Virus record (IMG/VR): IMGVR_UViG_3300027628_000012 | Source of the DNA: a virus | DNA length: 64,000 bases | Strand: one strand, 5' to 3' | Part shown: one piece after another, positions 1 to 64,000 of the stretch | How positions within the stretch are numbered: position 1 is the first letter of the stretch | Layout: the number at the start of each line of letters is the position of its first letter | Program-made: the position numbers and the translations under genes | The notes under the pieces: model-generated | The model's database searches: none | Told to the model about the DNA's origin: nothing | The model's input: the letters and a program-made list of their open reading frames with translations, nothing else

Positions 1-2
1 TG

Positions 3-260
3 AAAAGAGTTGATTTACGGAAACAAAAATTAAAACCACTCTATCTAGAACTAAAAAAGTTTGGATACCAAACGACTTTGCTTCCACAACAAACGGAATT
101 TAAAAGATGGATCTTAGATGTAGAGAATAGTATGGGTGAAAAGGAAACAATCTATCTTAATGAGAGTGATCAGGGAAACTTTGTCTTAGTCCAATCAGAT
201 AAATGTGATTTCATTTGTGTGTTAGATGCTGTAGAAACTGGACTAATTGAATCAATCTAG
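3..260 (+). CDS. Hypothetical protein, 5'-truncated by the window edge
   Basis: The frame of ORF 78..260 is open back to position 3; no recognisable motif. Confidence 0.5.
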   Translation, partial: KRVDLRKQKLKPLYLELKKFGYQTTLLPQQTEFKRWILDVENSMGEKETIYLNESDQGNFVLVQSDKCDFICVLDAVETGLIESI

Positions 261-591
261 ACATAGAACACCACTTATTGAATTGATACTTAATTAAAGT
301 AAATTAATTAATAATATTGGATTGGTTAAGGAAAGCAACATGCAAGTACTTTTTAAATATGTTATAAGTAAAAAGAGAAACGAAGTGATGAAATGTAATG
401 TTACATTTCATTGTTCTCCCCCAGTGCAATAAGGAAAGAACCATATGCGATAATCAAACAATATATATTTGAAGACGCTGAAGTGATTTCTAGTTGCCAG
501 GAGGATTACCTTCGTTCTGTAGAGAGATGACATTCCCCTGCCATCTCTCTTTTTTTGTGTAAATTTATTACAGAAAGGAGATGAAGTCAAA

Positions 592-756
592 ATGAAGGCA
601 TTTAAAGAGTATTCAAAGCATCATTTATGGTATGCAAAATTAATTCAAAAGAGAAATATCAATTACAAATTAAATGATGAAAGGTATTACAAAATGAGAG
701 GAAAACTTCAAGAATGGTTAGATCACTCAATTCAAAAAGGAAAGGTTGAAAACTAA
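592..756 (+). CDS. Hypothetical protein (54 aa, basic)
   Basis: Translated by hand (MKAFKEYSKHHLWY...KGKVEN*); RBS GAAAGGAG upstream. Confidence 0.5.
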   Translation: MKAFKEYSKHHLWYAKLIQKRNINYKLNDERYYKMRGKLQEWLDHSIQKGKVEN

Positions 757-804
757 GTATCAAAGTATATACTTATATATTTTTATATTTTTATAAATAT
801 ATAC

Positions 805-833
805 TTGTTTATATTTGGGAGTCGTGTTATACT
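805..833 (+). promoter_or_regulatory. Host sigmaA-type promoter ahead of the membrane-protein cluster
   Basis: TTGTTT-N17-TATACT with TG extended -10 (825-826) and an almost pure A/T UP-like tract at about 763-804. Confidence 0.65.
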
Positions 834-944
834 AAAGTCAACAAGTTGAATGTGGGAATGTGGGAGTCACAAAATTTTTTAAACTAAATTTAATCTACTA
901 TGTTGTAAAGAGTTTAGATAAATCATTTAAAGGAGTCGATTAAA

Positions 945-1259
945 ATGATGAAAACAATTCAATCCGCTAAGATCACACATTTTTTACGAGGAATACTTTT
1001 CACTCTGTTTTCAGGAGCTATGCTTGTTCATATGTATCAGTTCTTGAAACCTAGAACATCAGGCGAACTGAATAATGAAATGCTAGTACTACCAATTATG
1101 TGTATTATCGTAGTTACGCTTCTTACAGTACTTTTTAAAGATTTAGAGAAAAAAAGATGGAAAAAGATGCTCTTTCATATGATTATCATCTTTATTACTT
1201 TAAATGGTGGCGTAGCGATCTTTAAAATGCTTTTTGGTGGACCTTTCGGTTTGTTATAA
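945..1259 (+). CDS. Small membrane protein (about 3 TM)
   Basis: RBS AAGGAG; three hydrophobic segments. Confidence 0.7.
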   Translation: MMKTIQSAKITHFLRGILFTLFSGAMLVHMYQFLKPRTSGELNNEMLVLPIMCIIVVTLLTVLFKDLEKKRWKKMLFHMIIIFITLNGGVAIFKMLFGGPFGLL

Positions 1260-1329
1260 GTGAAAGAAGGAATTTCCTTATCACTTTAAATTAAAAATAA
1301 TCTACTATGTTGTGAAAGGATGAAGAAAT

Positions 1330-1863
1330 ATGAATTTAACGTCTAGTCCCTCTCTTCCATTCCCTAATCCAATAAAATGGTATTTCGGTAAAGTAGCTCA
1401 CTTACATGATCGAATGGCAGATCTCGTAGGGGGCCATGAAATTTTCTCGATTGATTTTGTATTAACAATTGTATTAGCGATGAGCTATATGATTTCTCCA
1501 ATTCTAATCATTTGGATAGCAATAAAAGTGTTTAAGATGCTCGACAGTTATTTCGAAAAAGCAAGTAAAGAAACAAAAGAATGGATTGGAGGAGTAGTTG
1601 CTCATATCTCCATAGTAGGAATTACATGTTTCGCTTTCTTGGTGCACTTTTATTTCTTTCTTCCAACTCTTTTGTTAATTTATATAGTTACGATTGGTTT
1701 CGTCTTTAAAAATAAAGAGAAGAAAGATCGTATGTCACATTTAATATGTGAGCTAGGAGTATGCGTCCTTATAGTAGGGATGATTACGCTTCTTACCATG
1801 TCCCTCGGATCAGTAATTGTAGACTTAATAGCTGCATTATCAAATACAGCTGATAGATATTAA
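1330..1863 (+). CDS. Membrane protein (about 4 TM)
   Basis: RBS GAAAGGA; multiple hydrophobic segments. Confidence 0.7.
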   Translation: MNLTSSPSLPFPNPIKWYFGKVAHLHDRMADLVGGHEIFSIDFVLTIVLAMSYMISPILIIWIAIKVFKMLDSYFEKASKETKEWIGGVVAHISIVGITCFAFLVHFYFFLPTLLLIYIVTIGFVFKNKEKKDRMSHLICELGVCVLIVGMITLLTMSLGSVIVDLIAALSNTADRY

Positions 1864-1878
1864 AGGAGAGATCAAAAA

Positions 1879-2178
1879 ATGAAACTAGTTAAAATTCTTA
1901 TAGGTATGCTTTGTTTCTATGCAGCACTCGGGATTTTATTATATACAATCATTTTTCAACCAGAGATCATGCCATCGGTAATCAGCTGGATCATCACCTT
2001 ACTTAGTATCGGTATCTTCTTTAAAGTAGGATTTAAGAAATTTATCCTTTATGCAATATTGTTTTACTTGTTAAGTATTGTTCTTCATTTCAAGGAAGGT
2101 TCAGTTATTGAATTAACACAGAATATTAGCGAATATATCCATAATTCACTTAGAAGGCTATTTATAAGGGGGCTATGA
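1879..2178 (+). CDS. Small membrane protein
   Basis: RBS AAAGGAG; hydrophobic N-terminal two thirds. Confidence 0.7.
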   Translation: MKLVKILIGMLCFYAALGILLYTIIFQPEIMPSVISWIITLLSIGIFFKVGFKKFILYAILFYLLSIVLHFKEGSVIELTQNISEYIHNSLRRLFIRGL

Positions 2179-2179
2179 C

Positions 2180-2824
2180 ATGAACTTGGAGAAGAAGGAA
2201 AAGCCTAAAAGAAAGGTAAGTCGTACTGAAAAGGTTGCTAAGGTTTGTTTGCTTGTTGCTTTTGTTATCGGGATCTTTTATCTGCAACACCGCTTGGATG
2301 CAATAAACGAAAAAGAAGAAGAAAGACATAGGAAAGTAATCGAAGCTGCAGAAGCAAAAGAAGAAAAGGCAGCTCAGTTGAAAAAATTAGAAGAAAAACA
2401 AAAGGAGAAAAAAATACAAAAGAAGCGAGAAGAACTAGTCTCTAACTATCTAAAGCTTCCAGGAGAAAAATTTGAACTAGAGACTTATGATATTGATGAT
2501 AATAAAGGCAGTAAATACTATGTTGTCGCGGAGGGGAAAGGGTACACGGTTCGATTTAATAAAGATAGCTCTAAAATTGATAAGTTTGTTCAAGTACCTA
2601 TGGTAACTGATGAAGATGGGGACAGTGATAGTACGAGCGATAGCCCTTCAGTAGATGTCTATACAGATAGCTCAGGCATGCCGATTATCATACCACGAAG
2701 TTCATCTGGAAGTTCTAGCGGGATTAAAAGTAAAAGTTCAAGTGGCAGCTCCTATAAAAGTTCAAGCGGAGGATCAAGTAGAAGCTCATATAGAAGTTCA
2801 ACAAGAAGCTCCAGCAGAAGATAA
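2180..2824 (+). CDS. Single-TM protein with coiled coil and Ser/Gly/Arg-rich tail
   Basis: TM at about aa 20-36, charged coiled coil, low-complexity SSGSS...RSSSRR C-terminus. Confidence 0.7.
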   Translation: MNLEKKEKPKRKVSRTEKVAKVCLLVAFVIGIFYLQHRLDAINEKEEERHRKVIEAAEAKEEKAAQLKKLEEKQKEKKIQKKREELVSNYLKLPGEKFELETYDIDDNKGSKYYVVAEGKGYTVRFNKDSSKIDKFVQVPMVTDEDGDSDSTSDSPSVDVYTDSSGMPIIIPRSSSGSSSGIKSKSSSGSSYKSSSGGSSRSSYRSSTRSSSRR

Positions 2825-2854
2825 GTAAACTATTTTTCCAAATGGAGGATTAAC

Positions 2855-3097
2855 ATGAATAAAATAGCGGAATACCTTAGTATAGCAATTGTGACCGTAT
2901 CGATGATGACGTTCATTATTATCGGATTCAAATTCTTTTTCTTGAATATCGCTATCCTTTCACTTGCTGCTCTTTGTTACTGGTTGCCAAAAGTAGACGG
3001 AAAAGGCAAAGTAAAATTAACAGCAGCATGTTCCGCAGCCTTTACAGGTTTATGTGCGATACATTTCGGATTGCAGCATTTTCTAAGCTTACACTAA
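2855..3097 (+). CDS. Small membrane protein
   Basis: RBS GGAGG; hydrophobic helices. Confidence 0.7.
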   Translation: MNKIAEYLSIAIVTVSMMTFIIIGFKFFFLNIAILSLAALCYWLPKVDGKGKVKLTAACSAAFTGLCAIHFGLQHFLSLH

Positions 3098-3132
3098 AAG
3101 TAATCTACTATGTTGTATAAGGAGGGAACGAA

Positions 3133-3342
3133 ATGGCTTTGATGATATTAGGTTCTATAGCATTAATTCTAGGGCTTTCAGCTATTCTATTTGTTGCAGT
3201 ACTGGTAGCAAATATGGAACAAACATTTATAAAATACGCAGTAATCATGGTTTTACTTGGTGTAGTAGCTCTTTTAGCTGAACCATTCGCAAATTTTCTG
3301 GTTGTGTTTATTAACTTTATTACTGGAAGAACTCACATTTAA
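3133..3342 (+). CDS. Small membrane protein
   Basis: RBS AAGGAGGG; two hydrophobic helices. Confidence 0.7.
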   Translation: MALMILGSIALILGLSAILFVAVLVANMEQTFIKYAVIMVLLGVVALLAEPFANFLVVFINFITGRTHI

Positions 3343-3576
3343 AATTAGGAGGAATTAAAATGAGTTTAACGGGATTAGATTCTATACCAGTGATTCTATG
3401 GATTCTAGGTATGCTGTTTGTCGGAGCGCTGATATTGAGGATGGGAGCAACATTTATGAGCTACGTAATACCTGTGGTTTTATTCGTTGGATTAGTTATT
3501 ATAGCTGAGACTTACTTGTTATAGCAGCTCTTTTATAGGACGAAATTACATTTAAAATTAGGAGGAATTAAAATGA
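3335..3576 (+). repeat. 29-bp exact direct repeat ACATTTAAAATTAGGAGGAATTAAAATGA
   Basis: Copies at 3335-3363 and 3548-3576, each containing RBS plus ATG. Confidence 0.9.
3360..3524 (+). CDS. Small membrane protein (54 aa, below the ORF-track cut-off)
   Basis: RBS AGGAGG; MSLTGLDSIPVILWILGMLFVGALIL...YLL*. Confidence 0.65.
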   Translation: MSLTGLDSIPVILWILGMLFVGALILRMGATFMSYVIPVVLFVGLVIIAETYLL

Positions 3577-3776
3577 TTTGGTTTGTATCAGGAATTGCAG
3601 TATTAGCGATATGTATTTCATTTTTTAATGCATGGTTGAGTAAGGAACCTTTCTGGATGGCTTTTGGTGTTGGCGGTTTACTAAAACTTTTTGCGGTATT
3701 GATCCTATTATTATGTGTAGAACCAATAGCGGATTTTATTCTTAAGTTTTACACGAGTATGTTCCCAAACCTTTGA
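3573..3776 (+). CDS. Small membrane protein
   Basis: RBS AGGAGG; hydrophobic. Confidence 0.7.
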   Translation: MIWFVSGIAVLAICISFFNAWLSKEPFWMAFGVGGLLKLFAVLILLLCVEPIADFILKFYTSMFPNL

Positions 3777-3808
3777 TTTACTATGCTGTGGAAGGGTGAT
3801 TCGTGATT

Positions 3809-3982
3809 ATGGTGAGAGATGTCATCTTAATAGTTATGGCGCTTATGACTCTATGTATATTAGGTAATATACAAATAACAAGATACACAAAATCCAATGT
3901 TATTGCCTTTATTGTTATGTACGTGATAGCAACTACAACGTTAATTATAAAAACTATATCGTTAGTTTTCGATGCTTTATAA
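3809..3982 (+). CDS. Small membrane protein (57 aa)
   Basis: Translated by hand (MVRDVILIVMALMTLCILG...VFDAL*); RBS GAAGGGTG. Confidence 0.6.
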   Translation: MVRDVILIVMALMTLCILGNIQITRYTKSNVIAFIVMYVIATTTLIIKTISLVFDAL

Positions 3983-4014
3983 TAATCTACTATGATAAAT
4001 TTGGAGGTTTTAAA

Positions 4015-4206
4015 ATGCGCGATCAGCTTTTTCCTTTCTTCTTCACCTATATGGGACTCTTGGCAATTGTCATGTTAGTTTTATATACCGTTAAGTTTCT
4101 AGTATGGAAAACGCCATTAAGTCGGCATACGAAAATTATTATTATGACGGCTCTAGCAGTCTCGTTATTTACAGCCTTACAGGCATCGATGGGTTTAATA
4201 AGATAA
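4015..4206 (+). CDS. Small membrane protein
   Basis: RBS GGAGG; two TM-like helices. Confidence 0.7.
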   Translation: MRDQLFPFFFTYMGLLAIVMLVLYTVKFLVWKTPLSRHTKIIIMTALAVSLFTALQASMGLIR

Positions 4207-4233
4207 GTCTTTAAATTATGGAGGGTGATAACC

Positions 4234-4491
4234 GTGGAGAGATTCAGTTCCTTTTGCTTGGCAGCGGTGGCTCTAGCCACCTTCTTTACAGCACTGTACT
4301 TCACAGTTCATCAGCAAGGATTCTTCTTAGGTCTTATTATAGTAGCTTGGGTGATTACTACACTTATCCATTTCTTTCAAGACGGTGCAGGAGAAAGAGC
4401 AGTAGCAAAGACGATTATATATTTGATTATATTTGCAAGTCTATATGGATTTCATGAAGGATTACAGGCTTTTATTACATGGACGGGGTGA
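4234..4491 (+). CDS. Small membrane protein (about 3 TM)
   Basis: GTG start 8 nt after GGAGGG (the track starts at 4225). Confidence 0.65.
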   Translation: MERFSSFCLAAVALATFFTALYFTVHQQGFFLGLIIVAWVITTLIHFFQDGAGERAVAKTIIYLIIFASLYGFHEGLQAFITWTG

Positions 4492-4496
4492 TAAAA

Positions 4497-4841
4497 ATGA
4501 ATTTATTACAAAGACCATTGAAAAATATAACGACACTGGATATTGGCATGATTGTATGGTGTGGTGGTTGGATGTTTCTACTATTAGCTTGGGCTGCACC
4601 TTCCGGATTGGTTGGAATGTTTACCGGAACAAGTATTGATCCATTCCAGTTGCTCTTTTCTTTTGAGTTTCTTGAGGTAACTCCTGAAGAATTAGAAAGC
4701 TTAACACTAGCTCAAATAGCAATGCGCGATAACCTTTATACGATTTTAAATATAGGAAAAGTTGTAATGTGGATCTTATTATCCGTGTTGGCTCTTGGTT
4801 TCCTCTTTAAGCAACCGAAAGGAGAGAGTGACAATGAGTAG
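4497..4841 (+). CDS. Membrane protein
   Basis: ATG 4497 after GGGGTG; hydrophobic segments at both ends. Confidence 0.65.
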   Translation: MNLLQRPLKNITTLDIGMIVWCGGWMFLLLAWAAPSGLVGMFTGTSIDPFQLLFSFEFLEVTPEELESLTLAQIAMRDNLYTILNIGKVVMWILLSVLALGFLFKQPKGESDNE

Positions 4842-5010
4842 CAAATTAAAGAAGGTAGTAATCAATGAAATTGGCCCTTGGATTACAATGACAGGTTGTA
4901 TATTATCCGCTATTCATGCATCTCCAATACCTGCATTTATCAGCATATTTCTTTCTATAGTTGTCGATGGTATTATTCGTCTATCCAAAAGCGAGGTAAA
5001 GGAGGGTTAG
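4834..5010 (+). CDS. Small membrane protein
   Basis: ATG 4834 after AAAGGAG; overlaps the previous stop. Confidence 0.6.
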   Translation: MSSKLKKVVINEIGPWITMTGCILSAIHASPIPAFISIFLSIVVDGIIRLSKSEVKEG

Positions 5011-5015
5011 ATAAT

Positions 5016-5207
5016 ATGCACAATTTTTTAAACTGGTACGTGTTTGGTTGTGATTATATGGAAAAAGCCAAGAACGGTGATGGACAAGAAATTATCTTTC
5101 TTTTTATGCTCTTCCTGATGGCCCTGGTGTACATTATCTGGCTCATAGAATCTATTATAGAAACTTCTAAAAAGGTTCTTAGTAAATTCTCTAGAAAAAA
5201 GGAGTGA
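5016..5207 (+). CDS. Small single-TM protein, probable paralog of 5214..5417
   Basis: RBS AAAGGAGG; NGDGQEII + TM + SKKVLSKFSRKK resembles NYDGAESV + TM + LKKIFGIFSKKK in the next gene. Confidence 0.65.
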   Translation: MHNFLNWYVFGCDYMEKAKNGDGQEIIFLFMLFLMALVYIIWLIESIIETSKKVLSKFSRKKE

Positions 5208-5213
5208 GATAGA

Positions 5214-5417
5214 ATGAGTGATACCTTAATCTGGGTTATGCGTGCTGGTGAAGATCTAGCTGAGCTTAAGCGATCTGGGAATTATGACGGTGCAGAAAGT
5301 GTGGCTCTTATTGTGATTTTCTCGATATTGATTGTGTACGTGATTAGCATCTTGCAATTCATCATAAAAATTCTAAAGAAGATTTTCGGTATATTCTCTA
5401 AGAAGAAGGTGAGATAA
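5214..5417 (+). CDS. Small single-TM protein, probable paralog of 5016..5207
   Basis: RBS AAGGAG; same architecture as the upstream gene. Confidence 0.65.
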   Translation: MSDTLIWVMRAGEDLAELKRSGNYDGAESVALIVIFSILIVYVISILQFIIKILKKIFGIFSKKKVR

Positions 5418-5421
5418 CAAT

Positions 5422-5613
5422 ATGAAAATGCTACGTAAAGAGGAGATCAGCAACGGATTTCTTATGGTTATGATTATAGTGCTTCAATGGTTCACATTAG
5501 GGTTATTCAAATTAGGTCTACCGCTTCCAGTAAGCTTAGTAGTTGCGGTACTTGGTACTGAAGCATTTGCTTATTTGTTAGTAAGAAGAAAGGAGAGAAT
5601 AAAGCATGAGTAG
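5422..5613 (+). CDS. Small membrane protein
   Basis: RBS AAGGTG; two hydrophobic helices. Confidence 0.65.
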   Translation: MKMLRKEEISNGFLMVMIIVLQWFTLGLFKLGLPLPVSLVVAVLGTEAFAYLLVRRKERIKHE

Positions 5614-5749
5614 AATTAGTCGAAAAAGGAGCGAGGAGTTCATAAGAAGGATGAAAAGACAGCAAGAAATATCTGAATATATTGATTCTTGGATAGTCTA
5701 CCTTTTTATTGGGTGCTTTATTGGCCTTATTAGCTTTTGGTATCTCTAG
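5606..5749 (+). CDS. Small tail-anchored membrane protein (47 aa)
   Basis: RBS AAAGGAG; basic N-terminus and C-terminal TM (WIVYLFIGCFIGLISFWYL*). Confidence 0.55.
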   Translation: MSRISRKRSEEFIRRMKRQQEISEYIDSWIVYLFIGCFIGLISFWYL

Positions 5750-5775
5750 AATTTAATATAAGGGAGAATGACACA

Positions 5776-6111
5776 ATGGATGAAAACCAATTAACAACGT
5801 ACTATATCGTACTGCTCGGAAGTATGTTCTATGCTGGTGGACTAGCTAGAAAGAAACCGGTAGATTTAGAAGATGAAGTGTTTAGTCATGAGTATGTAAG
5901 TCATGAAGAATTAGCCTTTCCCATTTTGAGCAAAGAAGCAGCGGATCGGATTGCTGCACAATGTGGTGGAGTAGTCGTACCTAAAGAAGCAACGATGGAT
6001 GAACTTATTCAGATAGGGGATCTTAATGAGCGTTTTACGCAAAGTGAACTAGAATGGGAGAAAGAACAACTAAAACAATTCTTGGGCATCACGCCCAGGG
6101 AGAATAAATGA
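5776..6111 (+). CDS. Hypothetical protein
   Basis: ATG 5776 after AAGGGAG; followed by a terminator. Confidence 0.65.
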   Translation: MDENQLTTYYIVLLGSMFYAGGLARKKPVDLEDEVFSHEYVSHEELAFPILSKEAADRIAAQCGGVVVPKEATMDELIQIGDLNERFTQSELEWEKEQLKQFLGITPRENK

Positions 6112-6121
6112 AGACGCAAAA

Positions 6122-6154
6122 AAGAGATCCCCTTTGCCATAGGATCTCTTTTTT
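6122..6154 (+). terminator. Rho-independent terminator
   Basis: AAGAGATCC/GGATCTCTT stem plus T-run. Confidence 0.8.
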
Positions 6155-6486
6155 GTTTGAATTGATTAAGGAATATGTTAATTATACCTAACAAATGAGC
6201 AAAAGAGAACCCAAATACCTTATTTTTGTGTTATAAGAAAAGTAGAGAAAACGAACGTGTTTTCTTTTTTATATCGATGTTATTTGGTATCGTGGAAAAT
6301 GTAGAAGAAATTAGAAGTCCAGTAATAGGGCGTTTAATTATATTGCTAATCGGGTAAGTATATGTGCTGTGTGTTGGAGAGCCAAAGATGTATTGAATAT
6401 ATAGCTTTCTTATTGAACTGTATTGAAGACGAATTAGGAGATTAATAAATATATAGCTTACGTTTAGTTTATATTTAATCTGCAGA

Positions 6487-6831
6487 ATGAAGGAAGGGAT
6501 TAATGTGGGAAAGACTGTTAGGATAGCACAAAAAGAGAATGTCAAAAACAGTCAAGTTAATTGGCATATTACTGGAGAAGGTTGTTACGGGGTTGAGCTG
6601 TTAATTCAAGTAGAGGGCCTACCAAATAAAAGTGTAAGAAAATGGGATTTCGGTTCTACACCAATGGATGAAGCAATTTCGTTTTATTGGTATAGACAAA
6701 CGTTGAAAATGCTCAAACATTATTATCAAGATCCAGAGCAAACAGACATTATACGTATCGTTACTAAAACGCAAACGAATGATATTTCTAAAATGTGCAA
6801 AGAGGCCGTTAAAACCTGTTTCGCCATTTAA
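6487..6831 (+). CDS. Hypothetical protein
   Basis: ORF followed by a terminator at 6845-6882; the true start may be the GTG of VGKTV. Confidence 0.6.
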   Translation: MKEGINVGKTVRIAQKENVKNSQVNWHITGEGCYGVELLIQVEGLPNKSVRKWDFGSTPMDEAISFYWYRQTLKMLKHYYQDPEQTDIIRIVTKTQTNDISKMCKEAVKTCFAI

Positions 6832-6844
6832 TAAAAGTAAACCT

Positions 6845-6882
6845 AAGACACATGTTCTTTTATAGAGCATGTGTCTTTTTTT
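6845..6882 (+). terminator. Rho-independent terminator
   Basis: AAGACACATG/CATGTGTCTT stem plus T-run. Confidence 0.8.
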
Positions 6883-6906
6883 ATATAAAAAACAACTAAA
6901 AGGAGA

Positions 6907-7899
6907 TTGATTAAAATGGCAATTAGAAAAGAAGATTTACCAAAGGATACAGTTGAACTATTTAAAAAATGGGAAGCAATAGGTACAAAATTTAAGGTAC
7001 AAGCAGATAACCAAGAACCTAACCTCGAAAAGGTACCATCTACTACACTTGGCGAGCAAATAAGACTATCACAAGAAAAAATGGAGCAACTAGATCCTAA
7101 AACGAAAAGAGAAGTATTAGATGCCGCAAAACAAAAAGCACCACTTTATCGTATTGAAATGTATAGTCCAGAGGAGCTTATGAGTTCGATGAAAACAATG
7201 GGAGAGTGGGCACTAGCAAACGGAGGAGCACCACAAAGTCATAAAGAGGCGTTGAAAAAGAGAGGCTGGTTGTTCCCTTATTTAATGGGTTATGACCAAT
7301 TAACAACAGGTAGATGGAATTACTGGATCGATATACTTGAGAAAAATACACTTGAAGGAAGCGGTCCTATTCCACAAATTGAATGGAGTCATGATCGTAA
7401 TTCTATTCATCAAGTAAGAAAGATGCTATTTAATTGTATTGATGGTGTATGGCATGAAGGCGTAGGACCTAACGAATTTGCTGACTGGCTATTATGGGGA
7501 CTTGGAGCAGCTGAGGAACCACCGAAAATTTCAGATAAGGTAAGCGAACATTGGTATAGAACTTTTGATTTAGCCTTAGTACTCTTACACCCAACTGATT
7601 ATTTGTCAGGGTTGCTAGAAGACTTATCTTCGAAAGGTCACAAACAAGCACTAGGATATTTTTCTACACCAATGGACGTAACAACTATGATGGCTGAGAT
7701 GATAGCGGGTGATCGAGAAGAGATGAAAACACAAACGGTTAATGAACCTTGTGTTGGTTGTGGAGCCATGTTATTACCAATGTCTAACTATACTCTTTTT
7801 GGATGTGGGCAAGATATTAATCCAGTTGCGGTTAAATTCTGTATCGTTCAAATGTATTGGTATGCCCCGTGGTATGCTAAGAATCCTTTCAATAAATAA
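6907..7899 (+). CDS. Protein with a C-terminal partial N6-adenine MTase (HsdM-like) SAM-binding region
   Basis: GYFSTPMDV (motif X-like GQFFTP), TVNEPCVGCGAML (motif I-like DPACGSG), GQDIN (motif II-like); the protein ends before any NPPF/Y motif IV. Confidence 0.6.
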   Translation: MIKMAIRKEDLPKDTVELFKKWEAIGTKFKVQADNQEPNLEKVPSTTLGEQIRLSQEKMEQLDPKTKREVLDAAKQKAPLYRIEMYSPEELMSSMKTMGEWALANGGAPQSHKEALKKRGWLFPYLMGYDQLTTGRWNYWIDILEKNTLEGSGPIPQIEWSHDRNSIHQVRKMLFNCIDGVWHEGVGPNEFADWLLWGLGAAEEPPKISDKVSEHWYRTFDLALVLLHPTDYLSGLLEDLSSKGHKQALGYFSTPMDVTTMMAEMIAGDREEMKTQTVNEPCVGCGAMLLPMSNYTLFGCGQDINPVAVKFCIVQMYWYAPWYAKNPFNK

Positions 7900-7950
7900 G
7901 CTATACTATAAAGGACAAGAGATTGATATTTACAGAGAGGATGAGTTAAC

Positions 7951-8136
7951 GTGATGAATCAACAACTTACTGAGGAACTAAAAACATTACTAGATATGTA
8001 TAGCAATGGTGAACTAGAAAGTGATAAGTTACGGAAACTCCAAAACTTACTTTTTGTTGCTGGAGAAAGCATTGGCTTAGAAATCGATCAAGAGAAGAAA
8101 AACAAACAAAAGGAAGTTGAATATGCAACCACATAA
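7951..8136 (+). CDS. Hypothetical protein
   Basis: RBS GAGAGG; overlaps the next ORF. Confidence 0.55.
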   Translation: MMNQQLTEELKTLLDMYSNGELESDKLRKLQNLLFVAGESIGLEIDQEKKNKQKEVEYATT

Positions 8137-8632
8137 AGAACCTTCGATTACAGCAAAGGTAGGGTGGGTATTTGTCTGTATGTTTCTTGCTTTTATAGCA
8201 GTTGGTCTGTTTACTGAGATTGAAAACGATAGAAACCATACTAAGGAAGAAAAGGCAACCCAGACACACGATAAGCAGCATGTGAAGAATAATGCTGCTT
8301 ACGTAGTTTGGTTTCAAGAGAATAACGAGTTATTTCACAAGAGGTTAGAAGAATTAGAAGCAGCAGGTAAAAAAGGTAATCCTCCTGCTGAGGAACGAGA
8401 CGCTTTACGAGATGTAATGTCGGAGGCTATTACACATAAGGTTTCGGATAACTCGGATTTTTATTACATTCATCAAGATTATATAAAGGCCTTTAAGAAA
8501 ATCAATGATGCTTTTCTTTATGCAACTTGGCAAAAGGAGTATAAAGAGAAGATGAGAGAAGGAAAGCAAATGGAAGTCGAAGCAGTTGAAGAGTTTATTC
8601 ATCGAAAGGAGTCCATTCGTGAAGACTATTAA
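8117..8632 (+). CDS. Single-TM protein with a soluble helical domain
   Basis: TM VGWVFVCMFLAFIAVGLF; RBS AAGGAAG. Confidence 0.65.
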   Translation: MNMQPHKEPSITAKVGWVFVCMFLAFIAVGLFTEIENDRNHTKEEKATQTHDKQHVKNNAAYVVWFQENNELFHKRLEELEAAGKKGNPPAEERDALRDVMSEAITHKVSDNSDFYYIHQDYIKAFKKINDAFLYATWQKEYKEKMREGKQMEVEAVEEFIHRKESIREDY

Positions 8633-18667: not shown

Positions 18668-21600
18668 TCAAAGGAACCCATTTACAAAATTGTTTTTTTG
18701 TTGCTCGTTCCATGGTGTGAATCCTTCTGAAAAATTCCCTTTTTGTCCCGTCATTTGTCTAGTTAAAGGATTATCAAGTTTATCTTTCATTCCTAAAATT
18801 GTCGCTTCTCCAATGGTGCGTGTAGCGTCCCTATATGAGGAGGTTTCAAGCCAGTTTTGAGAAGCAAGATCTACTGTAGATACTCCGCTTAACGTTTGGT
18901 CAAATTGCAATGGTTTCTTTTGTACTTTAATATGAGGACGGTTTTTCAACTGTTCCCATGCAGATTCTGTAATAATGCTTCCTTTTTTTACAATAATTTT
19001 CATTGGATTTCGTATGTCGCTATAATCTTGAGCTGCAATCGCTCCAATGACATTCATTCTGTTCGCATAATCCGTGGGAACGGAAACTACTTTACCTGCT
19101 TGTTGATTGTACTTATTCAAAACCTTCACAGGGACTACCTGACCGCTAGCAAATGGAGACGTTCCTGGATCAGTTACAACAGCTTTGCCCATTAGGTTAG
19201 AAGTGGCCACTTCATAATGGCGTCGGTCTGTATTCGTGATATCCCCTTTGCGATATGCTTCTTCCAAGCTATCAGTTAGATACTGTTTTGCAACATCAGG
19301 ACCTTGGTACATAAGCACATCATGAGGATTACGAATCGTTACACGATCACCGTTTGCATCAAACTCTTTCGTAAGAAGGTCACCACGTTTAATCGATACA
19401 CCTTCTTTTACATAATCCGCAAGCGGTTTTTTATTAAGCTTATATTTTTTCTTATCAACCGTTACAATCGTTCCAGTTAGCGGATCTTTTGTAATACTTG
19501 TGATGACTCCATCTTTCTCAGCGATAACTGCCTCTACTTCAGAGTTTGTAAGATTCTTAGGCAAACGTAGAATCTCTTGAATACGGTCAAATGCACCTGA
19601 TGCACTACTCTGTGCACCACCGACATGGAACGCCTTCATAATGGCCTGCTGACTCGGCTCTCCAAGCGCTTGGGCAGCGATTGAACCAATTGGACTACCA
19701 ATCTCTACGAGGTCGTTTGTCGTGCCGCCTGGTCTAGTTCCGTAGCATTTCTGGCATACACCAGAAGAAGACTTACAAGTTAATGGACTACGCACATTTA
19801 CCTTGCCTTTTGCTCGGGTACGAATCATCTCCTCTTGTTGAACAGTAAGAGGGCGGCCAGTGGCTTTGATAGATCCTCCTTTATCTAATGGAACGTCTTT
19901 TAGAAGGACACGACCATGAATGGCACGCTTATCAGCATCAACATTCATATCTAAATTAACTCCAATCGTATCTCCGCAATCTTTTTCAGAAATAACTGTT
20001 CCTTTATTCGTCATCCATAACTCACGAGTTAAAGCTCCAGGCTTCTCAGATTCAATTGATTTATCGAGAATACCTTTCCGGCTATCATAAGATAAATCCC
20101 AGAACTGATCTGGTGTTAATCCATCTAAGTGGGAAGCGTTGATAGGTCGAGTCATTTCACCTGTTACACTTTTACCGACACCTAGAATACCGCTCATTGC
20201 GTTAATTTGGCCAGCGTTACCCCTTGCACCAGAAGACCTCATAATTTCTATAGGGTTATTAGGGTCAAGGCTGTTTTCAATAAGCTGTTTCATCTGACCT
20301 TGAACAATTTGAGACTTCTCTTGTTCCATCGCATCCTGAGCATCAATCATACCGCTTGCTAGCTTATCCTTATACTTTTCTTTAAGCTGCTTATCAGCAG
20401 CAGCAAACAGTCCATCCTTATCAATCTTCCGTACTTCATCAAAGTCTCTAAATCCAATACTAATGCCCGATGTAGTAGCAGAGTGGAAGCCTACATTTTG
20501 TAGACGATTGATTGTTTCAACAGCTTTCATTGTTCCACCACCGCTTTGAGCATTGATAATGTCCATTAAGATGTTTTCCATCTTCTTTTTATTGATGTCC
20601 ACATTATCTTTATAGTTCTGGAAGCCACGAGGTAAGCTGAGATTAAAAATGTGACGACCTGCAGTAGACGTTACTTGACCTAGACCAGGTACATTCATTC
20701 TGACAGCATCATACGTTTTCACTTCACCTTTATGGTAAGCAGCTTCTAAATCTTTTAGTGACTTAAACTCTTTAGGAGTGCCTTCGGGCATGCGATCACG
20801 TGTCATATAGTAAATACCTAATTGCATCTCATGTTTTAAATCGGTTATTAAACTATTATTTGTAGGGTTTAATAAATTTTTAGATGGTAAAAGTTTTTCT
20901 TCCGCTTCTTTAATTGCATCCGTTGTAATCGGAAGGTGAACAGCCATCGTGTCCCCGTCAAAATCAGCATTGAAAGCTGTTGTTACTACAGGGTTTAAAC
21001 CAATTGCACGTTTCTTTACGCCATCTTCATTCCACAAAATTTTAGGATAAAAAGCTTGCAAGGAATGTCGGTGTAGAGAAGGTTGACGATTTAAGATTAC
21101 CGGACGAGCGGCAGATACTTTTTCTAATGCACGACGATACTCAGGTGTATGATGCGTCATGAACTTTTTAATTTCTTTCGTGGAATATCTCTGTTTCTGC
21201 AATTCTCTCAAAATAAGCGGCTGGAACATTTCAGCAGCCATATCCTCTGGAAGGGCTACTTCATCTAGTTTAAGTGTAGGGTCAACAGCAATTACAGAAC
21301 GTCCAGAATAATCTTGAAGCTTTGTTTGCATCTTCGAACGAACAAAGCCACGTTTTGATTTCAATGTATGCATGATCCCTTTAATATCTTGGTCACGCTT
21401 ATCATCTTTAAATGCAGGACCAACGCCAATAATGTTCTTAATCGAATTGTAGTAATCAGACTTCGCACCGCTATATACGGAACGATCCCATTTGAGAGGG
21501 TCACTGCTTTCCGCTTTTTTCTTATACTCTTCATTCTGTTTAAGTAGGTTTTGATAAAGTTGAGAAATCCCATCTTCAGCAAATGTCTTACCACCATTCA

Positions 21601-24600
21601 TTGAAAGAGGTTTGCGGTATTTGAGTGGAAGTACTGGTACAGATTCCATTAGAAAATCTGTTGGTTCTAATCCCTTGTCTAAAGCACGAGATAGAGCCAT
21701 CACATGCTTTTGTGCTAAAGAACGTTCTGGAACTGTTCTAGCCTCTTTTAAACGCTGTTCAGCATTTTTTAATTCTGTTGTTAAATCTACACCTTCCACT
21801 AAACGAGTAAGTGCAGATCCGCCAGTGTCAGCCGTAACATCTTTTCCTGCAAGCTGAAGCTTATCCAACTCAGTCATATCGACTAATTGATTTTCCTCAA
21901 GTCCTGAATCTTTTGGATCGAATACAACAAACTTTTTACCATTTACAATCTCTTTAATATCTTTCTGGCGCAATCCTTTTGAAAGCAGCATTGCTTCATA
22001 AGGACGTGAACCTTGATCGCTTTCTAAGAAGAGAGGATTTGGAACAGGTTCAATTAAATCAATGCGGCCCCAATGATCTCCGTTTTCTCCAAAAATAGTG
22101 GGATCATAAATACCGCCATCAGCAAACGTATTTGTTCGTGCCTTTAATCCTTTCGCTGTAGTGACAGGAGCAGCACCTAATTTCTTCAGTTCATCCCGTT
22201 TCATAGGGTTCAACATTAGCTCAGTGAACTTATCATCTAAGGTTACTTCCTTATCATCACGTAGCGGCGTCATACTTACACCAGCTGCATATAGCTTATC
22301 TTGCAGCACTTTAAGCGATTGTGGAGTTACAGGGTCAGGAACAGGAACACCTTTACGAATAGCATTAAAGATTTCAGCACGTTTCTTTTTGTCGCCAGCA
22401 CCATCAGACTTTAACGTAGTCATTTCGTGAATATTGTGTACCGCTCCAGCAGAGGTTAATGACCAGAACTCCATACCACCGACACCCTGCGGATTGTGGC
22501 GATCTCCATCAATGTTACCGCTCGTTTTACGAGGTGACTGTAATTCTTCACTAATTGCACCACGCATATTCCGCTGCGTAATCTTTCCTTCAACCTTATG
22601 TTTTAGCTTTAAGATATACATTGGTCCCACAGTTACAGGATTTTCATAGGGTTTACCTGTTTCAGGGTTGATTAAGGTTTGCTTACCGTCCGGCATACCA
22701 ATGTCTTTTAACTCCTGTTCTAGCTTTTCACGTTGACTAGAATCGAAGTTTAAAACATTGTATGAAGATTTACCTTTCTTCTCAGCAACTAAGCCAGCAT
22801 TGACTTCTAGAAGCTGTCCGATATTTTTTCGACTCGGAACGGCAAGAGGGGAGAAGATTAACTCAATGGGTTTACCATCGGTTTGGTGAGGCATCTCTTT
22901 ATCTGGAACAATCTTAGTAATTGTCCCTTTATTACCATGACGACCACTCAGCTTATCCCCGACCTCCATAGGTTTGAAGGAAAGGAGCTTGATTTGAGCT
23001 TTTAAGTTACCTTCACTAGTAGGTGTCACATTTACGCTAATGACCTTCCCTTTTTGATAACCAACGACTTTTCGGCTCACATCCTTATATATATCAGACG
23101 GTAATTCGATGATTTTGTTTCGCATCATGCGACGAATATCTTTTTGACCAGCAGATAGGTCTTCTTTTTCTTTTACCTTAACAGCGGCTACAAGATAATC
23201 TCCGGCAGTTACATCCGTTCCTTTTTTAATAATCCCGTTTTCATCTAGTTTGCCTAGAATACCCGGAGAAACATGCAGATCCTTTAGCAGCTTCTTAGCT
23301 TCAGGTGTACCGAACTTCACTTTGCCTTCCTGGTTCTCTAATTCAAATTCAATCGTCTTAACTTCTTCACTTGCCATTTTCTTTGCAAAGCCCTCTGAAA
23401 CTACTACACCATCCTCAAAGTTGTAGCCTTGCCAAGGCATGTAGGCAACGCGGATATTACGTCCAAGTGCTAGCTTTCCGTCCTTAGATTGCCATCCGTC
23501 AGCAAGTAATTGATCTTTTTTGACCTTATCACCAACTTGTACAACAGGCTTGTGGTGAATGTAACCACCGGATTTCCCCGTGGTAAAATAATTCAGTTTC
23601 TTTACTTTCTCTGTTCCGCTGCCTGTATCAACTTCGATATAATCATCGGTAATTTTCTTTACCGTTCCAGCAACAGGAGAACGTAGGATATTAGAAGCTC
23701 GTTCTGCCATTTCTTCTTCAACCGTTTTACCTGTTACAGGATCAGAAACACTTTGTACAAGGGGAGCTTCAGGGTTTTCAAGACTAAGAGATTGCTTCTG
23801 CATACCTGCGCCCATTAACATACGCGCACCATCGTTATGGCTTCCAAAAGGGATAAGAGCAGTCGAATGACTCATGTGGGCAGAGGAGCTGGAGTCGATT
23901 AACGTTACTTTGTTGCGGGGGACATTTTCGAATCTACCTTTATGACGAACTCGAACAGTATCATTCTTAAAACCTGTGATTCTACCATTATCGTCTTTCG
24001 AAAGGGTAGGAGGGGTGTTGAATGCAATGTATTCCTCGAATTCATCGAGCGGATCAATATCATCAATCACTTTAGAGGTATCAATCTTACCATTGGTCAC
24101 TCGGTAAAATTTAGAGTAGAGACGACCATTTTTAACTGTTGCTCCAGATGCAAAATGTTGCACTAATCCCATTCGTTGAGATTGTGGCGTTTCAACCGCA
24201 TCAATTTTAGCAAACGCTGTATCTTGTAGGTTACGATTATAGTTAGAAGCGGCACGGGTAGATAAACCGCCAGTACCTAAAGAAGTCACCTTATAAAGCT
24301 TTTGGTGGAGGTCTAAAGGATTCGATGTATCAACTAATTCAGCAATGTCACTTTGATAGAGCTGTTTTGTACCTTTATAAATATATTGGTCAGGCTTTGC
24401 GTTCATCGTCTGACGCTTTTGTTCATTCATATCCGTATATGTTATGCGGCGAAGACGGTTATTAATCCATTCTCTAATACCTTTTCGGACATATTCCCCA
24501 ACTGTATCTTCTGGCGATTTGATTTCTTTAAAACGGAAATCGTCAGGATCTGGGGAAACACCAGGCTTCTTATACTCTTTTACAAGTTGAGAGATGGTTC

Positions 24601-25393
24601 CTAAAAGGGCAGTTGCATCAAATGAACTAGCACTTTCACCAATCGTTTGCTTATTTAATTTCTGAGAGTCTTCGCTGAATGTAAGGTTATTATTCATGAA
24701 GTCTAGGATTTGTTGCTTTGCTTCTTCATCACCAGGAAACTCTTTTGCAAAAAAAGCACCATAGATTTTACGTGGTGAAGTAGTAGTAGCGTTCTTCATA
24801 AATGAATTGTAAAGTGTTTCATTATTAATCGCCTGCTTAATTTGATCATCAGTTACACCTAGAAATCTTAGAAAGGGAATAACGTCGATTTGGCCAGGAC
24901 TTGTTTTACCATAGTCCATGGATAAATCGGATATTTTCATTTGCCCTCTATTTGTATCGAAATCAATTTTGAAGCGCTGATAGCCAGCTCTTACATCAGC
25001 TGTGAGCATTTGAGTGCGATTGACGTTACGAACAGGGCGTACAAAGATACCGTTTCGTCTTTGCATGCGATTTAATACAACAATTTCATTACCTGCAGTT
25101 ACATAGCTGCCTCGATCTGTTGGATAAGGGACACGTGTTAAAATCGTTTTCTGTGACTTAACAAGCTTATCTTTAAAGTAAACTTCAACCGTACCACGTA
25201 CCACTGCTTCAATAGAATCATCGTTTAAAAAGGCTTTTTGTTGGTCTTCATATGTGACGGAAGGCTCTTTGATTTCAATATCTTTCACTTCAAAACGATA
25301 ATCTCCGCGTTCAAAAGGAAATGCATTGTTGAATTCGTTGATTACATTAGCCTTTAATTTGGCAACTGCCTGTTCATGATTAAACTTTTCCAT
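18668..25393 (-). CDS. rpoBC: Single-chain fused beta-beta' multisubunit-type DNA-directed RNA polymerase (2241 aa)
   Basis: Beta motifs RMLMGAGMQKQ, GYNFEDG, GDKLSGRHGNKG, LKLKHKVEGK, GMEFWSL. Beta' motifs DYSGRSVI, LNRQPSLHR, catalytic NADFDGD (20951-20971), SGARG, CKSSSGVCQKCYG Zn site, trigger loop GEPSQQAIMKAFHVGG. Confidence 0.97.
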   Translation of the reverse strand: MEKFNHEQAVAKLKANVINEFNNAFPFERGDYRFEVKDIEIKEPSVTYEDQQKAFLNDDSIEAVVRGTVEVYFKDKLVKSQKTILTRVPYPTDRGSYVTAGNEIVVLNRMQRRNGIFVRPVRNVNRTQMLTADVRAGYQRFKIDFDTNRGQMKISDLSMDYGKTSPGQIDVIPFLRFLGVTDDQIKQAINNETLYNSFMKNATTTSPRKIYGAFFAKEFPGDEEAKQQILDFMNNNLTFSEDSQKLNKQTIGESASSFDATALLGTISQLVKEYKKPGVSPDPDDFRFKEIKSPEDTVGEYVRKGIREWINNRLRRITYTDMNEQKRQTMNAKPDQYIYKGTKQLYQSDIAELVDTSNPLDLHQKLYKVTSLGTGGLSTRAASNYNRNLQDTAFAKIDAVETPQSQRMGLVQHFASGATVKNGRLYSKFYRVTNGKIDTSKVIDDIDPLDEFEEYIAFNTPPTLSKDDNGRITGFKNDTVRVRHKGRFENVPRNKVTLIDSSSSAHMSHSTALIPFGSHNDGARMLMGAGMQKQSLSLENPEAPLVQSVSDPVTGKTVEEEMAERASNILRSPVAGTVKKITDDYIEVDTGSGTEKVKKLNYFTTGKSGGYIHHKPVVQVGDKVKKDQLLADGWQSKDGKLALGRNIRVAYMPWQGYNFEDGVVVSEGFAKKMASEEVKTIEFELENQEGKVKFGTPEAKKLLKDLHVSPGILGKLDENGIIKKGTDVTAGDYLVAAVKVKEKEDLSAGQKDIRRMMRNKIIELPSDIYKDVSRKVVGYQKGKVISVNVTPTSEGNLKAQIKLLSFKPMEVGDKLSGRHGNKGTITKIVPDKEMPHQTDGKPIELIFSPLAVPSRKNIGQLLEVNAGLVAEKKGKSSYNVLNFDSSQREKLEQELKDIGMPDGKQTLINPETGKPYENPVTVGPMYILKLKHKVEGKITQRNMRGAISEELQSPRKTSGNIDGDRHNPQGVGGMEFWSLTSAGAVHNIHEMTTLKSDGAGDKKKRAEIFNAIRKGVPVPDPVTPQSLKVLQDKLYAAGVSMTPLRDDKEVTLDDKFTELMLNPMKRDELKKLGAAPVTTAKGLKARTNTFADGGIYDPTIFGENGDHWGRIDLIEPVPNPLFLESDQGSRPYEAMLLSKGLRQKDIKEIVNGKKFVVFDPKDSGLEENQLVDMTELDKLQLAGKDVTADTGGSALTRLVEGVDLTTELKNAEQRLKEARTVPERSLAQKHVMALSRALDKGLEPTDFLMESVPVLPLKYRKPLSMNGGKTFAEDGISQLYQNLLKQNEEYKKKAESSDPLKWDRSVYSGAKSDYYNSIKNIIGVGPAFKDDKRDQDIKGIMHTLKSKRGFVRSKMQTKLQDYSGRSVIAVDPTLKLDEVALPEDMAAEMFQPLILRELQKQRYSTKEIKKFMTHHTPEYRRALEKVSAARPVILNRQPSLHRHSLQAFYPKILWNEDGVKKRAIGLNPVVTTAFNADFDGDTMAVHLPITTDAIKEAEEKLLPSKNLLNPTNNSLITDLKHEMQLGIYYMTRDRMPEGTPKEFKSLKDLEAAYHKGEVKTYDAVRMNVPGLGQVTSTAGRHIFNLSLPRGFQNYKDNVDINKKKMENILMDIINAQSGGGTMKAVETINRLQNVGFHSATTSGISIGFRDFDEVRKIDKDGLFAAADKQLKEKYKDKLASGMIDAQDAMEQEKSQIVQGQMKQLIENSLDPNNPIEIMRSSGARGNAGQINAMSGILGVGKSVTGEMTRPINASHLDGLTPDQFWDLSYDSRKGILDKSIESEKPGALTRELWMTNKGTVISEKDCGDTIGVNLDMNVDADKRAIHGRVLLKDVPLDKGGSIKATGRPLTVQQEEMIRTRAKGKVNVRSPLTCKSSSGVCQKCYGTRPGGTTNDLVEIGSPIGSIAAQALGEPSQQAIMKAFHVGGAQSSASGAFDRIQEILRLPKNLTNSEVEAVIAEKDGVITSITKDPLTGTIVTVDKKKYKLNKKPLADYVKEGVSIKRGDLLTKEFDANGDRVTIRNPHDVLMYQGPDVAKQYLTDSLEEAYRKGDITNTDRRHYEVATSNLMGKAVVTDPGTSPFASGQVVPVKVLNKYNQQAGKVVSVPTDYANRMNVIGAIAAQDYSDIRNPMKIIVKKGSIITESAWEQLKNRPHIKVQKKPLQFDQTLSGVSTVDLASQNWLETSSYRDATRTIGEATILGMKDKLDNPLTRQMTGQKGNFSEGFTPWNEQQKNNFVNGFL

Positions 25394-25725
25394 TATGCAC
25401 GACCTACCTTCCTTTTTCTAACTTGGTAATCCACTACAACAATTGAACCGTCTTCTGTAGGGAAAACATGTTGCTTTATAATACGTACATCTTTATCTTG
25501 CAGCAGTTCATCAAGCTGATGATCATCCTGTTCAACCCGGAATCGCTTCAGATAACGTTTGAATTTGGTTTCTCGTTCTTCGCATGGAGAGAATCGTAAG
25601 TTTGCTGTGGTGTAGCCCGTTTCAAACGAGCAGGAGATTTTTAGGGAGATTAAGCGCAGACAAGGGTTGTTGAGAAGTTCGTTTGCATTGGAGGCGTAGA
25701 TTGATAAGTCAAATACACGAAACAT
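25393..25725 (-). CDS. Hypothetical protein (110 aa) between portal and RNAP
   Basis: ATG 25725 one nt after the portal stop; its TAA overlaps the RNAP ATG (TAATG). Confidence 0.65.
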   Translation of the reverse strand: MFRVFDLSIYASNANELLNNPCLRLISLKISCSFETGYTTANLRFSPCEERETKFKRYLKRFRVEQDDHQLDELLQDKDVRIIKQHVFPTEDGSIVVVDYQVRKRKVGRA

Positions 25726-25726
25726 C

Positions 25727-27685
25727 TTACACGCCACCTTCACGACGAGGAGGAAGTTGTGTTGGCATTGGCCTCATATCCGTTTCTGTTCCTTCCTCAG
25801 CTTGTAATTGATTATAGAACATTAAAGCGCGTTGTGCTGTAGCTTGAGGGAGCTTAGAGATAGCATTTGCCCTCTGCGCTTCCGACATGTTCATAAATTC
25901 CTGCGCAATCTTTAATGCTTCTCGGTTTTGAGTTCCACCACTACCAGAGCGTCCCTTAGGCTCTTCCCTGCGCTCCCCTTCTCCTGGGGTAGATGGTTGT
26001 CCGGTTGGTTGGTCAGATGGTTGTCCCTGCTGAGGAGTGCCCTCTTGTTGAGGATCTTCTTCAGATTCATATGCACCAGGAGCCGGTTCAGGAATTTGAG
26101 GACCGTTAGCTGGGTCAACTGGCGGCATCTGTCCTTTTTCTGCTGCTATTTGCTGCATTTTTTCATTCATATCCATTTGACTCAGTTGCAACTCGAATTG
26201 CTCTTGAAGCTTACGCAAGCGCTCAGATTGTAGCTGCTTGACAACCTTTGTAGAATCTAATCCGAGAACTTTCTCGTACATGATTTCGTCTGGAAGTTTT
26301 CCTTGTTGATTAAGGTTAATCATTAGCTGTTTTTGTTGGATGTCATCTTGCATTTTTAATTCACTAAGCTGTACTTTTACAAGCTTTTCGTTATCATCAA
26401 TGGTTTCCCATTCGCCACGAATTTCCGCTAATCGTTTAATAAGGAAATTGTTAATGTAGTGGAGTAGTTTTGTGCGGTAGGTGATGAAGTGATTCTCAAG
26501 GATACGTAAAGAGGTGGTAGAACCGGAGTAAGAGACACCGCCGAAGATAAATTCTCGTGGAACTCCCATAGCAGCAAGGATGGTTTCTTGCAGCTGTTCC
26601 AATTCAGGGACGAGAAGTAATGCTTTCCCTTGACCGCCATGTTGGATTTGTTGAATAGGGAGGGGGCTGATAATTTGATAGTTTGGATCATCAAGCTGTT
26701 TTTTTAACTCAGAGGCAAAGTCATTAGCAATATCAGCAAAATCCATTCCAGGAGAAAATTCTTGAGTTTCGTTAAAGTAATAGATACGGCGGGGCACTAT
26801 ATGTTCATAAGCCAGCGCCTCTTGAGCCTGTCGTAAAACGTTGCTATAGAGTATAAGCTTCATAGCATGGAGAACGGGGGGAGTAGCCCAAAGTCCATCA
26901 TCACCAGATTCAGAAGGCATTTGCATGTGATACACGTATTCGCTTTTCAACCTTACAAGGCCACGCTTCGCAACCGCATCCTTAAAGATTTTTGGTATCT
27001 TATCGTATTTTTCTTTCGGCTTTTGCGTTTTAATAACTCGCTTTAATTCAGGAGGGATATCATAGAAGTACATTTTCTCTCCTGATTTTGGGTCTTTATC
27101 AATCTTTAAACGGGTGAGATCAAGTCGTTGCACGCTTTTCCATACAACTTCTTTCTTCTGAATAATCTCACCTGTTTCAGGTACTCGACGCTTAACGATC
27201 TTAACGCCGGGTTCAGCAAAAACAACCATGTTACCGTATAAGAAATAGTCATAGCCGACTTCGTTCATATGAGTATATAAATCTATATCTTCACTTAAAA
27301 TCTCGTCATAGAATTTATATGTCTCACTTGGCTCTTCACTATCTGTATCATTGGTGTCTACGTCCTTTTGGTCAGCCTCTTCTGTATCATCAAGTATCCA
27401 ATCCGTGATTGGAAAGGTAGCGAGAGAACGAACAGCGGAACCAATCAAAGGGTCAAACTTGAAAAAATATCTACACCATTTAAAAATCTCTTTATAATCA
27501 TCGGGAATTTGCATATCTCCTAGTGTAAGGAAGGAGGAGCGGTACTGTTTATAAGCGTTGTTGCTCATTGTTGAGTTAGGATGAGCAACCTTTACGTGAC
27601 CGCTAGATGTTCCCGTCAATTTATCTACAAATTTAGCCATTTTCTCTTCCATTTTGGAAATATCATTTTGTTGATCTTTATCCAC
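25727..27685 (-). CDS. Probable phage portal protein
   Basis: 652 aa; DPLIGSAV, DYFLYGN, ILAAMGVPREFIFGG and coiled-coil/Gln-Pro-rich C-terminus typical of portals; lies in the terminase block. Confidence 0.7.
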   Translation of the reverse strand: MDKDQQNDISKMEEKMAKFVDKLTGTSSGHVKVAHPNSTMSNNAYKQYRSSFLTLGDMQIPDDYKEIFKWCRYFFKFDPLIGSAVRSLATFPITDWILDDTEEADQKDVDTNDTDSEEPSETYKFYDEILSEDIDLYTHMNEVGYDYFLYGNMVVFAEPGVKIVKRRVPETGEIIQKKEVVWKSVQRLDLTRLKIDKDPKSGEKMYFYDIPPELKRVIKTQKPKEKYDKIPKIFKDAVAKRGLVRLKSEYVYHMQMPSESGDDGLWATPPVLHAMKLILYSNVLRQAQEALAYEHIVPRRIYYFNETQEFSPGMDFADIANDFASELKKQLDDPNYQIISPLPIQQIQHGGQGKALLLVPELEQLQETILAAMGVPREFIFGGVSYSGSTTSLRILENHFITYRTKLLHYINNFLIKRLAEIRGEWETIDDNEKLVKVQLSELKMQDDIQQKQLMINLNQQGKLPDEIMYEKVLGLDSTKVVKQLQSERLRKLQEQFELQLSQMDMNEKMQQIAAEKGQMPPVDPANGPQIPEPAPGAYESEEDPQQEGTPQQGQPSDQPTGQPSTPGEGERREEPKGRSGSGGTQNREALKIAQEFMNMSEAQRANAISKLPQATAQRALMFYNQLQAEEGTETDMRPMPTQLPPRREGGV

Positions 27686-29573
27686 GTACTACACCTTCTT
27701 CCTTAAGCTTTTCTAAGGTATAAACTAATTCTTGATGTTTGTATTCAAGAAAGATACCAGCCATAAAGTGAGCGACTGTTGTTTCAGCTGCCATATTCGC
27801 AACGCCAGTACGGAAATCAGCATCTACAGGCTCAAGTAAACCATTTCCTAAAACTTTCTTAATGGATGTGTAAGGATCATCAACTTGTATTTGTTCAGCA
27901 TGCTCTTTCAGTACATCATCGGCAATCTCAGTAATTTGGGTAGTCATGGTGTGTTGTTGGTCAATGCCAGCTTCATCTAAAACACCTTGAGCATCACGTT
28001 CTTTCCATTTCCGTGCTAAAAAGCCATTTACACTTTTGAAGAAGTCTTTTTCAGAAGGATTGTCTTCATCATAAAGCTGATTCGATACAAAGCGAACGCC
28101 TTCATTCATTAGTTCCTCAGATACGTAAGCGGCGATATTGTCATGGAATTGAAGGAATACTTCATCTCCGTCATACGCTTTTGCTACGTCCAAGCCAAAT
28201 AGAATCTCTTCAAAAGAGAGGTTACCTTGAAATTCTTCAAATAAAATACTTTTGGAATTAACGCCTCGTATAAATTTCTCAAAGGTGAGGGGAGCCTGAT
28301 ACATCGTGTGTTCTTCTGAAGAAACGGTGTGGAGGATGGAAATCTTATTTAATGGATTTTCAGCAATACCATTACGTAACTCGAAATCTATTTCAATTTG
28401 CTTTAATAAGGCTTCAAGTTCATACCTAGCCCAATCTTCGCCATATCGTTCATTCAATACAACATCATAAGCAACAGGGTGAATATCAGGATCTTGGAAC
28501 AAGTCCAGGCTTTCTCGTTCGACTACTGGAAACTCTTCTTCAACTAGATCTTCTACAATATCTTCAAGAGAAGCAGCATCTTTTACGAAGTCGTCTTGAT
28601 CTTCATGAAACGTATCAAATGTAGCTGTCTCTTCTTCAGATGTACTAGCGGTTTGCTCTCGTGGTTTAGGAGCCTCCAGTTCCTCAGTTGTTTCTTTTGT
28701 ATGTTGTTTAAAGAAATCGATGAAAAACTGCTTGTCTTTCTTTTTAAACGCTTCATAACCTTCTTCATTCATTCGTAAGAGAGGTAATTGTTCAATTAGT
28801 TGCCCATTCCAGGTATAAACAACGCGGTCTGGTAAAAATCCTACATTGACTTCTTGATTAATTCGATGGAGACTCACATCTTCAGAACGATTCTCGTCAA
28901 ATAAATCAAAGATACTTGCTACTTTCGATAATTCATTTGGGTTAAAAAAGAAGTGACAATGTTCAAATGGTCGAATGGTATCAAAAGAAGGGTTAAGGGT
29001 GAATGTCACGTTATCTAAACCGCCGCTTGCTGTTTTCATCATACCGTCCATATGTTCAGCAGCTACTTTAACCAAGGCATCTTGTTTAGATATATAACTT
29101 GCTTCTTTTGCTTGCTGGTTATAACCACCTGCAGCTAGGAGACGTTGGGCAAAAGCTTGTTCTGCCAATTGCATTTCCATATTGATTTTATTTACTAATA
29201 AATCGCGGAAATAGTTAGCATTCTTCTTTTGAAATTCAGTACGCATATAAGGATTCATTTCATCAGTAGAGATGATTTCAAATACTTGGCCGTTAACACT
29301 GTAAATGACGTTAATGGGCGTGAAAACAATCTTCAAGTCCCTCATAATACTTTCAACCTGAGAATACGCATTATTTTCGATAGTACGATTCTTTAATTCT
29401 TGCTCTTGTTTTTTATCCTGTGACTTTTTGTAGTGAGCATTTGCAGCATAGCCACCAGCAATCGAGCCTAAAACGGAAGCAGGGTCAATGCTTAGGTTAA
29501 ATGCAACTTTCTCTGCAAAATCGCCATATATTCGATCAGCTAGTTTAACTTGTACATTTGGAATTTTAATCAA
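27678..29573 (-). CDS. Putative virion protein (631 aa), K-x-A-rich with an internal duplicated segment
   Basis: KLA, KVA, KEA, KTA motifs; LKIVFTPINVIYSVNGQVFEII resembles VNVGFLPDRVVYTWNGQLIEQL. Confidence 0.55.
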   Translation of the reverse strand: MIKIPNVQVKLADRIYGDFAEKVAFNLSIDPASVLGSIAGGYAANAHYKKSQDKKQEQELKNRTIENNAYSQVESIMRDLKIVFTPINVIYSVNGQVFEIISTDEMNPYMRTEFQKKNANYFRDLLVNKINMEMQLAEQAFAQRLLAAGGYNQQAKEASYISKQDALVKVAAEHMDGMMKTASGGLDNVTFTLNPSFDTIRPFEHCHFFFNPNELSKVASIFDLFDENRSEDVSLHRINQEVNVGFLPDRVVYTWNGQLIEQLPLLRMNEEGYEAFKKKDKQFFIDFFKQHTKETTEELEAPKPREQTASTSEEETATFDTFHEDQDDFVKDAASLEDIVEDLVEEEFPVVERESLDLFQDPDIHPVAYDVVLNERYGEDWARYELEALLKQIEIDFELRNGIAENPLNKISILHTVSSEEHTMYQAPLTFEKFIRGVNSKSILFEEFQGNLSFEEILFGLDVAKAYDGDEVFLQFHDNIAAYVSEELMNEGVRFVSNQLYDEDNPSEKDFFKSVNGFLARKWKERDAQGVLDEAGIDQQHTMTTQITEIADDVLKEHAEQIQVDDPYTSIKKVLGNGLLEPVDADFRTGVANMAAETTVAHFMAGIFLEYKHQELVYTLEKLKEEGVVRG

Positions 29574-29646
29574 TTAAGACACCCCTTTAATATTCGCTCG
29601 TGTTCATTAGCTTCATTCTAACAAAAAAAGCGCCTTGAAATGGCGC

Positions 29647-29952
29647 TTATAAAGAGCTATCAGACATAATAGATGAGTTGATTTTAATTGGAAAACGAGG
29701 TTCAAAACCATTGTCCGTTGTAAGAGCAGCCTCTATGTTTTGAGTGAAGAAGGCACGTATGCCGCCTTTTTCAGGATCATAAGCAAAGAGCTTTCCATCT
29801 TTAATTTCATAAGGCTCTATTTTACGAACAGATAGTTGATTGTCTTTGTCGCGGTATCGAATAGCAATCATCTGCTTGTTAGCAGCTCCATTCATAATGC
29901 TATTCCAACGCTCATGAGGGTTTTGGTCAGTGGGAAGTTTAAGAAGGTCCAT
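29647..29952 (-). CDS. Stand-alone WYL-domain protein
   Basis: IAIRYRDKDNQLSVRKIEPYEI...LFAYDPEKGGIRAFFTQNI follows the WYL (Sm/SH3-like) pattern I-x-Y...R-x-I-x-P...R-x-F. Confidence 0.7.
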   Translation of the reverse strand: MDLLKLPTDQNPHERWNSIMNGAANKQMIAIRYRDKDNQLSVRKIEPYEIKDGKLFAYDPEKGGIRAFFTQNIEAALTTDNGFEPRFPIKINSSIMSDSSL

Positions 29953-31426
29953 TTTTGGGGTTCTCCTCTCGTTTGCTTTTCATAGCCGCTAATCCGGCTA
30001 ATCCTCCTCCAGCGGCAAGTAAACCGCCAGCGCCAGCCTTCAAGCGAGCGTTCGCCGTCTGTGTTTCTAAACCTTTAACTGTATCGTCTAATTCGTTTTT
30101 TGCTTGGGTTGTGTAGCTATCAAATAGACGATTTGTAAATTGTCCTTTTGAATAATCATCTTTAGCTAAATTGCCGTAGTTCTCTTCTAATAACTTAGGA
30201 ATGTTTTCATTACGCAAACGAGTAGCGGCAACATCAGCGGGATTCTGACCCTTTAATTCATCGATTTGTTTACCATATCCCTTGAAATCTCTAGCAAACT
30301 GCTTTAAGCCATTGAAAGAGGGGAGAGCTGTCTTTTCCAAATCCTCTGTCTTTTCCTGGGCAAGACGTGGGAGACCGGATAAACCCATAGGCATAGCTGA
30401 ATGCTTATCGCCAGGTCTAGGTTGATCATCTTTTCCTAACTCAATAATTACGCGAGTAGATTGGTTATCTGTATCTTTATCAGTACCATCTTTAGGGGAA
30501 CGAGGATCTTGTCCATTTAAAAGCTTTGCTGTACCTAATGAGATACCAGTAAAACCAATACCACTAGCCACAGCTTCGGGAGTCTTCTTAGCAATGCCAC
30601 CGAGCCCTTTATATACATCAAGAGAACTAGCTGATTTATTCATCGAATTATCCTCCTTCTTTTTTAGAAAACTACCTGCATGATGAAAGGTATCTTCTAG
30701 CTTCTTTTGATTATCCGGGTCAGAAGATGCGCGATCTAGGGCATGAAAACCTGAAATGCCTGCGCCGAATGCGGTACCTGTCAATCCAGCACCTACCATG
30801 TCTTTTGCGACTTGTTTCTTATTGAATAAAGGTTTCGCATTTTCTTTCTTCCGAGGAGATTTATTAGTAATAGAGGCTTTATCTCCATATAGTTGTTTCT
30901 GAATTTCTTCATCACGAACCTTTTCGTACAAAACTCTTGCTCGTGCTTCTGGATCAGTATTAGGAAAACGGGTGGAACCATCTATTGCTTTATCAACAAC
31001 GTTACGACTCTGTTCTTGCTGTAAACGACGAGATACTTCATCACGAATACGTTTTTGGATTTCAGGGTTCGTATCTACTTCTTTAACGCCATTTCCTAGA
31101 ATAGCACCTAATTGGTCAGCACCTTCACGTCCTGTTGGTTTTGGCATCATTCTTAGGTTTTGAAGAACTTTTTTACCTACTTGATAACCAAACTTTGTTT
31201 TCATGCTACCGTTACGTTTTAAGTAATTCTCGAACCCTTTTCCTGCTGCACCTATAGCACGCTTACCATTACGGAAAGCACCGCTAAAATCACCTTTAAC
31301 AGCTAATGTACCAGCGCCAGTTAGAATCGTCCCTAAAGCGGCTAATTCTACGGTGTTTTGGAGCCATGAATCTTTATAGTTTAGATTCTTATCACTACGT
31401 TTAGGTTCCCACATGTTATCAGCCAT
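29939..31426 (-). CDS. Putative virion protein with Gly/Ala-rich hydrophobic segments
   Basis: ALGTILTGAGTLAV, GAGLTGTAFGAGISG, AGAGGLLAAGGGLAGLAA; KSA and KTA motifs. Confidence 0.55.
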   Translation of the reverse strand: MADNMWEPKRSDKNLNYKDSWLQNTVELAALGTILTGAGTLAVKGDFSGAFRNGKRAIGAAGKGFENYLKRNGSMKTKFGYQVGKKVLQNLRMMPKPTGREGADQLGAILGNGVKEVDTNPEIQKRIRDEVSRRLQQEQSRNVVDKAIDGSTRFPNTDPEARARVLYEKVRDEEIQKQLYGDKASITNKSPRKKENAKPLFNKKQVAKDMVGAGLTGTAFGAGISGFHALDRASSDPDNQKKLEDTFHHAGSFLKKKEDNSMNKSASSLDVYKGLGGIAKKTPEAVASGIGFTGISLGTAKLLNGQDPRSPKDGTDKDTDNQSTRVIIELGKDDQPRPGDKHSAMPMGLSGLPRLAQEKTEDLEKTALPSFNGLKQFARDFKGYGKQIDELKGQNPADVAATRLRNENIPKLLEENYGNLAKDDYSKGQFTNRLFDSYTTQAKNELDDTVKGLETQTANARLKAGAGGLLAAGGGLAGLAAMKSKREENPKNGPS

Positions 31427-31441
31427 GTTACCACCTTCTTT

Positions 31442-31729
31442 CTAATTTTTATTGTAGGGATTAGCGGATTTCATTGGAGATGAAAATTTAGGCTTTGAAC
31501 CATTGACTCTCATTTTTGGTAAGGTGGGTAAATCTGTATTCGTCAGATCGGGAGCTGGTTGAGAAGGACTTGTTAAGACAGGTGGTTTATTTGTTCCTTT
31601 AAGTTTTGGAAAAAGAGGGGTAGTAGGAGGTTTAATGCTATCAAGTGAAGGGAGCTTCGGGAGTGCGGCTTGTTTATCGAGCATCATTCGCAAATTCCGA
31701 GCTCTTCTTTGAATATCCAATGTCATCAC
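31442..31729 (-). CDS. Pro-rich small protein
   Basis: RBS AAAGGTG; LDKQAA motif followed by a low-complexity Pro/Lys tail. Confidence 0.55.
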   Translation of the reverse strand: MMTLDIQRRARNLRMMLDKQAALPKLPSLDSIKPPTTPLFPKLKGTNKPPVLTSPSQPAPDLTNTDLPTLPKMRVNGSKPKFSSPMKSANPYNKN

Positions 31730-31789
31730 CTTTCTTTTTTACAGCTTCATATATACATATTGTAAAGGATTTTACCTAACAGAGGGCAT

Positions 31790-31815
31790 AAAAAAACGCC
31801 CAAATAAGGGCGTTT
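31790..31815 (-). terminator. Rho-independent terminator
   Basis: AAACGCCC/GGGCGTTT stem with an A-run on + (U-run on -). Confidence 0.75.
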
Positions 31816-31832
31816 CCTTTAGAAATAAATGC

Positions 31833-33449
31833 TTATCGACCATATTGGTTAAGGAAGCTTTCAGCTTCAGCATACGCCTCAATAGCTGCTTGCTTTTGAA
31901 GTTGAGCTTGCTCAAGTAAGTGAGCTGTTTTATCAACATCATACTTACTAGGATTGTTTGTTACGTTATATCCAGCAGTGTCTTGAGCTTTTGTTGATCC
32001 AGGCTGTAAGTTACCTGTTTCAGTTTTACGTTTTTCTTCATCAATGTGTTCTTCAACTTGCTTTTTAGCGTCAGTTAATGCACCGCCAACACCCTTCGCG
32101 GCAACACCGTCAGCGCCTGCAATTTTTTCTAGTTCATCAGCAGAAGCATCATGAGCTGCAATGAAAAAAGCTACTTTATCGAATAATTCTTCATTGTGCT
32201 TTCCAGCTACGATTTCATGTAGTTGGTCTTCAGAATACAGTTCTGTTGCTACCTTTACGAATGCGTCTTCCATTTCTGCTCTGCTTAAACGAGAGATGTG
32301 ATTGAATTGTTCTGCTGCTTCTTTACGTAATTCATCTTTAAATTCTTCGTTATTAGCAATGTTTAATAGTCCAGCGGCACCTGCAATTTTTAAGAAATCT
32401 TGAACAACTGATTGTTTCATGGCTTGTTTGCCTCCTTCATAATAATTACCTTTATTTTGATAACTAGCTGTTTTCGAAGCTTCTTCTTCGTCAGGGTGGG
32501 TAGCATCATAGATCTTTTTACCGCCGAATAAACTACCGGCTGCTAGACCAGTACCACCAGCTCCCCAGCCAGCTCCTCCCATTACAACTTTCTTTTTAAT
32601 GTCATCTACATTTTCATTAGCAGCTGAAGAAGCCTTTGTTGCATCAACCTGCTTCTGTCTAAGGTTTGTTAACTCTTCACCAGTGGCATTAACATTATCT
32701 GCTGCTGTAACAGCATTAGTAGTAGCTTGTGAAGCTTCTTGAGCAAGACGGTCAGCTTCAGCTTTAGCAACGCCTAATTCATTTCTAAGTTTCCAGAAGT
32801 TTTTAGTAGCGTCGCCAAATTCTTTGATCGTATCAACAGCTTTACCAATTACGCTGCCAGCTTCAAAAGCTTCTTTAGAAAACTCTTCATCATTAGCAAA
32901 TGAATCAAGAGTCTCGACTACATATTCCATACCTTCTTGCGTATATAGAGCATTAAGGTTAGCTTCATCTTCAAAAAGCTCAGTAGCCGTCTTTTGTAAT
33001 GTTTCATAGAATGAATCTTCGCTAGATAAAGCGGTTTGAAGTCGTTCTTTAGCGATTTTGTGGAGAATAGGGTCTGAATCTGAATTAGTGGAAAAATCGA
33101 TGAGTTTTGCGAAGGCACCCATTGCTGGAAGAGAGTCACTAATAACTGGAGCTGCTACTTTCTCAAACTCGTTGTATTGCTTCTCTACTTCAGCTAAATG
33201 TTCCTGGGCTGCGTGGAGTTCTTGTTCTGCTGAATCAATCGTATCATTTAGAGCTTCTACATCTTCAGGAGAAGGGGGAAGCTGTTCTTCAGCATCACTT
33301 GAATCAGCAGGTTCTGAGTTAGCTGCTTGTTCTGCCTCTATTTCCTCTGGTGGAATAGGGGGCTTGGGATCTTCTAACATAGGATCTTGATTGTCCTCAG
33401 GGATAATTTCATTAGCAATTTTCTCTAAATCTTCAAGATAGTTATCCAT
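31833..33449 (-). CDS. Putative virion/head protein (scaffold- or ejection-like), 13 K-x-A motifs
   Basis: Acidic helical protein with KIA, KVA, KTA, KEA, KQA repeats and a Gly-rich GGAGWGAGGTGLAAG segment. Confidence 0.55.
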   Translation of the reverse strand: MDNYLEDLEKIANEIIPEDNQDPMLEDPKPPIPPEEIEAEQAANSEPADSSDAEEQLPPSPEDVEALNDTIDSAEQELHAAQEHLAEVEKQYNEFEKVAAPVISDSLPAMGAFAKLIDFSTNSDSDPILHKIAKERLQTALSSEDSFYETLQKTATELFEDEANLNALYTQEGMEYVVETLDSFANDEEFSKEAFEAGSVIGKAVDTIKEFGDATKNFWKLRNELGVAKAEADRLAQEASQATTNAVTAADNVNATGEELTNLRQKQVDATKASSAANENVDDIKKKVVMGGAGWGAGGTGLAAGSLFGGKKIYDATHPDEEEASKTASYQNKGNYYEGGKQAMKQSVVQDFLKIAGAAGLLNIANNEEFKDELRKEAAEQFNHISRLSRAEMEDAFVKVATELYSEDQLHEIVAGKHNEELFDKVAFFIAAHDASADELEKIAGADGVAAKGVGGALTDAKKQVEEHIDEEKRKTETGNLQPGSTKAQDTAGYNVTNNPSKYDVDKTAHLLEQAQLQKQAAIEAYAEAESFLNQYGR

Positions 33450-34397
33450 TTACTTCACCTCGCTCCCGGTAGTGACCGGCTGTTTTGCTAGAGCTCCTTG
33501 TTGAGATTCTGTCTCTAACTTTCGTGCTAAATTAATAAGTGCAGAGAAATCAGATACATCTACAGTCGGCTGAACCTTCACTTCTTTCACCTTAGTAGTG
33601 TCATCGGCTTGTTTCAGCAAACTGTACTCACCTAACAAGTGACTGGCCACCTTTTCTGTAGGATTCTGACTCAATGTTACCACAAAATTAGGACGTGAAC
33701 GTTTGGTTTTAACCATATGTTCTGCAATGGTTGAAGCCTTCTTTATAATGGCATCCTTATCTTCATCAGTGAAAGGAACATCAGATAAAAGAGTATTAAA
33801 AACCTCATTCCCATTTTTATATTGACGCTCAGACATAACAATCGAATTAGCTATTTTAAAGATAGTACTTTGTTTTTCCTTCTCTTGACGAGCTTTAGCA
33901 CGTTCATCTTGTTTCTTTTGAACAGCTGCTACTTTGCTCATGTATTTTTCATGACGCTCTTTGACGTTGGAATGCGGTGTGTGAATAGGGGAGGTCTCAA
34001 TTTGTACGGATGCTGCTTTCTGCATTTCACCCTTACCAGGACCACCACTAGGTAAGTTAGGGTTTGTGATTTCAGGTGGAGCAGAAAAGCCCATCTCCTC
34101 AATCACTCCGCTTAATGAAGCAATAGGGAAGGTGATACGTCTATCGTTTGATGAACGTAGTTGATCGTAACGCTTGTTATAAGCGATGGTGTTACTTTCT
34201 TCAACTAAACGCTGAATCTGTAAACGGTTAAATCGCTCACGTTTTGCAAGAACAGCAATGATCTGATTTAAGGTCTTATTACTAGAAAGACTTTCACTAG
34301 CTGCTTCTTCAGCTAAAGCTACAATTTTTTTCTGAAGTTGCTTACCTTGAGCTATTTCGGATGCAATATCTGTTTTTTTATCACGCTCTGGAATCAT
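33450..34397 (-). CDS. Putative virion protein (315 aa)
   Basis: ATG 34397 after AAAGGAGG (the track's longer ORF overlaps the terminase); several K-x-A motifs. Confidence 0.55.
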   Translation of the reverse strand: MIPERDKKTDIASEIAQGKQLQKKIVALAEEAASESLSSNKTLNQIIAVLAKRERFNRLQIQRLVEESNTIAYNKRYDQLRSSNDRRITFPIASLSGVIEEMGFSAPPEITNPNLPSGGPGKGEMQKAASVQIETSPIHTPHSNVKERHEKYMSKVAAVQKKQDERAKARQEKEKQSTIFKIANSIVMSERQYKNGNEVFNTLLSDVPFTDEDKDAIIKKASTIAEHMVKTKRSRPNFVVTLSQNPTEKVASHLLGEYSLLKQADDTTKVKEVKVQPTVDVSDFSALINLARKLETESQQGALAKQPVTTGSEVK

Positions 34398-34440
34398 CGT
34401 AAATCCTCCTTTGTAGATTGATATTGTAATTGTACTATTA

Positions 34441-36084
34441 TCAAGAAGCACGAACAGATGTAAAGCCTCTCTTCTTGCTTTTTCCTTCTGGTGTAAAGCT
34501 TCCTTGTTTGTACATAAGAGAAGCAAACCAAGCATAAAAAGTAGAGTGGTAAGCGTCATCTGGTTGTGATAAAGCGTGTCCATAAAATAATTTCTCCGCT
34601 AACCCATTTGTAGACTTGCGGTACTCACTGTAAATAGCAGTGAAATTATCATGGAATACGTTAACCATACCTTCATCATTTTTTCCAAAAAGACGTAGGT
34701 TTCCATCGTGTGCAAAGTCCACAAAGTCAGTCATCCAATCGGATCTCTCGATAAGGAATTTAAACTCGTTCTGATCATAGTTGATTTTTTTCTTTTGCTG
34801 ACCTACATATTGTACTTGTGCAAAGCGTTTACCTAATTGTTTACGCAATCTTTTATTCTCTTTAACACCAGCCCCGTAGTCGGCTATGATATAACGGCAT
34901 CTAAATGAATCTACTACATTATGAATAGTTTTCATCTGAAAGTCAGGGTCTAGTTCCTTGCCTTTTTCGAAACGTTTAGCATAAAGAATTTGAAATTTAC
35001 CTTCAGGGTTGTAAGCACCAACAGTTAAAACAGTATATCCCGTTCCACTCTCACCATTCTTTTCGCCTTCGCCCCAATCAATACCTAAAAAAGTTGGTAT
35101 GTTGGCAAAAGTTGAGTTTGTAATAGTAGTCATCATAGAGAAATCACGGTCAGTAATCTCCATCATGAAATCTTTTGTAAATGGTTTATCCGCTTTTTCG
35201 TAAGATTCGCCAAGTACTTCGTTCTTTAAGCGTAAGAGAGGGTAGTTTTCAATCTTGTCGAAGATATCGCCCGGGTTAATATCCGGCACCATCATTTGTG
35301 TAATACGGAAACCTTTTCGTTTCTTTTCTGGATTACGATGTTCCCAGCGGCCCATTGCACGAGCGATATCAGGAAGAGGTTTATGACATCGAGGGTTTCG
35401 GCAGATGAATTGAGTAGGAGTAACACTTTCTATTCCTAAAACTTGATGCTTAGAACAATGAGGACAACGGATAACCCAATCTGCTTGAGAAGATCCGTCC
35501 CATAATTGTTGTATGGTGTTCGCGAACGTTTTGGGAGTACCAGTGTAGATGCGGTGCTTCTTTTTAGCACGGGCTTGAGTCTCTAGTATGACGGGGATAG
35601 AATCTACGTTAATATCCTGAATTTCATCGATACAGACATCCTGAATACTGAGTCCACGGATATTATCTGCATCGTCATAGCAATTGCGCATATAGATTTC
35701 AGCGCCGTTTAAAAATTCTTTATGAAACACTTGATCTACTAAGTCAGAGCTCTTGTAACGCTTGCGTACCAAGTCATTTTGACTGTAACGGAATAGTTTA
35801 TCTAAACGTGCTCTAGAGAAGGTTTTTACTTGTTCATTTAGAGGAGCAACATATAGAGAAGTGGAGAAGGGGCGAAGAAGTACGTTGTTTGCCATTTTGA
35901 CAGAAATAGTGGTTGTCTTTTCTACTTGTCGTCCTGTCATCATAAGGATTTCTTCCAGTTCGGCCTCGTGAATAGGCTTTAAATAATTTCTTCCCTGTGT
36001 GAAGCGTAAGGGCTGACCGTTTAGCTTGTACATCGATTCAGCAAAGCCCATTGGCTTTATATCAATGCGATCAATTAGGGCCAT
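34441..36084 (-). CDS. terL: Terminase large subunit (lambda GpA-like architecture)
   Basis: MTGRQVEKTT (Walker A-like), VCIDEIQD (Walker B), GTPKT coupling motif, CPHC...CRNPRC Zn site, FLGIDWG RNase H nuclease; ATG 36084 after AGGTG. Confidence 0.88.
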   Translation of the reverse strand: MALIDRIDIKPMGFAESMYKLNGQPLRFTQGRNYLKPIHEAELEEILMMTGRQVEKTTTISVKMANNVLLRPFSTSLYVAPLNEQVKTFSRARLDKLFRYSQNDLVRKRYKSSDLVDQVFHKEFLNGAEIYMRNCYDDADNIRGLSIQDVCIDEIQDINVDSIPVILETQARAKKKHRIYTGTPKTFANTIQQLWDGSSQADWVIRCPHCSKHQVLGIESVTPTQFICRNPRCHKPLPDIARAMGRWEHRNPEKKRKGFRITQMMVPDINPGDIFDKIENYPLLRLKNEVLGESYEKADKPFTKDFMMEITDRDFSMMTTITNSTFANIPTFLGIDWGEGEKNGESGTGYTVLTVGAYNPEGKFQILYAKRFEKGKELDPDFQMKTIHNVVDSFRCRYIIADYGAGVKENKRLRKQLGKRFAQVQYVGQQKKKINYDQNEFKFLIERSDWMTDFVDFAHDGNLRLFGKNDEGMVNVFHDNFTAIYSEYRKSTNGLAEKLFYGHALSQPDDAYHSTFYAWFASLMYKQGSFTPEGKSKKRGFTSVRAS

Positions 36085-36098
36085 AGTAATCACCTAAT

Positions 36099-37283
36099 CT
36101 AATCAAAACCGAGAATTTCATCATCTTCATACACATCATCCTCATCAGGTTCATTGCGTTTTTTATTGATTTGTCTATATGCAAAATGAGCTTCTCTTTC
36201 CTCTTGTTCAATACGGTCGAGTGTTGGCATGATAACCTCAAGCATTTCCTCATTAACAGATTTGTTGGAAGTTTGATTAAGTGTATCGTCAATACTCATA
36301 ATCTTATCTGTTGCTTTAGCCATCATCGTTACGATGCTATTAAGCGGGCCAACAATCTCATCCTCTGTACGTTCATCTAAATCCCTAAAGCGTTTATGAG
36401 CACGAGTCATTACATCTGAAAACATTTCTCTCATATCCGTTACTTCTAAAACAGCTGCATTGTAAGAAGAATTTATATGAACACTGCTTAACTTATTGAT
36501 TAATTTAGTAAGTTCATCATTCTTCTCACTCATTTTAGAAATAATCTCAAAGCGTTCACCGACACTAAAATCAGATTTAGGGCGGTTTTTCACTTCAAGC
36601 AAACGATCTGCCAATAAATCTTTTTCATCCTGTAAGGTATCCAATAACCTTTGAACGTCCTGGCGTTTTACATTAAAAAAGGACTTAGCGTAGGCTTTAA
36701 TTTCATCAGCAGTCACTTCCATATCGTAACGCTGATATAGATGTGCCTCGATTTGTTTAGGGGAATAACCCTCGATTAATAAATGTTCAATTACGTACCT
36801 TCTGGGATTCTGAAGAATTTCTACTAAATCAATTGGTTTTTCTTGAGGAATAATAGGGTCTCCAGTAGAAGGGTGATTTGGAATGTTAGCGGGGGTTCCG
36901 TAATGTTCAACAATCTCTTCTGCGAAAAACTGTGTGATCTCCATATAATTTAATAAATCTGCAAAGGCTACACGATCTTTCTCAGAGTTGCCAAACGTTT
37001 CACCAAACGTAAGAGGGGCATCTGTCAGTTCACGAGAGTATTTTTTATAATATTTTCCGAGCTTATACTTTTTAATAATCGGAAAAAGAACTTCTTGAAA
37101 GTAAATCTCAAAATCTTCTTTTTCGTTCCACGCTAATCCTAGTCGCATGAGTTCACGCCGTACACGTTCAAAAGACCATCTCTTAAGTAAAAGGTATCGA
37201 ATATAGCCCACATATGCTTTTGACTCAATAGATCTAATGAGCGAACGGTTCTCAGGAGTAATTTTATTAAAGTGTACTATCAT
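36099..37283 (-). CDS. Hypothetical protein, candidate terminase small subunit
   Basis: Immediately upstream of terL; helical with HTH-like segments and a coiled coil. Positional inference only. Confidence 0.35.
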   Translation of the reverse strand: MIVHFNKITPENRSLIRSIESKAYVGYIRYLLLKRWSFERVRRELMRLGLAWNEKEDFEIYFQEVLFPIIKKYKLGKYYKKYSRELTDAPLTFGETFGNSEKDRVAFADLLNYMEITQFFAEEIVEHYGTPANIPNHPSTGDPIIPQEKPIDLVEILQNPRRYVIEHLLIEGYSPKQIEAHLYQRYDMEVTADEIKAYAKSFFNVKRQDVQRLLDTLQDEKDLLADRLLEVKNRPKSDFSVGERFEIISKMSEKNDELTKLINKLSSVHINSSYNAAVLEVTDMREMFSDVMTRAHKRFRDLDERTEDEIVGPLNSIVTMMAKATDKIMSIDDTLNQTSNKSVNEEMLEVIMPTLDRIEQEEREAHFAYRQINKKRNEPDEDDVYEDDEILGFD

Positions 37284-37370
37284 TGTGCTCCTCCTTTCTG
37301 CGACTTCTTATTACGCTTATTGTATAGCAAAATTACCCTATTTTCTTTTCGGTTTATCCTATAAAACACG

Positions 37371-37397
37371 AAAAAGCCCCGTCAATTGACAGGGCTT
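37371..37397 (-). terminator. Rho-independent terminator
   Basis: AAGCCC...GGGCTT stem with an A-run. Confidence 0.7.
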
Positions 37398-37410
37398 GTA
37401 ATTTATTCAA

Positions 37411-39459
37411 TTACTTACTGAATGTGATACGGTCCATTGGATCAAGGTGTTGACGAACAGGAGGTAATGATTCGTCTATGATCGCTGAAGCTGCCTCTTT
37501 ATAAAGACCATTTAATACCTCGGATGCTTCTTTTTCACGATCTTTTTTAGAATTAGCAGCCGCCGCACCACCGCCAGCCGCAGCTAAACCGGCAGCTCCT
37601 GCTAAACCAGCACCTTTACGGGATTTATCTTTACGTGCTTTAGCAGCATCATTAGCGCCTTTTAATTTTTCATGTTGATTTTTAAATTCACTTACTGAGA
37701 GGCTATTTGTTTTATTGTCATTCCATGCACGTTGCATATTTTGCGCAGTAGCCTTCTCATTAGCTCCTGTAAAGTCACGAGCACCCATTTGAGCTTTGTA
37801 TTTAGCATTTCCTAGAGCACCTTTTGCTTTGTTAAAAAGACCACCGCCAGGAGCCGCTGTTTTTTCAAGGCGTTCCATTAGTTCAGTAAATGCTACTTGT
37901 TCTTCATCATTATCACCGCCAGCATTAGCTAACGCATAACCAGCACCGCCAGCTCCTGCTAAACCAGCACCAGCTAGACCTTGAGCTTTTAACATATCGT
38001 TACGAGCTTGCTGTACGAGAGCCTGATCCATTAACTGTTGTTCATCACCTAAGTCTTTAACAGCACGATAATCTTTACCTAACGCGGTATTACCAAAATC
38101 TCGTGCTCCACTAAGTACATCTTGACCTAAGTTACGAGCTGAAACTAAAGCGTCCGCGCCACCTGCTTTAGCAGCTGCTAAAGCGTCTCCTGAATGACTT
38201 GCTAAATTTTGAGCAATATCACGAGGTCCTGCTGTTTTCTCTAAACGACCCATCAGTGATTCAAAGGCAATCTTTTGTTCATAGTTAGAAGTTTGGTTCA
38301 TTGTATTTTCCTCCTCTGGATTTTTAGATTTTTGGTAGGCGTTATATCCACCAACGCCAGCACCAGCTGCACCAAGAGCTAGACCGCCTCCTAAACGGGC
38401 GCGGTTGCGATCAACTTTCGCATTATTTACAGTTTTTTGAGCCTCTTGTGTGTATTCATAGCGTTTTTGTAAATCTCGTGGGACGTTACTAATTTCATTG
38501 AGGCGATTTTGAGCTTTGTTTACATTGTGATTAGTGAAGTTTTTAATGAAGTTTAAAGGTCCTGCAGTTTTTTCAATGGGGCTAAACAGGGGAGAGGGTG
38601 AGGCAGTTTTATCAGCACCGGCTGGAGCGTTTGATACTGAGCCAGCACCTTGTCTTTTTTGACCATCGAGACCTGTAGAAGATTCTTGATTATTGCGTTC
38701 TTCAGATAACAATTCATCCATAATACGATTATTCATACGTTTATCTTCCATCATGCCAGCCCCCATTAGTCCACCAAATAAACCAGTACCTGCTGCAATA
38801 GGAAGGGCTTTTTGCTGTGTTTCATCTCTTAATTGTTGCTCTGCTTTCATTTTCGCTTCAGCGTCTTGTAACTTAGTAAAATATTCTTCTGGGGGCATAC
38901 TAGCAAAACCATCTATAGAATTTAGATTTTCATAAGCTTTAGAAGCTTTTCTATAGTCACTACCGGTTAGCCTGCGAACACCATCAAGCATACCGGCTGT
39001 TTTAGATAACCGGTTAGCCAAATCATTGTTAGTAGCTTCTCGATCCATACGCATCTCCTCAATTTTCTGACGTAGATATTCCCTTTTTTCATCCTCAACT
39101 TCTTTTGTTATTTGCTCTTTATTAACACCATATTGATCTACATAAGCACCAAGACCACCGCCAAGTGCAAAACCTGTACCGGCACCAAGTAAACCACTAA
39201 CTCCCATTTTTACACCTGCATCTACGGCTCTATTAGCAATAGCAGCACTTTTGCCTGCTGGCGATTTTCCAATGAGAGAGAAATGAGGTTTATCACTGTT
39301 AAGTACATGTTGGAACGCGCCTAGGGCTATACCAGCTGGTAACCCGCTTTCGGCGCCTTTCATGCCATATTGTAAAGCATAGGGAAGATTCTGATCATCA
39401 GTCTCAGCTTTCTTTGAAAAGAGGGGAGAGGTTTTTTGGAATAGTTTCAATAGCGTCAC
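37411..39459 (-). CDS. Modular, polyprotein-like virion protein (682 aa) with repeated KTA plus Gly/Ala-zipper units
   Basis: At least four units of (E/S)KTA(G/A), helix and GAGLAG-type hydrophobic segment; LMGRLEKTAG resembles LMERLEKTAA. Confidence 0.6.
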   Translation of the reverse strand: MTLLKLFQKTSPLFSKKAETDDQNLPYALQYGMKGAESGLPAGIALGAFQHVLNSDKPHFSLIGKSPAGKSAAIANRAVDAGVKMGVSGLLGAGTGFALGGGLGAYVDQYGVNKEQITKEVEDEKREYLRQKIEEMRMDREATNNDLANRLSKTAGMLDGVRRLTGSDYRKASKAYENLNSIDGFASMPPEEYFTKLQDAEAKMKAEQQLRDETQQKALPIAAGTGLFGGLMGAGMMEDKRMNNRIMDELLSEERNNQESSTGLDGQKRQGAGSVSNAPAGADKTASPSPLFSPIEKTAGPLNFIKNFTNHNVNKAQNRLNEISNVPRDLQKRYEYTQEAQKTVNNAKVDRNRARLGGGLALGAAGAGVGGYNAYQKSKNPEEENTMNQTSNYEQKIAFESLMGRLEKTAGPRDIAQNLASHSGDALAAAKAGGADALVSARNLGQDVLSGARDFGNTALGKDYRAVKDLGDEQQLMDQALVQQARNDMLKAQGLAGAGLAGAGGAGYALANAGGDNDEEQVAFTELMERLEKTAAPGGGLFNKAKGALGNAKYKAQMGARDFTGANEKATAQNMQRAWNDNKTNSLSVSEFKNQHEKLKGANDAAKARKDKSRKGAGLAGAAGLAAAGGGAAAANSKKDREKEASEVLNGLYKEAASAIIDESLPPVRQHLDPMDRITFSK

Positions 39460-39530
39460 CTACTTTCTTACCTATGGGTGGATTATTACATACAGATTAC
39501 CACATTTAAATTTAATTTTTCATAGCTGTA

Positions 39531-40079
39531 CTACTCTTTAGTATGGTTGTTTTCATGCATGTGATCATAAAGCTGACCAGCTGTATAAGCTCCAGCTAAC
39601 CCTAATAAGCCTGGTAACGCTTTTCCTGTAGGAGAATGTACTTTGTCGGGGAAATTACGTGTCATTTTTGCTTCACCAAATAGAGGTATGACCTTACCAT
39701 GATTAAACTGATCTAACGTCTGTTTCACTTCATAAGGATTGTTGGAAAGGTACTTTAAATCATCTGCATTTTCTTTTAGTAATCTTTCGTAGAACTCTCG
39801 TTTCTCTTCGGGAATATCATTCATCGATAGTTTGCCTCTGTATAACTTTAGCATCGTATCCCAGTTTTCACGTGACTGTTCTTTTATTGCGTTAAGTTCT
39901 AGAGCTTTCTGAACGAGCTTTCTTTGATAATTTGCATCGATAGGATATTTTAGTAGGTGTCCCGCACCAAATGCCGCACCACCTGCTCCCAACTGAGCTA
40001 ACCCTTTCGTAACATCTTCTTCTAACGAAGTTGTAGTGTCAGCAGAAAATAGAGCCATTTTATTCACCGCCCTTTGCAA
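39531..40079 (-). CDS. Putative virion protein with two Gly/Ala-rich segments
   Basis: GLAQLGAGGAAFGAG and GLLGLAGAYTAG; NKMA motif at the N-terminus. Confidence 0.55.
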   Translation of the reverse strand: MQRAVNKMALFSADTTTSLEEDVTKGLAQLGAGGAAFGAGHLLKYPIDANYQRKLVQKALELNAIKEQSRENWDTMLKLYRGKLSMNDIPEEKREFYERLLKENADDLKYLSNNPYEVKQTLDQFNHGKVIPLFGEAKMTRNFPDKVHSPTGKALPGLLGLAGAYTAGQLYDHMHENNHTKE

Positions 40080-40131
40080 AAGATACCTATATTATACTGA
40101 AAAGCGACCTAATGAAAGGCCGCTTTTCTTT

Positions 40132-40899
40132 TTACACAGCAGATTTTTTAGATAATGGGGGAATTCCTCTGTCTTCTAATTTTGTAAATGTGGGGTGAAC
40201 TCTATCTGTTCTCATGATTTTTTCTATAAAGGCCGCTGCATCAGAGCGTTCAATGTCTGTGAGATGAACGTGGTCAAAATATTTATGACCTCCCTGATTG
40301 CTATATAATCGTGAAAGCATTTGATAGAGACCATTGTTCATAGGGTCTTTTAGATGGTGGGTTTCATCATCGATTTGAGCAAAGTTTGATAAAAAAATCA
40401 TTTTAGATTCTTGCCCTAATCGAGTTGCTAATGTCGTAATCGTATCCATATCAAGGTTTTGCGCTTCGTCGATAATAATAAAAGCATTTGGTATAGTACG
40501 ACCACGCATGGTTTGAATCGGTAAGAATTCAAGTTTCTTATTCTTAGTGCCCGATTGAAGATGATCGAGAGGCAATGTGTATTCCATCTCTTGAAAATTG
40601 TCTTTAAATGGTTCAACAAATGGGTCAGTCTTTCCAGCAAAATCTCCTGGAAGGTAACCAAGGTTTGCACCTGTTTGCACTTGCAGGCGAGTATAAATGA
40701 CTTTCTTATATCTGTCCTTTGGATGATTTACTACTTTTTCAAGCCCTACTGCTCCAGTAAGGAGAGTCTTGCCTGTACCCGCTGGACCTGTCAGAAAGGT
40801 ATATGGTTTGTTGTTATTTAGTATCTTGAAAGCGGCAGTTTGACCATGATTTTTTGCAGATACTCCTTGAAATTCCATATACAACACGCCTTCCATCAT
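40132..40899 (-). CDS. phoH: PhoH-family ATPase
   Basis: GPAGTGKT, LGYLPG, MRGRTIPNAFIIIDEAQN; the likely start is ATG 40878. Confidence 0.93.
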   Translation of the reverse strand: MMEGVLYMEFQGVSAKNHGQTAAFKILNNNKPYTFLTGPAGTGKTLLTGAVGLEKVVNHPKDRYKKVIYTRLQVQTGANLGYLPGDFAGKTDPFVEPFKDNFQEMEYTLPLDHLQSGTKNKKLEFLPIQTMRGRTIPNAFIIIDEAQNLDMDTITTLATRLGQESKMIFLSNFAQIDDETHHLKDPMNNGLYQMLSRLYSNQGGHKYFDHVHLTDIERSDAAAFIEKIMRTDRVHPTFTKLEDRGIPPLSKKSAV

Positions 40900-41697
40900 T
40901 TAGTTTGTTGTTTGATCGTACCAACGTCTCATGATTTTACGAACCTCCGCTGTACTTAATCCAAGAGACAGAGCAACTTGTACAAAAGGTTGACCTTCTT
41001 TTGTAACTAAATTGATAACCTTCTGTTCAGTGGGGGTGAACGTTTCGGAAATCTGTTGTTCTTGCTCTTCCTCAAACATATCAGCGAATAAATCATCTTC
41101 TGTAATACCTTCATCATGATTAAATTGATCCTTAAACGTCATTGCTTCTTCATCATCTTCATCACCATAAACAGCATCACCTAAAAAGCTATTCACATGG
41201 TATGTTTTAATCTTATCAAAATCCATCGTGGCATCGGAGGGATAGAACTGCCTAATTTGCTCTTCGGTTGGATTTCTTCCATATTCCATTTCAGCATCTC
41301 GAATAGATTGTCTATACCTATTTAAGTCGTCATGCTGGTTACGAGGAACGTATGGACCAATCATGTTTTCTCTGACAGCATTTTTGAGATAACCCTTTAG
41401 ATTACTAGTGATGTAGGTATTCAATTTAAAGCCACGATTAGGGTCAAATCCATCTAATATTTGAGGGAGATAAGTGTCAGCACGCATGCGTAAATTAGAT
41501 GCGGAAACAGTATTTCCACTTGGTATGGCGTCAGCGATTGCCTTCTCCACTAAAGGACGTAAAGATATCCTTAATTTTGTATAAGCTTGTGGATCTCCAG
41601 CTTGATATTCTTTGACCAATTGTAATTCTTCTTCTTTAGAGAGTTGCCCAGGCATTAGATCAAAAGCCATTTTCAAAAAAGTAAAATCTCGGTTCAC
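40900..41697 (-). CDS. Sigma70-family RNA polymerase sigma factor (divergent)
   Basis: LSKEEELQL (region 1.2), FDPNRGFKLNTY (region 2.3), YGRNPTEEQI (region 3), C-terminal HTH (region 4). Confidence 0.82.
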   Translation of the reverse strand: MNRDFTFLKMAFDLMPGQLSKEEELQLVKEYQAGDPQAYTKLRISLRPLVEKAIADAIPSGNTVSASNLRMRADTYLPQILDGFDPNRGFKLNTYITSNLKGYLKNAVRENMIGPYVPRNQHDDLNRYRQSIRDAEMEYGRNPTEEQIRQFYPSDATMDFDKIKTYHVNSFLGDAVYGDEDDEEAMTFKDQFNHDEGITEDDLFADMFEEEQEQQISETFTPTEQKVINLVTKEGQPFVQVALSLGLSTAEVRKIMRRWYDQTTN

Positions 41698-41721
41698 GCA
41701 TAAAACCTCCTTACTGTTTGT

Positions 41722-41750
41722 AAAAAAAGAGAGGGGAATCCCCCTCTTTT
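41722..41750 (-). terminator. Rho-independent terminator
   Basis: AAAAAGAGAGGGG-AAT-CCCCCTCTTTT. Confidence 0.7.
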
Positions 41751-41753
41751 GGC

Positions 41754-44498
41754 TTACATACTATCTTTTGCATCCTCATTGAGATAAGAAAGTCCGGCAA
41801 GCCCTGGCACACCGAGAACAGCACCAGTCCCAATATTCTTTTTAGCAATGGTTTCATGGGTAGTATTGCGCTTGTGCATAGCTTCTTGAAGTGAAGATAC
41901 AGACAAATTCATATGCTCTCTAGCTTTTTCTACTTCTGATTCAGCTTGAGCAAGTGTATTCTGATCAAGATCACTATGGAACAAAGCTCGGAATTGTGCA
42001 TTTTTATCACTAAAATTTCTAGTTGCTTCTTCTGCATTTTGCTTTAAAGTAGCGAGTACGCCATCTAATGACTTCAACTCTTGTCTAGCTTTACCGTTAA
42101 AAAATCCGGCTTCTTTCTCTATTTCAGTCTTTTTTTTTTCGTCTTGAAAAGAAGAGGCATATACATACAAGCCATCTAACTGTGTAAGGGCTTCTTTAAT
42201 TAGAGAAGGTTTTACTAGATAACTTGTTGTATTTAAAAGTTGCTTACGATTAAAGTCAATTAGATCACTAGCTTTTTTCTCGATAACCGGTTTAAACTCT
42301 GCCACCTTTTTAAACGGTTCTGCACCTTTATATAAATATTTTCCGTCCATTACATTTTCAGCTAATTTATCTAAGCGATACTTCATATTAAGAAGAGCTG
42401 ATAATTCATGCCATTCAGATCCATTTAATCGAGTCGCTACTTTTTCCATTTCATAGGCAGTAGTTTTGGCTTGCTTCATTCCAAGAAAATCTCCGACGTT
42501 ATGTGCTGCGTTAATTGTTCCAGGAGCAAGGTTTCCTAATACGGAAGAAATACCGCCAGCAACAGTATCCTCCATAATAGGAGTGAAGTTGCTTGAATTA
42601 AGCATGGAATTAGCAAGACCTTTCATTTTCTTTTTCACTTTTGAGTTAGCTTGATCTGACGGGGCAGCTTGACTTGCTCGTTCGGCACTCGTGATGTTAA
42701 AGGTAGCACTACGCCCGTTACGATCTGTGACTTCAAAAAATTTAGCTTGCGTTCTGTAGTCAAATCCTAGTGAACCTAGAAGAGACTGCGCTTGTTGGCG
42801 TGATAACCCGTCCTGATAGCGTTTTTCTAGCTTAGTAGCATCGACACCATCTGAACCTTTGTCTGCCTTCGCGTATGTCCATTTAACTGCATAAGTCTTA
42901 GGATTACGGTCTTTCTTGACAATAAGAGTAGCTTTGTTTTGTCCTTCATAAGCGGCTGTTTTAGCTAAAGGTCCTTCATTAAATAATCCATCTGGGCGTG
43001 TATAATAACCTTTGATGTTCTTTTCTGCTTTGAAGAAAGGAAAGCTCTCATGAATTACAACGTAATCTTTTGTATGAAAAAGCATATTCTTAGCTAGCCT
43101 TGCGTCTTCCATATCCTTTGCATTGTCTACGATATAGTTCTGAACTTCTTCGTAAGACATATGCATTGGTTCTGTCATTGTAGGATCTTTTGTAATAACT
43201 ATACTGAAGCGTGCGTTGCCGAAACCTGCTATAACAGAGTTTGAATAGCGTCCAGCTGATACTTCTTTGCACTCATACACATCAGAGAGGAGGGAGTTAG
43301 CAGTACGTGCTCGATATGAAGGGTCAGACATACGTTCTCGGACAGATAAAACGATACCGTCATTCAGTACGTCACGCATCCATGTGTTCTCGATGATAAA
43401 CGGATTATACACAGTACCAGAGTCTTTCTCTAATATATACATAGGACCAACTTCAAGGGATTTTGCATGTGTAGTAGGCAATTCAACACTATCAGGTTGA
43501 CGTGTGCTTGCCATGAAAGCTTCATTGGATTTTAAGATGTGGTAGCCGCCTTTTGTATCTAGTACTAAAGCGCCTAAACGATTTGAGGTATAGTTTGGAG
43601 TGTTTTTGAACCAAGATTCGAAATTGCGATAGACTCGCCCTACACGAAATTCTACTCGGTTATCTTCGTAAAGAGGGAAAGCAATGTTATTTCCGCTAGC
43701 AGCACGGTGAACATTAAACAGCTTCTCATTTTCTAGCTGCATGAGGTCTCGTTTGATTTTAGCAGCATCTAACGTTTCAGTTTGGTCAGCAGCTGTCTTT
43801 TCAAGTTCTTCCCACGCTTCTTTTTCAGCTTGTTTAAAAATATGTTTCTCGTATTCTTCTATTTGCTCACTCGTAAACACTTTTACATCTGCAATTTTCT
43901 CCATGACTTCGTGAAAACCATCAAGGATATCCATATCACTAGCCATACGCATGATACGAGTTTCATCAACGGTACCGAAACCTGGTCCACGATATTCGTC
44001 ATCATACCTAACATCTTTGTTTCGATGATTATCTCGAACCTGCATAATAGAACCTAAGAACCCATTGTTATATTGAATATCATCAAAGTCTGCCAGTTCC
44101 ATCGTTTGAGTTCCTTCAGCACCTTCGTTTTCCTCTTCTTTCGCTTTATGCTCAATTGCATTAATGACACGTCGAAGTTTGCTGTAATCGTAACTAATCT
44201 CTTGATCACCCATTCGAATCGTATCAAAAGGAAGGAGTGTCTTATCTGAAATAATAAAAGGAATGTATAGCTTCACTCCGTAAGCAGTTAGCTCAATCGC
44301 ACCAAAACCATTCTTCACATTATTACTTAAATCAGCATCCTCTTCATCGATTCGAAGATAAGGCTTTATTTTTACTACGTCTCTCCATGATCCAAGTGCA
44401 TCATTCATCATGCTTACAAGATACTCTTCAATTGCTGCAGGAGAACTATTTTTTAGAATCATTGCGCCAGAAGCGGTTTTTACCATGCCTTTTGACAT
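41754..44498 (-). CDS. Large putative virion protein (914 aa), K-x-A-rich, C-terminal Gly-rich hydrophobic segment
   Basis: VKTAS, EKIA, KQA, EKEA, EKTAA, EKVA and others; ends with GTGAVLGVPGLAGLSYL. Confidence 0.55.
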   Translation of the reverse strand: MSKGMVKTASGAMILKNSSPAAIEEYLVSMMNDALGSWRDVVKIKPYLRIDEEDADLSNNVKNGFGAIELTAYGVKLYIPFIISDKTLLPFDTIRMGDQEISYDYSKLRRVINAIEHKAKEEENEGAEGTQTMELADFDDIQYNNGFLGSIMQVRDNHRNKDVRYDDEYRGPGFGTVDETRIMRMASDMDILDGFHEVMEKIADVKVFTSEQIEEYEKHIFKQAEKEAWEELEKTAADQTETLDAAKIKRDLMQLENEKLFNVHRAASGNNIAFPLYEDNRVEFRVGRVYRNFESWFKNTPNYTSNRLGALVLDTKGGYHILKSNEAFMASTRQPDSVELPTTHAKSLEVGPMYILEKDSGTVYNPFIIENTWMRDVLNDGIVLSVRERMSDPSYRARTANSLLSDVYECKEVSAGRYSNSVIAGFGNARFSIVITKDPTMTEPMHMSYEEVQNYIVDNAKDMEDARLAKNMLFHTKDYVVIHESFPFFKAEKNIKGYYTRPDGLFNEGPLAKTAAYEGQNKATLIVKKDRNPKTYAVKWTYAKADKGSDGVDATKLEKRYQDGLSRQQAQSLLGSLGFDYRTQAKFFEVTDRNGRSATFNITSAERASQAAPSDQANSKVKKKMKGLANSMLNSSNFTPIMEDTVAGGISSVLGNLAPGTINAAHNVGDFLGMKQAKTTAYEMEKVATRLNGSEWHELSALLNMKYRLDKLAENVMDGKYLYKGAEPFKKVAEFKPVIEKKASDLIDFNRKQLLNTTSYLVKPSLIKEALTQLDGLYVYASSFQDEKKKTEIEKEAGFFNGKARQELKSLDGVLATLKQNAEEATRNFSDKNAQFRALFHSDLDQNTLAQAESEVEKAREHMNLSVSSLQEAMHKRNTTHETIAKKNIGTGAVLGVPGLAGLSYLNEDAKDSM

Positions 44499-44665
44499 CA
44501 GTTATCCCGTCCTTTCTTTTCTAAATTCCTTTGTACATAACGGTCTTCGGCTACAGTGTATTTATTTTTGATAGGGATGAAACTAACATCACTAGCTTTC
44601 TTATAGAGATTTCCTCGTTCATCCATAAATACAGCAGGGCCGATGAGAGAATATTTCGGAGTCAT
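44498..44665 (-). CDS. Small hypothetical protein, first gene of the - block
   Basis: ATG 44665 after AAGGCGGTG; coupled to the 914-aa gene. Confidence 0.5.
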   Translation of the reverse strand: MTPKYSLIGPAVFMDERGNLYKKASDVSFIPIKNKYTVAEDRYVQRNLEKKGRDN

Positions 44666-44808
44666 GACCCACACCGCCTTTGTCATAATACCGCAAGTCT
44701 ACCACGGATTGATGCTTTTATTTTATCTCTTTTCAGCACTCTTTACAGGCAAAAATACTGTTATAAGGACTATGGAAAAACAATTTAAATATAAGGGAGT
44801 TAAACAAA

Positions 44809-45081
44809 ATGATAAAAATGTTAAAGCAGTTTGAAATGACAGTAGAGGAATTTATTCAACAACGAGATATGTTTTTGGAGGAATACGATGAAGTAACATA
44901 TCAAGAAGTATTAGATATGATTAGCAAGAGAGCTATTCTAAATGACCAAATCGAATTAACAACAGCGTTTGGTTTCAGTAATAAGATATGGATTCGTGAA
45001 GAAAGAGAATATGTAATTGAAATGCTCGATATAATGATTAGAGCAAAAGAACGACAAGGACAGAAAATGGCAGCAGTGTAA
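44809..45081 (+). CDS. Hypothetical protein in a promoter-gene-terminator unit
   Basis: Class B motif at 44759, RBS AAGGGAG, terminator at 45071-45096. Confidence 0.65.
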   Translation: MIKMLKQFEMTVEEFIQQRDMFLEEYDEVTYQEVLDMISKRAILNDQIELTTAFGFSNKIWIREEREYVIEMLDIMIRAKERQGQKMAAV

Positions 45082-45132
45082 TGCTGCTGTTTTTTTCTTT
45101 TCTACTTAAAAGATGTTATAAGGATAGTAGAG

Positions 45133-45283
45133 AGGGCAATGCCCTATACGTGAAAAAGCAACAGGTGCAATGTGACGCATCTCCCTGTTGTGAGGAAGAG
45201 ACGCAGGCCTAGTCACCCCAGAGAGGAGGTACCCGTTGACCGACCACGTAAAAAGTATCAGCAATAGCTGGTACTTATTTTTT
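45133..45283 (+). ncRNA. Candidate structured small RNA
   Basis: GC-rich ORF-free stretch between the class B motif (45114) and a terminator (45253-45283). Stems: TACGTG/CACGTA, CAACAGG/CCTGTTG, AGGGC/GCCCT. Confidence 0.5.
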
Positions 45284-45331
45284 GCTATTTCTATAATAAA
45301 AAGTGTTATAAGAATAATAGAGAGAAATAAA

Positions 45332-45402
45332 AAATCTATAGCTCAATTGGCAGAGCAATCAGTATAACTGGTGTGTTAAAGGTTCGAGTCCTTTTGGATT
45401 TT
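45332..45402 (+). tRNA. tRNA-like element with an aberrant anticodon arm (identity not assignable)
   Basis: Acceptor AAATCTA/TGGATTT, D arm GCTC-AATTGGCA-GAGC, T arm AAAGG-TTCGAGT-CCTTT; anticodon arm ATCAG-TATAA-CTGGT has a 5-nt loop; no encoded CCA. Confidence 0.7.
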
Positions 45403-45426
45403 TTTTATTTATTTTGGAGGTGTGGA

Positions 45427-45723
45427 ATGGATAAGAGGGAAGAGCTATTAAACTTATTCGAAAGAGCCTTAGAGGAAATGAAACAAAATTGGTCAACCGT
45501 TTTAATGAGAGGAGATAAGATACTTAAATCCGATCTTCCTAAGTATGGTCCAATTTATCATGAGTTAGTTCTAACAAGGATTTTATTAGAACAAGGAGGC
45601 GAAGTTTCAAAAGTTATTAGACATAAAAATGTGAACATCTTCAATCCTTACGAATCTTTTTTTATGGATTTATTTGAAACAAATAGTTTCCCGATTTTAT
45701 TTGAATTGTATGAGTATGAGTGA
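45427..45723 (+). CDS. Hypothetical protein
   Basis: ATG 45427 after GGAGGTG. Confidence 0.6.
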   Translation: MDKREELLNLFERALEEMKQNWSTVLMRGDKILKSDLPKYGPIYHELVLTRILLEQGGEVSKVIRHKNVNIFNPYESFFMDLFETNSFPILFELYEYE

Positions 45724-46076
45724 GGAGGAGCACAGTGATTATCTTAAAAGATTTAGCGCAAAAAGCTTTACAAGATAAGTATTGTTTAAAGAATCATAAA
45801 CAGTTTGAAACAATTGGCTTTGATCCAGAGGAACTTATTCAATTAAAAGAAATGGATCACAGAGAACTAACAGGATTAATGATTTATTGCGGCATCCACG
45901 TATATAACGGGGTGCCGCTTCTTGTTTTAAAGGATGATGAAATGCGCATGGCTTATCTTGTCTGGAGAGCCAGCTGCATAGATGTGAAAAAAGTAGAAGT
46001 AACTAAAAAATGGGGAAGAGGGATGAAATGGTTCAGTTATTTACGAATGGCAATGGAACTTTTGGAAGAGCAATAA
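45720..46076 (+). CDS. Hypothetical protein
   Basis: Coupled ORF; the true start may be the GTG after GAGGAGG. Confidence 0.55.
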   Translation: MRRSTVIILKDLAQKALQDKYCLKNHKQFETIGFDPEELIQLKEMDHRELTGLMIYCGIHVYNGVPLLVLKDDEMRMAYLVWRASCIDVKKVEVTKKWGRGMKWFSYLRMAMELLEEQ

Positions 46077-46243
46077 ACTTAGAAAAGTTAGGTAAGGAAC
46101 TCAATATTACTTCTGTTGATGATGAAATGCGCTTACTAGTGTGTCCTAAGTGTAATAAGTTAGATGTTTTGCGCAAAAAAACAACCCACGCAAAATGCAC
46201 GTGTGGAGTATTAATTAAAATGAAAGAGAGATGGTATGAATGA
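46010..46243 (+). CDS. Small zinc-ribbon protein
   Basis: CPKC...CTCG. Confidence 0.5.
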   Translation: MGKRDEMVQLFTNGNGTFGRAINLEKLGKELNITSVDDEMRLLVCPKCNKLDVLRKKTTHAKCTCGVLIKMKERWYE

Positions 46244-46872
46244 TTCCATATGCAGTTGTTAATACAAAACACTTAGGAGTGCCAGTGGTTCGGAAAACTA
46301 AATTGATTTACCAGAAGACGAAGTTTACTTTATCGAGCGGCTTGGAGTTGTTTGATAGCAATGAAATGTGTATAAGACGAGCAATGGTCAATCTGATTAC
46401 GGTATGGGGCTTGAGAGCAGCACATGTATTCCACTATAAGAGTGGTTCTGTTGATTGGCATATGTTCCAGCCTTCTTCTTCACATGTAAATCAAGCCGAG
46501 ATTAACGGGCATATGATATTTGCCATTCAAGCAATGAAAGCAGGTGAGATGGCACCATGTTTGCAAATTGAAAGCACGAAGAAAGCGTTGCTAACTAATA
46601 AAGCTGACATTATGGATTTACTAAACGGTTTTCATTCAGAAGACCGTATTTTTATTGTGCTCATTTTTAACGATCGGGCATTTGCTACAGGTAATTATTT
46701 TGATGAGTCCACACTTTGTAAGGCAATAGTTAACTATCAACCTTATGAAGAAGAAAATGCGGTAGTCTGGCCAGAAAAGGATAGTTACCTGCGTCTTCTT
46801 GCAGAACGTGTACCACCACAAAAACCTGTTATAAGGATAGTGGAGCGATATAACAAAAAGGAGTGTAAGTAA
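46240..46872 (+). CDS. Hypothetical protein
   Basis: 210-aa ORF; a class B motif lies in its 3' end. Confidence 0.6.
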   Translation: MIPYAVVNTKHLGVPVVRKTKLIYQKTKFTLSSGLELFDSNEMCIRRAMVNLITVWGLRAAHVFHYKSGSVDWHMFQPSSSHVNQAEINGHMIFAIQAMKAGEMAPCLQIESTKKALLTNKADIMDLLNGFHSEDRIFIVLIFNDRAFATGNYFDESTLCKAIVNYQPYEEENAVVWPEKDSYLRLLAERVPPQKPVIRIVERYNKKECK

Positions 46873-47306
46873 TGACAAATAATAACAAAAAACAAACAAC
46901 AAAAAATGACGAAGGAGTAGTAAAAATGAATAATGAACAACCAGTAAAAAAATCTAACAAAATGGAAGAGGTATTAGAAACGATGAAAGCAGTAGATTTT
47001 AAAGAAAGCAATGAGTACGATGTAAAGAAAGCAGAAGTAGTTGTGTCATATATGACAGAACAAATGAAGTTAGAACATGAAAGAAAGTTAGTGGAATTAG
47101 AAATAAAAAAACTAATCGAAAAGCATGCTCAATCAGTAAATGATCGATTAGTAGCAGCAGATTCAAAAGTAAAAATGGTGAATATAATTGCAGATACAGC
47201 ATTAAGAGTCGGAGCAATAGCAGCAGTAACAACAATAACATGTATTGGAATGGCCAATATTAAAGAAGTTGGTTTAGAAGAAATAAGATTAGGCGCAGAA
47301 AAGTAA
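46872..47306 (+). CDS. Coiled-coil protein with a C-terminal hydrophobic helix
   Basis: RBS AAGGAG; class B motif at 46827; terminator at 47313-47340. Confidence 0.6.
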   Translation: MTNNNKKQTTKNDEGVVKMNNEQPVKKSNKMEEVLETMKAVDFKESNEYDVKKAEVVVSYMTEQMKLEHERKLVELEIKKLIEKHAQSVNDRLVAADSKVKMVNIIADTALRVGAIAAVTTITCIGMANIKEVGLEEIRLGAEK

Positions 47307-47388
47307 GAATCTAGCAGCAAGCATTTGCTTGCTGCTTTTTTATTTTTGTTATGATTACGAAAAGTGCTCATGACAAGGAGGATACAAG

Positions 47389-47955
47389 TTGGAACTAATT
47401 CATGAAGAACATGAAGGCTTTTTTTATATATTGCATTTTGCACGTAAGAAAGAGAATGAGTTGGAACGAATGAAAGTGAGTTTTGAAAGCGGCTGGTCAC
47501 TGCACAATGAAGAGGAAATGAGTTTCTATAAGGTTGGTGAAGAACGAGACTTCCCTTACGAGTTAAATAGAGATTTTAAGTCTATTCCATTGCACATTCC
47601 AGATAGCGCAGGAAGAGATGTATTTAAGGCGTGCTTTGATTATTTAGTAAAGGAAACAAGCGCTCCTGTCCATATTAGCTTTACAAATCATCCTGGCTAT
47701 CCTATTACTCTACTTACTTACAATGCTTATGTAATGGACAAACGAGACGTTTTAACGATTGCTCATGACATAATGGCAGCAATTAAAATAGCGGTTATTA
47801 CGAAAGAAGAAATACAGGAGTCTTCTGAGCAAGTAGCTGATGACAATGAGACAGACGAAAATATTATCATCGATTATGAAGAAGATCCAGAGCTCAAAGC
47901 CTTGATGAAGCAACCTGTTACGCAAGAAATACTACCTTTAGAAGGGGGAGAATAA
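47389..47955 (+). CDS. Hypothetical protein
   Basis: TTG start after AAGGAGG. Confidence 0.6.
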   Translation: MELIHEEHEGFFYILHFARKKENELERMKVSFESGWSLHNEEEMSFYKVGEERDFPYELNRDFKSIPLHIPDSAGRDVFKACFDYLVKETSAPVHISFTNHPGYPITLLTYNAYVMDKRDVLTIAHDIMAAIKIAVITKEEIQESSEQVADDNETDENIIIDYEEDPELKALMKQPVTQEILPLEGGE

Positions 47956-47959
47956 CGGT

Positions 47960-48964
47960 TTGATAAAGTTTTTGTATTCAACAGACTGGCACTTTACAGG
48001 CAAAAATCCCGTAGCACGTAAAGATGACTATCCTGCTGCCATAGAAAAAAAGATACGAGATTTTTTTAGAACGGGACACAAATTAGAAGTAGATGCTTTT
48101 TTAGCCGGTGGTGATTTTTTCAATTCTGCGCATACATCTCCTGAAGTCGTGACGAGACTTGGGAAGATTGTCGATTCTGAACAAAAGGGTAAAGGCTTGT
48201 TCGGAATGTGGGGGAATCATGATGAAATTGGTTATAACCCTAATACGGTAAAGAAAACAGCAATTGGGGTTATGCAAGAGTTTAGTAAGCTGTTCACTAT
48301 CTTGGATCGAACTCCTTATATTTTTGAAGCAAATGGAATGAAAGTGAAATTAACGGCTGTCAGTGCTTATGCTCAATTGGATAGTCATATTTACGATGAA
48401 CATGGAAATATTGTTCAGCACAGATCGAGAGATTGGATTGTAGAACATTCAGATGGGACACCTCATATTCATATGGCGCATGGCTTTTTAACTCCTAGAC
48501 CGCTTTTAGACACCATACGCCATACATTAATTGAGGAAATGAGACATACAAAGGCAACAATTACGCTTGGAGCACATGATCATTCTGGCTTTCCTGTTAC
48601 AAAACTTGATAATGGACTTGCTTATAATCCAGGTAGTTTAGGTCGTACCAAAGCTTCTCATGAAGAAATGAATCGCATGCCTAAATATGCTCTCATAACA
48701 ATTCATGAGGATGGAACAGGGGAGATTGAGCCTATACCTTGTAAAGTGGCTGAACCAGGTATAGAAGTGATGGATCGCAGCGTAATAGATGCTAAGAAAG
48801 AGAAAGAAGCAAGGTTAAAGGCTGCCCGAGATAAAATGCGTGTTGTGTTAAAGGACATTGATATCAAAGGCGTGGATCTAGACGTAATCGTGGATGGGTT
48901 TAAGGATAAAACAAAACCAGCAGTATTTGCGGAAGTAAAGAAGAGACTAAAACTATTTAATTAG
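47960..48964 (+). CDS. sbcD: SbcD/Mre11-like metallophosphoesterase nuclease
   Basis: STDWH, GGDFF, WGNHDE, MAHG, LGAHDH, NPGSLGR. Confidence 0.88.
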   Translation: MIKFLYSTDWHFTGKNPVARKDDYPAAIEKKIRDFFRTGHKLEVDAFLAGGDFFNSAHTSPEVVTRLGKIVDSEQKGKGLFGMWGNHDEIGYNPNTVKKTAIGVMQEFSKLFTILDRTPYIFEANGMKVKLTAVSAYAQLDSHIYDEHGNIVQHRSRDWIVEHSDGTPHIHMAHGFLTPRPLLDTIRHTLIEEMRHTKATITLGAHDHSGFPVTKLDNGLAYNPGSLGRTKASHEEMNRMPKYALITIHEDGTGEIEPIPCKVAEPGIEVMDRSVIDAKKEKEARLKAARDKMRVVLKDIDIKGVDLDVIVDGFKDKTKPAVFAEVKKRLKLFN

Positions 48965-48977
48965 GAGAGTGTGTAAC

Positions 48978-49997
48978 GTGGCGAAGGAACTTATAGATTT
49001 ATATAAAATTTTAGGTGTGGAAAAGGATTCGACTGCAAAAGAGATTCAAAAGGCATATCGTAACTTAGCTAAAACAAAACATCCAGATGTATGTAAAGAG
49101 CCCAATGCTGCTGAAGAATTTCAACAAATACATGATGCATATGAAACCCTGAGTGATCCAGCACGCAAAAAAGAATATGATGATTTTGCGAAAAATTATA
49201 GTCCTGAGAGCTCAAAATCGTTTGATGAAGTATTCAAAGAGTTCCATAGTGGTATTAAAGGTGTTCATGCTCCCCTTAAAGGTGAAAATGTGGAAATTGA
49301 AGTTTTATTCACTGTAAAGGACATTCGAGCAAGGGCACATAAGAAAATTGAATTTGACCGCTATATTAATTGTAATGAGTGTGAAGGGCATGGGTTTAAG
49401 CGTATGGAAGCTGATGCATGCCCAAGCTGCAGAACATTCGGTTATACCTTAGATGAAATATATTCTCCTTTTGGTGACATCAAGACTGAAAGACGCTGTG
49501 TTACTTGTTCTGGAAAGGGTTATGTTAAACCAACTGATTGTGAGGCATGTAGCGGCAAAGGGAAGTTAAATAGAATGGTCAACCTTACATTTGTAATGTC
49601 TGAAGGAACAACAGATGGTCAACGGATTACGCTAATCGGCAGAGGTGATCAAGGGATAAATGGCGGCGGTAATGGAGATTTAATTTTAGTGATGAGACAT
49701 GATAAGAGTGATATCTTTTCTATTACAAATCAATTTGATGTTCATCAAACAATAAAGGTTCCATATCTAAAGACATTAACTGGGGGATCCATGAAAGTAA
49801 TTATGCCTTCTGGACAGGAAGTTGATGTACCGGTTCCGCGTGGAGCAAAACAAGGCCATCAAATTATTGTGCCGGATGAAGGTCTACTTAATACACGAAA
49901 CGGCTTTTATGGAACACTTACGTTACACGTAGATATTGAAGTGCCAAAAGGGTTAACAGATGCAAAAATAAAGAAAATTATCGAAATATTAAGTTAA
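48978..49997 (+). CDS. dnaJ: DnaJ chaperone (J domain, four CxxCxGxG-type motifs, C-terminal domain)
   Basis: DLYKILGV...KHPD...AYETLSDP; CNECEGHG, CPSCRTFG, CVTCSGKG, CEACSGKG; GDLIL. GTG 48978 after AGGAG. Confidence 0.93.
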   Translation: MAKELIDLYKILGVEKDSTAKEIQKAYRNLAKTKHPDVCKEPNAAEEFQQIHDAYETLSDPARKKEYDDFAKNYSPESSKSFDEVFKEFHSGIKGVHAPLKGENVEIEVLFTVKDIRARAHKKIEFDRYINCNECEGHGFKRMEADACPSCRTFGYTLDEIYSPFGDIKTERRCVTCSGKGYVKPTDCEACSGKGKLNRMVNLTFVMSEGTTDGQRITLIGRGDQGINGGGNGDLILVMRHDKSDIFSITNQFDVHQTIKVPYLKTLTGGSMKVIMPSGQEVDVPVPRGAKQGHQIIVPDEGLLNTRNGFYGTLTLHVDIEVPKGLTDAKIKKIIEILS

Positions 49998-50009
49998 GGA
50001 GGAGCTTGG

Positions 50010-51296
50010 ATGTCAGTTGCTTTAGAAGAAGACATTTGGATAAAAGAAGTGGAGATTGTGAACTTCCAGTCTATTGAACAAATTAAGATAAAGCTTGTGA
50101 ATGGCACTAATGCTTTTGTAGGTGAGAGTAACAGCGGAAAGTCAGCAACAATACGGGCTATCCGCTGGTGTCTTCTTAATAAACCGAATGGAGACTATTT
50201 TATAACAACAGGACAGAAAGAAGCTATGGTTAGAGTCACTTTGTCCAGCGATAAGATTATTGAGAGAAGAAAAGGCGGGGGCGTTAATTTTTATCGTTTG
50301 TTTTATAAAGATGAATTGCTTGGAGAGTATACAGGATTCGGTACATCCGTTCCTCCTGAAATAGTTGAGGCACATGGGATTGTGCCTATTAGCGGTGATG
50401 TGTACTTTCAGTTTTCACAACAATTAGAAAGTGCATTTCTTCTTTCGTTACGGCCTTCCAAACGAGCTGAAGTCTTAGGTAACTTAGATGAACTTGAAAG
50501 AATTGATTCAGCACTTTCAGGCATTAATGAAGACATTCGTAATCATGTCAAAAGTCAAAAAGAGATGAAGAAAGAAAATAAAACAATAACTAAAGAAATA
50601 ACTAATTTAAAAGGTGAGACGGATCGTATTCGTTCTAAAATTGACACTTTAAAAGCGTTGAAAGAAGGGCTGCAAACTAAAATTAATTTGCACACTCATC
50701 TTACACAGCAGATTGAAAGATTAAAAGAGATCCAGGTCTTGATGAAAGAAATTGATGAAAAGCTTTTTAAGGCTAATCGAGTAGTTGAAGCGTGGCCTAG
50801 TGACTTGGAAGAGAAAGTAGCTTTAGCTAAAACGGTTATTCGTTACACAAATCGTTTAAAGGAAATTCAAGATGAACTCAACAGCTTCAGTAACATCAAA
50901 AAAGAGAAGTTGGAAAGGTTAGATGAATTAACCTTATTGATAGATAAACAGGTTGATAAATACAATACAGTCAATAAAGCTGTGACTGCTCTCAAGGCAA
51001 ATGAAAAAGCTTTAGAAGAAATCGAGAAAAGTCCAGCTAGACATGCTGCGGCTTTAGATTTACAACCGCTTGAAAAAGATATAGCTAAATACAAATTGTT
51101 GTTTAATCATATTAATCGTTTACGCGATATCGATAAAAGTCTAGAACGTTCAGATGCGATTGCGAAAGAAGCCCATAAAAATATTGAAAAGGTATTGTAC
51201 CAGTTTACTGACGCATTAAAAGATGCAAAGTTATGTCCTACATGTGGTCAAGAAACTGATCACGTTTGTACCGATACAGTCAAAAATATTATTTAA
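50010..51296 (+). CDS. sbcC: SbcC/Rad50-like ATPase, N-terminal half (Walker A, coiled coil, zinc hook)
   Basis: IVNFQS, GESNSGKS, Q-loop FSQQ, coiled coil, ends at CPTCGQ. Confidence 0.85.
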   Translation: MSVALEEDIWIKEVEIVNFQSIEQIKIKLVNGTNAFVGESNSGKSATIRAIRWCLLNKPNGDYFITTGQKEAMVRVTLSSDKIIERRKGGGVNFYRLFYKDELLGEYTGFGTSVPPEIVEAHGIVPISGDVYFQFSQQLESAFLLSLRPSKRAEVLGNLDELERIDSALSGINEDIRNHVKSQKEMKKENKTITKEITNLKGETDRIRSKIDTLKALKEGLQTKINLHTHLTQQIERLKEIQVLMKEIDEKLFKANRVVEAWPSDLEEKVALAKTVIRYTNRLKEIQDELNSFSNIKKEKLERLDELTLLIDKQVDKYNTVNKAVTALKANEKALEEIEKSPARHAAALDLQPLEKDIAKYKLLFNHINRLRDIDKSLERSDAIAKEAHKNIEKVLYQFTDALKDAKLCPTCGQETDHVCTDTVKNII

Positions 51297-51311
51297 AAGG
51301 AGATTGTTAGT

Positions 51312-51563
51312 ATGGCAACAGAATTTGAAAATTTGAAAAATATTGCTGAAGAAGCTAAACAAACAGCAATGAGAGAAGCAATAAAAACAGAACAGCTTAA
51401 TGATGAGAAAAGCCGTATTTTTGAGGACTTAGAAGAAACATTTGAACAACCTATTAAAGAGGTTGAAACGGCTGAGTCAATTGCAGCTGAGTTAAAAGAG
51501 TCTATTACGTCTAATATGGTTGAATATAAAAAGGTGCTCAGAGAGTTAGGGTATAACGTATGA
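51312..51563 (+). CDS. Short coiled-coil protein, possible middle piece of the split SbcC
   Basis: All-helical; lies between the two SbcC halves. Confidence 0.5.
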   Translation: MATEFENLKNIAEEAKQTAMREAIKTEQLNDEKSRIFEDLEETFEQPIKEVETAESIAAELKESITSNMVEYKKVLRELGYNV

Positions 51564-52204
51564 GAGAAATACAAAATATCCTTGCTATTACTGATGAGGC
51601 AATAGCAAGCTTCAATGGTACCTTAGCAGAAATAGATAAGTTAGAAATGGAATTACAGGAAAACGAAAAAGAATTAAAAAAGTTAGAAGAGCTTCTTGAA
51701 TTGTATGAAGACGTTCGTATTGTTTTACAAGAGCTTGCTGAGACAACAAGAGAACAGGTCTGTTCGGATTTAGAACATGTAGTAACTTTGTGTTTACAAG
51801 CTGTATTTGATGATCGCTACAGCTTTGAAATTGAAATAGATACAAGTCGTAACAATACAATTATTGAGTTTTATGTAGTAAAAACAGCTAGAGGCGTAGT
51901 AACCAAACGACCGCCCGAAGATAGTATGGGCGGAGGGACAGTAGATACGTGTGCAATAGGATTACGTTTTGGTTTACTTCAAATATTAAATCCCAAACCA
52001 CTGGGCCCAATTATATTAGATGAACCTGCTAAAATGGTATCCGTTGAACGTATCAATGCCATTGCTTCATTATTACAGGAGTTAACCAACATGTTTAAGA
52101 AACAAACGATTCTTGTTACTCATCACAAATCAATTATAGATATAGTAGATCATCTAATCTTTTATGAGGAAGTTGACGGGTATACACGCGTTGAAACAGC
52201 TTGA
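51560..52204 (+). CDS. sbcC: SbcC/Rad50-like ATPase, C-terminal half
   Basis: Coiled coil, ABC signature SMGGG, Walker B IILDEP, H-loop LVTHH. Confidence 0.85.
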   Translation: MREIQNILAITDEAIASFNGTLAEIDKLEMELQENEKELKKLEELLELYEDVRIVLQELAETTREQVCSDLEHVVTLCLQAVFDDRYSFEIEIDTSRNNTIIEFYVVKTARGVVTKRPPEDSMGGGTVDTCAIGLRFGLLQILNPKPLGPIILDEPAKMVSVERINAIASLLQELTNMFKKQTILVTHHKSIIDIVDHLIFYEEVDGYTRVETA

Positions 52205-52218
52205 GGGGAGATGTTTGC

Positions 52219-52614
52219 ATGAAAGTACCACCAGGCGTTAAAGAGTATGAAGAGAGTATTATAGAATCAAAGAATTTATTGAACCGTCTTAAAAAAGGTT
52301 CACGTATGATTAAAACAGCAATGAAAGACAATAAAATGATTGATGCTAGGAAGATGATGGATTTATGGGTTCAGTATTCTGATCAGATGGCAGATCATTT
52401 AGAACTGGCCACTGTTATTCATCAGCATTATATGACAGGAAACTCAGTGGTGTTGACCAATGGGAAGTTAAGCAAAGTAGAAGATATTATGGATATGGAT
52501 CCTAAAGCTATAGAGTTCTGGGAGCTATATTCTGTTATGAAGATGCATGAGATATTCGGTGATGATTATAAAAACTTTGTTGAAGTGGAAGAAGGAGAAA
52601 GCCCGGTGAACTAA
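52219..52614 (+). CDS. Hypothetical protein
   Basis: ATG 52219 after GAGGGGAG. Confidence 0.6.
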   Translation: MKVPPGVKEYEESIIESKNLLNRLKKGSRMIKTAMKDNKMIDARKMMDLWVQYSDQMADHLELATVIHQHYMTGNSVVLTNGKLSKVEDIMDMDPKAIEFWELYSVMKMHEIFGDDYKNFVEVEEGESPVN

Positions 52615-52710
52615 GGGTTTTCTCCTTTTTGGTATTGTGACAAAACTGAAAAAAAGCTGTTATAAGAAATGTAGGAAAGACAATAAAACATTAGAAAGAA
52701 GGAATCAGTA

Positions 52711-53205
52711 ATGGAAAACAATATGGAGAATTTTGAAGTAGAAAATCAAAACAATGAAGGAGTGGAAGTTATGGAAGAAATTATGAACAATGAAGTTGAA
52801 GCAAAAGAAGCAGGTTTAGGATTTTTAGCAGGTCTAGGAATTGGAGCAGGAGCAGGTTTAGCAGTAGCAACAGGAACATGGTTTTATCAACGTAAAGTGA
52901 GACGTGATATTTTGAAAGCATTGAAATATTCAATGGAAATAGCAGCACTAAAGAATAAAAATAGCAAAACATACACTACGAAGAAACGTAGAAAAGAAGT
53001 AACAGTATCAATCGAAAACATTGATATCAGAGGAAGCATTAAACTAATCGCATACATTCAAGAAAACTTATCAAAAGTAAGAATGAGTAAGAGTGAAAGA
53101 AAAGATTGGGAAAGTATAATTGACGAGCTTGTAACGCAAGGCGGTATAGCAAGTAATCAAGACATGATCGTAGAAGAAACAATCGATAACAAGAATGCAG
53201 AGTAA
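52711..53205 (+). CDS. Single-TM protein in a promoter-gene-terminator unit
   Basis: Class B motif at 52658; GLGFLAGLGIGAGAGLAVA segment; terminator at 53213-53247. Confidence 0.65.
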   Translation: MENNMENFEVENQNNEGVEVMEEIMNNEVEAKEAGLGFLAGLGIGAGAGLAVATGTWFYQRKVRRDILKALKYSMEIAALKNKNSKTYTTKKRRKEVTVSIENIDIRGSIKLIAYIQENLSKVRMSKSERKDWESIIDELVTQGGIASNQDMIVEETIDNKNAE

Positions 53206-53294
53206 TAACAGCAAGTGACACAGATAATTGTGTCACTTCTTTTTTTTATTTATTAATTTAAAAAACTAAAACATTATTAAAGGGGACTATTAAA

Positions 53295-54389
53295 ATGACA
53301 CAAGTTCAAGATACAGTAAACCAAAGTATGACTTCAGCACTTTCTTTATTACATCCGATTGCAACAATGAATATCAATCCAAATTTACAAAGCGTTTTCT
53401 TTAATCCAGAAGAAGGAATTGCATTATGTGGATTTAGACGTGAAGTAGCTGATTTAGGTGCAGCATTTGTTTGTGCAAGATATGGTCGTAACAATGAAGT
53501 AAAAGTAGCTCATAACAAATATGAGAAAGGTCCAGGTCTTGTTAATTATGAAAGAGAAGGCGAATACTTTGAGACAAATAAAGGGCTACCAGGTAGAACG
53601 AATGAGAATGGTGGACTAGAAGCTGTTAATCATGCAGCAGCTATAGAACAAATTGAAGCTGGAAAAGCAGAAGTAGAAGGAGCTTTTGAAGTAGGGTTGA
53701 ATCCTGGTGCTGTTTTTAAATTCTTAGAGTATTTACAAAAAACACATAAGGAGAAAACTAGAGACAAAAAGGTAAATATTATGTGTACGACAGATGTAAT
53801 TCCAAAAGGGCATTTTGTTGCAGTTCCAGAAAGAATGCCTGATGGAGAAGTAGTTGTAATGACAAAGATTGTCGCAAATGGAAAACCGCGTTTAATCCCG
53901 CTATATATCCATGAAAACTCTAAGATTCATGTAACAAAGTTAAATCCAGGCGTAGTTTACATTGTTAAACCTGTGAGCGTTGATAAGCACACAGGTAAAA
54001 GATTTGTAGATGTATTGCGTCCACAACATGAAGGAGTTCGTATTGCAGCACAACATTTCAAAATGGGTATTATCAAACCAGGAGATCCAGCTTATAGTGT
54101 TGATCCTGATAGCAACAATGGACTGCTGGCTCGTGGGATTAAAAACTTCTCTTATCTTGCAGGTCAAAACAGAAGTAAAATTCAAGGTGCGCCAATGATG
54201 ACAATTGATTTAGATATCTTCTATAACTTAATGAAGATGTTCTCAGCGTATCCAGTTGTAGCTATGCGCTTTAAAGACTACACAGCAGGTATTTATATGG
54301 CAGCAAGAGGTAATGAATATTTACCGCATATTGAAGCTCTTGTAGCGCCAACAGTTCAACACGTTCGCGGAAGAATCTGGTTGCCATGA
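53295..54389 (+). CDS. Hypothetical protein, possible beta-clamp-like fold; first gene of the VW-array operon
   Basis: C-terminus IDLDIFYNLMKMFSAYPVVAMRFKDYTAGIYM...EALVAP resembles the DnaN C-terminal domain pattern, matched by eye. Confidence 0.4.
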   Translation: MTQVQDTVNQSMTSALSLLHPIATMNINPNLQSVFFNPEEGIALCGFRREVADLGAAFVCARYGRNNEVKVAHNKYEKGPGLVNYEREGEYFETNKGLPGRTNENGGLEAVNHAAAIEQIEAGKAEVEGAFEVGLNPGAVFKFLEYLQKTHKEKTRDKKVNIMCTTDVIPKGHFVAVPERMPDGEVVVMTKIVANGKPRLIPLYIHENSKIHVTKLNPGVVYIVKPVSVDKHTGKRFVDVLRPQHEGVRIAAQHFKMGIIKPGDPAYSVDPDSNNGLLARGIKNFSYLAGQNRSKIQGAPMMTIDLDIFYNLMKMFSAYPVVAMRFKDYTAGIYMAARGNEYLPHIEALVAPTVQHVRGRIWLP

Positions 54390-54742
54390 TTAAACAAAAC
54401 GGACTTATTTTGTTGGAGGAAGATGATTTAGGCGTTGATATAAATGATATTTATCAACGAGTATGTTATTACGATAAGCGACTGCCAGAGTTTGAGGATA
54501 TATATGATGATTATAAGATTCAAGTCATAAATAAAAATATTGATGAGCAAACAAGTCATATAACAGGATATTTATCAGAGCTACGAAGTGGCAAAGAGTT
54601 TGAAGAATTAAAGAGGTTAGAAGTTAAGGAGCTTCCTACTTTATCTAAAGTGGAGCTCCATTTTTATTTAAATAGAAAATATTATGCGTTTGCTGGCGGA
54701 AAGAAAGATGTATTTAATCCACCAATATTGGAGGTGTGGTAA
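54386..54742 (+). CDS. VW-tail family member 1 (ends FNPPILEVW)
   Basis: Shared C-terminal motif; coupled to neighbours. Confidence 0.75.
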   Translation: MIKQNGLILLEEDDLGVDINDIYQRVCYYDKRLPEFEDIYDDYKIQVINKNIDEQTSHITGYLSELRSGKEFEELKRLEVKELPTLSKVELHFYLNRKYYAFAGGKKDVFNPPILEVW

Positions 54743-55110
54743 TGAATGAATTAATAAAGCATGCAGATTTTGATGTAGAAATATTGTTTAAAATCTATTC
54801 AGAAGTAGTAAGGCGTTATGATATCCCGGATATTGAAATGATCCGGGATCTCTATGATGACCGAGTTCAAGATCGTTTAACGATGTTCCATTACGATGTG
54901 AAACCATATGAATTAGGGGCTCAGCCGAGCTTCCTAATTCATAATCTTCGCACGTATCCAGAAAGCTTGTTAAAGAACCTTAGTAATCAAATTGGCATGA
55001 AAGTAGTATTAGAAACAGAAGAAATTCAAGATGTTTTTGACTACTTTTATATTTGTTATAAAAATGACTTTGACGAGATCTTTCATTTACCTACACGGGA
55101 GGTATGGTAA
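54742..55110 (+). CDS. VW-tail family member 2 (ends FHLPTREVW)
   Basis: TAATG overlap start; shared motif. Confidence 0.75.
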   Translation: MNELIKHADFDVEILFKIYSEVVRRYDIPDIEMIRDLYDDRVQDRLTMFHYDVKPYELGAQPSFLIHNLRTYPESLLKNLSNQIGMKVVLETEEIQDVFDYFYICYKNDFDEIFHLPTREVW

Positions 55111-55380
55111 ATGAATCAGTTAAGCACAGACTTAAAGATGGCTCTGCTTACTAAAAGAGTTGTAGAAGAATATATAAGCGTTTTGGATACAGTCCAGCCT
55201 TATGATAGATTTACTTTTTTAGATTCGTATGTTCCTCATCCACTGGACTTAGTGAACGCAATCCCCGGTGTACCTTGGGAAGAAGCAATGATAGAAATTT
55301 CTAAAGTGATTCATGAAAATCGGATTTTTATAAAATTCAGAGATGAATATTACAATATTCCAATCTTGGAGGTATGGTAA
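55111..55380 (+). CDS. VW-tail family member 3 (ends YNIPILEVW)
   Basis: Shared motif. Confidence 0.75.
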   Translation: MNQLSTDLKMALLTKRVVEEYISVLDTVQPYDRFTFLDSYVPHPLDLVNAIPGVPWEEAMIEISKVIHENRIFIKFRDEYYNIPILEVW

Positions 55381-55776
55381 ATGTTTTTACAAAAACTAGA
55401 GGACTTTCCGTTAGGTTCAATTATTCAACACGAATATATGCATATTGCATCACGAGCTTTTGCTGGTAGTTCGGAGTATCAATTGCCTCATCTAGGTGAA
55501 CTGGTTGAAGAGACAGGAGGATCAACCATCTTAATGTTACGTGAGGAAAACATTAAAGCAGCTATTATGAGAAATGAGCATGAACTATATTCAATGACGA
55601 AAAGACAATTTGTTAAAGCGGCTCTTAGTAAGAAAATTACGCTTCACGGTGAAGAAGTGCCGGATATGAATGACATATCTTTTCAAGTGACAAAATTCCT
55701 TCAATCTCGATGTATGTCCTATATGGATTTTGAAGATAAAATATGGAACTGTCACATAGGACGTGAAGTATGGTGA
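55381..55776 (+). CDS. VW-tail family member 4 (ends WNCHIGREVW)
   Basis: Shared motif with a one-residue insertion. Confidence 0.75.
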   Translation: MFLQKLEDFPLGSIIQHEYMHIASRAFAGSSEYQLPHLGELVEETGGSTILMLREENIKAAIMRNEHELYSMTKRQFVKAALSKKITLHGEEVPDMNDISFQVTKFLQSRCMSYMDFEDKIWNCHIGREVW

Positions 55777-56216
55777 AGCATCAAATTATTAGTGAGCAAA
55801 AACTTTTATCATTAAAAATGGCTTTAATTGATCGTGAATGTATAGATCAATTCGTTGTGGGATTGTTGCTGTGGTATCAAGACTATAAGCCTGTACGTTT
55901 TACGGAAAGCGAAGAAGTAAATAATGTGCCGAATCTATTCGAGTTATTCGAGTATTCTTCTTATGACGAATTAATTACACATCAATTTGTACTGAGCGAT
56001 ATAGCGAAAACAATGAGAGAAATAGAAGGAGCAGATTATGAAACAGTGGAAAGAGATGCAATTGATGTATTTAATGGACGGTATCCTGATTTCTTTGATG
56101 TCATGGTTATGGATTGTCGCACTGTATTAGATGCGTACAATCTTTTTTATTGTTATCAAGATGATGCTCAATACAAACCAAAGATTTATAACCCTTATCT
56201 AAAGGAGGTATGGTAA
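55770..56216 (+). CDS. VW-tail family member 5 (ends YNPYLKEVW)
   Basis: Shared motif. Confidence 0.75.
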   Translation: MVKHQIISEQKLLSLKMALIDRECIDQFVVGLLLWYQDYKPVRFTESEEVNNVPNLFELFEYSSYDELITHQFVLSDIAKTMREIEGADYETVERDAIDVFNGRYPDFFDVMVMDCRTVLDAYNLFYCYQDDAQYKPKIYNPYLKEVW

Positions 56217-56669
56217 GTGCGAGACTTACTAATAAAAGAGAACCTGTATTCATTTGTTCCAGATCCAGCAGAAGAAATTTTTGAGGAAGGGGCATTCACA
56301 TGGTATTTCGGAAATTGCGAGGAACGGTTGACACCTCACATATTTGATAACTTACTTAATAAGGATCCATGGGCAGAACATTTTTTATTGTGGATTCATA
56401 GAGAGATTTCTGATTACCACTTTGCAAGCTTAGAACAAGATCGTTTCTTTGATCCAAGCATTTTTCCAGTCGAAGATTTGGAAGAGGATAATTATGATGC
56501 AGTTAACGACTATTATTTTGATAATTATGACATGAACGAAATGTTTTTCTACCTTGATATTAAACAATTACTGGATAACAATCATATGTTTTATCTAGAT
56601 AACTATGCAGGCAATGTAATCCAAAAGAAAACACGAGTTATAAATCCACCTATAAAGGGAGTTTGGTAA
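56217..56669 (+). CDS. VW-tail family member 6 (ends INPPIKGVW)
   Basis: Shared motif. Confidence 0.75.
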   Translation: MRDLLIKENLYSFVPDPAEEIFEEGAFTWYFGNCEERLTPHIFDNLLNKDPWAEHFLLWIHREISDYHFASLEQDRFFDPSIFPVEDLEEDNYDAVNDYYFDNYDMNEMFFYLDIKQLLDNNHMFYLDNYAGNVIQKKTRVINPPIKGVW

Positions 56670-56671
56670 AA

Positions 56672-57202
56672 ATGAATAAATTAAAAGAATCTAAGTATCC
56701 TTTTCTGTTTTTTCCAGAAGAGGCTTTTCATGTTGGGCAAGTAATTAATTATGTGACAAATAGCTATGTAAATGTATTAGAACAAACAAACAGTGAAGTG
56801 GTTACACCAAATAATATATCGATGAGAGATAAATACATTACAACATTAGGCACCGTGGGACGCATTGTAAAGTTGGGAGAAAATCATGTTGATTTATTTC
56901 ATACAGAATCTCATAACGCGATTATTCGAGATTTAGCGATTAAGTATAACGATGATCTAGCAAAGGTGACGTTAGATTTCATGAAGCGAGAAGCACTAGC
57001 TGTAGACCTAACGAATGAACAACGTGAACTTTTAAATCATGATATCCGTGTAGCTTTTAATGCAGCTAGAATATTTTATTTAGATTCGGAAGAACCTTAT
57101 CATTCACTTCAATTTATGAGTGGCCAAGAAGAAGGTTCAGTTTTCACTGAGCAAAATGTAAAAAAACTATTTCGTCATATTCCAATTAAAGAGGTGTGGT
57201 GA
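56672..57202 (+). CDS. VW-tail family member 7 (ends RHIPIKEVW)
   Basis: Shared motif. Confidence 0.75.
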   Translation: MNKLKESKYPFLFFPEEAFHVGQVINYVTNSYVNVLEQTNSEVVTPNNISMRDKYITTLGTVGRIVKLGENHVDLFHTESHNAIIRDLAIKYNDDLAKVTLDFMKREALAVDLTNEQRELLNHDIRVAFNAARIFYLDSEEPYHSLQFMSGQEEGSVFTEQNVKKLFRHIPIKEVW

Positions 57203-57203
57203 C

Positions 57204-57608
57204 ATGTCTTATATAACTATTAGAGAGCAATTCCCTGATTTAAAAGTAGATGTTGATGTTCCATTATTTATAGATGAAATTTTTGATTTATATGAAGAAA
57301 TTGTAGCGGACAGCTTTATATTTAATAACTTACATGATGTAGCTATTCCGGCTTTTACTCATTTTATGGCACATGATGAATTTACAGGATGTGTAGATAA
57401 TCTTGCATCTTATGAAGTGTTTGGTGTGGCAGCTGAATACGCTCCAATAGACGATGAATCAGCTGATAAATTTTGGATAGAATACGACCGTCAAGCGCTT
57501 TTAATTAATGAGGACCTTTTTAATATCATGAAATTTTACAAGATGGCTTATTGTTTAAATGAAAAAGAAAATATTTATATAAATCTTCCAATTAAAGAGG
57601 TGTGGTAA
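57204..57608 (+). CDS. VW-tail family member 8 (ends INLPIKEVW)
   Basis: Shared motif. Confidence 0.75.
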   Translation: MSYITIREQFPDLKVDVDVPLFIDEIFDLYEEIVADSFIFNNLHDVAIPAFTHFMAHDEFTGCVDNLASYEVFGVAAEYAPIDDESADKFWIEYDRQALLINEDLFNIMKFYKMAYCLNEKENIYINLPIKEVW

Positions 57609-58123
57609 TGTATCAACTTAAAACGCAAGAACATCGTTTTGATTTTTTGGAAAATACAACCCTTAACGGACATCAAAATATAGGCAGTCTACTGGGTGAG
57701 TTATATGAAGAATCTTACGAAACACAGGAATTTTATAGTGATTGTACTCCTGTAATATTAGTGCCGACAAGATACATGTTATTGTTAACAGCTTGGAATA
57801 ATTTTGAATGGCTTTATATGCAATACATTTTAAATGGTTACGGAGATGATGAAGGGGAAGAAACACGTCGGCGCATAGAAGAAGGCGAAGACATGGATGA
57901 AATTATGATGGAATGGAGTATGGTAAAAGGTGAACTTTCTTCGTACGGCTGTTACTTCAGTGAAGGAACTGTAGAACAGAAGTATTTTAATGAAATTATG
58001 AGGGCTTTAAATATGTATCACATCAGCTACTTTGATGATACAAGTACTATGGGTGTATTTACTTCACCCGAAGAAGTAAAGCCTACGAAGTTGATTAATC
58101 CTTATATAAAAGAGGTGTGGTAA
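57608..58123 (+). CDS. VW-tail family member 9 (ends INPYIKEVW)
   Basis: TAATG overlap start; shared motif. Confidence 0.75.
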   Translation: MYQLKTQEHRFDFLENTTLNGHQNIGSLLGELYEESYETQEFYSDCTPVILVPTRYMLLLTAWNNFEWLYMQYILNGYGDDEGEETRRRIEEGEDMDEIMMEWSMVKGELSSYGCYFSEGTVEQKYFNEIMRALNMYHISYFDDTSTMGVFTSPEEVKPTKLINPYIKEVW

Positions 58124-58124
58124 C

Positions 58125-58490
58125 GTGGGTGAGTTAGTGAAACGTAAGGAACTTGAACTTTCATTGGTCCCTTACCATTTATCTAAAGATTTTGAAGAGA
58201 TGGTATTAGAATGCTATTTGCAATACGGATACTACGATACTCACAATTTAGGAGAATTCGTAGACAGCTTTGCTATATATGCAGAGTCTCATGAGAAAAC
58301 AGGTAACCCCTATTTGTTAAGTGACGATCAATCAAAAACGAGTGATTTTTATAATGATATTATCAATAATCGCTTTTATGAACTAATAGATGATGTCATG
58401 GAAGTACTAAATTATCACAATATGTTTTTTATAGATAAAGATTTTCGATATGTAAAATATTATAATTTGCCAATCAAACCGGTTTGGTAA
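58125..58490 (+). CDS. VW-tail family member 10 (ends YNLPIKPVW)
   Basis: Shared motif; followed by an independent RBS. Confidence 0.75.
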   Translation: MGELVKRKELELSLVPYHLSKDFEEMVLECYLQYGYYDTHNLGEFVDSFAIYAESHEKTGNPYLLSDDQSKTSDFYNDIINNRFYELIDDVMEVLNYHNMFFIDKDFRYVKYYNLPIKPVW

Positions 58491-58502
58491 GGAGGAGACA
58501 TT

Positions 58503-58958
58503 ATGAATTTTTTAAATATACGTAAAGGTCCTAAGATGGAAGCTATTATTGGAGAACATCGCAATGAGTTTGAAAAGCATGTAATTGATTTGTATTGTCA
58601 AACGGAAGGTGGATTTTGGGGTGCGGTACCTTCTTTAGAAAGAAATATTATCGACCACATAAAACCTCAATATACACTAGCTGTAGTATTGTCACAAGGA
58701 ACAGGAGATCAATCATACTTCATCAAGGAAACAGCAGGGAAATTTATACCGGGGTTCTTGGAGGTATGGTCAGCAGCTAATCTTGAAGCAATAAAAGAAG
58801 AAGCACCTGGTAATTATATTAACGCTATACATGGAGTGGCAAAGGACACGTTATCAGTCATTGACTATCATAATATGTTTTGCGCACTTCAGGTTGATGA
58901 GATTAATGGGCGTCCAGTACAAGGGGTTATGAATACCCCTATCCATCAAGTATGGTAG
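58503..58958 (+). CDS. VW-tail family member 11 (ends MNTPIHQVW)
   Basis: Shared motif; followed by an independent RBS. Confidence 0.75.
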   Translation: MNFLNIRKGPKMEAIIGEHRNEFEKHVIDLYCQTEGGFWGAVPSLERNIIDHIKPQYTLAVVLSQGTGDQSYFIKETAGKFIPGFLEVWSAANLEAIKEEAPGNYINAIHGVAKDTLSVIDYHNMFCALQVDEINGRPVQGVMNTPIHQVW

Positions 58959-58972
58959 AAAGGAGAAAAAAT

Positions 58973-59401
58973 ATGTATGAATTAATACAAAGAACGAGTC
59001 CGGATTACAATGTTGTGCCGGACTATTTTATTAAGCGATTTGAGACGCAAGTAATGAGTAGTTATGTTCGGAGCTTAAAGAACAACGATGATCTGCCATT
59101 CATTGATGATAATTTGTTATTGAATAACGCCCTTCACCCCGAACTTTGGGCAGCAAGTTATCTTGATTATAAGCAGCATCCTCGTTATTATCTCGAAACT
59201 ACAGAGGGTATGTCGATAACTCAGATACACGATTTGAACTCTGGAATTTATGAAATGTTGAACCAAAAGCCTGATCCTAATTTTGATGACCTATTGTATT
59301 GGGATGTTCAATCGTTTTTAGAGCATCATCATATAACTTATAGAGATTTGTATTTTTACAATCGCGCTCCTAGAAATCTCCCAATAAGACAGGTGTGGTA
59401 A
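58973..59401 (+). CDS. VW-tail family member 12 (ends RNLPIRQVW)
   Basis: ATG 58973 after AAAGGAG; shared motif. Confidence 0.75.
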   Translation: MYELIQRTSPDYNVVPDYFIKRFETQVMSSYVRSLKNNDDLPFIDDNLLLNNALHPELWAASYLDYKQHPRYYLETTEGMSITQIHDLNSGIYEMLNQKPDPNFDDLLYWDVQSFLEHHHITYRDLYFYNRAPRNLPIRQVW

Positions 59402-59403
59402 GT

Positions 59404-59832
59404 ATGGATGAATTAATGATGAATAAGCAATATCACTTAGCACATTTGCTGGGTACAGAATTCGAGGTGCGTATGTATGATGCTTATGTTGGACTAGCAA
59501 CATCAGAGCGCCCACCCTTTTTAGAAGATATGTTTACCGAAACCATTCAAATGCAGGCTCTTATATTATTGGAGTCTGCACGTAAAAATCCAGGCGTATT
59601 AAATTTATCAAAACACGAATGGGATGAATTGCATATCAATGTATGGCACGATAATGATGTAGCAAAGTTACATGTGCTAGATCTAGTGTCTCCAAATGAA
59701 GTAGATAATGTCACGTATGATATTTTTTATTATTTATGCAAATATCGAATGAGTGTGTTAACGAAAAGGAATCACAGTAACCGAACAGATCAAGCGAATC
59801 TTATTCATTCTCCTTACACGGAGGTATGGTGA
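59404..59832 (+). CDS. VW-tail family member 13 (ends IHSPYTEVW)
   Basis: Shared motif. Confidence 0.75.
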   Translation: MDELMMNKQYHLAHLLGTEFEVRMYDAYVGLATSERPPFLEDMFTETIQMQALILLESARKNPGVLNLSKHEWDELHINVWHDNDVAKLHVLDLVSPNEVDNVTYDIFYYLCKYRMSVLTKRNHSNRTDQANLIHSPYTEVW

Positions 59833-59833
59833 A

Positions 59834-60559
59834 ATGGTTAGCCGGTATGATGTAGTCAACTTGTTTAACAGTCAGTTGCCTTTATTTAGTTGGAAAGGTG
59901 ATGAGCATGCAAAGGGTATTTACTTCAATCAAGAATATGGCTATCTCGTAGAACGAACTTATGCAGTTAGGGTTAGGCATAATGAGCCTGCCCCTTCGGT
60001 TTTTTATAAGCCGCATGATAACAACAATGAGGAAGATGAGGTCTTTTCTGAATACCCATATAAGGATTTAACGAAGGTTACGAAAAATTATCATCACCTA
60101 TTTCAAACAAACGAGTTAGATGAGGGTATGTTAGAGCACTTGTTTAACGTAGATTTTTACGACCATGTAATATTGCCAGCAGCTCCTTTAGACACTCTAT
60201 TGCGAAAGGTTGCAAACAAACGGCAGCGGGATCGGTGCTTATTTGAAATAAAAAAAGATGCCGATGAAATTCGAGTATCGGTGATTGAAAGAGCCAACGC
60301 AACCGTTTTATTTAGCGAATCATTCAAAACTAGTACAGAAATTGGATATCGTGAGAACAAAGGTATGTTATATTCTTATTTAAATGCAAACACCGTCCTT
60401 CACGCTCTGAATCTATTTAATTTAAAAGGAAATGTTTTCTTTTCTATATCTCGTGATAAAATAAAATTGAACAGCTACACTTCAACACCTAAAGTTGAAG
60501 CGGTCATTTCTGTACCTAGACAAAAGATGGTAAAAATAAATCGCAATCAGATTAATTGA
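59834..60559 (+). CDS. Hypothetical protein, possible beta-clamp-like fold
   Basis: C-terminus YLNANTVLHALNLFNLKGNVFFSISRDKIKLNS...VEAVISVPR resembles DnaN (FNxxYLxDAL...V...IMPxR), matched by eye. Confidence 0.4.
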   Translation: MVSRYDVVNLFNSQLPLFSWKGDEHAKGIYFNQEYGYLVERTYAVRVRHNEPAPSVFYKPHDNNNEEDEVFSEYPYKDLTKVTKNYHHLFQTNELDEGMLEHLFNVDFYDHVILPAAPLDTLLRKVANKRQRDRCLFEIKKDADEIRVSVIERANATVLFSESFKTSTEIGYRENKGMLYSYLNANTVLHALNLFNLKGNVFFSISRDKIKLNSYTSTPKVEAVISVPRQKMVKINRNQIN

Positions 60560-63500
60560 AGGAGGCAATTTTTACTTGTGAAAGGCAGGGGAAATTAGTG
60601 AGTTGGTTTAAGGATGTTACGGAATATATACATCGCAATATAGATGACTTTGTGTATGTATTCCTCAAAGCAAAAGATATTGATAAATCAGGAAAAAGGA
60701 TGAAGATTGATCCATGTCCTTTTTGTGGACATAATGGATGTTTTTCTTTGACGAGAGGCGTTAATGGATTTCATTGCTTTTCTTGTAAAGCAAAAGGAAC
60801 GCTCATTAGCGCAGTGGAACAATTAGAAGGGGACGAAATTGAAGCCCGTAAAGCTTTAGCTGAATGGTCAGGCATTAAATATAATTATGCTAGTTACTCT
60901 CCTGAGAAAGAGGCAGCAAGGCAAAAGTGGGATCGTTTTCAACAACTTTGTAAAGAGGCCCTGAAATTTTACTATACACGTTTAACGAGGGTACAGGTAG
61001 AAATTAATGGAGAAAAGGTCAGTCCAGGTCAGTATCAAATCGATGTACGTAAGCATGATTTAAAGACGCTTGCGGATTTTCGAGTAGGGTATTCTGGCGG
61101 CAAGAAACAATTAGTAGAGTACTTGTTAAAACAAGGATATACAAAAGAAGAAATAGATGAAGCTATGAGAGAAATGATTGGATTTCCAGACGGCTATTTT
61201 CTATACCCTTACTTTGATGAGAGAGGGAATTTGGTACGTATCAATGCAAAGCTGTTCGTCAGAGGCTGTTATGGAAGTCAAGGAGCACATGGGTATAATT
61301 TTGATTGTTCATTCCAGACACTCCAATTAGATTCGGAGACAAAGAAGAAACATGAAGCAACAAATAAACACAAGATGCGTCCTGACAATCTTTCTAAAGG
61401 TAGTAAGTTAGGTGCTTTTTTATTTTTATCAAAAGGATGGAGAAACAAGAAGTACGCAATTATGGTGGAAGGAGAGAACGACCTCCTATCTGTACATGAA
61501 GCGTTGCAACAAATGCCTCCTGTTTATAGAAAAGAATTCCTACCTATTTGCCTGGGCGGTAATAGTCCGGATGGGATGTTTAAATCAGAATTTCTCAGAA
61601 AATTTGAAGAAGTATATGATGCCTTCGATAATGATGATGCAGGGGATACATACCGTGAACAGCTAGATCGTGAAATGCCGGAAGTGAAATTAAAGCATAT
61701 ATCTATTCCAAATGATTGCAACGACATTGATTTGTTTTTGAAAACAGAAACTGATGCGCTGGTTCAATTTGAGGAAATGCTTGATTCGGCAACGGTGGTT
61801 CCGCCTAAACATCACCTTATTACACGTGAAGGTAATAGACATATCTGGAATGTAAACAATCGTCATTTCGGTTTAAAATATGAGATTACGTCATTTAAAT
61901 ATTCTAAAAATGCTTATGTAGGTACGTTGAGTCAATATAAACATGGCATTAAAACAGTCGCTAAACAAGGTGACATAGATGCTTTAAGTATGCCTGGTAT
62001 GAATGAGGAAATGATGCGGTTACGTACAGCATTAAGTGATGAGATAAACCATTACTATCATAACGTGCGTTGGATCAACGACGAACCTGAGCGAACTTTT
62101 GATGAACTACTCGATATTTTCAAATTGACGAAGTATAAAAAAGAGGTTATTAAACAGATTGCTTGGTATCTCTATCATGCTAGTAAACAGGAAAAAGAAT
62201 TTAACATTGATCGAATTAAAAAGGTAATAAGCAACGAAAAAGATGTAGCTATTATTTTGCAAGAAATGACTGGTTATGAGAACCAAGACATTGATTTGGA
62301 TAAGATTTATCCTGAGATACATTTATCACAGTCGTTGTATCCGTTGAATAATGATGCTTTTTTATTTTTTGAACTGCGTGTGAAAGATGGGGAAGATACC
62401 AAACGCGTACCCTGTCTTATCTCTAACCACAAGGAAATCATCAGGCTTGATATCATGAAAAAGAAAGAAGCGCAATCTTTATTGCTGGTAAACAAAAAGT
62501 ATGAGTTGCCAGAGGAAGTCGAACAGATGCCATTTAAGGCTACAGAGCTTTCATTACAAGCTTCTTATGTAACCAAGTGGGTAAATGGTAAACTAACAGA
62601 CAACGAGATTTCACCGGAGTCTATTATTCATGAGATCGAATCGTTTATACGTTCCACTTACTATGCAACAGATGAAGTAATAAAAGTAGTGTCCTTATGG
62701 ATTTATGCAACGTATTATTACAGGCTATTTACTAGTGGATTCCCTTATCTATTAATTAACGGGACTAAGGGATCTGGTAAATCAACACTTGATTTAATTT
62801 TAAAGTTGTTATCGTTTAATCCAACGTTCACCGTAAATACAAGTGAAGCAGCTCTATATAGACGTATCGACTTTTTCGGTGGAACGTTTATACTTGATGA
62901 GCTTGAAAATTTAACAGATTCAAAAGATGCTGATAAAAGTGGATTGGCTGCTGTTCTGAAAGCTGGATATGCAGAAAATGGTGAGGTTCTTCGAACAGAT
63001 CCTAATACCAATCATGCACGTGGGTTTTCCGCATTTGGACCCAAGGTAATCTCGAACATTAGAGGGATTGATGACGTAATTGCTGACCGATGTATTCGTA
63101 TTGATGCAGTAGCTGCACCAGAAAGCAAATTACGTAGATTAAAAGATCCGTTTGAATATAAAGGAGAAAAGCGAGAACAAATTTATTCCTTAACATCGAG
63201 GGCCGCTATCTCCGTTCTTAATCACTTTACAACAGTGGATAAGATCTTCAAAGAAAACACGCGTATAGATACAGGCAACGCTCGATTAACTCAATTACTA
63301 CGCCCATTAGTAACGATAGCGCGTTTGGTAGGAGCGGACTACGAGAAGCATCTTATGAATTATTACGAGACGGCTATTAAGGATTCGAAGCAGGATATTA
63401 AGCTGGAAACACTTGAAGGTAAAATGGAAACAATCCTTAAAGATGTTTCTTTAGAATTACTTGGACTCACTACAAACTACAAATATATTAAAAGTGATCA

Positions 63501-63840
63501 TGTCTACGATAAAGAAATTGCGTATGATGAAGAAACAGGTATTTTTGAAATGGATAGCATGCATTTTAAAGTATTCGCTCAGGAAATGGATACGGACAAA
63601 GTATATGACATGAAAGACGTAAAAGCTGCTGTTAAAGTAGCACTTGGCAAAAACTTTAACCACAAAGAAAACCGTATACAAACTAAGGTAACCATTGAAG
63701 ATGAAGGGTTACTCCGCCAAGTGAATAACGCTAAATATGCACAGGTTTTCCGCTATACGTTAAACGTAAGAGACTACGTTCCAAAACATGTAGAAGCGTT
63801 TAAAGATAAAGAGCCGGAAACAACAAAACCGTTATTCTAG
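60556..63840 (+). CDS. dnaG: DnaG-type primase (Zn finger plus TOPRIM) fused to a C-terminal P-loop ATPase/helicase domain
   Basis: CPFCGH...HCFSC, FRVGYS, YPYFDERG, MVEGENDLLS, DAFDNDDAGD; later NGTKGSGKST and FILDELE. The start codon is uncertain. Confidence 0.85.
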   Translation: MKEAIFTCERQGKLVSWFKDVTEYIHRNIDDFVYVFLKAKDIDKSGKRMKIDPCPFCGHNGCFSLTRGVNGFHCFSCKAKGTLISAVEQLEGDEIEARKALAEWSGIKYNYASYSPEKEAARQKWDRFQQLCKEALKFYYTRLTRVQVEINGEKVSPGQYQIDVRKHDLKTLADFRVGYSGGKKQLVEYLLKQGYTKEEIDEAMREMIGFPDGYFLYPYFDERGNLVRINAKLFVRGCYGSQGAHGYNFDCSFQTLQLDSETKKKHEATNKHKMRPDNLSKGSKLGAFLFLSKGWRNKKYAIMVEGENDLLSVHEALQQMPPVYRKEFLPICLGGNSPDGMFKSEFLRKFEEVYDAFDNDDAGDTYREQLDREMPEVKLKHISIPNDCNDIDLFLKTETDALVQFEEMLDSATVVPPKHHLITREGNRHIWNVNNRHFGLKYEITSFKYSKNAYVGTLSQYKHGIKTVAKQGDIDALSMPGMNEEMMRLRTALSDEINHYYHNVRWINDEPERTFDELLDIFKLTKYKKEVIKQIAWYLYHASKQEKEFNIDRIKKVISNEKDVAIILQEMTGYENQDIDLDKIYPEIHLSQSLYPLNNDAFLFFELRVKDGEDTKRVPCLISNHKEIIRLDIMKKKEAQSLLLVNKKYELPEEVEQMPFKATELSLQASYVTKWVNGKLTDNEISPESIIHEIESFIRSTYYATDEVIKVVSLWIYATYYYRLFTSGFPYLLINGTKGSGKSTLDLILKLLSFNPTFTVNTSEAALYRRIDFFGGTFILDELENLTDSKDADKSGLAAVLKAGYAENGEVLRTDPNTNHARGFSAFGPKVISNIRGIDDVIADRCIRIDAVAAPESKLRRLKDPFEYKGEKREQIYSLTSRAAISVLNHFTTVDKIFKENTRIDTGNARLTQLLRPLVTIARLVGADYEKHLMNYYETAIKDSKQDIKLETLEGKMETILKDVSLELLGLTTNYKYIKSDHVYDKEIAYDEETGIFEMDSMHFKVFAQEMDTDKVYDMKDVKAAVKVALGKNFNHKENRIQTKVTIEDEGLLRQVNNAKYAQVFRYTLNVRDYVPKHVEAFKDKEPETTKPLF

Positions 63841-63872
63841 GAACAACATCTACTAACAATCATATAATCTAC

Positions 63873-63906
63873 AAAAGAGGACAAGCTTATTGCTGTCCTC
63901 TTTTTT
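63873..63906 (+). terminator. Rho-independent terminator
   Basis: AAAAGAGGACA/TGTCCTCTTTT stem plus T-run. Confidence 0.8.
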
Positions 63907-64000
63907 ATAATGACCATTTTCTCTAAAAAGTGTTATAAGAAAAGTGGAGAAGGAAACAAAAAAATAATAAAAGGCAGGTAATAAAAATGATGATTAAAAC

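Follow-up and report, generated by a model that had tools for sequence, protein, structure and literature searches.

Does a single reading frame in a phage genome encode a complete RNA polymerase of bacterial type, and could such an enzyme work without the alpha subunit? The question is raised by a 64,000-nucleotide stretch of viral DNA (IMG/VR virus record IMGVR_UViG_3300027628_000012; hereafter, the window) from a large phage of a Bacillus-type host. An ORF of 2241 codons without a stop occupies positions 18668..25393 on the minus strand. From this ORF and from Pfam and NCBIfam profiles, its 2241-aa product, P0001, is a fused beta-beta' RNA polymerase (RNAP). P0001 matches nine cellular Pfam domains, with E values as low as 4e-69: Rpb2_3, Rpb2_45, Rpb2_6 and Rpb2_7 at residues 354-1042, and Rpb1_1 to Rpb1_5 at residues 1055-2078. 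The order is beta then beta', as in bacteria. An earlier note on this DNA had described an uninterrupted ORF with beta motifs followed by beta' motifs, and both the ORF and the order of the Pfam domains agree with it.

Pfam matches and alignment divide the protein into a beta module (residues 1-1045; 22259..25393) and a beta' module (residues 1046-2241; 18671..22258), both on the minus strand, as are all features within them. The beta module contains a diverged Rif pocket (24263-24352, from alignment), GYNFEDG (23408-23428), a flap-tip segment (23096-23158) and GRHGNKGTITK (22913-22945). The beta' module contains the clamp helices (21419-21571), NADFDGD (residues 1475-1481; 20951-20971), the bridge helix (20015-20083), a second Zn site (19970-19987 and 19739-19783) and the trigger loop, GEPSQQAIMKAFHVGG (about 19616-19666). 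GYNFEDG, GRHGNKGTITK, NADFDGD, the bridge helix and the trigger loop are all intact, and the second beta' zinc site has all four of its Cys residues. The catalytic residues of the E. coli-type core set, beta E813/D814 and K1065/K1073, are kept as well. The catalytic motif, bridge helix, trigger loop and beta' C-terminal Zn site that the earlier note had called intact are thus all found, and P0001 is best read as supplying the entire catalytic core of a DNA-dependent RNA polymerase that belongs to the phage itself.

The modules meet at 22202..22324, inside the range of about 22200-22350 that had been proposed for the junction. Here the beta C-terminal motif PQSLKVLQDKLYAAGV (residues 1024-1039; nt 22277-22324) is followed by a spacer of ~16 residues and by the beta' N-terminal motif FTELMLNPM (residues 1056-1064; nt 22202-22228). 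In bacterial RNAP, the beta C-terminus adjoins the beta' N-terminus. The junction is conserved in alignments of the phage family and is predicted by the structural model to be ordered.

The beta' N-terminal Zn-binding domain of bacteria (C70, C72, C85 and C88 in E. coli) is deleted. Residues 1046-1130 contain zero Cys, and the alignment shows a gap of ~33 residues relative to bacterial beta'. The site where the domain and its four Cys are missing reads IFGENGDHWGRIDL (22055..22096, minus strand). The deletion is common to all phage rows, that is, to 12 of the 12 phage sequences aligned. This loss had been overlooked by the earlier note.

The fusion is not an assembly artefact, because, of the 80 best loci among 553 IMG/VR relatives, 79 have the entire beta-beta' match within a single ORF. 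A copy 97% identical to P0001 is present on a separate 180-kb contig. More than 100 cluster representatives carry a fused beta-beta', and the nearest ~25 representatives at 50% identity are nearly all 2114-2817 aa long. The family is very large and mostly uncultured, with hosts that range from Firmicutes to Gammaproteobacteria, and it appears from its sequences to be under long-term selection. Complete relatives have one RNAP gene per genome. The P0001 sequence was absent from the RNA sequencing runs searched. The locus had been proposed to represent a distinct phage transcription system. In the sense of a unique one, this does not hold: the fused architecture is typical of a huge family of metagenomic phages. 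This family has relatives in the cultured phages Arash and D69 and probably in the published mReC lineage.

Trees were built by a "quick" method in which the phage branches are long. In the concatenated tree, a branch with 100% support separates Bacteria from every phage row; the branch parting the phage enzymes from Bacteria has a length of 0.94, and P0001 does not group with the Helicobacter fusion. When the beta tree is rooted on Archaea, every phage row, including the proteins P0138-P0142, falls in a sister group to Bacteria with 96% support, Bacteria themselves having 98%. A clade of phage enzymes with Firmicutes was rejected by the AU test (p = 4e-5). P0001 is 28-31% identical to the bacterial subunits and misses all NCBIfam equivalog cut-offs (rpoC, 561 versus 963; rpoB, 486 versus 896), and with the fused model NF007172 it scores 639 bits versus a cut-off of 5372. 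Because of its placement in the trees, the AU test and the missed cut-offs, P0001 appears to represent a phage lineage and not a captured host gene. The description of the enzyme as close to cellular was therefore partly right. With its nine cellular domains, P0001 is far nearer to cellular RNAP than is the phiKZ/AR9 type, but its low identity, the missed cut-offs and its branching outside Bacteria qualify that description. The nearest known groups have separate subunit genes (mReC) or a split beta' (Arash/D69).

No alpha was found among all six-frame ORFs of the 64,000-nt window (best E, 0.34) with an HMM built from five bacterial alpha subunits, for which leave-one-out controls gave 1e-106 or better. 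This result bears out the earlier note, which had reported no alpha gene in the window. A wider search detected no alpha or omega homologues in the window, in four complete relatives (with terminal repeats) or in phages Arash and D69. The well-studied sigma-dependent RNA polymerases are all assembled on a platform provided by an alpha dimer; the fused core would assemble without one. The suggestion that fusion replaces alpha-dependent assembly finds no specific support: Arash and D69 have no alpha though their beta' is split, the split phiKZ/AR9 enzymes likewise have none (PMC7598289), and a clade-B relative has beta and beta' as separate genes. Cellular fusions such as that of Helicobacter, in turn, come from genomes with an alpha gene. 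Host alpha could still be recruited by P0001.

The likely specificity subunit is P0327, a 265-aa sigma-70-family protein (40900..41697, minus strand) recognized by profiles and Foldseek. It matches phrog_351 with E = 6e-15, and its residues 77-258 match FliA/WhiG and SigB/F/G models with E about 1e-10. In a Foldseek search with the predicted P0327 model, the top 50 matches listed were all sigma factors. Homologues are present in G001-G003 and G005, and the family profile picks out exactly gp10 in Arash. The phage sigma proposed earlier at position 40900 is thus a real member of the sigma-70 family, and its lineage is inherited along with the polymerase in both clade A and clade B. Its core-binding region 2.2 is diverged and non-canonical. 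In P0001, the beta' clamp helices and the beta flap tip are present and depart from the near-invariant bacterial sequences. P0001 and P0327 would together make up a holoenzyme of the phage's own, directed to phage-specific promoters.

A repeated motif, AAAAGTGTTATAAGA, occurs on the plus-strand (replication) blocks. It resembles the Gram-positive extended -10 element except for a G at -7 in all copies, and because of this resemblance the host sigma-A enzyme might read some phage promoters. Sigma-A promoters carry T at -7. The 17-33 kb region has fewer matches to sigma-70-type promoters than shuffled sequence does (28 versus 39.4 +/- 7.4).

The polymerase gene ends a minus-strand run that consists of a 631-aa gene (27678..29573), the portal protein gene (25727..27685), a small ORF of 110-116 aa (25393..25743) that overlaps the RNAP start, and the RNAP gene itself. 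A strong terminator-like hairpin with a T-run lies just upstream of this run (29628..29648), and a weaker one lies downstream of the RNAP stop codon (18424..18446), both on the minus strand. Of 81 related loci, 64 have a homologous portal gene upstream in the same orientation, and the order portal then RNAP also occurs in Arash and D69. The small ORF is conserved in close relatives only. Arash gp205, the ORF in the corresponding position, has no similarity to it by BLAST and is absent from the virion proteome list (PMC10585845). The large terminase subunit is encoded in the same minus-strand morphogenesis block (34441..36093). Of two marks of the mReC lineage, a gp23-type capsid protein (PF07068) and a PF03237 terminase, the second has a weak match in the terminase of the 97% identical relative; no capsid gene was identified among the ORFs scanned.

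In purified virions of Arash, the highest spectral count belongs to gp206 (3516, above the capsid protein), with 1210 for gp216 and 467 for the sigma gp10 (PMC10585845). The same proteome comprises 116 "virion" proteins, and because ribonucleotide reductases are among them, carry-over from the lysate is possible (PMC10585845). P0001 would be synthesized late, along with the structural proteins, and packaged; it would then enter the cell together with the phage DNA, and early transcription would not need the host enzyme. We consider it reasonably probable that P0001 is a phage polymerase that works without alpha and with a sigma of its own, and that it is carried in the virion. A fuller proposal can be put forward only tentatively: a virion-carried, two-protein minimal machine that consists of a single-chain core without alpha, omega or the Zn ribbon and of a private sigma, and whose lineage parted from the bacterial enzyme before the bacterial radiation.

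Other divisions of labor between phage and host enzymes have to be weighed. Host sigma-A RNAP might read the early genes, with the fused enzyme and the phage sigma acting late only and not being injected. The host-like motif AAAAGTGTTATAAGA on the replication blocks would suit such a middle/late polymerase, and the Arash virion list is very inclusive. Nevertheless, we regard this arrangement as rather unlikely. Throughout the family the RNAP gene is in the morphogenesis block downstream of the portal gene, a late-only enzyme would be encoded in its own target operon, and complete relatives have a single RNAP gene. Moreover, the Arash RNAP gives more spectra from the particles than even the capsid protein, every copy of the motif has G where sigma-A promoters have T, and sigma-70-type matches number fewer than in shuffled sequence. 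It is also improbable that the sigma-like protein redirects host RNAP, as SPO1 gp28 and T4 gp55 do, while the fused enzyme uses another initiation factor or none. Many phages that lack an RNAP encode sigma factors for such capture (PMC7824862, PMC7598289), and the phiKZ and AR9 enzymes rely on factors whose sequences do not resemble sigma. However, in clades A and B the sigma lineage is inherited along with the RNAP, both proteins occur in Arash particles, and the sigma-docking elements are kept in non-bacterial form opposite a non-canonical region 2.2, which better fits a co-evolved pair.

The fused chain might also need a host alpha dimer, and perhaps omega, to assemble. Cellular fusions (Helicobacter, L111) come from genomes that retain alpha, and a missing phage alpha gene is silent on the use of host alpha. 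Several observations make such a hybrid enzyme unlikely: P0001 is far from every bacterial RNAP in both identity and branch length, the related non-virion RNAPs of phiKZ and AR9 need no alpha for their activity (PMC7598289), and, if P0001 is packaged, the host subunit would need packaging too. Furthermore, because hosts of the family range from Firmicutes to Gammaproteobacteria, a single conserved interface with alpha is not to be expected. The single ORF might, finally, be taken for a host rpoB-rpoC operon of recent capture, or for an artefact of assembly. It does share the domain order of the bacterial rpoBC operon, but this reading has been refuted and retains virtually no probability, given the single ORF in 79 of 80 independent loci, the near-identical copy on a second contig, the position outside Bacteria in both trees with the rejected Firmicutes clade, and the family-wide loss of the Zn ribbon.

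P0001 and its sigma have their closest cultured counterparts in Arash (OQ632216; gp206 + gp216, sigma gp10; PMC10585845) and Vibrio phages D69, D181 and D148, which belong to the same radiation and are nested in clade B. As with P0001, the Arash/D69 enzymes have beta joined to beta' at the same junction and lack the beta' Zn ribbon, and the phages have the order portal, small ORF, RNAP, no alpha and a homologous sigma. They are only ~26-27% identical to P0001, and in them beta' is broken after the catalytic barrel, giving a 1527-aa beta + beta'N and a beta'C of ~607-609 aa, whereas P0001 is uninterrupted. Their hosts are Gram-negative, unlike that of the window phage, and a virion proteome exists for Arash, whereas clade-A phages, including the window phage, are known from genes. 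The mReC enzymes (Weinheimer & Aylward 2020, PMC7481178) likewise belong to tailed phages, match cellular beta/beta' profiles and fall outside cellular clades. Like mReC contigs, the window is that of a tailed phage with a Pfam-detectable beta/beta'; portal and large terminase are encoded in the same block. The mReC table lists beta and beta' as separate genes of about 1360 + 1005 or about 1020 + 920 aa, and that paper is silent on fusions, on sigma and alpha and on any link to the virion (PMC7481178). The beta tree joins the fused family with the ~1370-aa beta proteins P0138-P0142. That beta type has a very long branch (1.96), distant from the clade of P0001, and is equated with one mReC type only through agreement in protein length and contig size.

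Like P0001, the phiKZ/AR9 RNAPs are phage-encoded two-barrel enzymes without alpha or omega, and one of their two is carried in the virion (PMC7598289, PMC7824862). However, each of their beta and beta' is divided into two or three highly divergent polypeptides (4-5 in total), and their genomes carry two enzyme sets and no sigma-70-family factor, whereas the P0001 group has one chain, one set and a sigma. Cellular rpoB-rpoC fusions (Helicobacter, Wolbachia; NF007172, NF011417) also have beta then beta' in one chain, but they are ordinary bacterial enzymes of ~2900 aa that keep the Zn ribbon, in genomes with alpha and omega. The crAss-like gp66, P23-45 and YonO enzymes are single polypeptides with both barrels, and the crAss-like and P23-45 enzymes are encoded among virion genes. 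Unlike P0001, they are missing most cellular domains and use no sigma; they are too diverged for cellular beta/beta' profiles (PMC7481178).

If the reading is true, a sigma-dependent enzyme of two proteins, core chain and sigma, would be the simplest known bacterial-type holoenzyme and would make it possible to test directly which functions require alpha, omega and the beta' Zn ribbon. The window gene is one more member of the fused family, and this family is very common in phage metagenomes; thus, a large proportion of big phages may run host-independent transcription, a mode that no cultured model yet represents. The placement outside Bacteria bears on the debate over the age of viral RNA polymerases.

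Alignment of the Rif pocket shows the substitutions Q513E, F514L, H526K, R529K, S531T and I572V in P0001. Because of the known roles of these positions, we infer that P0001 is insensitive to rifampicin. The fused polymerase could serve as an orthogonal expression tool, one that is probably unaffected by this drug.

The polymerase gene is a single uninterrupted ORF of 2241 amino acids (18668-25393, minus strand), whose product we call P0001. Pfam places the β domains Rpb2_3, Rpb2_45, Rpb2_6 and Rpb2_7 at residues 354-1042 and, after them, the β' domains Rpb1_1 to Rpb1_5 at residues 1055-2078. The earlier note's description of one ORF carrying β and then β' is thus correct, and its junction strings lie where it placed them, at nucleotides 22277-22324 and 22202-22228.

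Motifs were aligned with the enzymes of Salmonella (E. coli numbering), Staphylococcus aureus and two further Firmicutes. In this alignment, β E813/D814 (GYNFEDG) and K1065/K1073 (GRHGNKGTITK) are intact in P0001. As that note also stated, the NADFDGD of β', the bridge helix, the trigger loop (Met and His retained, Arg replaced by Lys) and the second Zn site (all four Cys) are intact as well. The β insertions SI1 and SI2, which are lineage-specific in E. coli, and β' SI3 are missing, as they are in Firmicutes. P0001 has lost the N-terminal Zn ribbon of β' (IFGENGDHWGRIDL), and residues 1046-1130 are free of Cys; this deletion, which the note overlooked, is common to all 12 aligned phage sequences. 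Because the rifampicin pocket carries substitutions at known resistance positions (Q513E, F514L, H526K, R529K, S531T and I572V), P0001 is predicted to be insensitive to the drug.

The region where the two halves meet was modeled as residues 900-1420 (mean pLDDT 79, with residues 1020-1260 scoring 81-96). Strands pair across the β/β' join, and the fold of the junction region matches the bacterial β' N-terminal clamp. As modeled, the junction is an ordered segment rather than a loose linker.

It is near certain that P0001 is the phage's own polymerase. Its minus-strand block also encodes the portal protein (25727-27685), the large terminase (34441-36093; phrog_675, E = 3e-58), a PhoH-like protein and the σ-like protein described below, and the plus-strand blocks of the window encode a helicase, a primase and SbcCD-like nucleases. 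The closest protein, 97% identical, is on a 180,101-bp contig of the Priestia megaterium assembly GCA_002576235.1, and a second P. megaterium relative, P0010 (71% identical), is on a contig of 174,545 bp. Among public sequencing runs, window DNA is present only in plant, soil and rhizosphere metagenomes, and in no RNA run. Together, these contigs and habitats make a Priestia/Bacillus-type host likely. A scan of GTDB genomes returned only cellular rpoB/rpoC, which gave no host link and served as the cellular reference panel.

The fused enzyme is widespread. A word-indexed search yielded over 100 cluster representatives that cover all of P0001 and measure 2000-2350 amino acids. An exhaustive search with the β half gave 11,889 matches, of which the nearest ~25 representatives are nearly all 2114-2817 amino acids long; those that are shorter appear to be fragmentary. 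In IMG/VR, scanning with an alignment verified 553 relatives, on contigs of up to 208 kb, several with terminal repeats. In 79 of the best 80 IMG/VR loci a single ORF spans β and β', so that the transcription system called distinct in the earlier note is not distinct in the sense of unique. In 64 of 81 loci the polymerase gene is preceded, on its own strand, by a homologue of the window's portal gene. The family is one coherent phage lineage with its polymerase gene inside the morphogenesis module, and not a one-off.

Phylogenetic comparison with bacterial and phage RNA polymerases, a check proposed earlier, places P0001 outside Bacteria. In a concatenated tree (63 rows, 1997 columns), built by a quick method and containing several long branches, all 24 bacterial references from about ten phyla fall on one side of a branch of length 0.94 with 100% support. 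The natural Helicobacter fusion is on the bacterial side, and all phage sequences are on the other. Grouping the phage enzymes with Firmicutes is rejected (AU test, p = 4e-5). A β-only tree, also built by a quick method and rooted with archaeal B subunits, recovers Bacteria at 98% and all phage enzymes as their sister at 96%. Rapid evolution of the viral sequences could exaggerate the placement outside Bacteria. Inside the phage sister group of the β-only tree are five β proteins of ~1370 amino acids (P0138-P0142; P0142 has 1369, and its longest contig is 20,022 bp), which we equate with one of two gene-size types in the supplementary table for mReC, a published RNA polymerase lineage of tailed phages.

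The phage sequences split into two clades in the concatenated tree. Clade A includes P0001; judging by source names, its members are associated with Firmicutes (Priestia, Paraclostridium and Herbinix). Clade B contains the forms of 2015-2190 amino acids, with the cultured Salmonella phage Arash (OQ632216) and Vibrio phage D69 nested within it. Also nested among the fused clade-B forms are two unfused β genes (P0148 and P0149) and Arash-type chains that join β to the N-terminal part of β'. One clade-B phage, on a 169,335-bp ENA contig (L176), has separate β (1096 amino acids) and β' (983 amino acids) genes 6 kb apart, with no recognizable portal gene adjoining them. Architecture is therefore labile within the family, as is gene placement, with fully fused chains the most frequent form.

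Interruptions of other kinds were observed. Intein-type domains (LAGLIDADG or Hom_end) lie inside the polymerase chains of P0023 and P0036 (2733 and 2751 amino acids), P0107 (3020 amino acids) and P0151. P0024, a relative with 72-74% identity on a 78.9-kb contig, is annotated as a 1478-amino-acid chain of β and partial β'. Because this chain carries only part of β', it suggests that β' is recurrently split or interrupted even in the window's own subclade.

The mReC paper describes separate β and β' genes and mentions neither fusion, σ nor α (PMC7481178), and jumbo-phage reviews of 2020, 2021 and 2026 cover only split, σ-less enzymes. No described fused phage β-β' enzyme was found in open-access papers and preprints. 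What is new here is the fully fused, Firmicutes-associated clade A; the parent phage polymerase lineage is known only phylogenetically. The observation stands, with its parts well delimited, and other phages share the feature.

The absence of an α gene from the window was confirmed with a custom α HMM (best E = 0.34; controls ≤1e-106). Pfam models for α (PF01000 and PF01193) and ω (PF01192), which detect their targets in all 14 control genomes, archaea included, find nothing in four relatives whose complete genomes carry terminal repeats; each of these relatives has exactly one gene for a β'-type catalytic barrel. The complete genomes of Arash and D69 yielded neither subunit. The earlier note had proposed that fusion replaces α-dependent assembly. 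This idea gains no specific support, as the α-less phages Arash and D69 have a split β'. One relative, in which β and β' were the subunits sought, has them as separate genes. Known cellular β-β' fusions retain α. The split enzymes of phiKZ and AR9 likewise lack α (PMC7598289). Assembly may still benefit from fusion, without fusion being the enabling change.

The small ORF between the portal and polymerase genes was considered as an ω-like subunit and rejected: it is kept only in the closest relatives and has no family match, and Arash gp205, in the equivalent position, is missing from the listed virion proteome.

A σ-70-family protein of 265 amino acids (P0327; 40900-41697, minus strand) matches phage σ phrog_351 (E = 6e-15). 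Matches to group-3 σ models (FliA/WhiG and SigB/F/G) reach ~1e-10 over residues 77-258, always below cut-offs. For an AlphaFold model built from a four-sequence alignment (mean pLDDT 70), Foldseek lists only σ factors among its top 50 matches, with ~255-270 columns aligned. Four of five related genomes carry a homologue, and a family profile matches a single ORF in each of Arash (gp10) and D69. The gene adjoins one for a PhoH-like ATPase (40132-40899, minus strand) that starts at 40899, and the two are probably coexpressed. The σ-docking elements of P0001, the β' clamp helices and β flap tip, are present, in sequences that differ from the near-invariant bacterial ones, and region 2.2 of P0327 is noncanonical. 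Because both the docking elements and region 2.2 have diverged, we read P0001 and P0327 as a putative coevolved private pair.

A strong terminator-like hairpin (29648-29628, minus strand) precedes a run of a 631-amino-acid gene, the portal gene, the small ORF and the polymerase gene, in which neighbors overlap or abut. The crAss gp66 and P23-45 virion polymerases are likewise placed among virion genes, as is the N4 polymerase. Together with the Arash particle data given next, this placement makes it likely that clade-A polymerases are packaged in the virion. In mass spectrometry of purified Arash particles, gp206 (β plus the N-terminal part of β') gave 3516 spectra, the highest of all proteins, compared with 1333 for the major capsid protein, 1210 for gp216 (the C-terminal part of β') and 467 for the σ factor gp10 (PMC10585845). 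Because the Arash list is so inclusive, at 116 proteins (PMC10585845), carry-over is possible. For P0001, private σ use, α independence and virion delivery each appear likely.

Candidate promoter motifs are present. The motif AAAAGTGTTATAAGA, followed after 3-4 nt by GTrGAGA, occurs on the plus strand at 6227-6251, 11405-11430, 45299-45325, 52656-52680 and 63926-63950, with weaker copies at 44757 (plus) and 37306-37317 (minus). It resembles the Gram-positive extended -10 element (TGnTATAAn), except that every copy has G at -7 and lacks a -35 box, and is a candidate phage-specific promoter class. The other repeated motif, TAATCTACTATGTTGT, has four copies at 891-3994, as exact repeats of TAATCTACTATG(TTGT) at 891-906, 1298-1313, 3101-3116 and 3983-3994 (plus strand). 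They precede ribosome-binding sites by 15-40 nt within the first 4 kb, and could constitute a second class of promoter or operator. Once two mismatches are tolerated, neither repeated motif is enriched over shuffles; only exact, longer copies stand out. The TGTTATAAGA motif, sought in 170 related loci, is missing from those of close relatives. Within 17000-33000, σ-70-type promoter-like matches are fewer than in shuffles (28 versus 39.4 +/- 7.4). Two gaps between genes of the virion block (29573-29647 and 31729-31832, minus strand) each contain a terminator hairpin, then GTTAG and, at a greater distance, ATGAAGCT, an arrangement that may represent a third, late promoter motif, seen in these two places only.

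Follow-up and report, generated by a model that had tools for sequence, protein, structure and literature searches.

Gene context and layout of the 682-aa protein

The window (the whole stretch of DNA analysed, 64 kb in length and carrying 80 genes) derives from a large undescribed phage of the Bacillus group (Priestia/Bacillus), and contains at positions 37411-39459 on the minus strand a gene encoding a protein of 682 aa. This gene is located between those for PhoH and the terminase, in one strand block with the genes encoding the large terminase (matching phrog_675, E 3e-58) and the portal protein (matching phrog_16240), the latter being adjoined by an RNA polymerase gene whose product is a single beta-beta' chain of 250 kDa. 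The synteny of this block is retained in a distant relative of 121.7 kb. The protein was found to begin with a short leader and a double-zipper region, which are followed by four homologous units in tandem (111-144 aa each) and a C-terminal tail of ~35 residues, while the gene possesses a strong terminator of its own. The individual parts are as follows.

39406..39459 (-): leader at the N-terminus (aa 1-18), with K-K-A as its last residues
39040..39405 (-): N-terminal region M0 (aa 19-140), which contains Gly zippers at aa 38-55 and aa 85-107
38608..39039 (-): unit M1, type E (aa 141-284), with delimiter R-L-S-K-T-A-G at K153, a helical hairpin and a zipper at aa 218-237
38275..38607 (-): unit M2, type A (aa 285-395), with delimiter I-E-K-T-A-G-P at K297 and a zipper at aa 356-376
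37900..38274 (-): unit M3, type B (aa 396-520), with delimiter L-M-G-R-L-E-K-T-A-G-P at K408 and a zipper at aa 492-515
37525..37899 (-): unit M4, type D (aa 521-645), with delimiter L-M-E-R-L-E-K-T-A-A-P at K533 and a zipper at aa 616-637
37414..37524 (-): conserved C-terminal tail (aa 646-682), opening with E-K-E-A-S, followed by a degenerate delimiter L-Y-K-E-A-A
37374..37397 (-): intrinsic terminator directly 3' of the gene, with a 10-bp stem (6 GC pairs) and a T run

The true start is probably the TTG codon at 39450 rather than the GTG at 39459; an AGGTGA ribosome-binding site is located 6 nt 5' of this TTG, and the homologue P0003, which is 84% identical to the 682-aa protein, begins at the equivalent codon. 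Unit M1 is closed by a motif that occurs once per protein, R-Q-G-A-G-S-V-S-N-A-P-A-G-x-D-K-T-A (aa 269-286, nt 38602-38655). The tail represents the best-conserved portion of the family, with invariant columns at L652, K654, E655, A656, A657, P666, D673, I678 and F680. All sequence strings quoted in an earlier, sequence-only reading of the locus were recovered, as were the KTA(G/A) starts from which it had delimited its repeats (residues 153, 297, 408 and 533, corresponding to nt 39003, 38571, 38238 and 37863); the unit size of 80-130 aa that it had given is too small, as the measured units span 111-144 aa.

Unit homology, zipper stretches and the delimiter motif

Each unit follows a three-part plan, comprising an amphipathic helix with the delimiter at its end, a polar helical hairpin of 50-75 residues and a Gly/Ala-zipper helix of ~22 residues, which is marginally hydrophobic, itself uncharged and directly preceded by Lys or Arg. 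Closure by a basic residue and a Gly/Ala small-residue stretch, as proposed earlier, was observed for all four units. As judged from sequence and profile comparisons, these four units are mutually homologous, and their predicted alignment beyond chance was borne out: Smith-Waterman Z values of 8.8 (M3/M4) and 6.3 (M2/M3) were obtained, while hhalign comparisons of unit-type profiles yielded probabilities of 97-98% and scores of 63-87 over 52-101 columns, compared with scores of <=20 for reversed and column-shuffled controls. Furthermore, an HMM of the last unit type matched all four units (i-E values of 4e-8, 3e-8, 7e-7 and 1e-57) and none of the reversed decoys. For type C, encountered among relatives, the part held in common with other unit types is the 16-column delimiter only, and unit-profile comparison showed no homology between the repeated units and the N-terminal 140 aa, with its two zippers.

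The possibility that the alignments reflect only the composition of Gly/Ala runs and charged helices, with K-T-A recurring by chance, is regarded as hardly credible. Repetition at the DNA level is limited to the zipper and delimiter codons and the unit interiors are <20% identical, both of which would fit such an artefact. However, the low scores of the controls, the lack of matches among the reversed decoys, the colinearity of the unit alignments from the delimiter through to the zipper and the excess of the motif over shuffled sequences (see below) argue against it.

The zippers have a median length of 22 aa, with K or R immediately upstream in 82% of cases, and consist of Gly and Ala for 50-82% of their residues, with 3-14 instances of small-xxx-small spacing per stretch. 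They are weakly hydrophobic (mean Kyte-Doolittle values of 0.65-1.34), and their flanks carry a net charge of +1.27 upstream versus -0.05 downstream, with a single polarity across all units. This uniform polarity would suit separate single-pass pieces more than one polytopic chain. GxxxG glycine zippers mediate the oligomerization of membrane helices and pore formation; searches against the Pfam glycine-zipper families (Gly-zipper_Omp, Gly-zipper_YMGG, Rick_17kDa_Anti etc.) returned no match at an E value of 0.1 or better.

The helix at the start of a unit ends in L-E-K-T-A-(G/A)-P, the longer form of the delimiter being L-(M/L)-x-R-L-E-K-T-A (9 residues). Among 96 distinct contexts, chosen by [LIMF] at position -2, K at 0, [TSVIA] at +1 and A at +2, the selected positions were most often L at -2 (82/96) and T at +1 (71/96), while the free positions showed L at -6 in 75, E at -1 in 73 and R at -3 in 64 of the contexts. 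In an alignment of 15 sequences, made without motif selection, no variation is seen at K533 and A535, and almost none at E296, K297 and A299. The delimiter is often doubled, with a second K-T-A located ~11 residues upstream. In 25 of 47 relatives a strict leader, M-x-x-L-x-x-R-L-E-K-T-A, is present at the very N-terminus (within 22 residues), and some form of K-x-A occurs within the first 22 residues in 38 of the 47; this extreme N-terminal placement resembles that of a cleavable leader. As in T4-type leaders, an N-terminal peptide of <=20 residues ending in the motif is common to otherwise different candidate cargo proteins.

Within the window, 25 of the 33 matches to [LIMF]-x-K-[TVISM]-A are accounted for by six proteins encoded on the minus strand in the terminase-portal block, for each of which ~0.2 matches would be expected by shuffling, the observed counts being 10- to 40-fold above this level; the RNA polymerase and the terminase contain no more matches than shuffling gives. 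The same confinement was found in the related 121.7-kb contig. As would be expected of capsid-protease substrates, a short motif therefore recurs in a restricted set of head-module proteins and is conserved in their homologues, with its K and A as invariant columns.

This distribution also bears on the suggestion that the 682-aa protein is a late membrane protein outside the virion, acting in lysis control, superinfection exclusion or as a membrane-bound assembly platform unrelated to the capsid interior. The protein does have uncharged stretches, five or six in number and 18-24 residues long, and matches no structural-protein family, but it lacks a signal peptide and a strongly hydrophobic anchor, and its 682 aa are mostly charged helix. 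Moreover, the motif is common only to proteins flanking the terminase and portal, the gene lies between PhoH and the terminase, and synteny is retained in the 121.7-kb relative, rendering such a function very unlikely. A holin or pinholin was rejected on the grounds of size (682 aa versus under about 150), the lack of an endolysin gene nearby and the location in a head-packaging block.

AlphaFold2 modelling of the 682-aa protein (15 sequences) predicted an all-helical structure with a mean pLDDT of 43, confident only at residues 160-215 and 555-615, in which the helix runs unbroken through some delimiters (e.g. 519-534). Such continuity would suit an uncleaved chain, in which the delimiter is a repeated docking helix for the portal, the inner face of the capsid, a chaperone or the RNA polymerase, and the protein a multivalent tether or matrix whose zippers self-associate. 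The 8-9-residue core with its hydrophobic face (L at -6, M/L at -5, L at -2 and A at +2) is typical of helix-in-groove linear motifs, and no protease was identified, with no Pfam S78/S77 match in the 121.7-kb relative and nothing protease-like recognised in the window. We nevertheless consider an uncleaved chain improbable, since the motif, in its N-terminal and doubled occurrences, resembles excised leader or spacer peptides, its K and A are invariant and followed by a small residue even in otherwise unrelated proteins, and the identical charge polarity of the zippers speaks against one polytopic chain.

Relatives, neighbouring proteins and the search for head genes

The family comparison comprised 47 relatives, all of which are uncultured or present in Priestia megaterium assemblies; the P. 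megaterium contigs that encode P0003, P0007 and P0014 are 175-180 kb in size. Across these 47, the number, type and order of the units vary, while the delimiter, leader and tail are constant, the conserved tail being present in 41. Observed architectures include M0-E-A-B-D-tail, M0-E-A-C-D-tail, M0-E-A-B-B-B-D-tail, A-M0-E-D-E-D-tail, C-C-C-tail and D-D-D-D-D-tail, with type B (that of M3) reaching 3-4 copies in some relatives, and unit numbers run from 2 to 7, for protein lengths of about 310-959 aa. On the basis of these arrangements, relatives have gained, lost and exchanged units and changed their order, so that the units behave as independent pieces. In one case the gene is apparently split at a delimiter (P0011 + P0010), which could be due to a frameshift.

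Such turnover is relevant to a scaffolding role, in which the protein would be a prohead core component that tethers the prohead to the cell membrane by its zippers until a protease cuts the delimiters, detaching and emptying the prohead, with the fragments expelled before DNA packaging. A precedent is provided by T4, the proheads of which assemble on the membrane and detach after cleavage by gp21, its core proteins (gp22, gp67 and gp68) being broken down into numerous fragments, which exit the head (PMC9026906). The density of the motif in several helical, charged proteins of the same block (the 538-aa and 377-aa proteins) is also in line with this role. However, a family of such variable length and changing unit number is a poor fit to a size-determining scaffold, rapid modular turnover is commoner in injected or host-facing proteins, and no role would be apparent for the conserved C-terminal tail, so that a scaffold of this kind appears unlikely.

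Three neighbouring proteins had been reported to close with similar single units, and the corresponding regions are as follows.

29960..30358 (-): C-terminal unit of the 495-aa protein (aa 357-489; HMM i-E 1.4e-6, Z 7.0 versus M4, P 82%)
32457..33017 (-): internal unit of the 538-aa protein (aa 145-331, zipper at aa 288-310; i-E 1.2e-4, hhalign P 90% over 115 columns)
41757..42143 (-): add-on resembling a unit in layout at the C-terminus of the 914-aa protein (aa 786-914), with K-E-A-G, a long helical hairpin and a zipper at aa 888-907

The unit HMM match shows that the 495-aa protein indeed closes with a homologous unit. The 538-aa protein carries a unit as well, with weaker support, but in the middle of the protein rather than at its end. 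In the 914-aa protein, the unit HMM finds no unit and no sequence homology was detected, the score being no better than that of the reversed sequence, and its C-terminus resembles the units in layout only (K-x-A, helical hairpin, basic residue and zipper). A 182-aa neighbour is not homologous to the units either.

Members of the 914-aa protein family start with M-x-K-x-x-x-K-T-A, and the K-x-A columns of their alignment do not vary. Of 19 homologues, 13 have the zipper unit (doubled in one); of the six that lack it, five end just past K788, a nearly invariant site, and the other ends just short of it. The AlphaFold model of the 914-aa protein (pLDDT 65) had no match in the PDB at E 1e-3 or better and, at the same threshold, a single match in BFVD, an unnamed phage protein; its VIA matches span the C-terminal helical hairpin only. 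Considered as a possible HK97-fold capsid protein, it gave no HK97 match. HtrA-like Foldseek rows were rejected as evidence for a protease, since they are weak (E 0.02-0.3, TM 0.16 or less) and the invariant columns do not include a conserved His-Asp-Ser.

Searches for other head genes were largely negative. The window holds no recognisable capsid or tail genes and no recognised protease-like gene, and the 121.7-kb relative (~80% complete) yielded no Pfam match to S78 or S77 for a capsid protease, nor to Phage_capsid or Gp23 for a major capsid protein. Among ten left-end ORFs of this relative compared with PHROGs, one of 191 aa gave a marginal match (phrog_985, 'virion structural protein', E 8.7e-4), and a PDB sequence search with two of its candidates returned no match.

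The 682-aa protein itself had no match among 50,697 phage records (tblastn and megablast) or 72,556 plasmids (tblastn), and no relative was found in GTDB species-representative genomes. In IMG/VR, a single-sequence scan gave 0 matches and an alignment-based scan three loci, while all clusters obtained from the ESM Atlas were viral, unnamed and below 0.9, with a pLDDT of 0.46 for its own model. Pfam and PHROGs searches with the protein and eight neighbours identified the portal as the only informative match. A tail tape-measure protein was rejected, given the lack of a Pfam/PHROG match, the gene's position between PhoH and the terminase and the threefold length range of the family. Based on the terminase, the nearest cultured relative is Salmonella phage Arash (27% identity), which encodes no protein comparable to the 682-aa protein, its gp4 having one glycine-rich hydrophobic region only.

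Proposed function and comparison with known systems

From the gene context, we infer a virion location for the 682-aa protein. To a reading in which it is a head-internal cargo precursor, similar to the internal proteins of T4 or phiKZ save for a Lys-x-Ala code, and cut at the delimiters by the phage's capsid-maturation protease into separate membrane-active pieces, we give slightly less than even chances, and adopt it tentatively. The delimiter would then be the recognition site of this protease, with K|T and A|G as the candidate scissile bonds, and perhaps also a prohead-targeting peptide. Cleavage within the prohead would turn the precursor into polypeptides with one zipper each (~110-135 residues), which may remain soluble beside the DNA, exit via the tail on infection and self-associate in the host membrane through their small-xxx-small faces, where they might aid the passage of DNA, and possibly of the portal-adjacent RNA polymerase. 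Their membrane activity, and any part in an ejection conduit, is speculative.

The polyprotein-like character proposed by the sequence-only reading is supported in part, with exchangeable units, an invariant delimiter, an N-terminal leader, confinement of the motif and uniform zipper polarity all pointing to it. In its full form, that of a genuine polyprotein from which a Lys-x-Ala capsid protease releases variable zipper peptides that, with the units of neighbouring proteins, form a post-ejection pore for DNA and the 250-kDa single-chain RNA polymerase, it is doubtful; if true, unit shuffling between relatives would tune the pore to hosts. The conserved delimiter is helical and, at 8-9 residues, longer than the three-residue sites of T4 and phiKZ, a point against processing that would also fit a non-cleaved docking helix.

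To our knowledge, the route by which DNA and large enzymes of large tailed phages cross the cytoplasmic membrane of Gram-positive hosts is poorly understood, and the only cleavage codes deciphered in complex phage heads are Glu-specific (T4, phiKZ and relatives). Should the delimiters prove to be genuine cut sites, they would represent a new protease specificity and the protein the first clear phage head precursor built of tandem, exchangeable units, yielding glycine-zipper polypeptides of ~12-15 kDa that are directly testable on membranes. Foreign proteins might also be loaded into capsids with the 9-residue delimiter or the 35-residue tail as a tag, a purpose for which the T4 capsid-targeting sequence has already been used.

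Small-xxx-small membrane helices, such as TMD2 of pinholin S21-68, the N-terminus of VacA and the N-terminal helix of the phiX174 H protein, pack into oligomeric pores. The zippers described here are similar in having Gly, Ala or Ser four residues apart within ~20 uncharged residues, and differ from classic glycine zippers in their high Gly and Ala content, low hydrophobicity and lack of a Pfam glycine-zipper match. Phage polyvalent proteins reportedly string together enzymatic domains, as Iyer et al. are said to have described in 2017; they share with this family swappable modules in one chain and a virion-associated gene set, whereas the modules here are small helical zipper units without a recognisable enzyme.

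The role proposed here is that of podovirus ejectosomes (T7 gp14/15/16, P22 gp7/16/20 and N4), head-stored proteins that exit via the tail and form a conduit across the envelope, accompanied in N4 by a giant virion RNA polymerase (PMC13434306). These are separate gene products rather than a delimiter-punctuated string, and act on Gram-negative envelopes; no sequence or fold relation to the 682-aa protein was detected.

The inner-body and ejection proteins of phiKZ, 201phi2-1 and SPN3US, processed by gp175 or gp245, likewise belong to large phages with many ejected head proteins, including RNA polymerase subunits, and comprise paralogous cargo families with several sites per propeptide (PMC10052503, PMC5694885); in SPN3US, for example, gp245 makes several cuts in the propeptides of ejection proteins (PMC10052503). 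The motif in these phages is (A/S/G)-x-E, and cleavage for the most part strips off long N-terminal propeptides instead of splitting up tandem units (PMC10052503, PMC5694885). Their proteins show no homology to the 682-aa protein, and the RNA polymerase here is a single beta-beta' chain in which the motif is at the shuffled level.

The T4 protease gp21 recognises a motif of three residues, (L/I)-x-E, in core proteins and cleaves after Glu, yielding several fragments, and a 10-residue leader directs internal proteins into the head (PMC9026906), whereas here L-E-K-T-A lies inside a 9-residue helix. Unlike the 682-aa protein, the T4 proteins contain neither strings of homologous units nor glycine-zipper helices; there is no sequence similarity between the two, and no S77 protease match in the 121.7-kb relative. 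Conversely, the gp21-processed proteins gp22, gp67, gp68, IPI-III and Alt resemble this family in bearing a short motif across a set of head-interior proteins, with several sites per protein (multiple cuts in T4) and a short N-terminal leader ending in the motif (PMC9026906), and the cargo proteins of T4 and this family are alike in being poorly conserved and fast-evolving.

Modular architecture of the 682-aa protein

The 682-aa protein encoded at 37411-39459 (minus strand) is a real, statistically solid modular repeat protein, whose layout has three new elements, i.e. tandem homologous glycine-zipper units (each zipper being a Gly/Ala-rich small-xxx-small helix), a nine-residue Lys-x-Ala delimiter opening each unit, and a fixed leader and tail. 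The strings and coordinates quoted in the sequence-only reading were all correct on checking. Translation probably begins at a TTG at 39450 rather than at the listed GTG (39459), which gives a protein of 679 aa; this TTG stands 6 nt past an AGGTGA ribosome-binding site, and an 84%-identical homologue begins at the equivalent codon.

Layout of the 682-aa protein (minus strand)
aa 1-18, leader, last residues K-K-A
aa 19-140, N-terminal region M0, with two zipper stretches
aa 141-284, unit M1 (type E)
aa 285-395, unit M2 (type A)
aa 396-520, unit M3 (type B)
aa 521-645, unit M4 (type D)
aa 646-682, tail

Each of M1-M4 opens with a helix bearing (L/I)-(E/S)-K-T-A-(G/A) at its end, followed by a polar helical segment, and closes with K or R, then 20-24 uncharged residues rich in Gly and Ala, and lastly a charged linker. 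The AlphaFold model was all-helical and of low confidence (pLDDT 43), with confident helical segments confined to the M1 and M4 spacers.

Local alignments revealed that the units are pairwise colinear from delimiter to zipper (Z up to 8.8). Furthermore, 47 family proteins were split at their delimiters into 176 units, which were clustered into types and subjected to profile-profile comparison; for the four comparisons listed, reversed or column-shuffled control targets never scored above 20.

Profile-profile comparisons of unit types (probability, score, columns)
Type D (M4) and type A (M2): 98.4%, 86.5, 85
Type D and type E (M1): 97.3%, 71.1, 92
Type A and type E: 97.0%, 63.4, 101
Type D and type B (M3): 97.2%, 67.6, 52

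The type D HMM matched four domains in the 682-aa protein. Two neighbours each contained a single match, at aa 357-489 of the 495-aa protein (i-E 1.4e-6) and at aa 145-331 of the 538-aa protein (i-E 1.2e-4); reversed decoys, the 914-aa protein, the 182-aa protein and M0 gave none. The alignments, the profile scores relative to their clean controls and the HMM matches thus confirm the repeated units described in the sequence-only reading, while the claim that neighbouring genes share the module held, by this HMM, for the 495- and 538-aa proteins and not for the 914-aa protein.

Genomic setting and relatives

The phage DNA of the window has a G+C content of ~38%. Its replication and recombination genes (helicase, RuvC-like resolvase, SbcCD-like nuclease, DnaJ and primase) were found in two plus-strand blocks, between which lies a minus-strand block at 18.6-44.5 kb.

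Genes of the minus-strand block (18.6-44.5 kb)
914-aa protein
265-aa gene, sigma factor (assigned by eye, without family search)
255-aa gene, PhoH-like ATPase (assigned by eye, without family search)
39531-40079, 182-aa protein, directly upstream of the 682-aa gene
37411-39459, 682-aa protein
394-aa protein
large terminase (phrog_675, E 3e-58)
377-, 538-, 495- and 631-aa proteins
portal (phrog_16240, E 1e-9)
2241-aa single-chain beta-beta' RNA polymerase

Genes for capsid, protease or tail proteins could not be recognised within the window, and neither a protease nor a capsid gene was found in G001, an incomplete related IMG/VR contig of 121.7 kb. ARAGORN predicted a tRNA-Tyr at 45331-45403, whose anticodon (ATA) is unusual and which overlaps the start of a listed ORF (45373-45723). 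The 182-aa protein carries a Gly-zipper stretch at either end (aa 26-43 and 154-171) and K-M-A near its start, and displayed no homology to the units. The 631-aa protein (27678-29573), adjoining the portal gene just upstream, contains an internally duplicated beta-rich segment of ~60 residues (around aa 80-145 and 255-310), and its G001 counterpart bears the full delimiter L-E-R-L-E-K-T-A.

The 682-aa protein belongs to no Pfam or PHROG family, and searches of 50,697 phage and 72,556 plasmid records revealed no relatives. Only 40 clusters emerged when 1.84 billion representatives were searched exhaustively. Relatives of 84-57% identity are encoded on 175-180-kb contigs of Priestia megaterium assemblies, and others are metagenomic. 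Gene order around the 766-aa orthologue in G001 is the same as in the window, and among cultured phages Salmonella phage Arash has the closest terminase (27% identity). The family is small and uncharacterised, and is linked to head-packaging genes in a new large-phage lineage.

Unit turnover and delimiter distribution

The number, type and order of units vary freely across the family. The 682-aa protein is arranged as M0-E-A-B-D-tail, close relatives harbour type C in place of B, or B in three to four copies, and more distant architectures include A-M0-E-D-E-D-tail, A-C-D-tail, C-C-C-tail and D-D-D-D-D-tail; type C is unrelated to the other types apart from a 16-column delimiter. On one 44,411-bp ENA contig the family is represented by two ORFs (P0011 and P0010), with a delimiter ending one and starting the other, reflecting either a frameshift or fission of the gene where two units meet. 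In one main rival reading, the protein is a scaffold tethered to the membrane, degraded and then expelled; a size-determining scaffold is countered by the threefold length range and the free reordering of units.

Other parts are fixed. The C-terminal tail (~35 residues; 41 of 47 proteins) holds most of the family's invariant columns, 38 of 47 proteins have a K-x-A inside their first 22 residues, and the full delimiter directly follows the start codon in 25 of 47. The best conserved element after the tail is R-Q-G-A-G-S-V-S-N-A-P-A-G-x-D-K-T-A (38602-38655; aa 269-286), of which R-Q-G-A-G-S-V-S was present as one copy in 22 of 24 relatives checked, whatever their unit order, and might serve as a loop that docks the protease or binds a partner.

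The delimiter extends beyond K-T-A. Among 96 distinct contexts, required to have [LIMF] at -2, K at 0, [TSVIA] at +1 and A at +2, the consensus was acidic residues followed by A-(F/Y)-x-(E/D)-L-(M/L)-x-R-L-E-K-T-A-(G/A)-(P/E), with strong conservation at free positions (L at -6, 75/96; R at -3, 64/96; E at -1, 73/96). K533 and A535 were invariant in an independent 15-sequence alignment. Many delimiters have a second K-T-A ~11 residues upstream, and the tail also opens with such a pair. According to another main rival, the protein is an uncleaved multivalent tether with the delimiter as docking helix; a purely structural repeat is countered by the N-terminal and doubled delimiters.

The pattern [LIMF]-x-K-[TVISM]-A occurred 33 times in 80 window genes, 25 of these in the 631-, 495-, 538-, 377-, 682- and 914-aa proteins, where shuffling predicts ~0.2 in each; the polymerase and terminase had no more matches than shuffling gives. 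In G001 (136 ORFs), five syntenic proteins contained 25 of 35 matches to a related pattern. The large plus-strand ORFs at G001 positions 1-20000 (490, 999, 417, 1143, 676 and 528 aa) are presumably tail genes, and ORFs of this region carry almost no K-x-A motif, suggesting that the motif is not general to structural genes. A PHROG scan of ten of its ORFs (the 999-, 1143- and 676-aa ORFs being left out) matched only a 191-aa ORF, marginally.

In the 914-aa family, K-x-A columns are invariant at the N-terminus and several domain borders. The C-terminal zipper unit (41757-42143), beginning at a nearly invariant K788 site, was present in 13 of 19 homologues (doubled in one); of the six lacking it, five stop just past this site and one just before. 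The unit has been gained and lost on a protein otherwise unrelated to the 682-aa protein. The unit-like end of the 914-aa protein is a long helical hairpin. The 914-aa gene (41754-44498) has its own strong terminator at 41730-47. Its product, which has no recognisable fold, contains a well-predicted beta-rich core (aa 260-620); nothing in the PDB matched at E 1e-3 or better, and one uncultured-phage protein in BFVD matched at E 3e-12; an HtrA-like assignment was rejected, the Foldseek rows being weak and without a conserved catalytic triad.

Zipper polarity and a putative role as head cargo

Across the family, 233 zipper stretches were identified (median length 22 residues), 82% of which have K or R immediately upstream. 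The mean net charge of the eight flanking residues was +1.27 on the N-terminal side and -0.05 on the C-terminal side; every unit therefore has the same polarity. Since a polytopic protein needs alternating orientations, identical polarity is consistent with separate single-pass pieces or with helices that are not constitutively embedded. A non-virion membrane protein constitutes the third main rival. Zipper hydrophobicity was low (mean Kyte-Doolittle 0.65-1.34), Gly and Ala making up 50-82% of the four C-terminal stretches and 33% of aa 38-55. Both features fit peptides that need to remain soluble beside packaged DNA, and which may insert only as oligomers.

The most likely logic of the 682-aa protein is that of protease-processed head cargo, which would retain the cleavage into membrane-active peptides proposed in the sequence-only reading. 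The leader, delimiter helices or conserved tail would bring the precursor into the prohead, and a maturation protease would cut it at K-x-A into pieces of ~110-135 residues and short spacer peptides. At infection, these pieces may be ejected along with the DNA and associate in the membrane via their small-xxx-small faces. At its capsid maturation site, HK97 is cleaved by its protease between Lys and Ser, and a cut after the Lys of K-x-A would thus not be without precedent. The proposed logic is already known in kind. Restriction of the motif to a few proteins is the pattern that a processing or targeting code acting within the prohead would be expected to leave, by analogy with the codes of T4 (PMC9026906) and phiKZ/SPN3US (PMC10052503).

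Follow-up and report, generated by a model that had tools for sequence, protein, structure and literature searches.

Why should every gene in a run of phage genes end in the same two residues? In the window analysed here (the whole stretch of DNA, 64,000 nucleotides), all 13 consecutive plus-strand genes between 54386 and 59832 terminate in V-W-stop, as originally noted; among the 243 stop-to-stop frames of at least 60 aa in the window, the 13 that end in VW are exactly these ORFs. The codons described for the array (Val GTG ×5, GTA ×6, GTT ×2; stops TAA ×9, TGA ×3, TAG ×1) and the eight-residue spacing of 12 of the 13 tails were likewise found, the exception being member 4, which has a one-residue insertion. 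Starts at 54742, 56672, 57608, 58973 and 59404 were judged likely from orthologue gene calls; several of the longest-ORF starts, GTG or TTG codons within the preceding tail, are probably not true starts. With the starts so placed the members are 89–176 aa long:

54386..54742, plus strand: member 1, 118 aa, tail NPPILEVW (family HMM E 2e-8)
54742..55110, plus strand: member 2, 122 aa from ATG 54742, TAATG overlap, tail HLPTREVW
55111..55380, plus strand: member 3, 89 aa, most divergent body, tail NIPILEVW
55381..55776, plus strand: member 4, 131 aa, tail N-CHIGREVW (one-residue insertion)
55770..56216, plus strand: member 5, 148 aa, tail NPYLKEVW
56217..56669, plus strand: member 6, 150 aa, GTG start, tail NPPIKGVW
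56672..57202, plus strand: member 7, 176 aa, tail HIPIKEVW
57204..57608, plus strand: member 8, 134 aa, tail NLPIKEVW
57608..58123, plus strand: member 9, 171 aa, tail NPYIKEVW
58125..58490, plus strand: member 10, 121 aa, GTG start, tail NLPIKPVW, no in-tail Shine-Dalgarno (SD)
58503..58958, plus strand: member 11, 151 aa, tail NTPIHQVW, no in-tail SD
58973..59401, plus strand: member 12, 142 aa from ATG 58973, tail NLPIRQVW
59404..59832, plus strand: member 13, 142 aa from ATG 59404, tail HSPYTEVW

Every member is acidic, as had been noted, with a pI of 4.1–5.6. The tail consensus is N/H-x-P-[IVL]-x-x-V-W-COOH, and it is strongly conserved beyond this genome. The last residue of 111 array genes from eight related phage genomes is W in 110 and Y in one, and the insertion in member 4 (N-C-H-I-G-R-E-V-W) is also kept by its orthologues. 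Database relatives comprised 227 cluster representatives at 50% identity; among the best 150 of these 227, the tail ends in VW in 140, IW in eight, LW in one and VF in one, with N/H at −8 in 142, P at −6 in 129 and I/V/L/M at −5 in 123. None of the 260-plus family sequences examined, whose overall identity is 13–25%, has a residue beyond the terminal Trp, an indication that the free carboxylate matters. Elsewhere in the about 100 kb examined the tail is absent, bar one exception, and in the regions read no enzyme was found to bear it, phage DNA polymerases included. The exception is an unrelated 84–89-aa protein 3′ of the primase in three phages, which ends D-D-P-x-I-x-E-V-W-[IL].

At most junctions GGAGG or GAGG lies within the last codons, and the shared ending might be a by-product of translational coupling, in which the sequence G-A-G-G-T-N-T-G-G-T-A-A, and with it E-V-W-stop, would be imposed by the SD and spacer of the following gene. 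This explanation is refuted to the point of being hardly credible, because V-W is kept irrespective of the SD and the conserved residues nearer the start of the tail are beyond its reach. [VIL]-W is present in all 30 tails that lack an SD-like core and at every one of about 12 junctions whose next start is at least 9 nt downstream; members 10 and 11, as noted originally, have no GGAGG in the tail and a separate ribosome-binding site 3′ of the stop. No SD reaches Asn at −8 or Pro at −6, which are 86–95% conserved with their synonymous codons free; TGG would fall in the spacer, a stretch that calls for no particular base. Across tails all four Val codons, all four Pro codons and all three stops occur. 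The Glu codons at −3 are GAG rather than GAA by 46 to 8, opposite to the gene bodies (GAA 117, GAG 40), indicating that the SD acts only there. Conservation and codon patterns together show that protein-level selection preserves the tail; the overlapping SD accounts only for the use of GAG and the favouring of Glu at −3. Of the original interpretation, this part stands: conservation at the protein level survives relocation of the SD, whereas loss of the tail residues on such relocation had been named at the outset as the outcome that would refute it.

The architecture proposed with it, a hypervariable N-terminal domain of little similarity between members joined to a separate C-terminal module, does not. 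When the last 10 residues were cut and each member's own orthologues were left out of the profile, members 5–12 still matched at E 1e-9 to 1e-17, members 1, 2 and 13 at 1e-5 to 1e-6, member 4 at 1e-4 and member 3 at 2e-3; reversed controls gave 4e-3 to 7e-2. The N-termini share an M-N-E/Q-L start, a near-invariant Tyr and a conserved Pro, and since the profile matches run end to end the two-module picture fails. For member 10, AlphaFold2 (pLDDT 91.7, pTM 0.81) predicts a single compact unit of four helices and a C-terminal β-hairpin, with the tail following hairpin strand 2 directly, without a linker, at a pLDDT of about 86; a first model, of member 6, had a pLDDT of 67.8. A second shared element, D/E-[IV]-x3-[LF]-x4-[IM]-x-[YF], had been reported upstream of the tail and proved real: it corresponds to the end of the long helix 4 and the first hairpin strand. 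Conservation of its Asp across the family is 90% or more. Outside the tail the only near-invariant residues across the family are one Tyr in helix 1 and one Asp in helix 4, both core helices. No fold match for the domain was found in PDB, AFDB, BFVD or the ESM Atlas, and the array proteins belong to no Pfam or PHROG family. By profile and model, the array genes are full-length diverged paralogues of one compact domain, whose predicted fold appears to be so far unseen and without recognisable relative.

The array forms part of a transcription unit for replication and does not belong to an accessory island:

52658..52666, plus strand: promoter-like motif TGTTATAAG, exact match, last copy before the array unit
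53213..53238, plus strand: terminator-like hairpin between the 164-aa and 364-aa genes, 11-bp stem followed by a T run
53295..54389, plus strand: conserved 364-aa protein; orthologues precede the array in 8/8 genomes, 40–84% identity
59834..60559, plus strand: 241-aa protein, predicted two-domain sliding-clamp fold (ESM Atlas model), PCNA/gp45 size
60556..63840, plus strand: primase-helicase, 1094 aa, last gene of the unit (Zn-ribbon DnaG, Toprim, PHROG 239)

The motif has 11 exact plus-strand copies in the window against 1.08 expected, with none between 52667 and 63930 and the next at 63931. The order of ~364-aa protein, array, ~240-aa clamp-fold protein and primase-helicase is invariant. The 364-aa gene and member 1 overlap, stop on start, in an ATGA; the product of the former ends V-R-G-R/K-I/V-W-L/T-P, has no recognisable fold and no sequence match in Pfam, PHROG or PDB, and gave weak language-model leads to β-clamp domains (score 0.79). 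The model of the 241-aa protein (pTM 0.70, pLDDT 0.65) matched DnaN, PCNA and Rad9 clusters at TM 0.62–0.68 over about 200 residues, and all ten structure matches were clamps or viral clamp-like clusters. Comparison with clamps by sequence gave no match; one predicted model of moderate confidence suggests that the protein is a clamp. A clamp was one of the hubs named in the original prediction, and this gene lies directly after the array.

Our best reading, which we would put at about 40%, is that the array encodes accessory proteins of one family that dock on the clamp. Their tail would be a C-terminal docking peptide, as its PIP-box spacing and terminal position suggest, with the downstream 241-aa clamp-fold protein as candidate hub for all tails. 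Each paralogue may ride on the phage clamp by the common tail in a 'tool-belt' manner, and its diverged body surface could do a job of its own, not covered by the others, at the fork or in transcription coupled to replication. A shared docking role for the tail is plausible. Conservation of the tail across genomes and databases, constraint at the protein level, its strictly terminal position, its near-restriction to the array, the adjoining clamp-fold gene with its invariant placement and the signs that the members are real, non-redundant genes all favour clamp docking. The PIP box consensus is Q-x-x-[LIM]-x-x-[FY]-[FY]. The array tail, N1-x-P3-I4-x-x-V7-W8 at the extreme C-terminus, has the same eight-residue spacing, with an amide at 1, an aliphatic residue at 4 and hydrophobic and aromatic residues at 7 and 8; it differs in having Asn/His rather than Gln at 1, a nearly fixed Pro at 3, Val rather than an aromatic residue at 7 and, at 8, Trp in nearly all, always as the last residue. 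In archaeal partners of PCNA the PIP box is at the extreme C-terminus, as is the array tail (PMC6881253). In T4/RB69, gp43, gp33 and gp55 carry C-terminal sliding-clamp-binding epitopes, so that several phage proteins bear a short hydrophobic peptide at the extreme C-terminus and the phage encodes its own clamp, as is predicted here; T4 gp33 is also small (112 aa), acidic and helical, like the array proteins (PMC2988020). The T4/RB69 sequences are, however, unrelated to the array tail, and the T4 epitope sits on three unrelated proteins via flexible linkers, whereas the array consists of 13–16 paralogues of one fold with no linker (PMC2988020).

Against clamp docking, the tail would be a non-canonical PIP box and is unlike the bacterial QL[SD]LF motif, the clamp identity of the 241-aa protein comes from a single predicted model without sequence support, and the same tail is on no polymerase or other enzyme in the regions read; there is also no obvious reason for 13–16 small partners of one clamp. 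A tail modelled this confidently and without a linker would be unexpected in a free docking peptide; packing against its own domain would account for it. The main rival, possible although we think it rather unlikely, is intramolecular: Val-Trp would pack onto the helical bundle with the helix 1 Tyr and helix 4 Asp, closing the fold or forming a conserved functional site. That the sole other near-invariant residues lie in core helices, and that Trp is typically the most conserved of core residues, would fit; nevertheless, packing alone would not require that no sequence extend past Trp, and an unrelated small protein of this operon has an I-x-E-V-W end much like it. Docking on a hub other than the clamp seems improbable. 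Candidates would be the 364-aa protein, whose gene is translationally coupled to the array, the ring of the primase-helicase, the RNA polymerase or sigma factor of the phage, and host DnaN or a Clp unfoldase, the tail in the last case being a shared C-terminal degron. The 364-aa gene always precedes the array and shares its transcription unit with the primase-helicase, and an aromatic residue at the very end is a usual mark of C-terminal recognition in several systems, among them the SSB tip (D-D-D-I-P-F), the acidic tails of T7 gp2.5 and gp4, HbYX and ssrA-type degrons. In the SSB and T7 tails, as would be the case here, a terminal aromatic residue with its free carboxylate forms a common handle within the replisome, and the primase-helicase of this phage itself has an acidic, Pro-rich C-terminus whose L-F end is kept in 9/9 sequences. 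The VW tail, however, lacks their acidity, with Lys/Arg common at −4, and follows no disordered linker, the 364-aa protein lacks a recognisable family, and nothing singles out any one candidate.

Clamp docking must also be set against the original model of interchangeable, fast-evolving adaptors whose variable bodies bring host defence proteins to a hub. The proteins are indeed small and acidic and form a tandem family; copy number varies from 13 to 16 translationally coupled paralogues per phage, with gains and losses mid-array, and the array proteins change faster than the flanks, being 23–54% identical in the most distant genomes as against 39–62%. Yet positional orthologues are retained in conserved order in 8/8 genomes, dN/dS of array genes is 0.05–0.32, similar to that of the flanking replication genes, so that purifying selection acts on both and nothing indicates positive selection across a whole gene; the array lies within the replication unit, and no member matches anti-defence or defence-related profiles. 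We therefore consider the host-defence model very doubtful. As dN/dS and conserved order attest, the members are real, non-redundant genes, and the array appears to represent a family that is old and confined to this lineage, made up of small acidic proteins with a single domain. Its carriers form an undescribed clade of large, roughly 180-kb phages of Priestia/Bacillaceae (Bacillus group). The T4 internal proteins share a capsid-targeting sequence, and poxvirus ankyrin/PRANC genes form multi-paralogue loci with a short docking element. Like the array, these loci have many tandem genes with a short conserved terminal element; their bodies, however, are unrelated or built of repeats and their gene content turns over quickly, whereas the array has homologous bodies and ordered orthologues within a replication operon.

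All 13 consecutive plus-strand ORFs between positions 54386 and 59832 end in Val-Trp-stop, and they are exactly the 13 that do so among the 243 stop-to-stop frames of at least 60 aa in the window. The tails, Val codons and stop codons listed in the original prediction, together with its two junctions carrying a downstream ribosome-binding site, were all as described there. Every one of the 13 products is acidic (pI 4.1–5.6, net charge −5 to −19). Judged from the gene calls of relatives, taking the longest ORF gives an artefactual start in five cases, for which 54742, 56672, 57608, 58973 and 59404 are the likely true ones.

A 43-member profile of the family, searched against 1.84 billion cluster representatives, matched 227 proteins at E ≤1e-3 (32 at E ≤1e-10), all of them 87–200 aa long and nearly all aligned end to end. 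The last eight residues follow the pattern N/H-x-P-[IVL]-x-x-V-W-COOH, with mostly K/R or hydrophobic residues at −4 and −7.

Residues of the tail among the best 150 of the 227 matched proteins
Position −8: N 128, H 14, never Q
Position −6: P 129
Position −5: I 72, V 32, L 15, M 4
Position −3: E 78, G 18, Q 16, others
Position −2: V 141, I 8, L 1, hence aliphatic, not aromatic
Position −1: W 149
Final pair: VW 140, IW 8, LW 1, VF 1

In the array genes of eight genomes, the last residue is W in 110/111 and Y in 1/111. The tail always forms the extreme C-terminus; not one residue follows the Trp in >260 diverged sequences, which suggests that the free carboxylate matters.

Could the tail be a by-product of the Shine-Dalgarno (SD) sequence of the next gene and of translational coupling? 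We tallied codons in 84 members from six genomes. The tail Trp is TGG in 83, while Val is encoded by GTG (34), GTA (30), GTT (14) and GTC (4), all four Pro codons are in use, and the stop is TAA in 45, TGA in 33 and TAG in 6. An SD-like core is missing from the last five codons of 30 tails, all of which retain [VIL]-W, as do all of the ∼12 junctions in which the next start lies at least 9 nt downstream, most of these having an SD of their own. The SD leaves one trace on the tail, a codon bias at Glu −3 (GAG 46 : GAA 8) that is reversed in gene bodies (GAA 117 : GAG 40). Since the tail persists without an embedded SD and synonymous codons are free to vary, we reject the idea that it is an SD or coupling artefact. 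The suggestion that conservation acts on the protein was thus borne out: [VIL]-W is kept both in tails lacking the SD and at junctions with a downstream start, so the motif is not lost where the SD is relocated. We conclude that selection on the protein maintains the tail in its strictly terminal position.

The original prediction had also pictured a hypervariable N-terminal domain carried by a conserved C-terminal module. This was contradicted when the last 10 residues were cut from each member and its own orthologues were left out of the profile. Members 5–12 still matched at E 1e-9 to 1e-17, members 1, 2 and 13 at 1e-5 to 1e-6, member 4 at 1e-4 and member 3 at 2e-3, as compared with 4e-3 to 7e-2 for reversed controls. 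Because the bodies match without the tail and without their own orthologues, the array genes are full-length paralogues. Two residues are at least 90% conserved, a Tyr in helix 1 and an Asp in helix 4 of the predicted structure, and the N-terminus is mostly M-N-E/Q-L, a preference that may partly be due to A/T-rich codons favouring initiation.

Orthology across genomes is positional, member 1 corresponding to member 1 and so on to member 13, which corresponds to the last gene, with gains and losses confined to the middle of the array. In the three most distant genomes, members are 23–54% identical, as compared with 39–62% for flanking genes. Against the closest relative, dN/dS is 0.05–0.32 for all 13 members, and 0.15, 0.17 and 0.06 for the flanking 364-aa, clamp-like and primase-helicase genes, respectively. 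Positional orthology and these ratios together indicate a set of stable, non-redundant genes rather than a rapidly exchanged arsenal. In one relative, L002, the array contains a 140-aa helix-turn-helix (HTH) gene (9139–9561) without a VW tail, whose product gave weak matches to KorA and sigma-70 region 4; the array can therefore tolerate a foreign insertion.

AlphaFold2 modelled member 10 (121 aa) with 150 homologues at pLDDT 91.7 and pTM 0.81. The model has an extended N-terminus, helices at 17–34, 39–45, 48–59 and 73–97 and a hairpin formed by 102–105 and 110–113, which the tail (114–121, block pLDDT ∼86) abuts with no linker. Member 6, modelled from 43 sequences, gave lower confidence (pLDDT 67.8) and the same layout. 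Mean-field DCA on 218 sequences yielded only local and gap artefacts for tail–body covariation.

No relatives of this fold were found with Foldseek in the PDB (best E 1.1), with VIA-align among 48,161 chains (best Z 4.7, under the stated noise for helical models), in AFDB clusters (best E 0.32), BFVD (best E 0.89) or Swiss-Prot AFDB models (best E 1.1), or in the ESM Atlas (TM ≤0.41). Profile searches were likewise negative: Pfam and PHROG gave nothing consistent for 43 and 150 family members, and the best PDB match of the family had an E of 0.28. Three candidates were set aside. A Pua-like assignment (PF24405) of member 6, scored 0.95 by an ESM feature search, and an ASCH domain, suggested by a PDB profile match at E 0.33, are not supported: Pfam searches of 43 members found nothing even with E allowed to reach 10, and the AlphaFold2 model is helical, not a beta-barrel. 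Neither PUA nor ASCH structures appeared in the Foldseek/PDB, VIA or AFDB-cluster searches. Winged-helix-like rows (E2F-DP, Stn1, BrxR) reached Z 3.4–4.4, again too low to stand out from the noise stated for helical models, and were left out of account. We know of no earlier description of either the family or its fold.

The window is phage DNA, as seen from its terminase, portal, helicase, SbcCD-like nuclease, DnaJ and primase-helicase genes:
14147–16231, helicase
25727–27685, minus strand, portal
34441–36093, minus strand, terminase large subunit
plus strand, SbcCD-like nuclease
53213–53238, terminator-like hairpin upstream of the 364-aa gene
60556–63840, plus strand, primase-helicase

No near relatives were present among GenBank phages (INPHARED) or PLSDB plasmids, nor were any found in IMG/VR and GTDB genomes searched with both flanking proteins. 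The window most probably derives from a plant metagenome; soil and rhizosphere runs gave partial matches to its sequence, and RNA runs gave none. Syntenic relatives were recovered as two ∼180-kb contigs from Priestia megaterium assemblies (L001, L002) and six metagenomic contigs (L003–L006, L008, L009). Accessions of the two ∼180-kb contigs are JARMVB010000022.1 and NUKD01000006.1. In 8/8 complete loci the gene order is identical, SbcC-like genes being followed by a ∼361–370-aa protein, the array of 13–16 small genes, a ∼236–246-aa protein and a ∼1080-aa primase-helicase.

The element TGTTATAAG occurs 11 times in the window, on the plus strand only, as compared with 1.08 copies expected, and is probably a phage-specific promoter element:
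360, 1252, 6229, 11410, 34175, 44759, 45114, 45304, 46827, 52658 and 63931, plus strand, copies of TGTTATAAG

No further copy is present between those at 52658 and 63931, which places the array in one unit with the genes for the clamp-like protein and the primase-helicase. The gene for the 364-aa protein upstream, at 53295–54389, is translationally coupled to member 1, and the array is transcribed together with replication genes and coupled to them in translation.

Immediately downstream of the array lies the gene for a 241-aa protein whose ESM Atlas model, of moderate confidence (pTM 0.70, pLDDT 0.65), aligns to DnaN, PCNA and Rad9 clusters with TM 0.62–0.68 over 194–214 residues. On the strength of this model, the protein is predicted to have a sliding-clamp fold of two or three clamp-domain repeats; it had no match in Pfam (DNA_pol3_beta, PCNA) or the PDB and no homologue outside its own lineage. 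The 364-aa protein gave weak feature-based leads to beta-clamp domains, no profile match, and no relation to the 241-aa protein in profile–profile comparison. Its C-terminus is conserved as V-R-G-R/K-I/V-W-L/T-P, with the W replaced by C in L009.

In 9/9 sequences (the window and the L001–L009 orthologues), the last residues of the primase-helicase are L-F-COOH, preceded by an acidic or Pro-rich stretch, for example K-P-L-F, E-P-L-F, D-D-L-F, E-S-L-F and E-E-L-F. This end resembles another C-terminal docking tail, of a different kind from VW, within the array operon. Directly after the primase-helicase, three phages encode a protein of 84–89 aa ending in D-D-P-x-I-x-E-V-W-[IL]:
L003, 4969–5238, 84–89-aa protein gene
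L004, 14882–15151, 84–89-aa protein gene
L008, 14450–14704, 84–89-aa protein gene

By the array-family HMM (E ∼3–4) this protein falls outside the family, and it has no Pfam or PHROG match; its gene is absent from this place in the window, L001 and L002. Outside the array and this protein, no VW ending was seen in the ∼100 kb read. No DNA polymerase gene was seen in the window plus contigs L007, L010 and L011 (∼100 kb of a ∼180-kb genome type), although the same ∼100 kb does contain primase-helicase, clamp-like, helicase and nuclease genes. Neither a polymerase nor a further copy of the tail turned up along related contigs, which were followed for ∼9 kb beyond the upstream end of the window and, on the other side, for ∼28 kb past the array.

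The canonical PIP box is Q-x-x-[LIM]-x-x-[FY]-[FY]. The tail, written N1-x-P3-I4-x-x-V7-W8, matches its spacing and has an aliphatic residue at position 4, but carries N or H rather than Gln at position 1 and an aliphatic residue followed by Trp, rather than two aromatics, at positions 7 and 8. PIP boxes lie in disordered or terminal segments; the tail is always at the extreme C-terminus, but is modelled at pLDDT ∼86 with no linker. Its logo lacks the Q-L-x-L-F of the bacterial beta-clamp motif QL[SD]LF, to which the [PDSE]-L-F end of the primase-helicase is closer. Unlike acidic tails of the SSB-tip type, it has no acidic run, only −3 being often E, and it abuts the hairpin instead of following a flexible linker. 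By analogy, the tail resembles a clamp-binding, PIP-type C-terminal epitope, but it falls outside the canonical definition at positions 1 and 7.

We infer that the tail may be a docking peptide, and we put the probability that it docks the array proteins onto the phage clamp at roughly 40%. This reading draws on the PIP-box spacing, on the invariable location in the last eight residues and on two precedents: archaeal PIP motifs all lie at the very C-terminus (PMC6881253), and gp43, gp33 and gp55 of T4 have in common hydrophobic, interchangeable epitopes at their C-termini that bind the clamp (PMC2988020). A docking peptide of this kind might instead engage a hub other than the phage clamp, which we regard as improbable. 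The main rival to clamp docking, somewhat less likely, is a tail that packs against the domain it belongs to, alongside the conserved Tyr and Asp, a view favoured by its high pLDDT and the lack of a linker before it. The proposal that the proteins are adaptors directed against host defences appears very unlikely, since positional orthology, purifying selection and location in a replication unit all conflict with it and nothing positive was found in its favour.

If the tail does dock onto the clamp, N/H-x-P-[IVL]-x-x-V-W-COOH could, tentatively, represent a new class of clamp- or ring-binding C-terminal motif, and the array a phage-encoded ‘tool-belt expansion’. The 13–16 ordered paralogues of new fold would then vie for places on the sliding clamp that the phage itself encodes, or occupy it together, and each would link it to a distinct process, candidates being replication, repair, host takeover and late transcription by the phage-encoded RNA polymerase. 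A clamp- or hub-docking role would imply a new short linear motif with a new fold dedicated to it, one small phage scaffold having diversified into more than 12 stable, ordered clamp partners, and would make available a small-scale model of ligand sorting, in which one could ask how a sliding clamp or another replisome ring chooses among many partners. We found no described counterpart in the literature of 13–16 ordered paralogues sharing one terminal motif beside a clamp gene. To our knowledge, dedicated paralogous clamp partners in comparable number are not known from any virus.

Regardless of mechanism, the array defines a delimited, previously unannotated family of at least 227 clusters at 50% identity, without a Pfam or PHROG family and with a confident structural model. 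The module of 364-aa protein, array, clamp-like protein and primase-helicase serves as a marker for a clade, not described before, of large Bacillaceae phages from soil and rhizosphere, and because related ∼180-kb contigs occur in two Priestia megaterium assemblies, such a phage may be obtainable for experiments.

Other genes of these phages deserve mention. The window encodes a full-length type-I DnaJ (48969–49997, plus strand) with J, Zn-finger and C-terminal domains, placed between the gene for an SbcD-like phosphoesterase and split SbcC-like ATPase genes (47960–52204), a layout kept in all relatives. ARAGORN called a tRNA-Tyr with the unusual anticodon ATA at 45331–45403. Extra genes of relatives encode a small acid-soluble spore protein (PF00269), an IDEAL-domain protein and a ParB-like protein (L009 3095–3286 and 19924–20220; L010 15295–16227), the last of which might point to plasmid-like or carrier maintenance in hosts that form spores.
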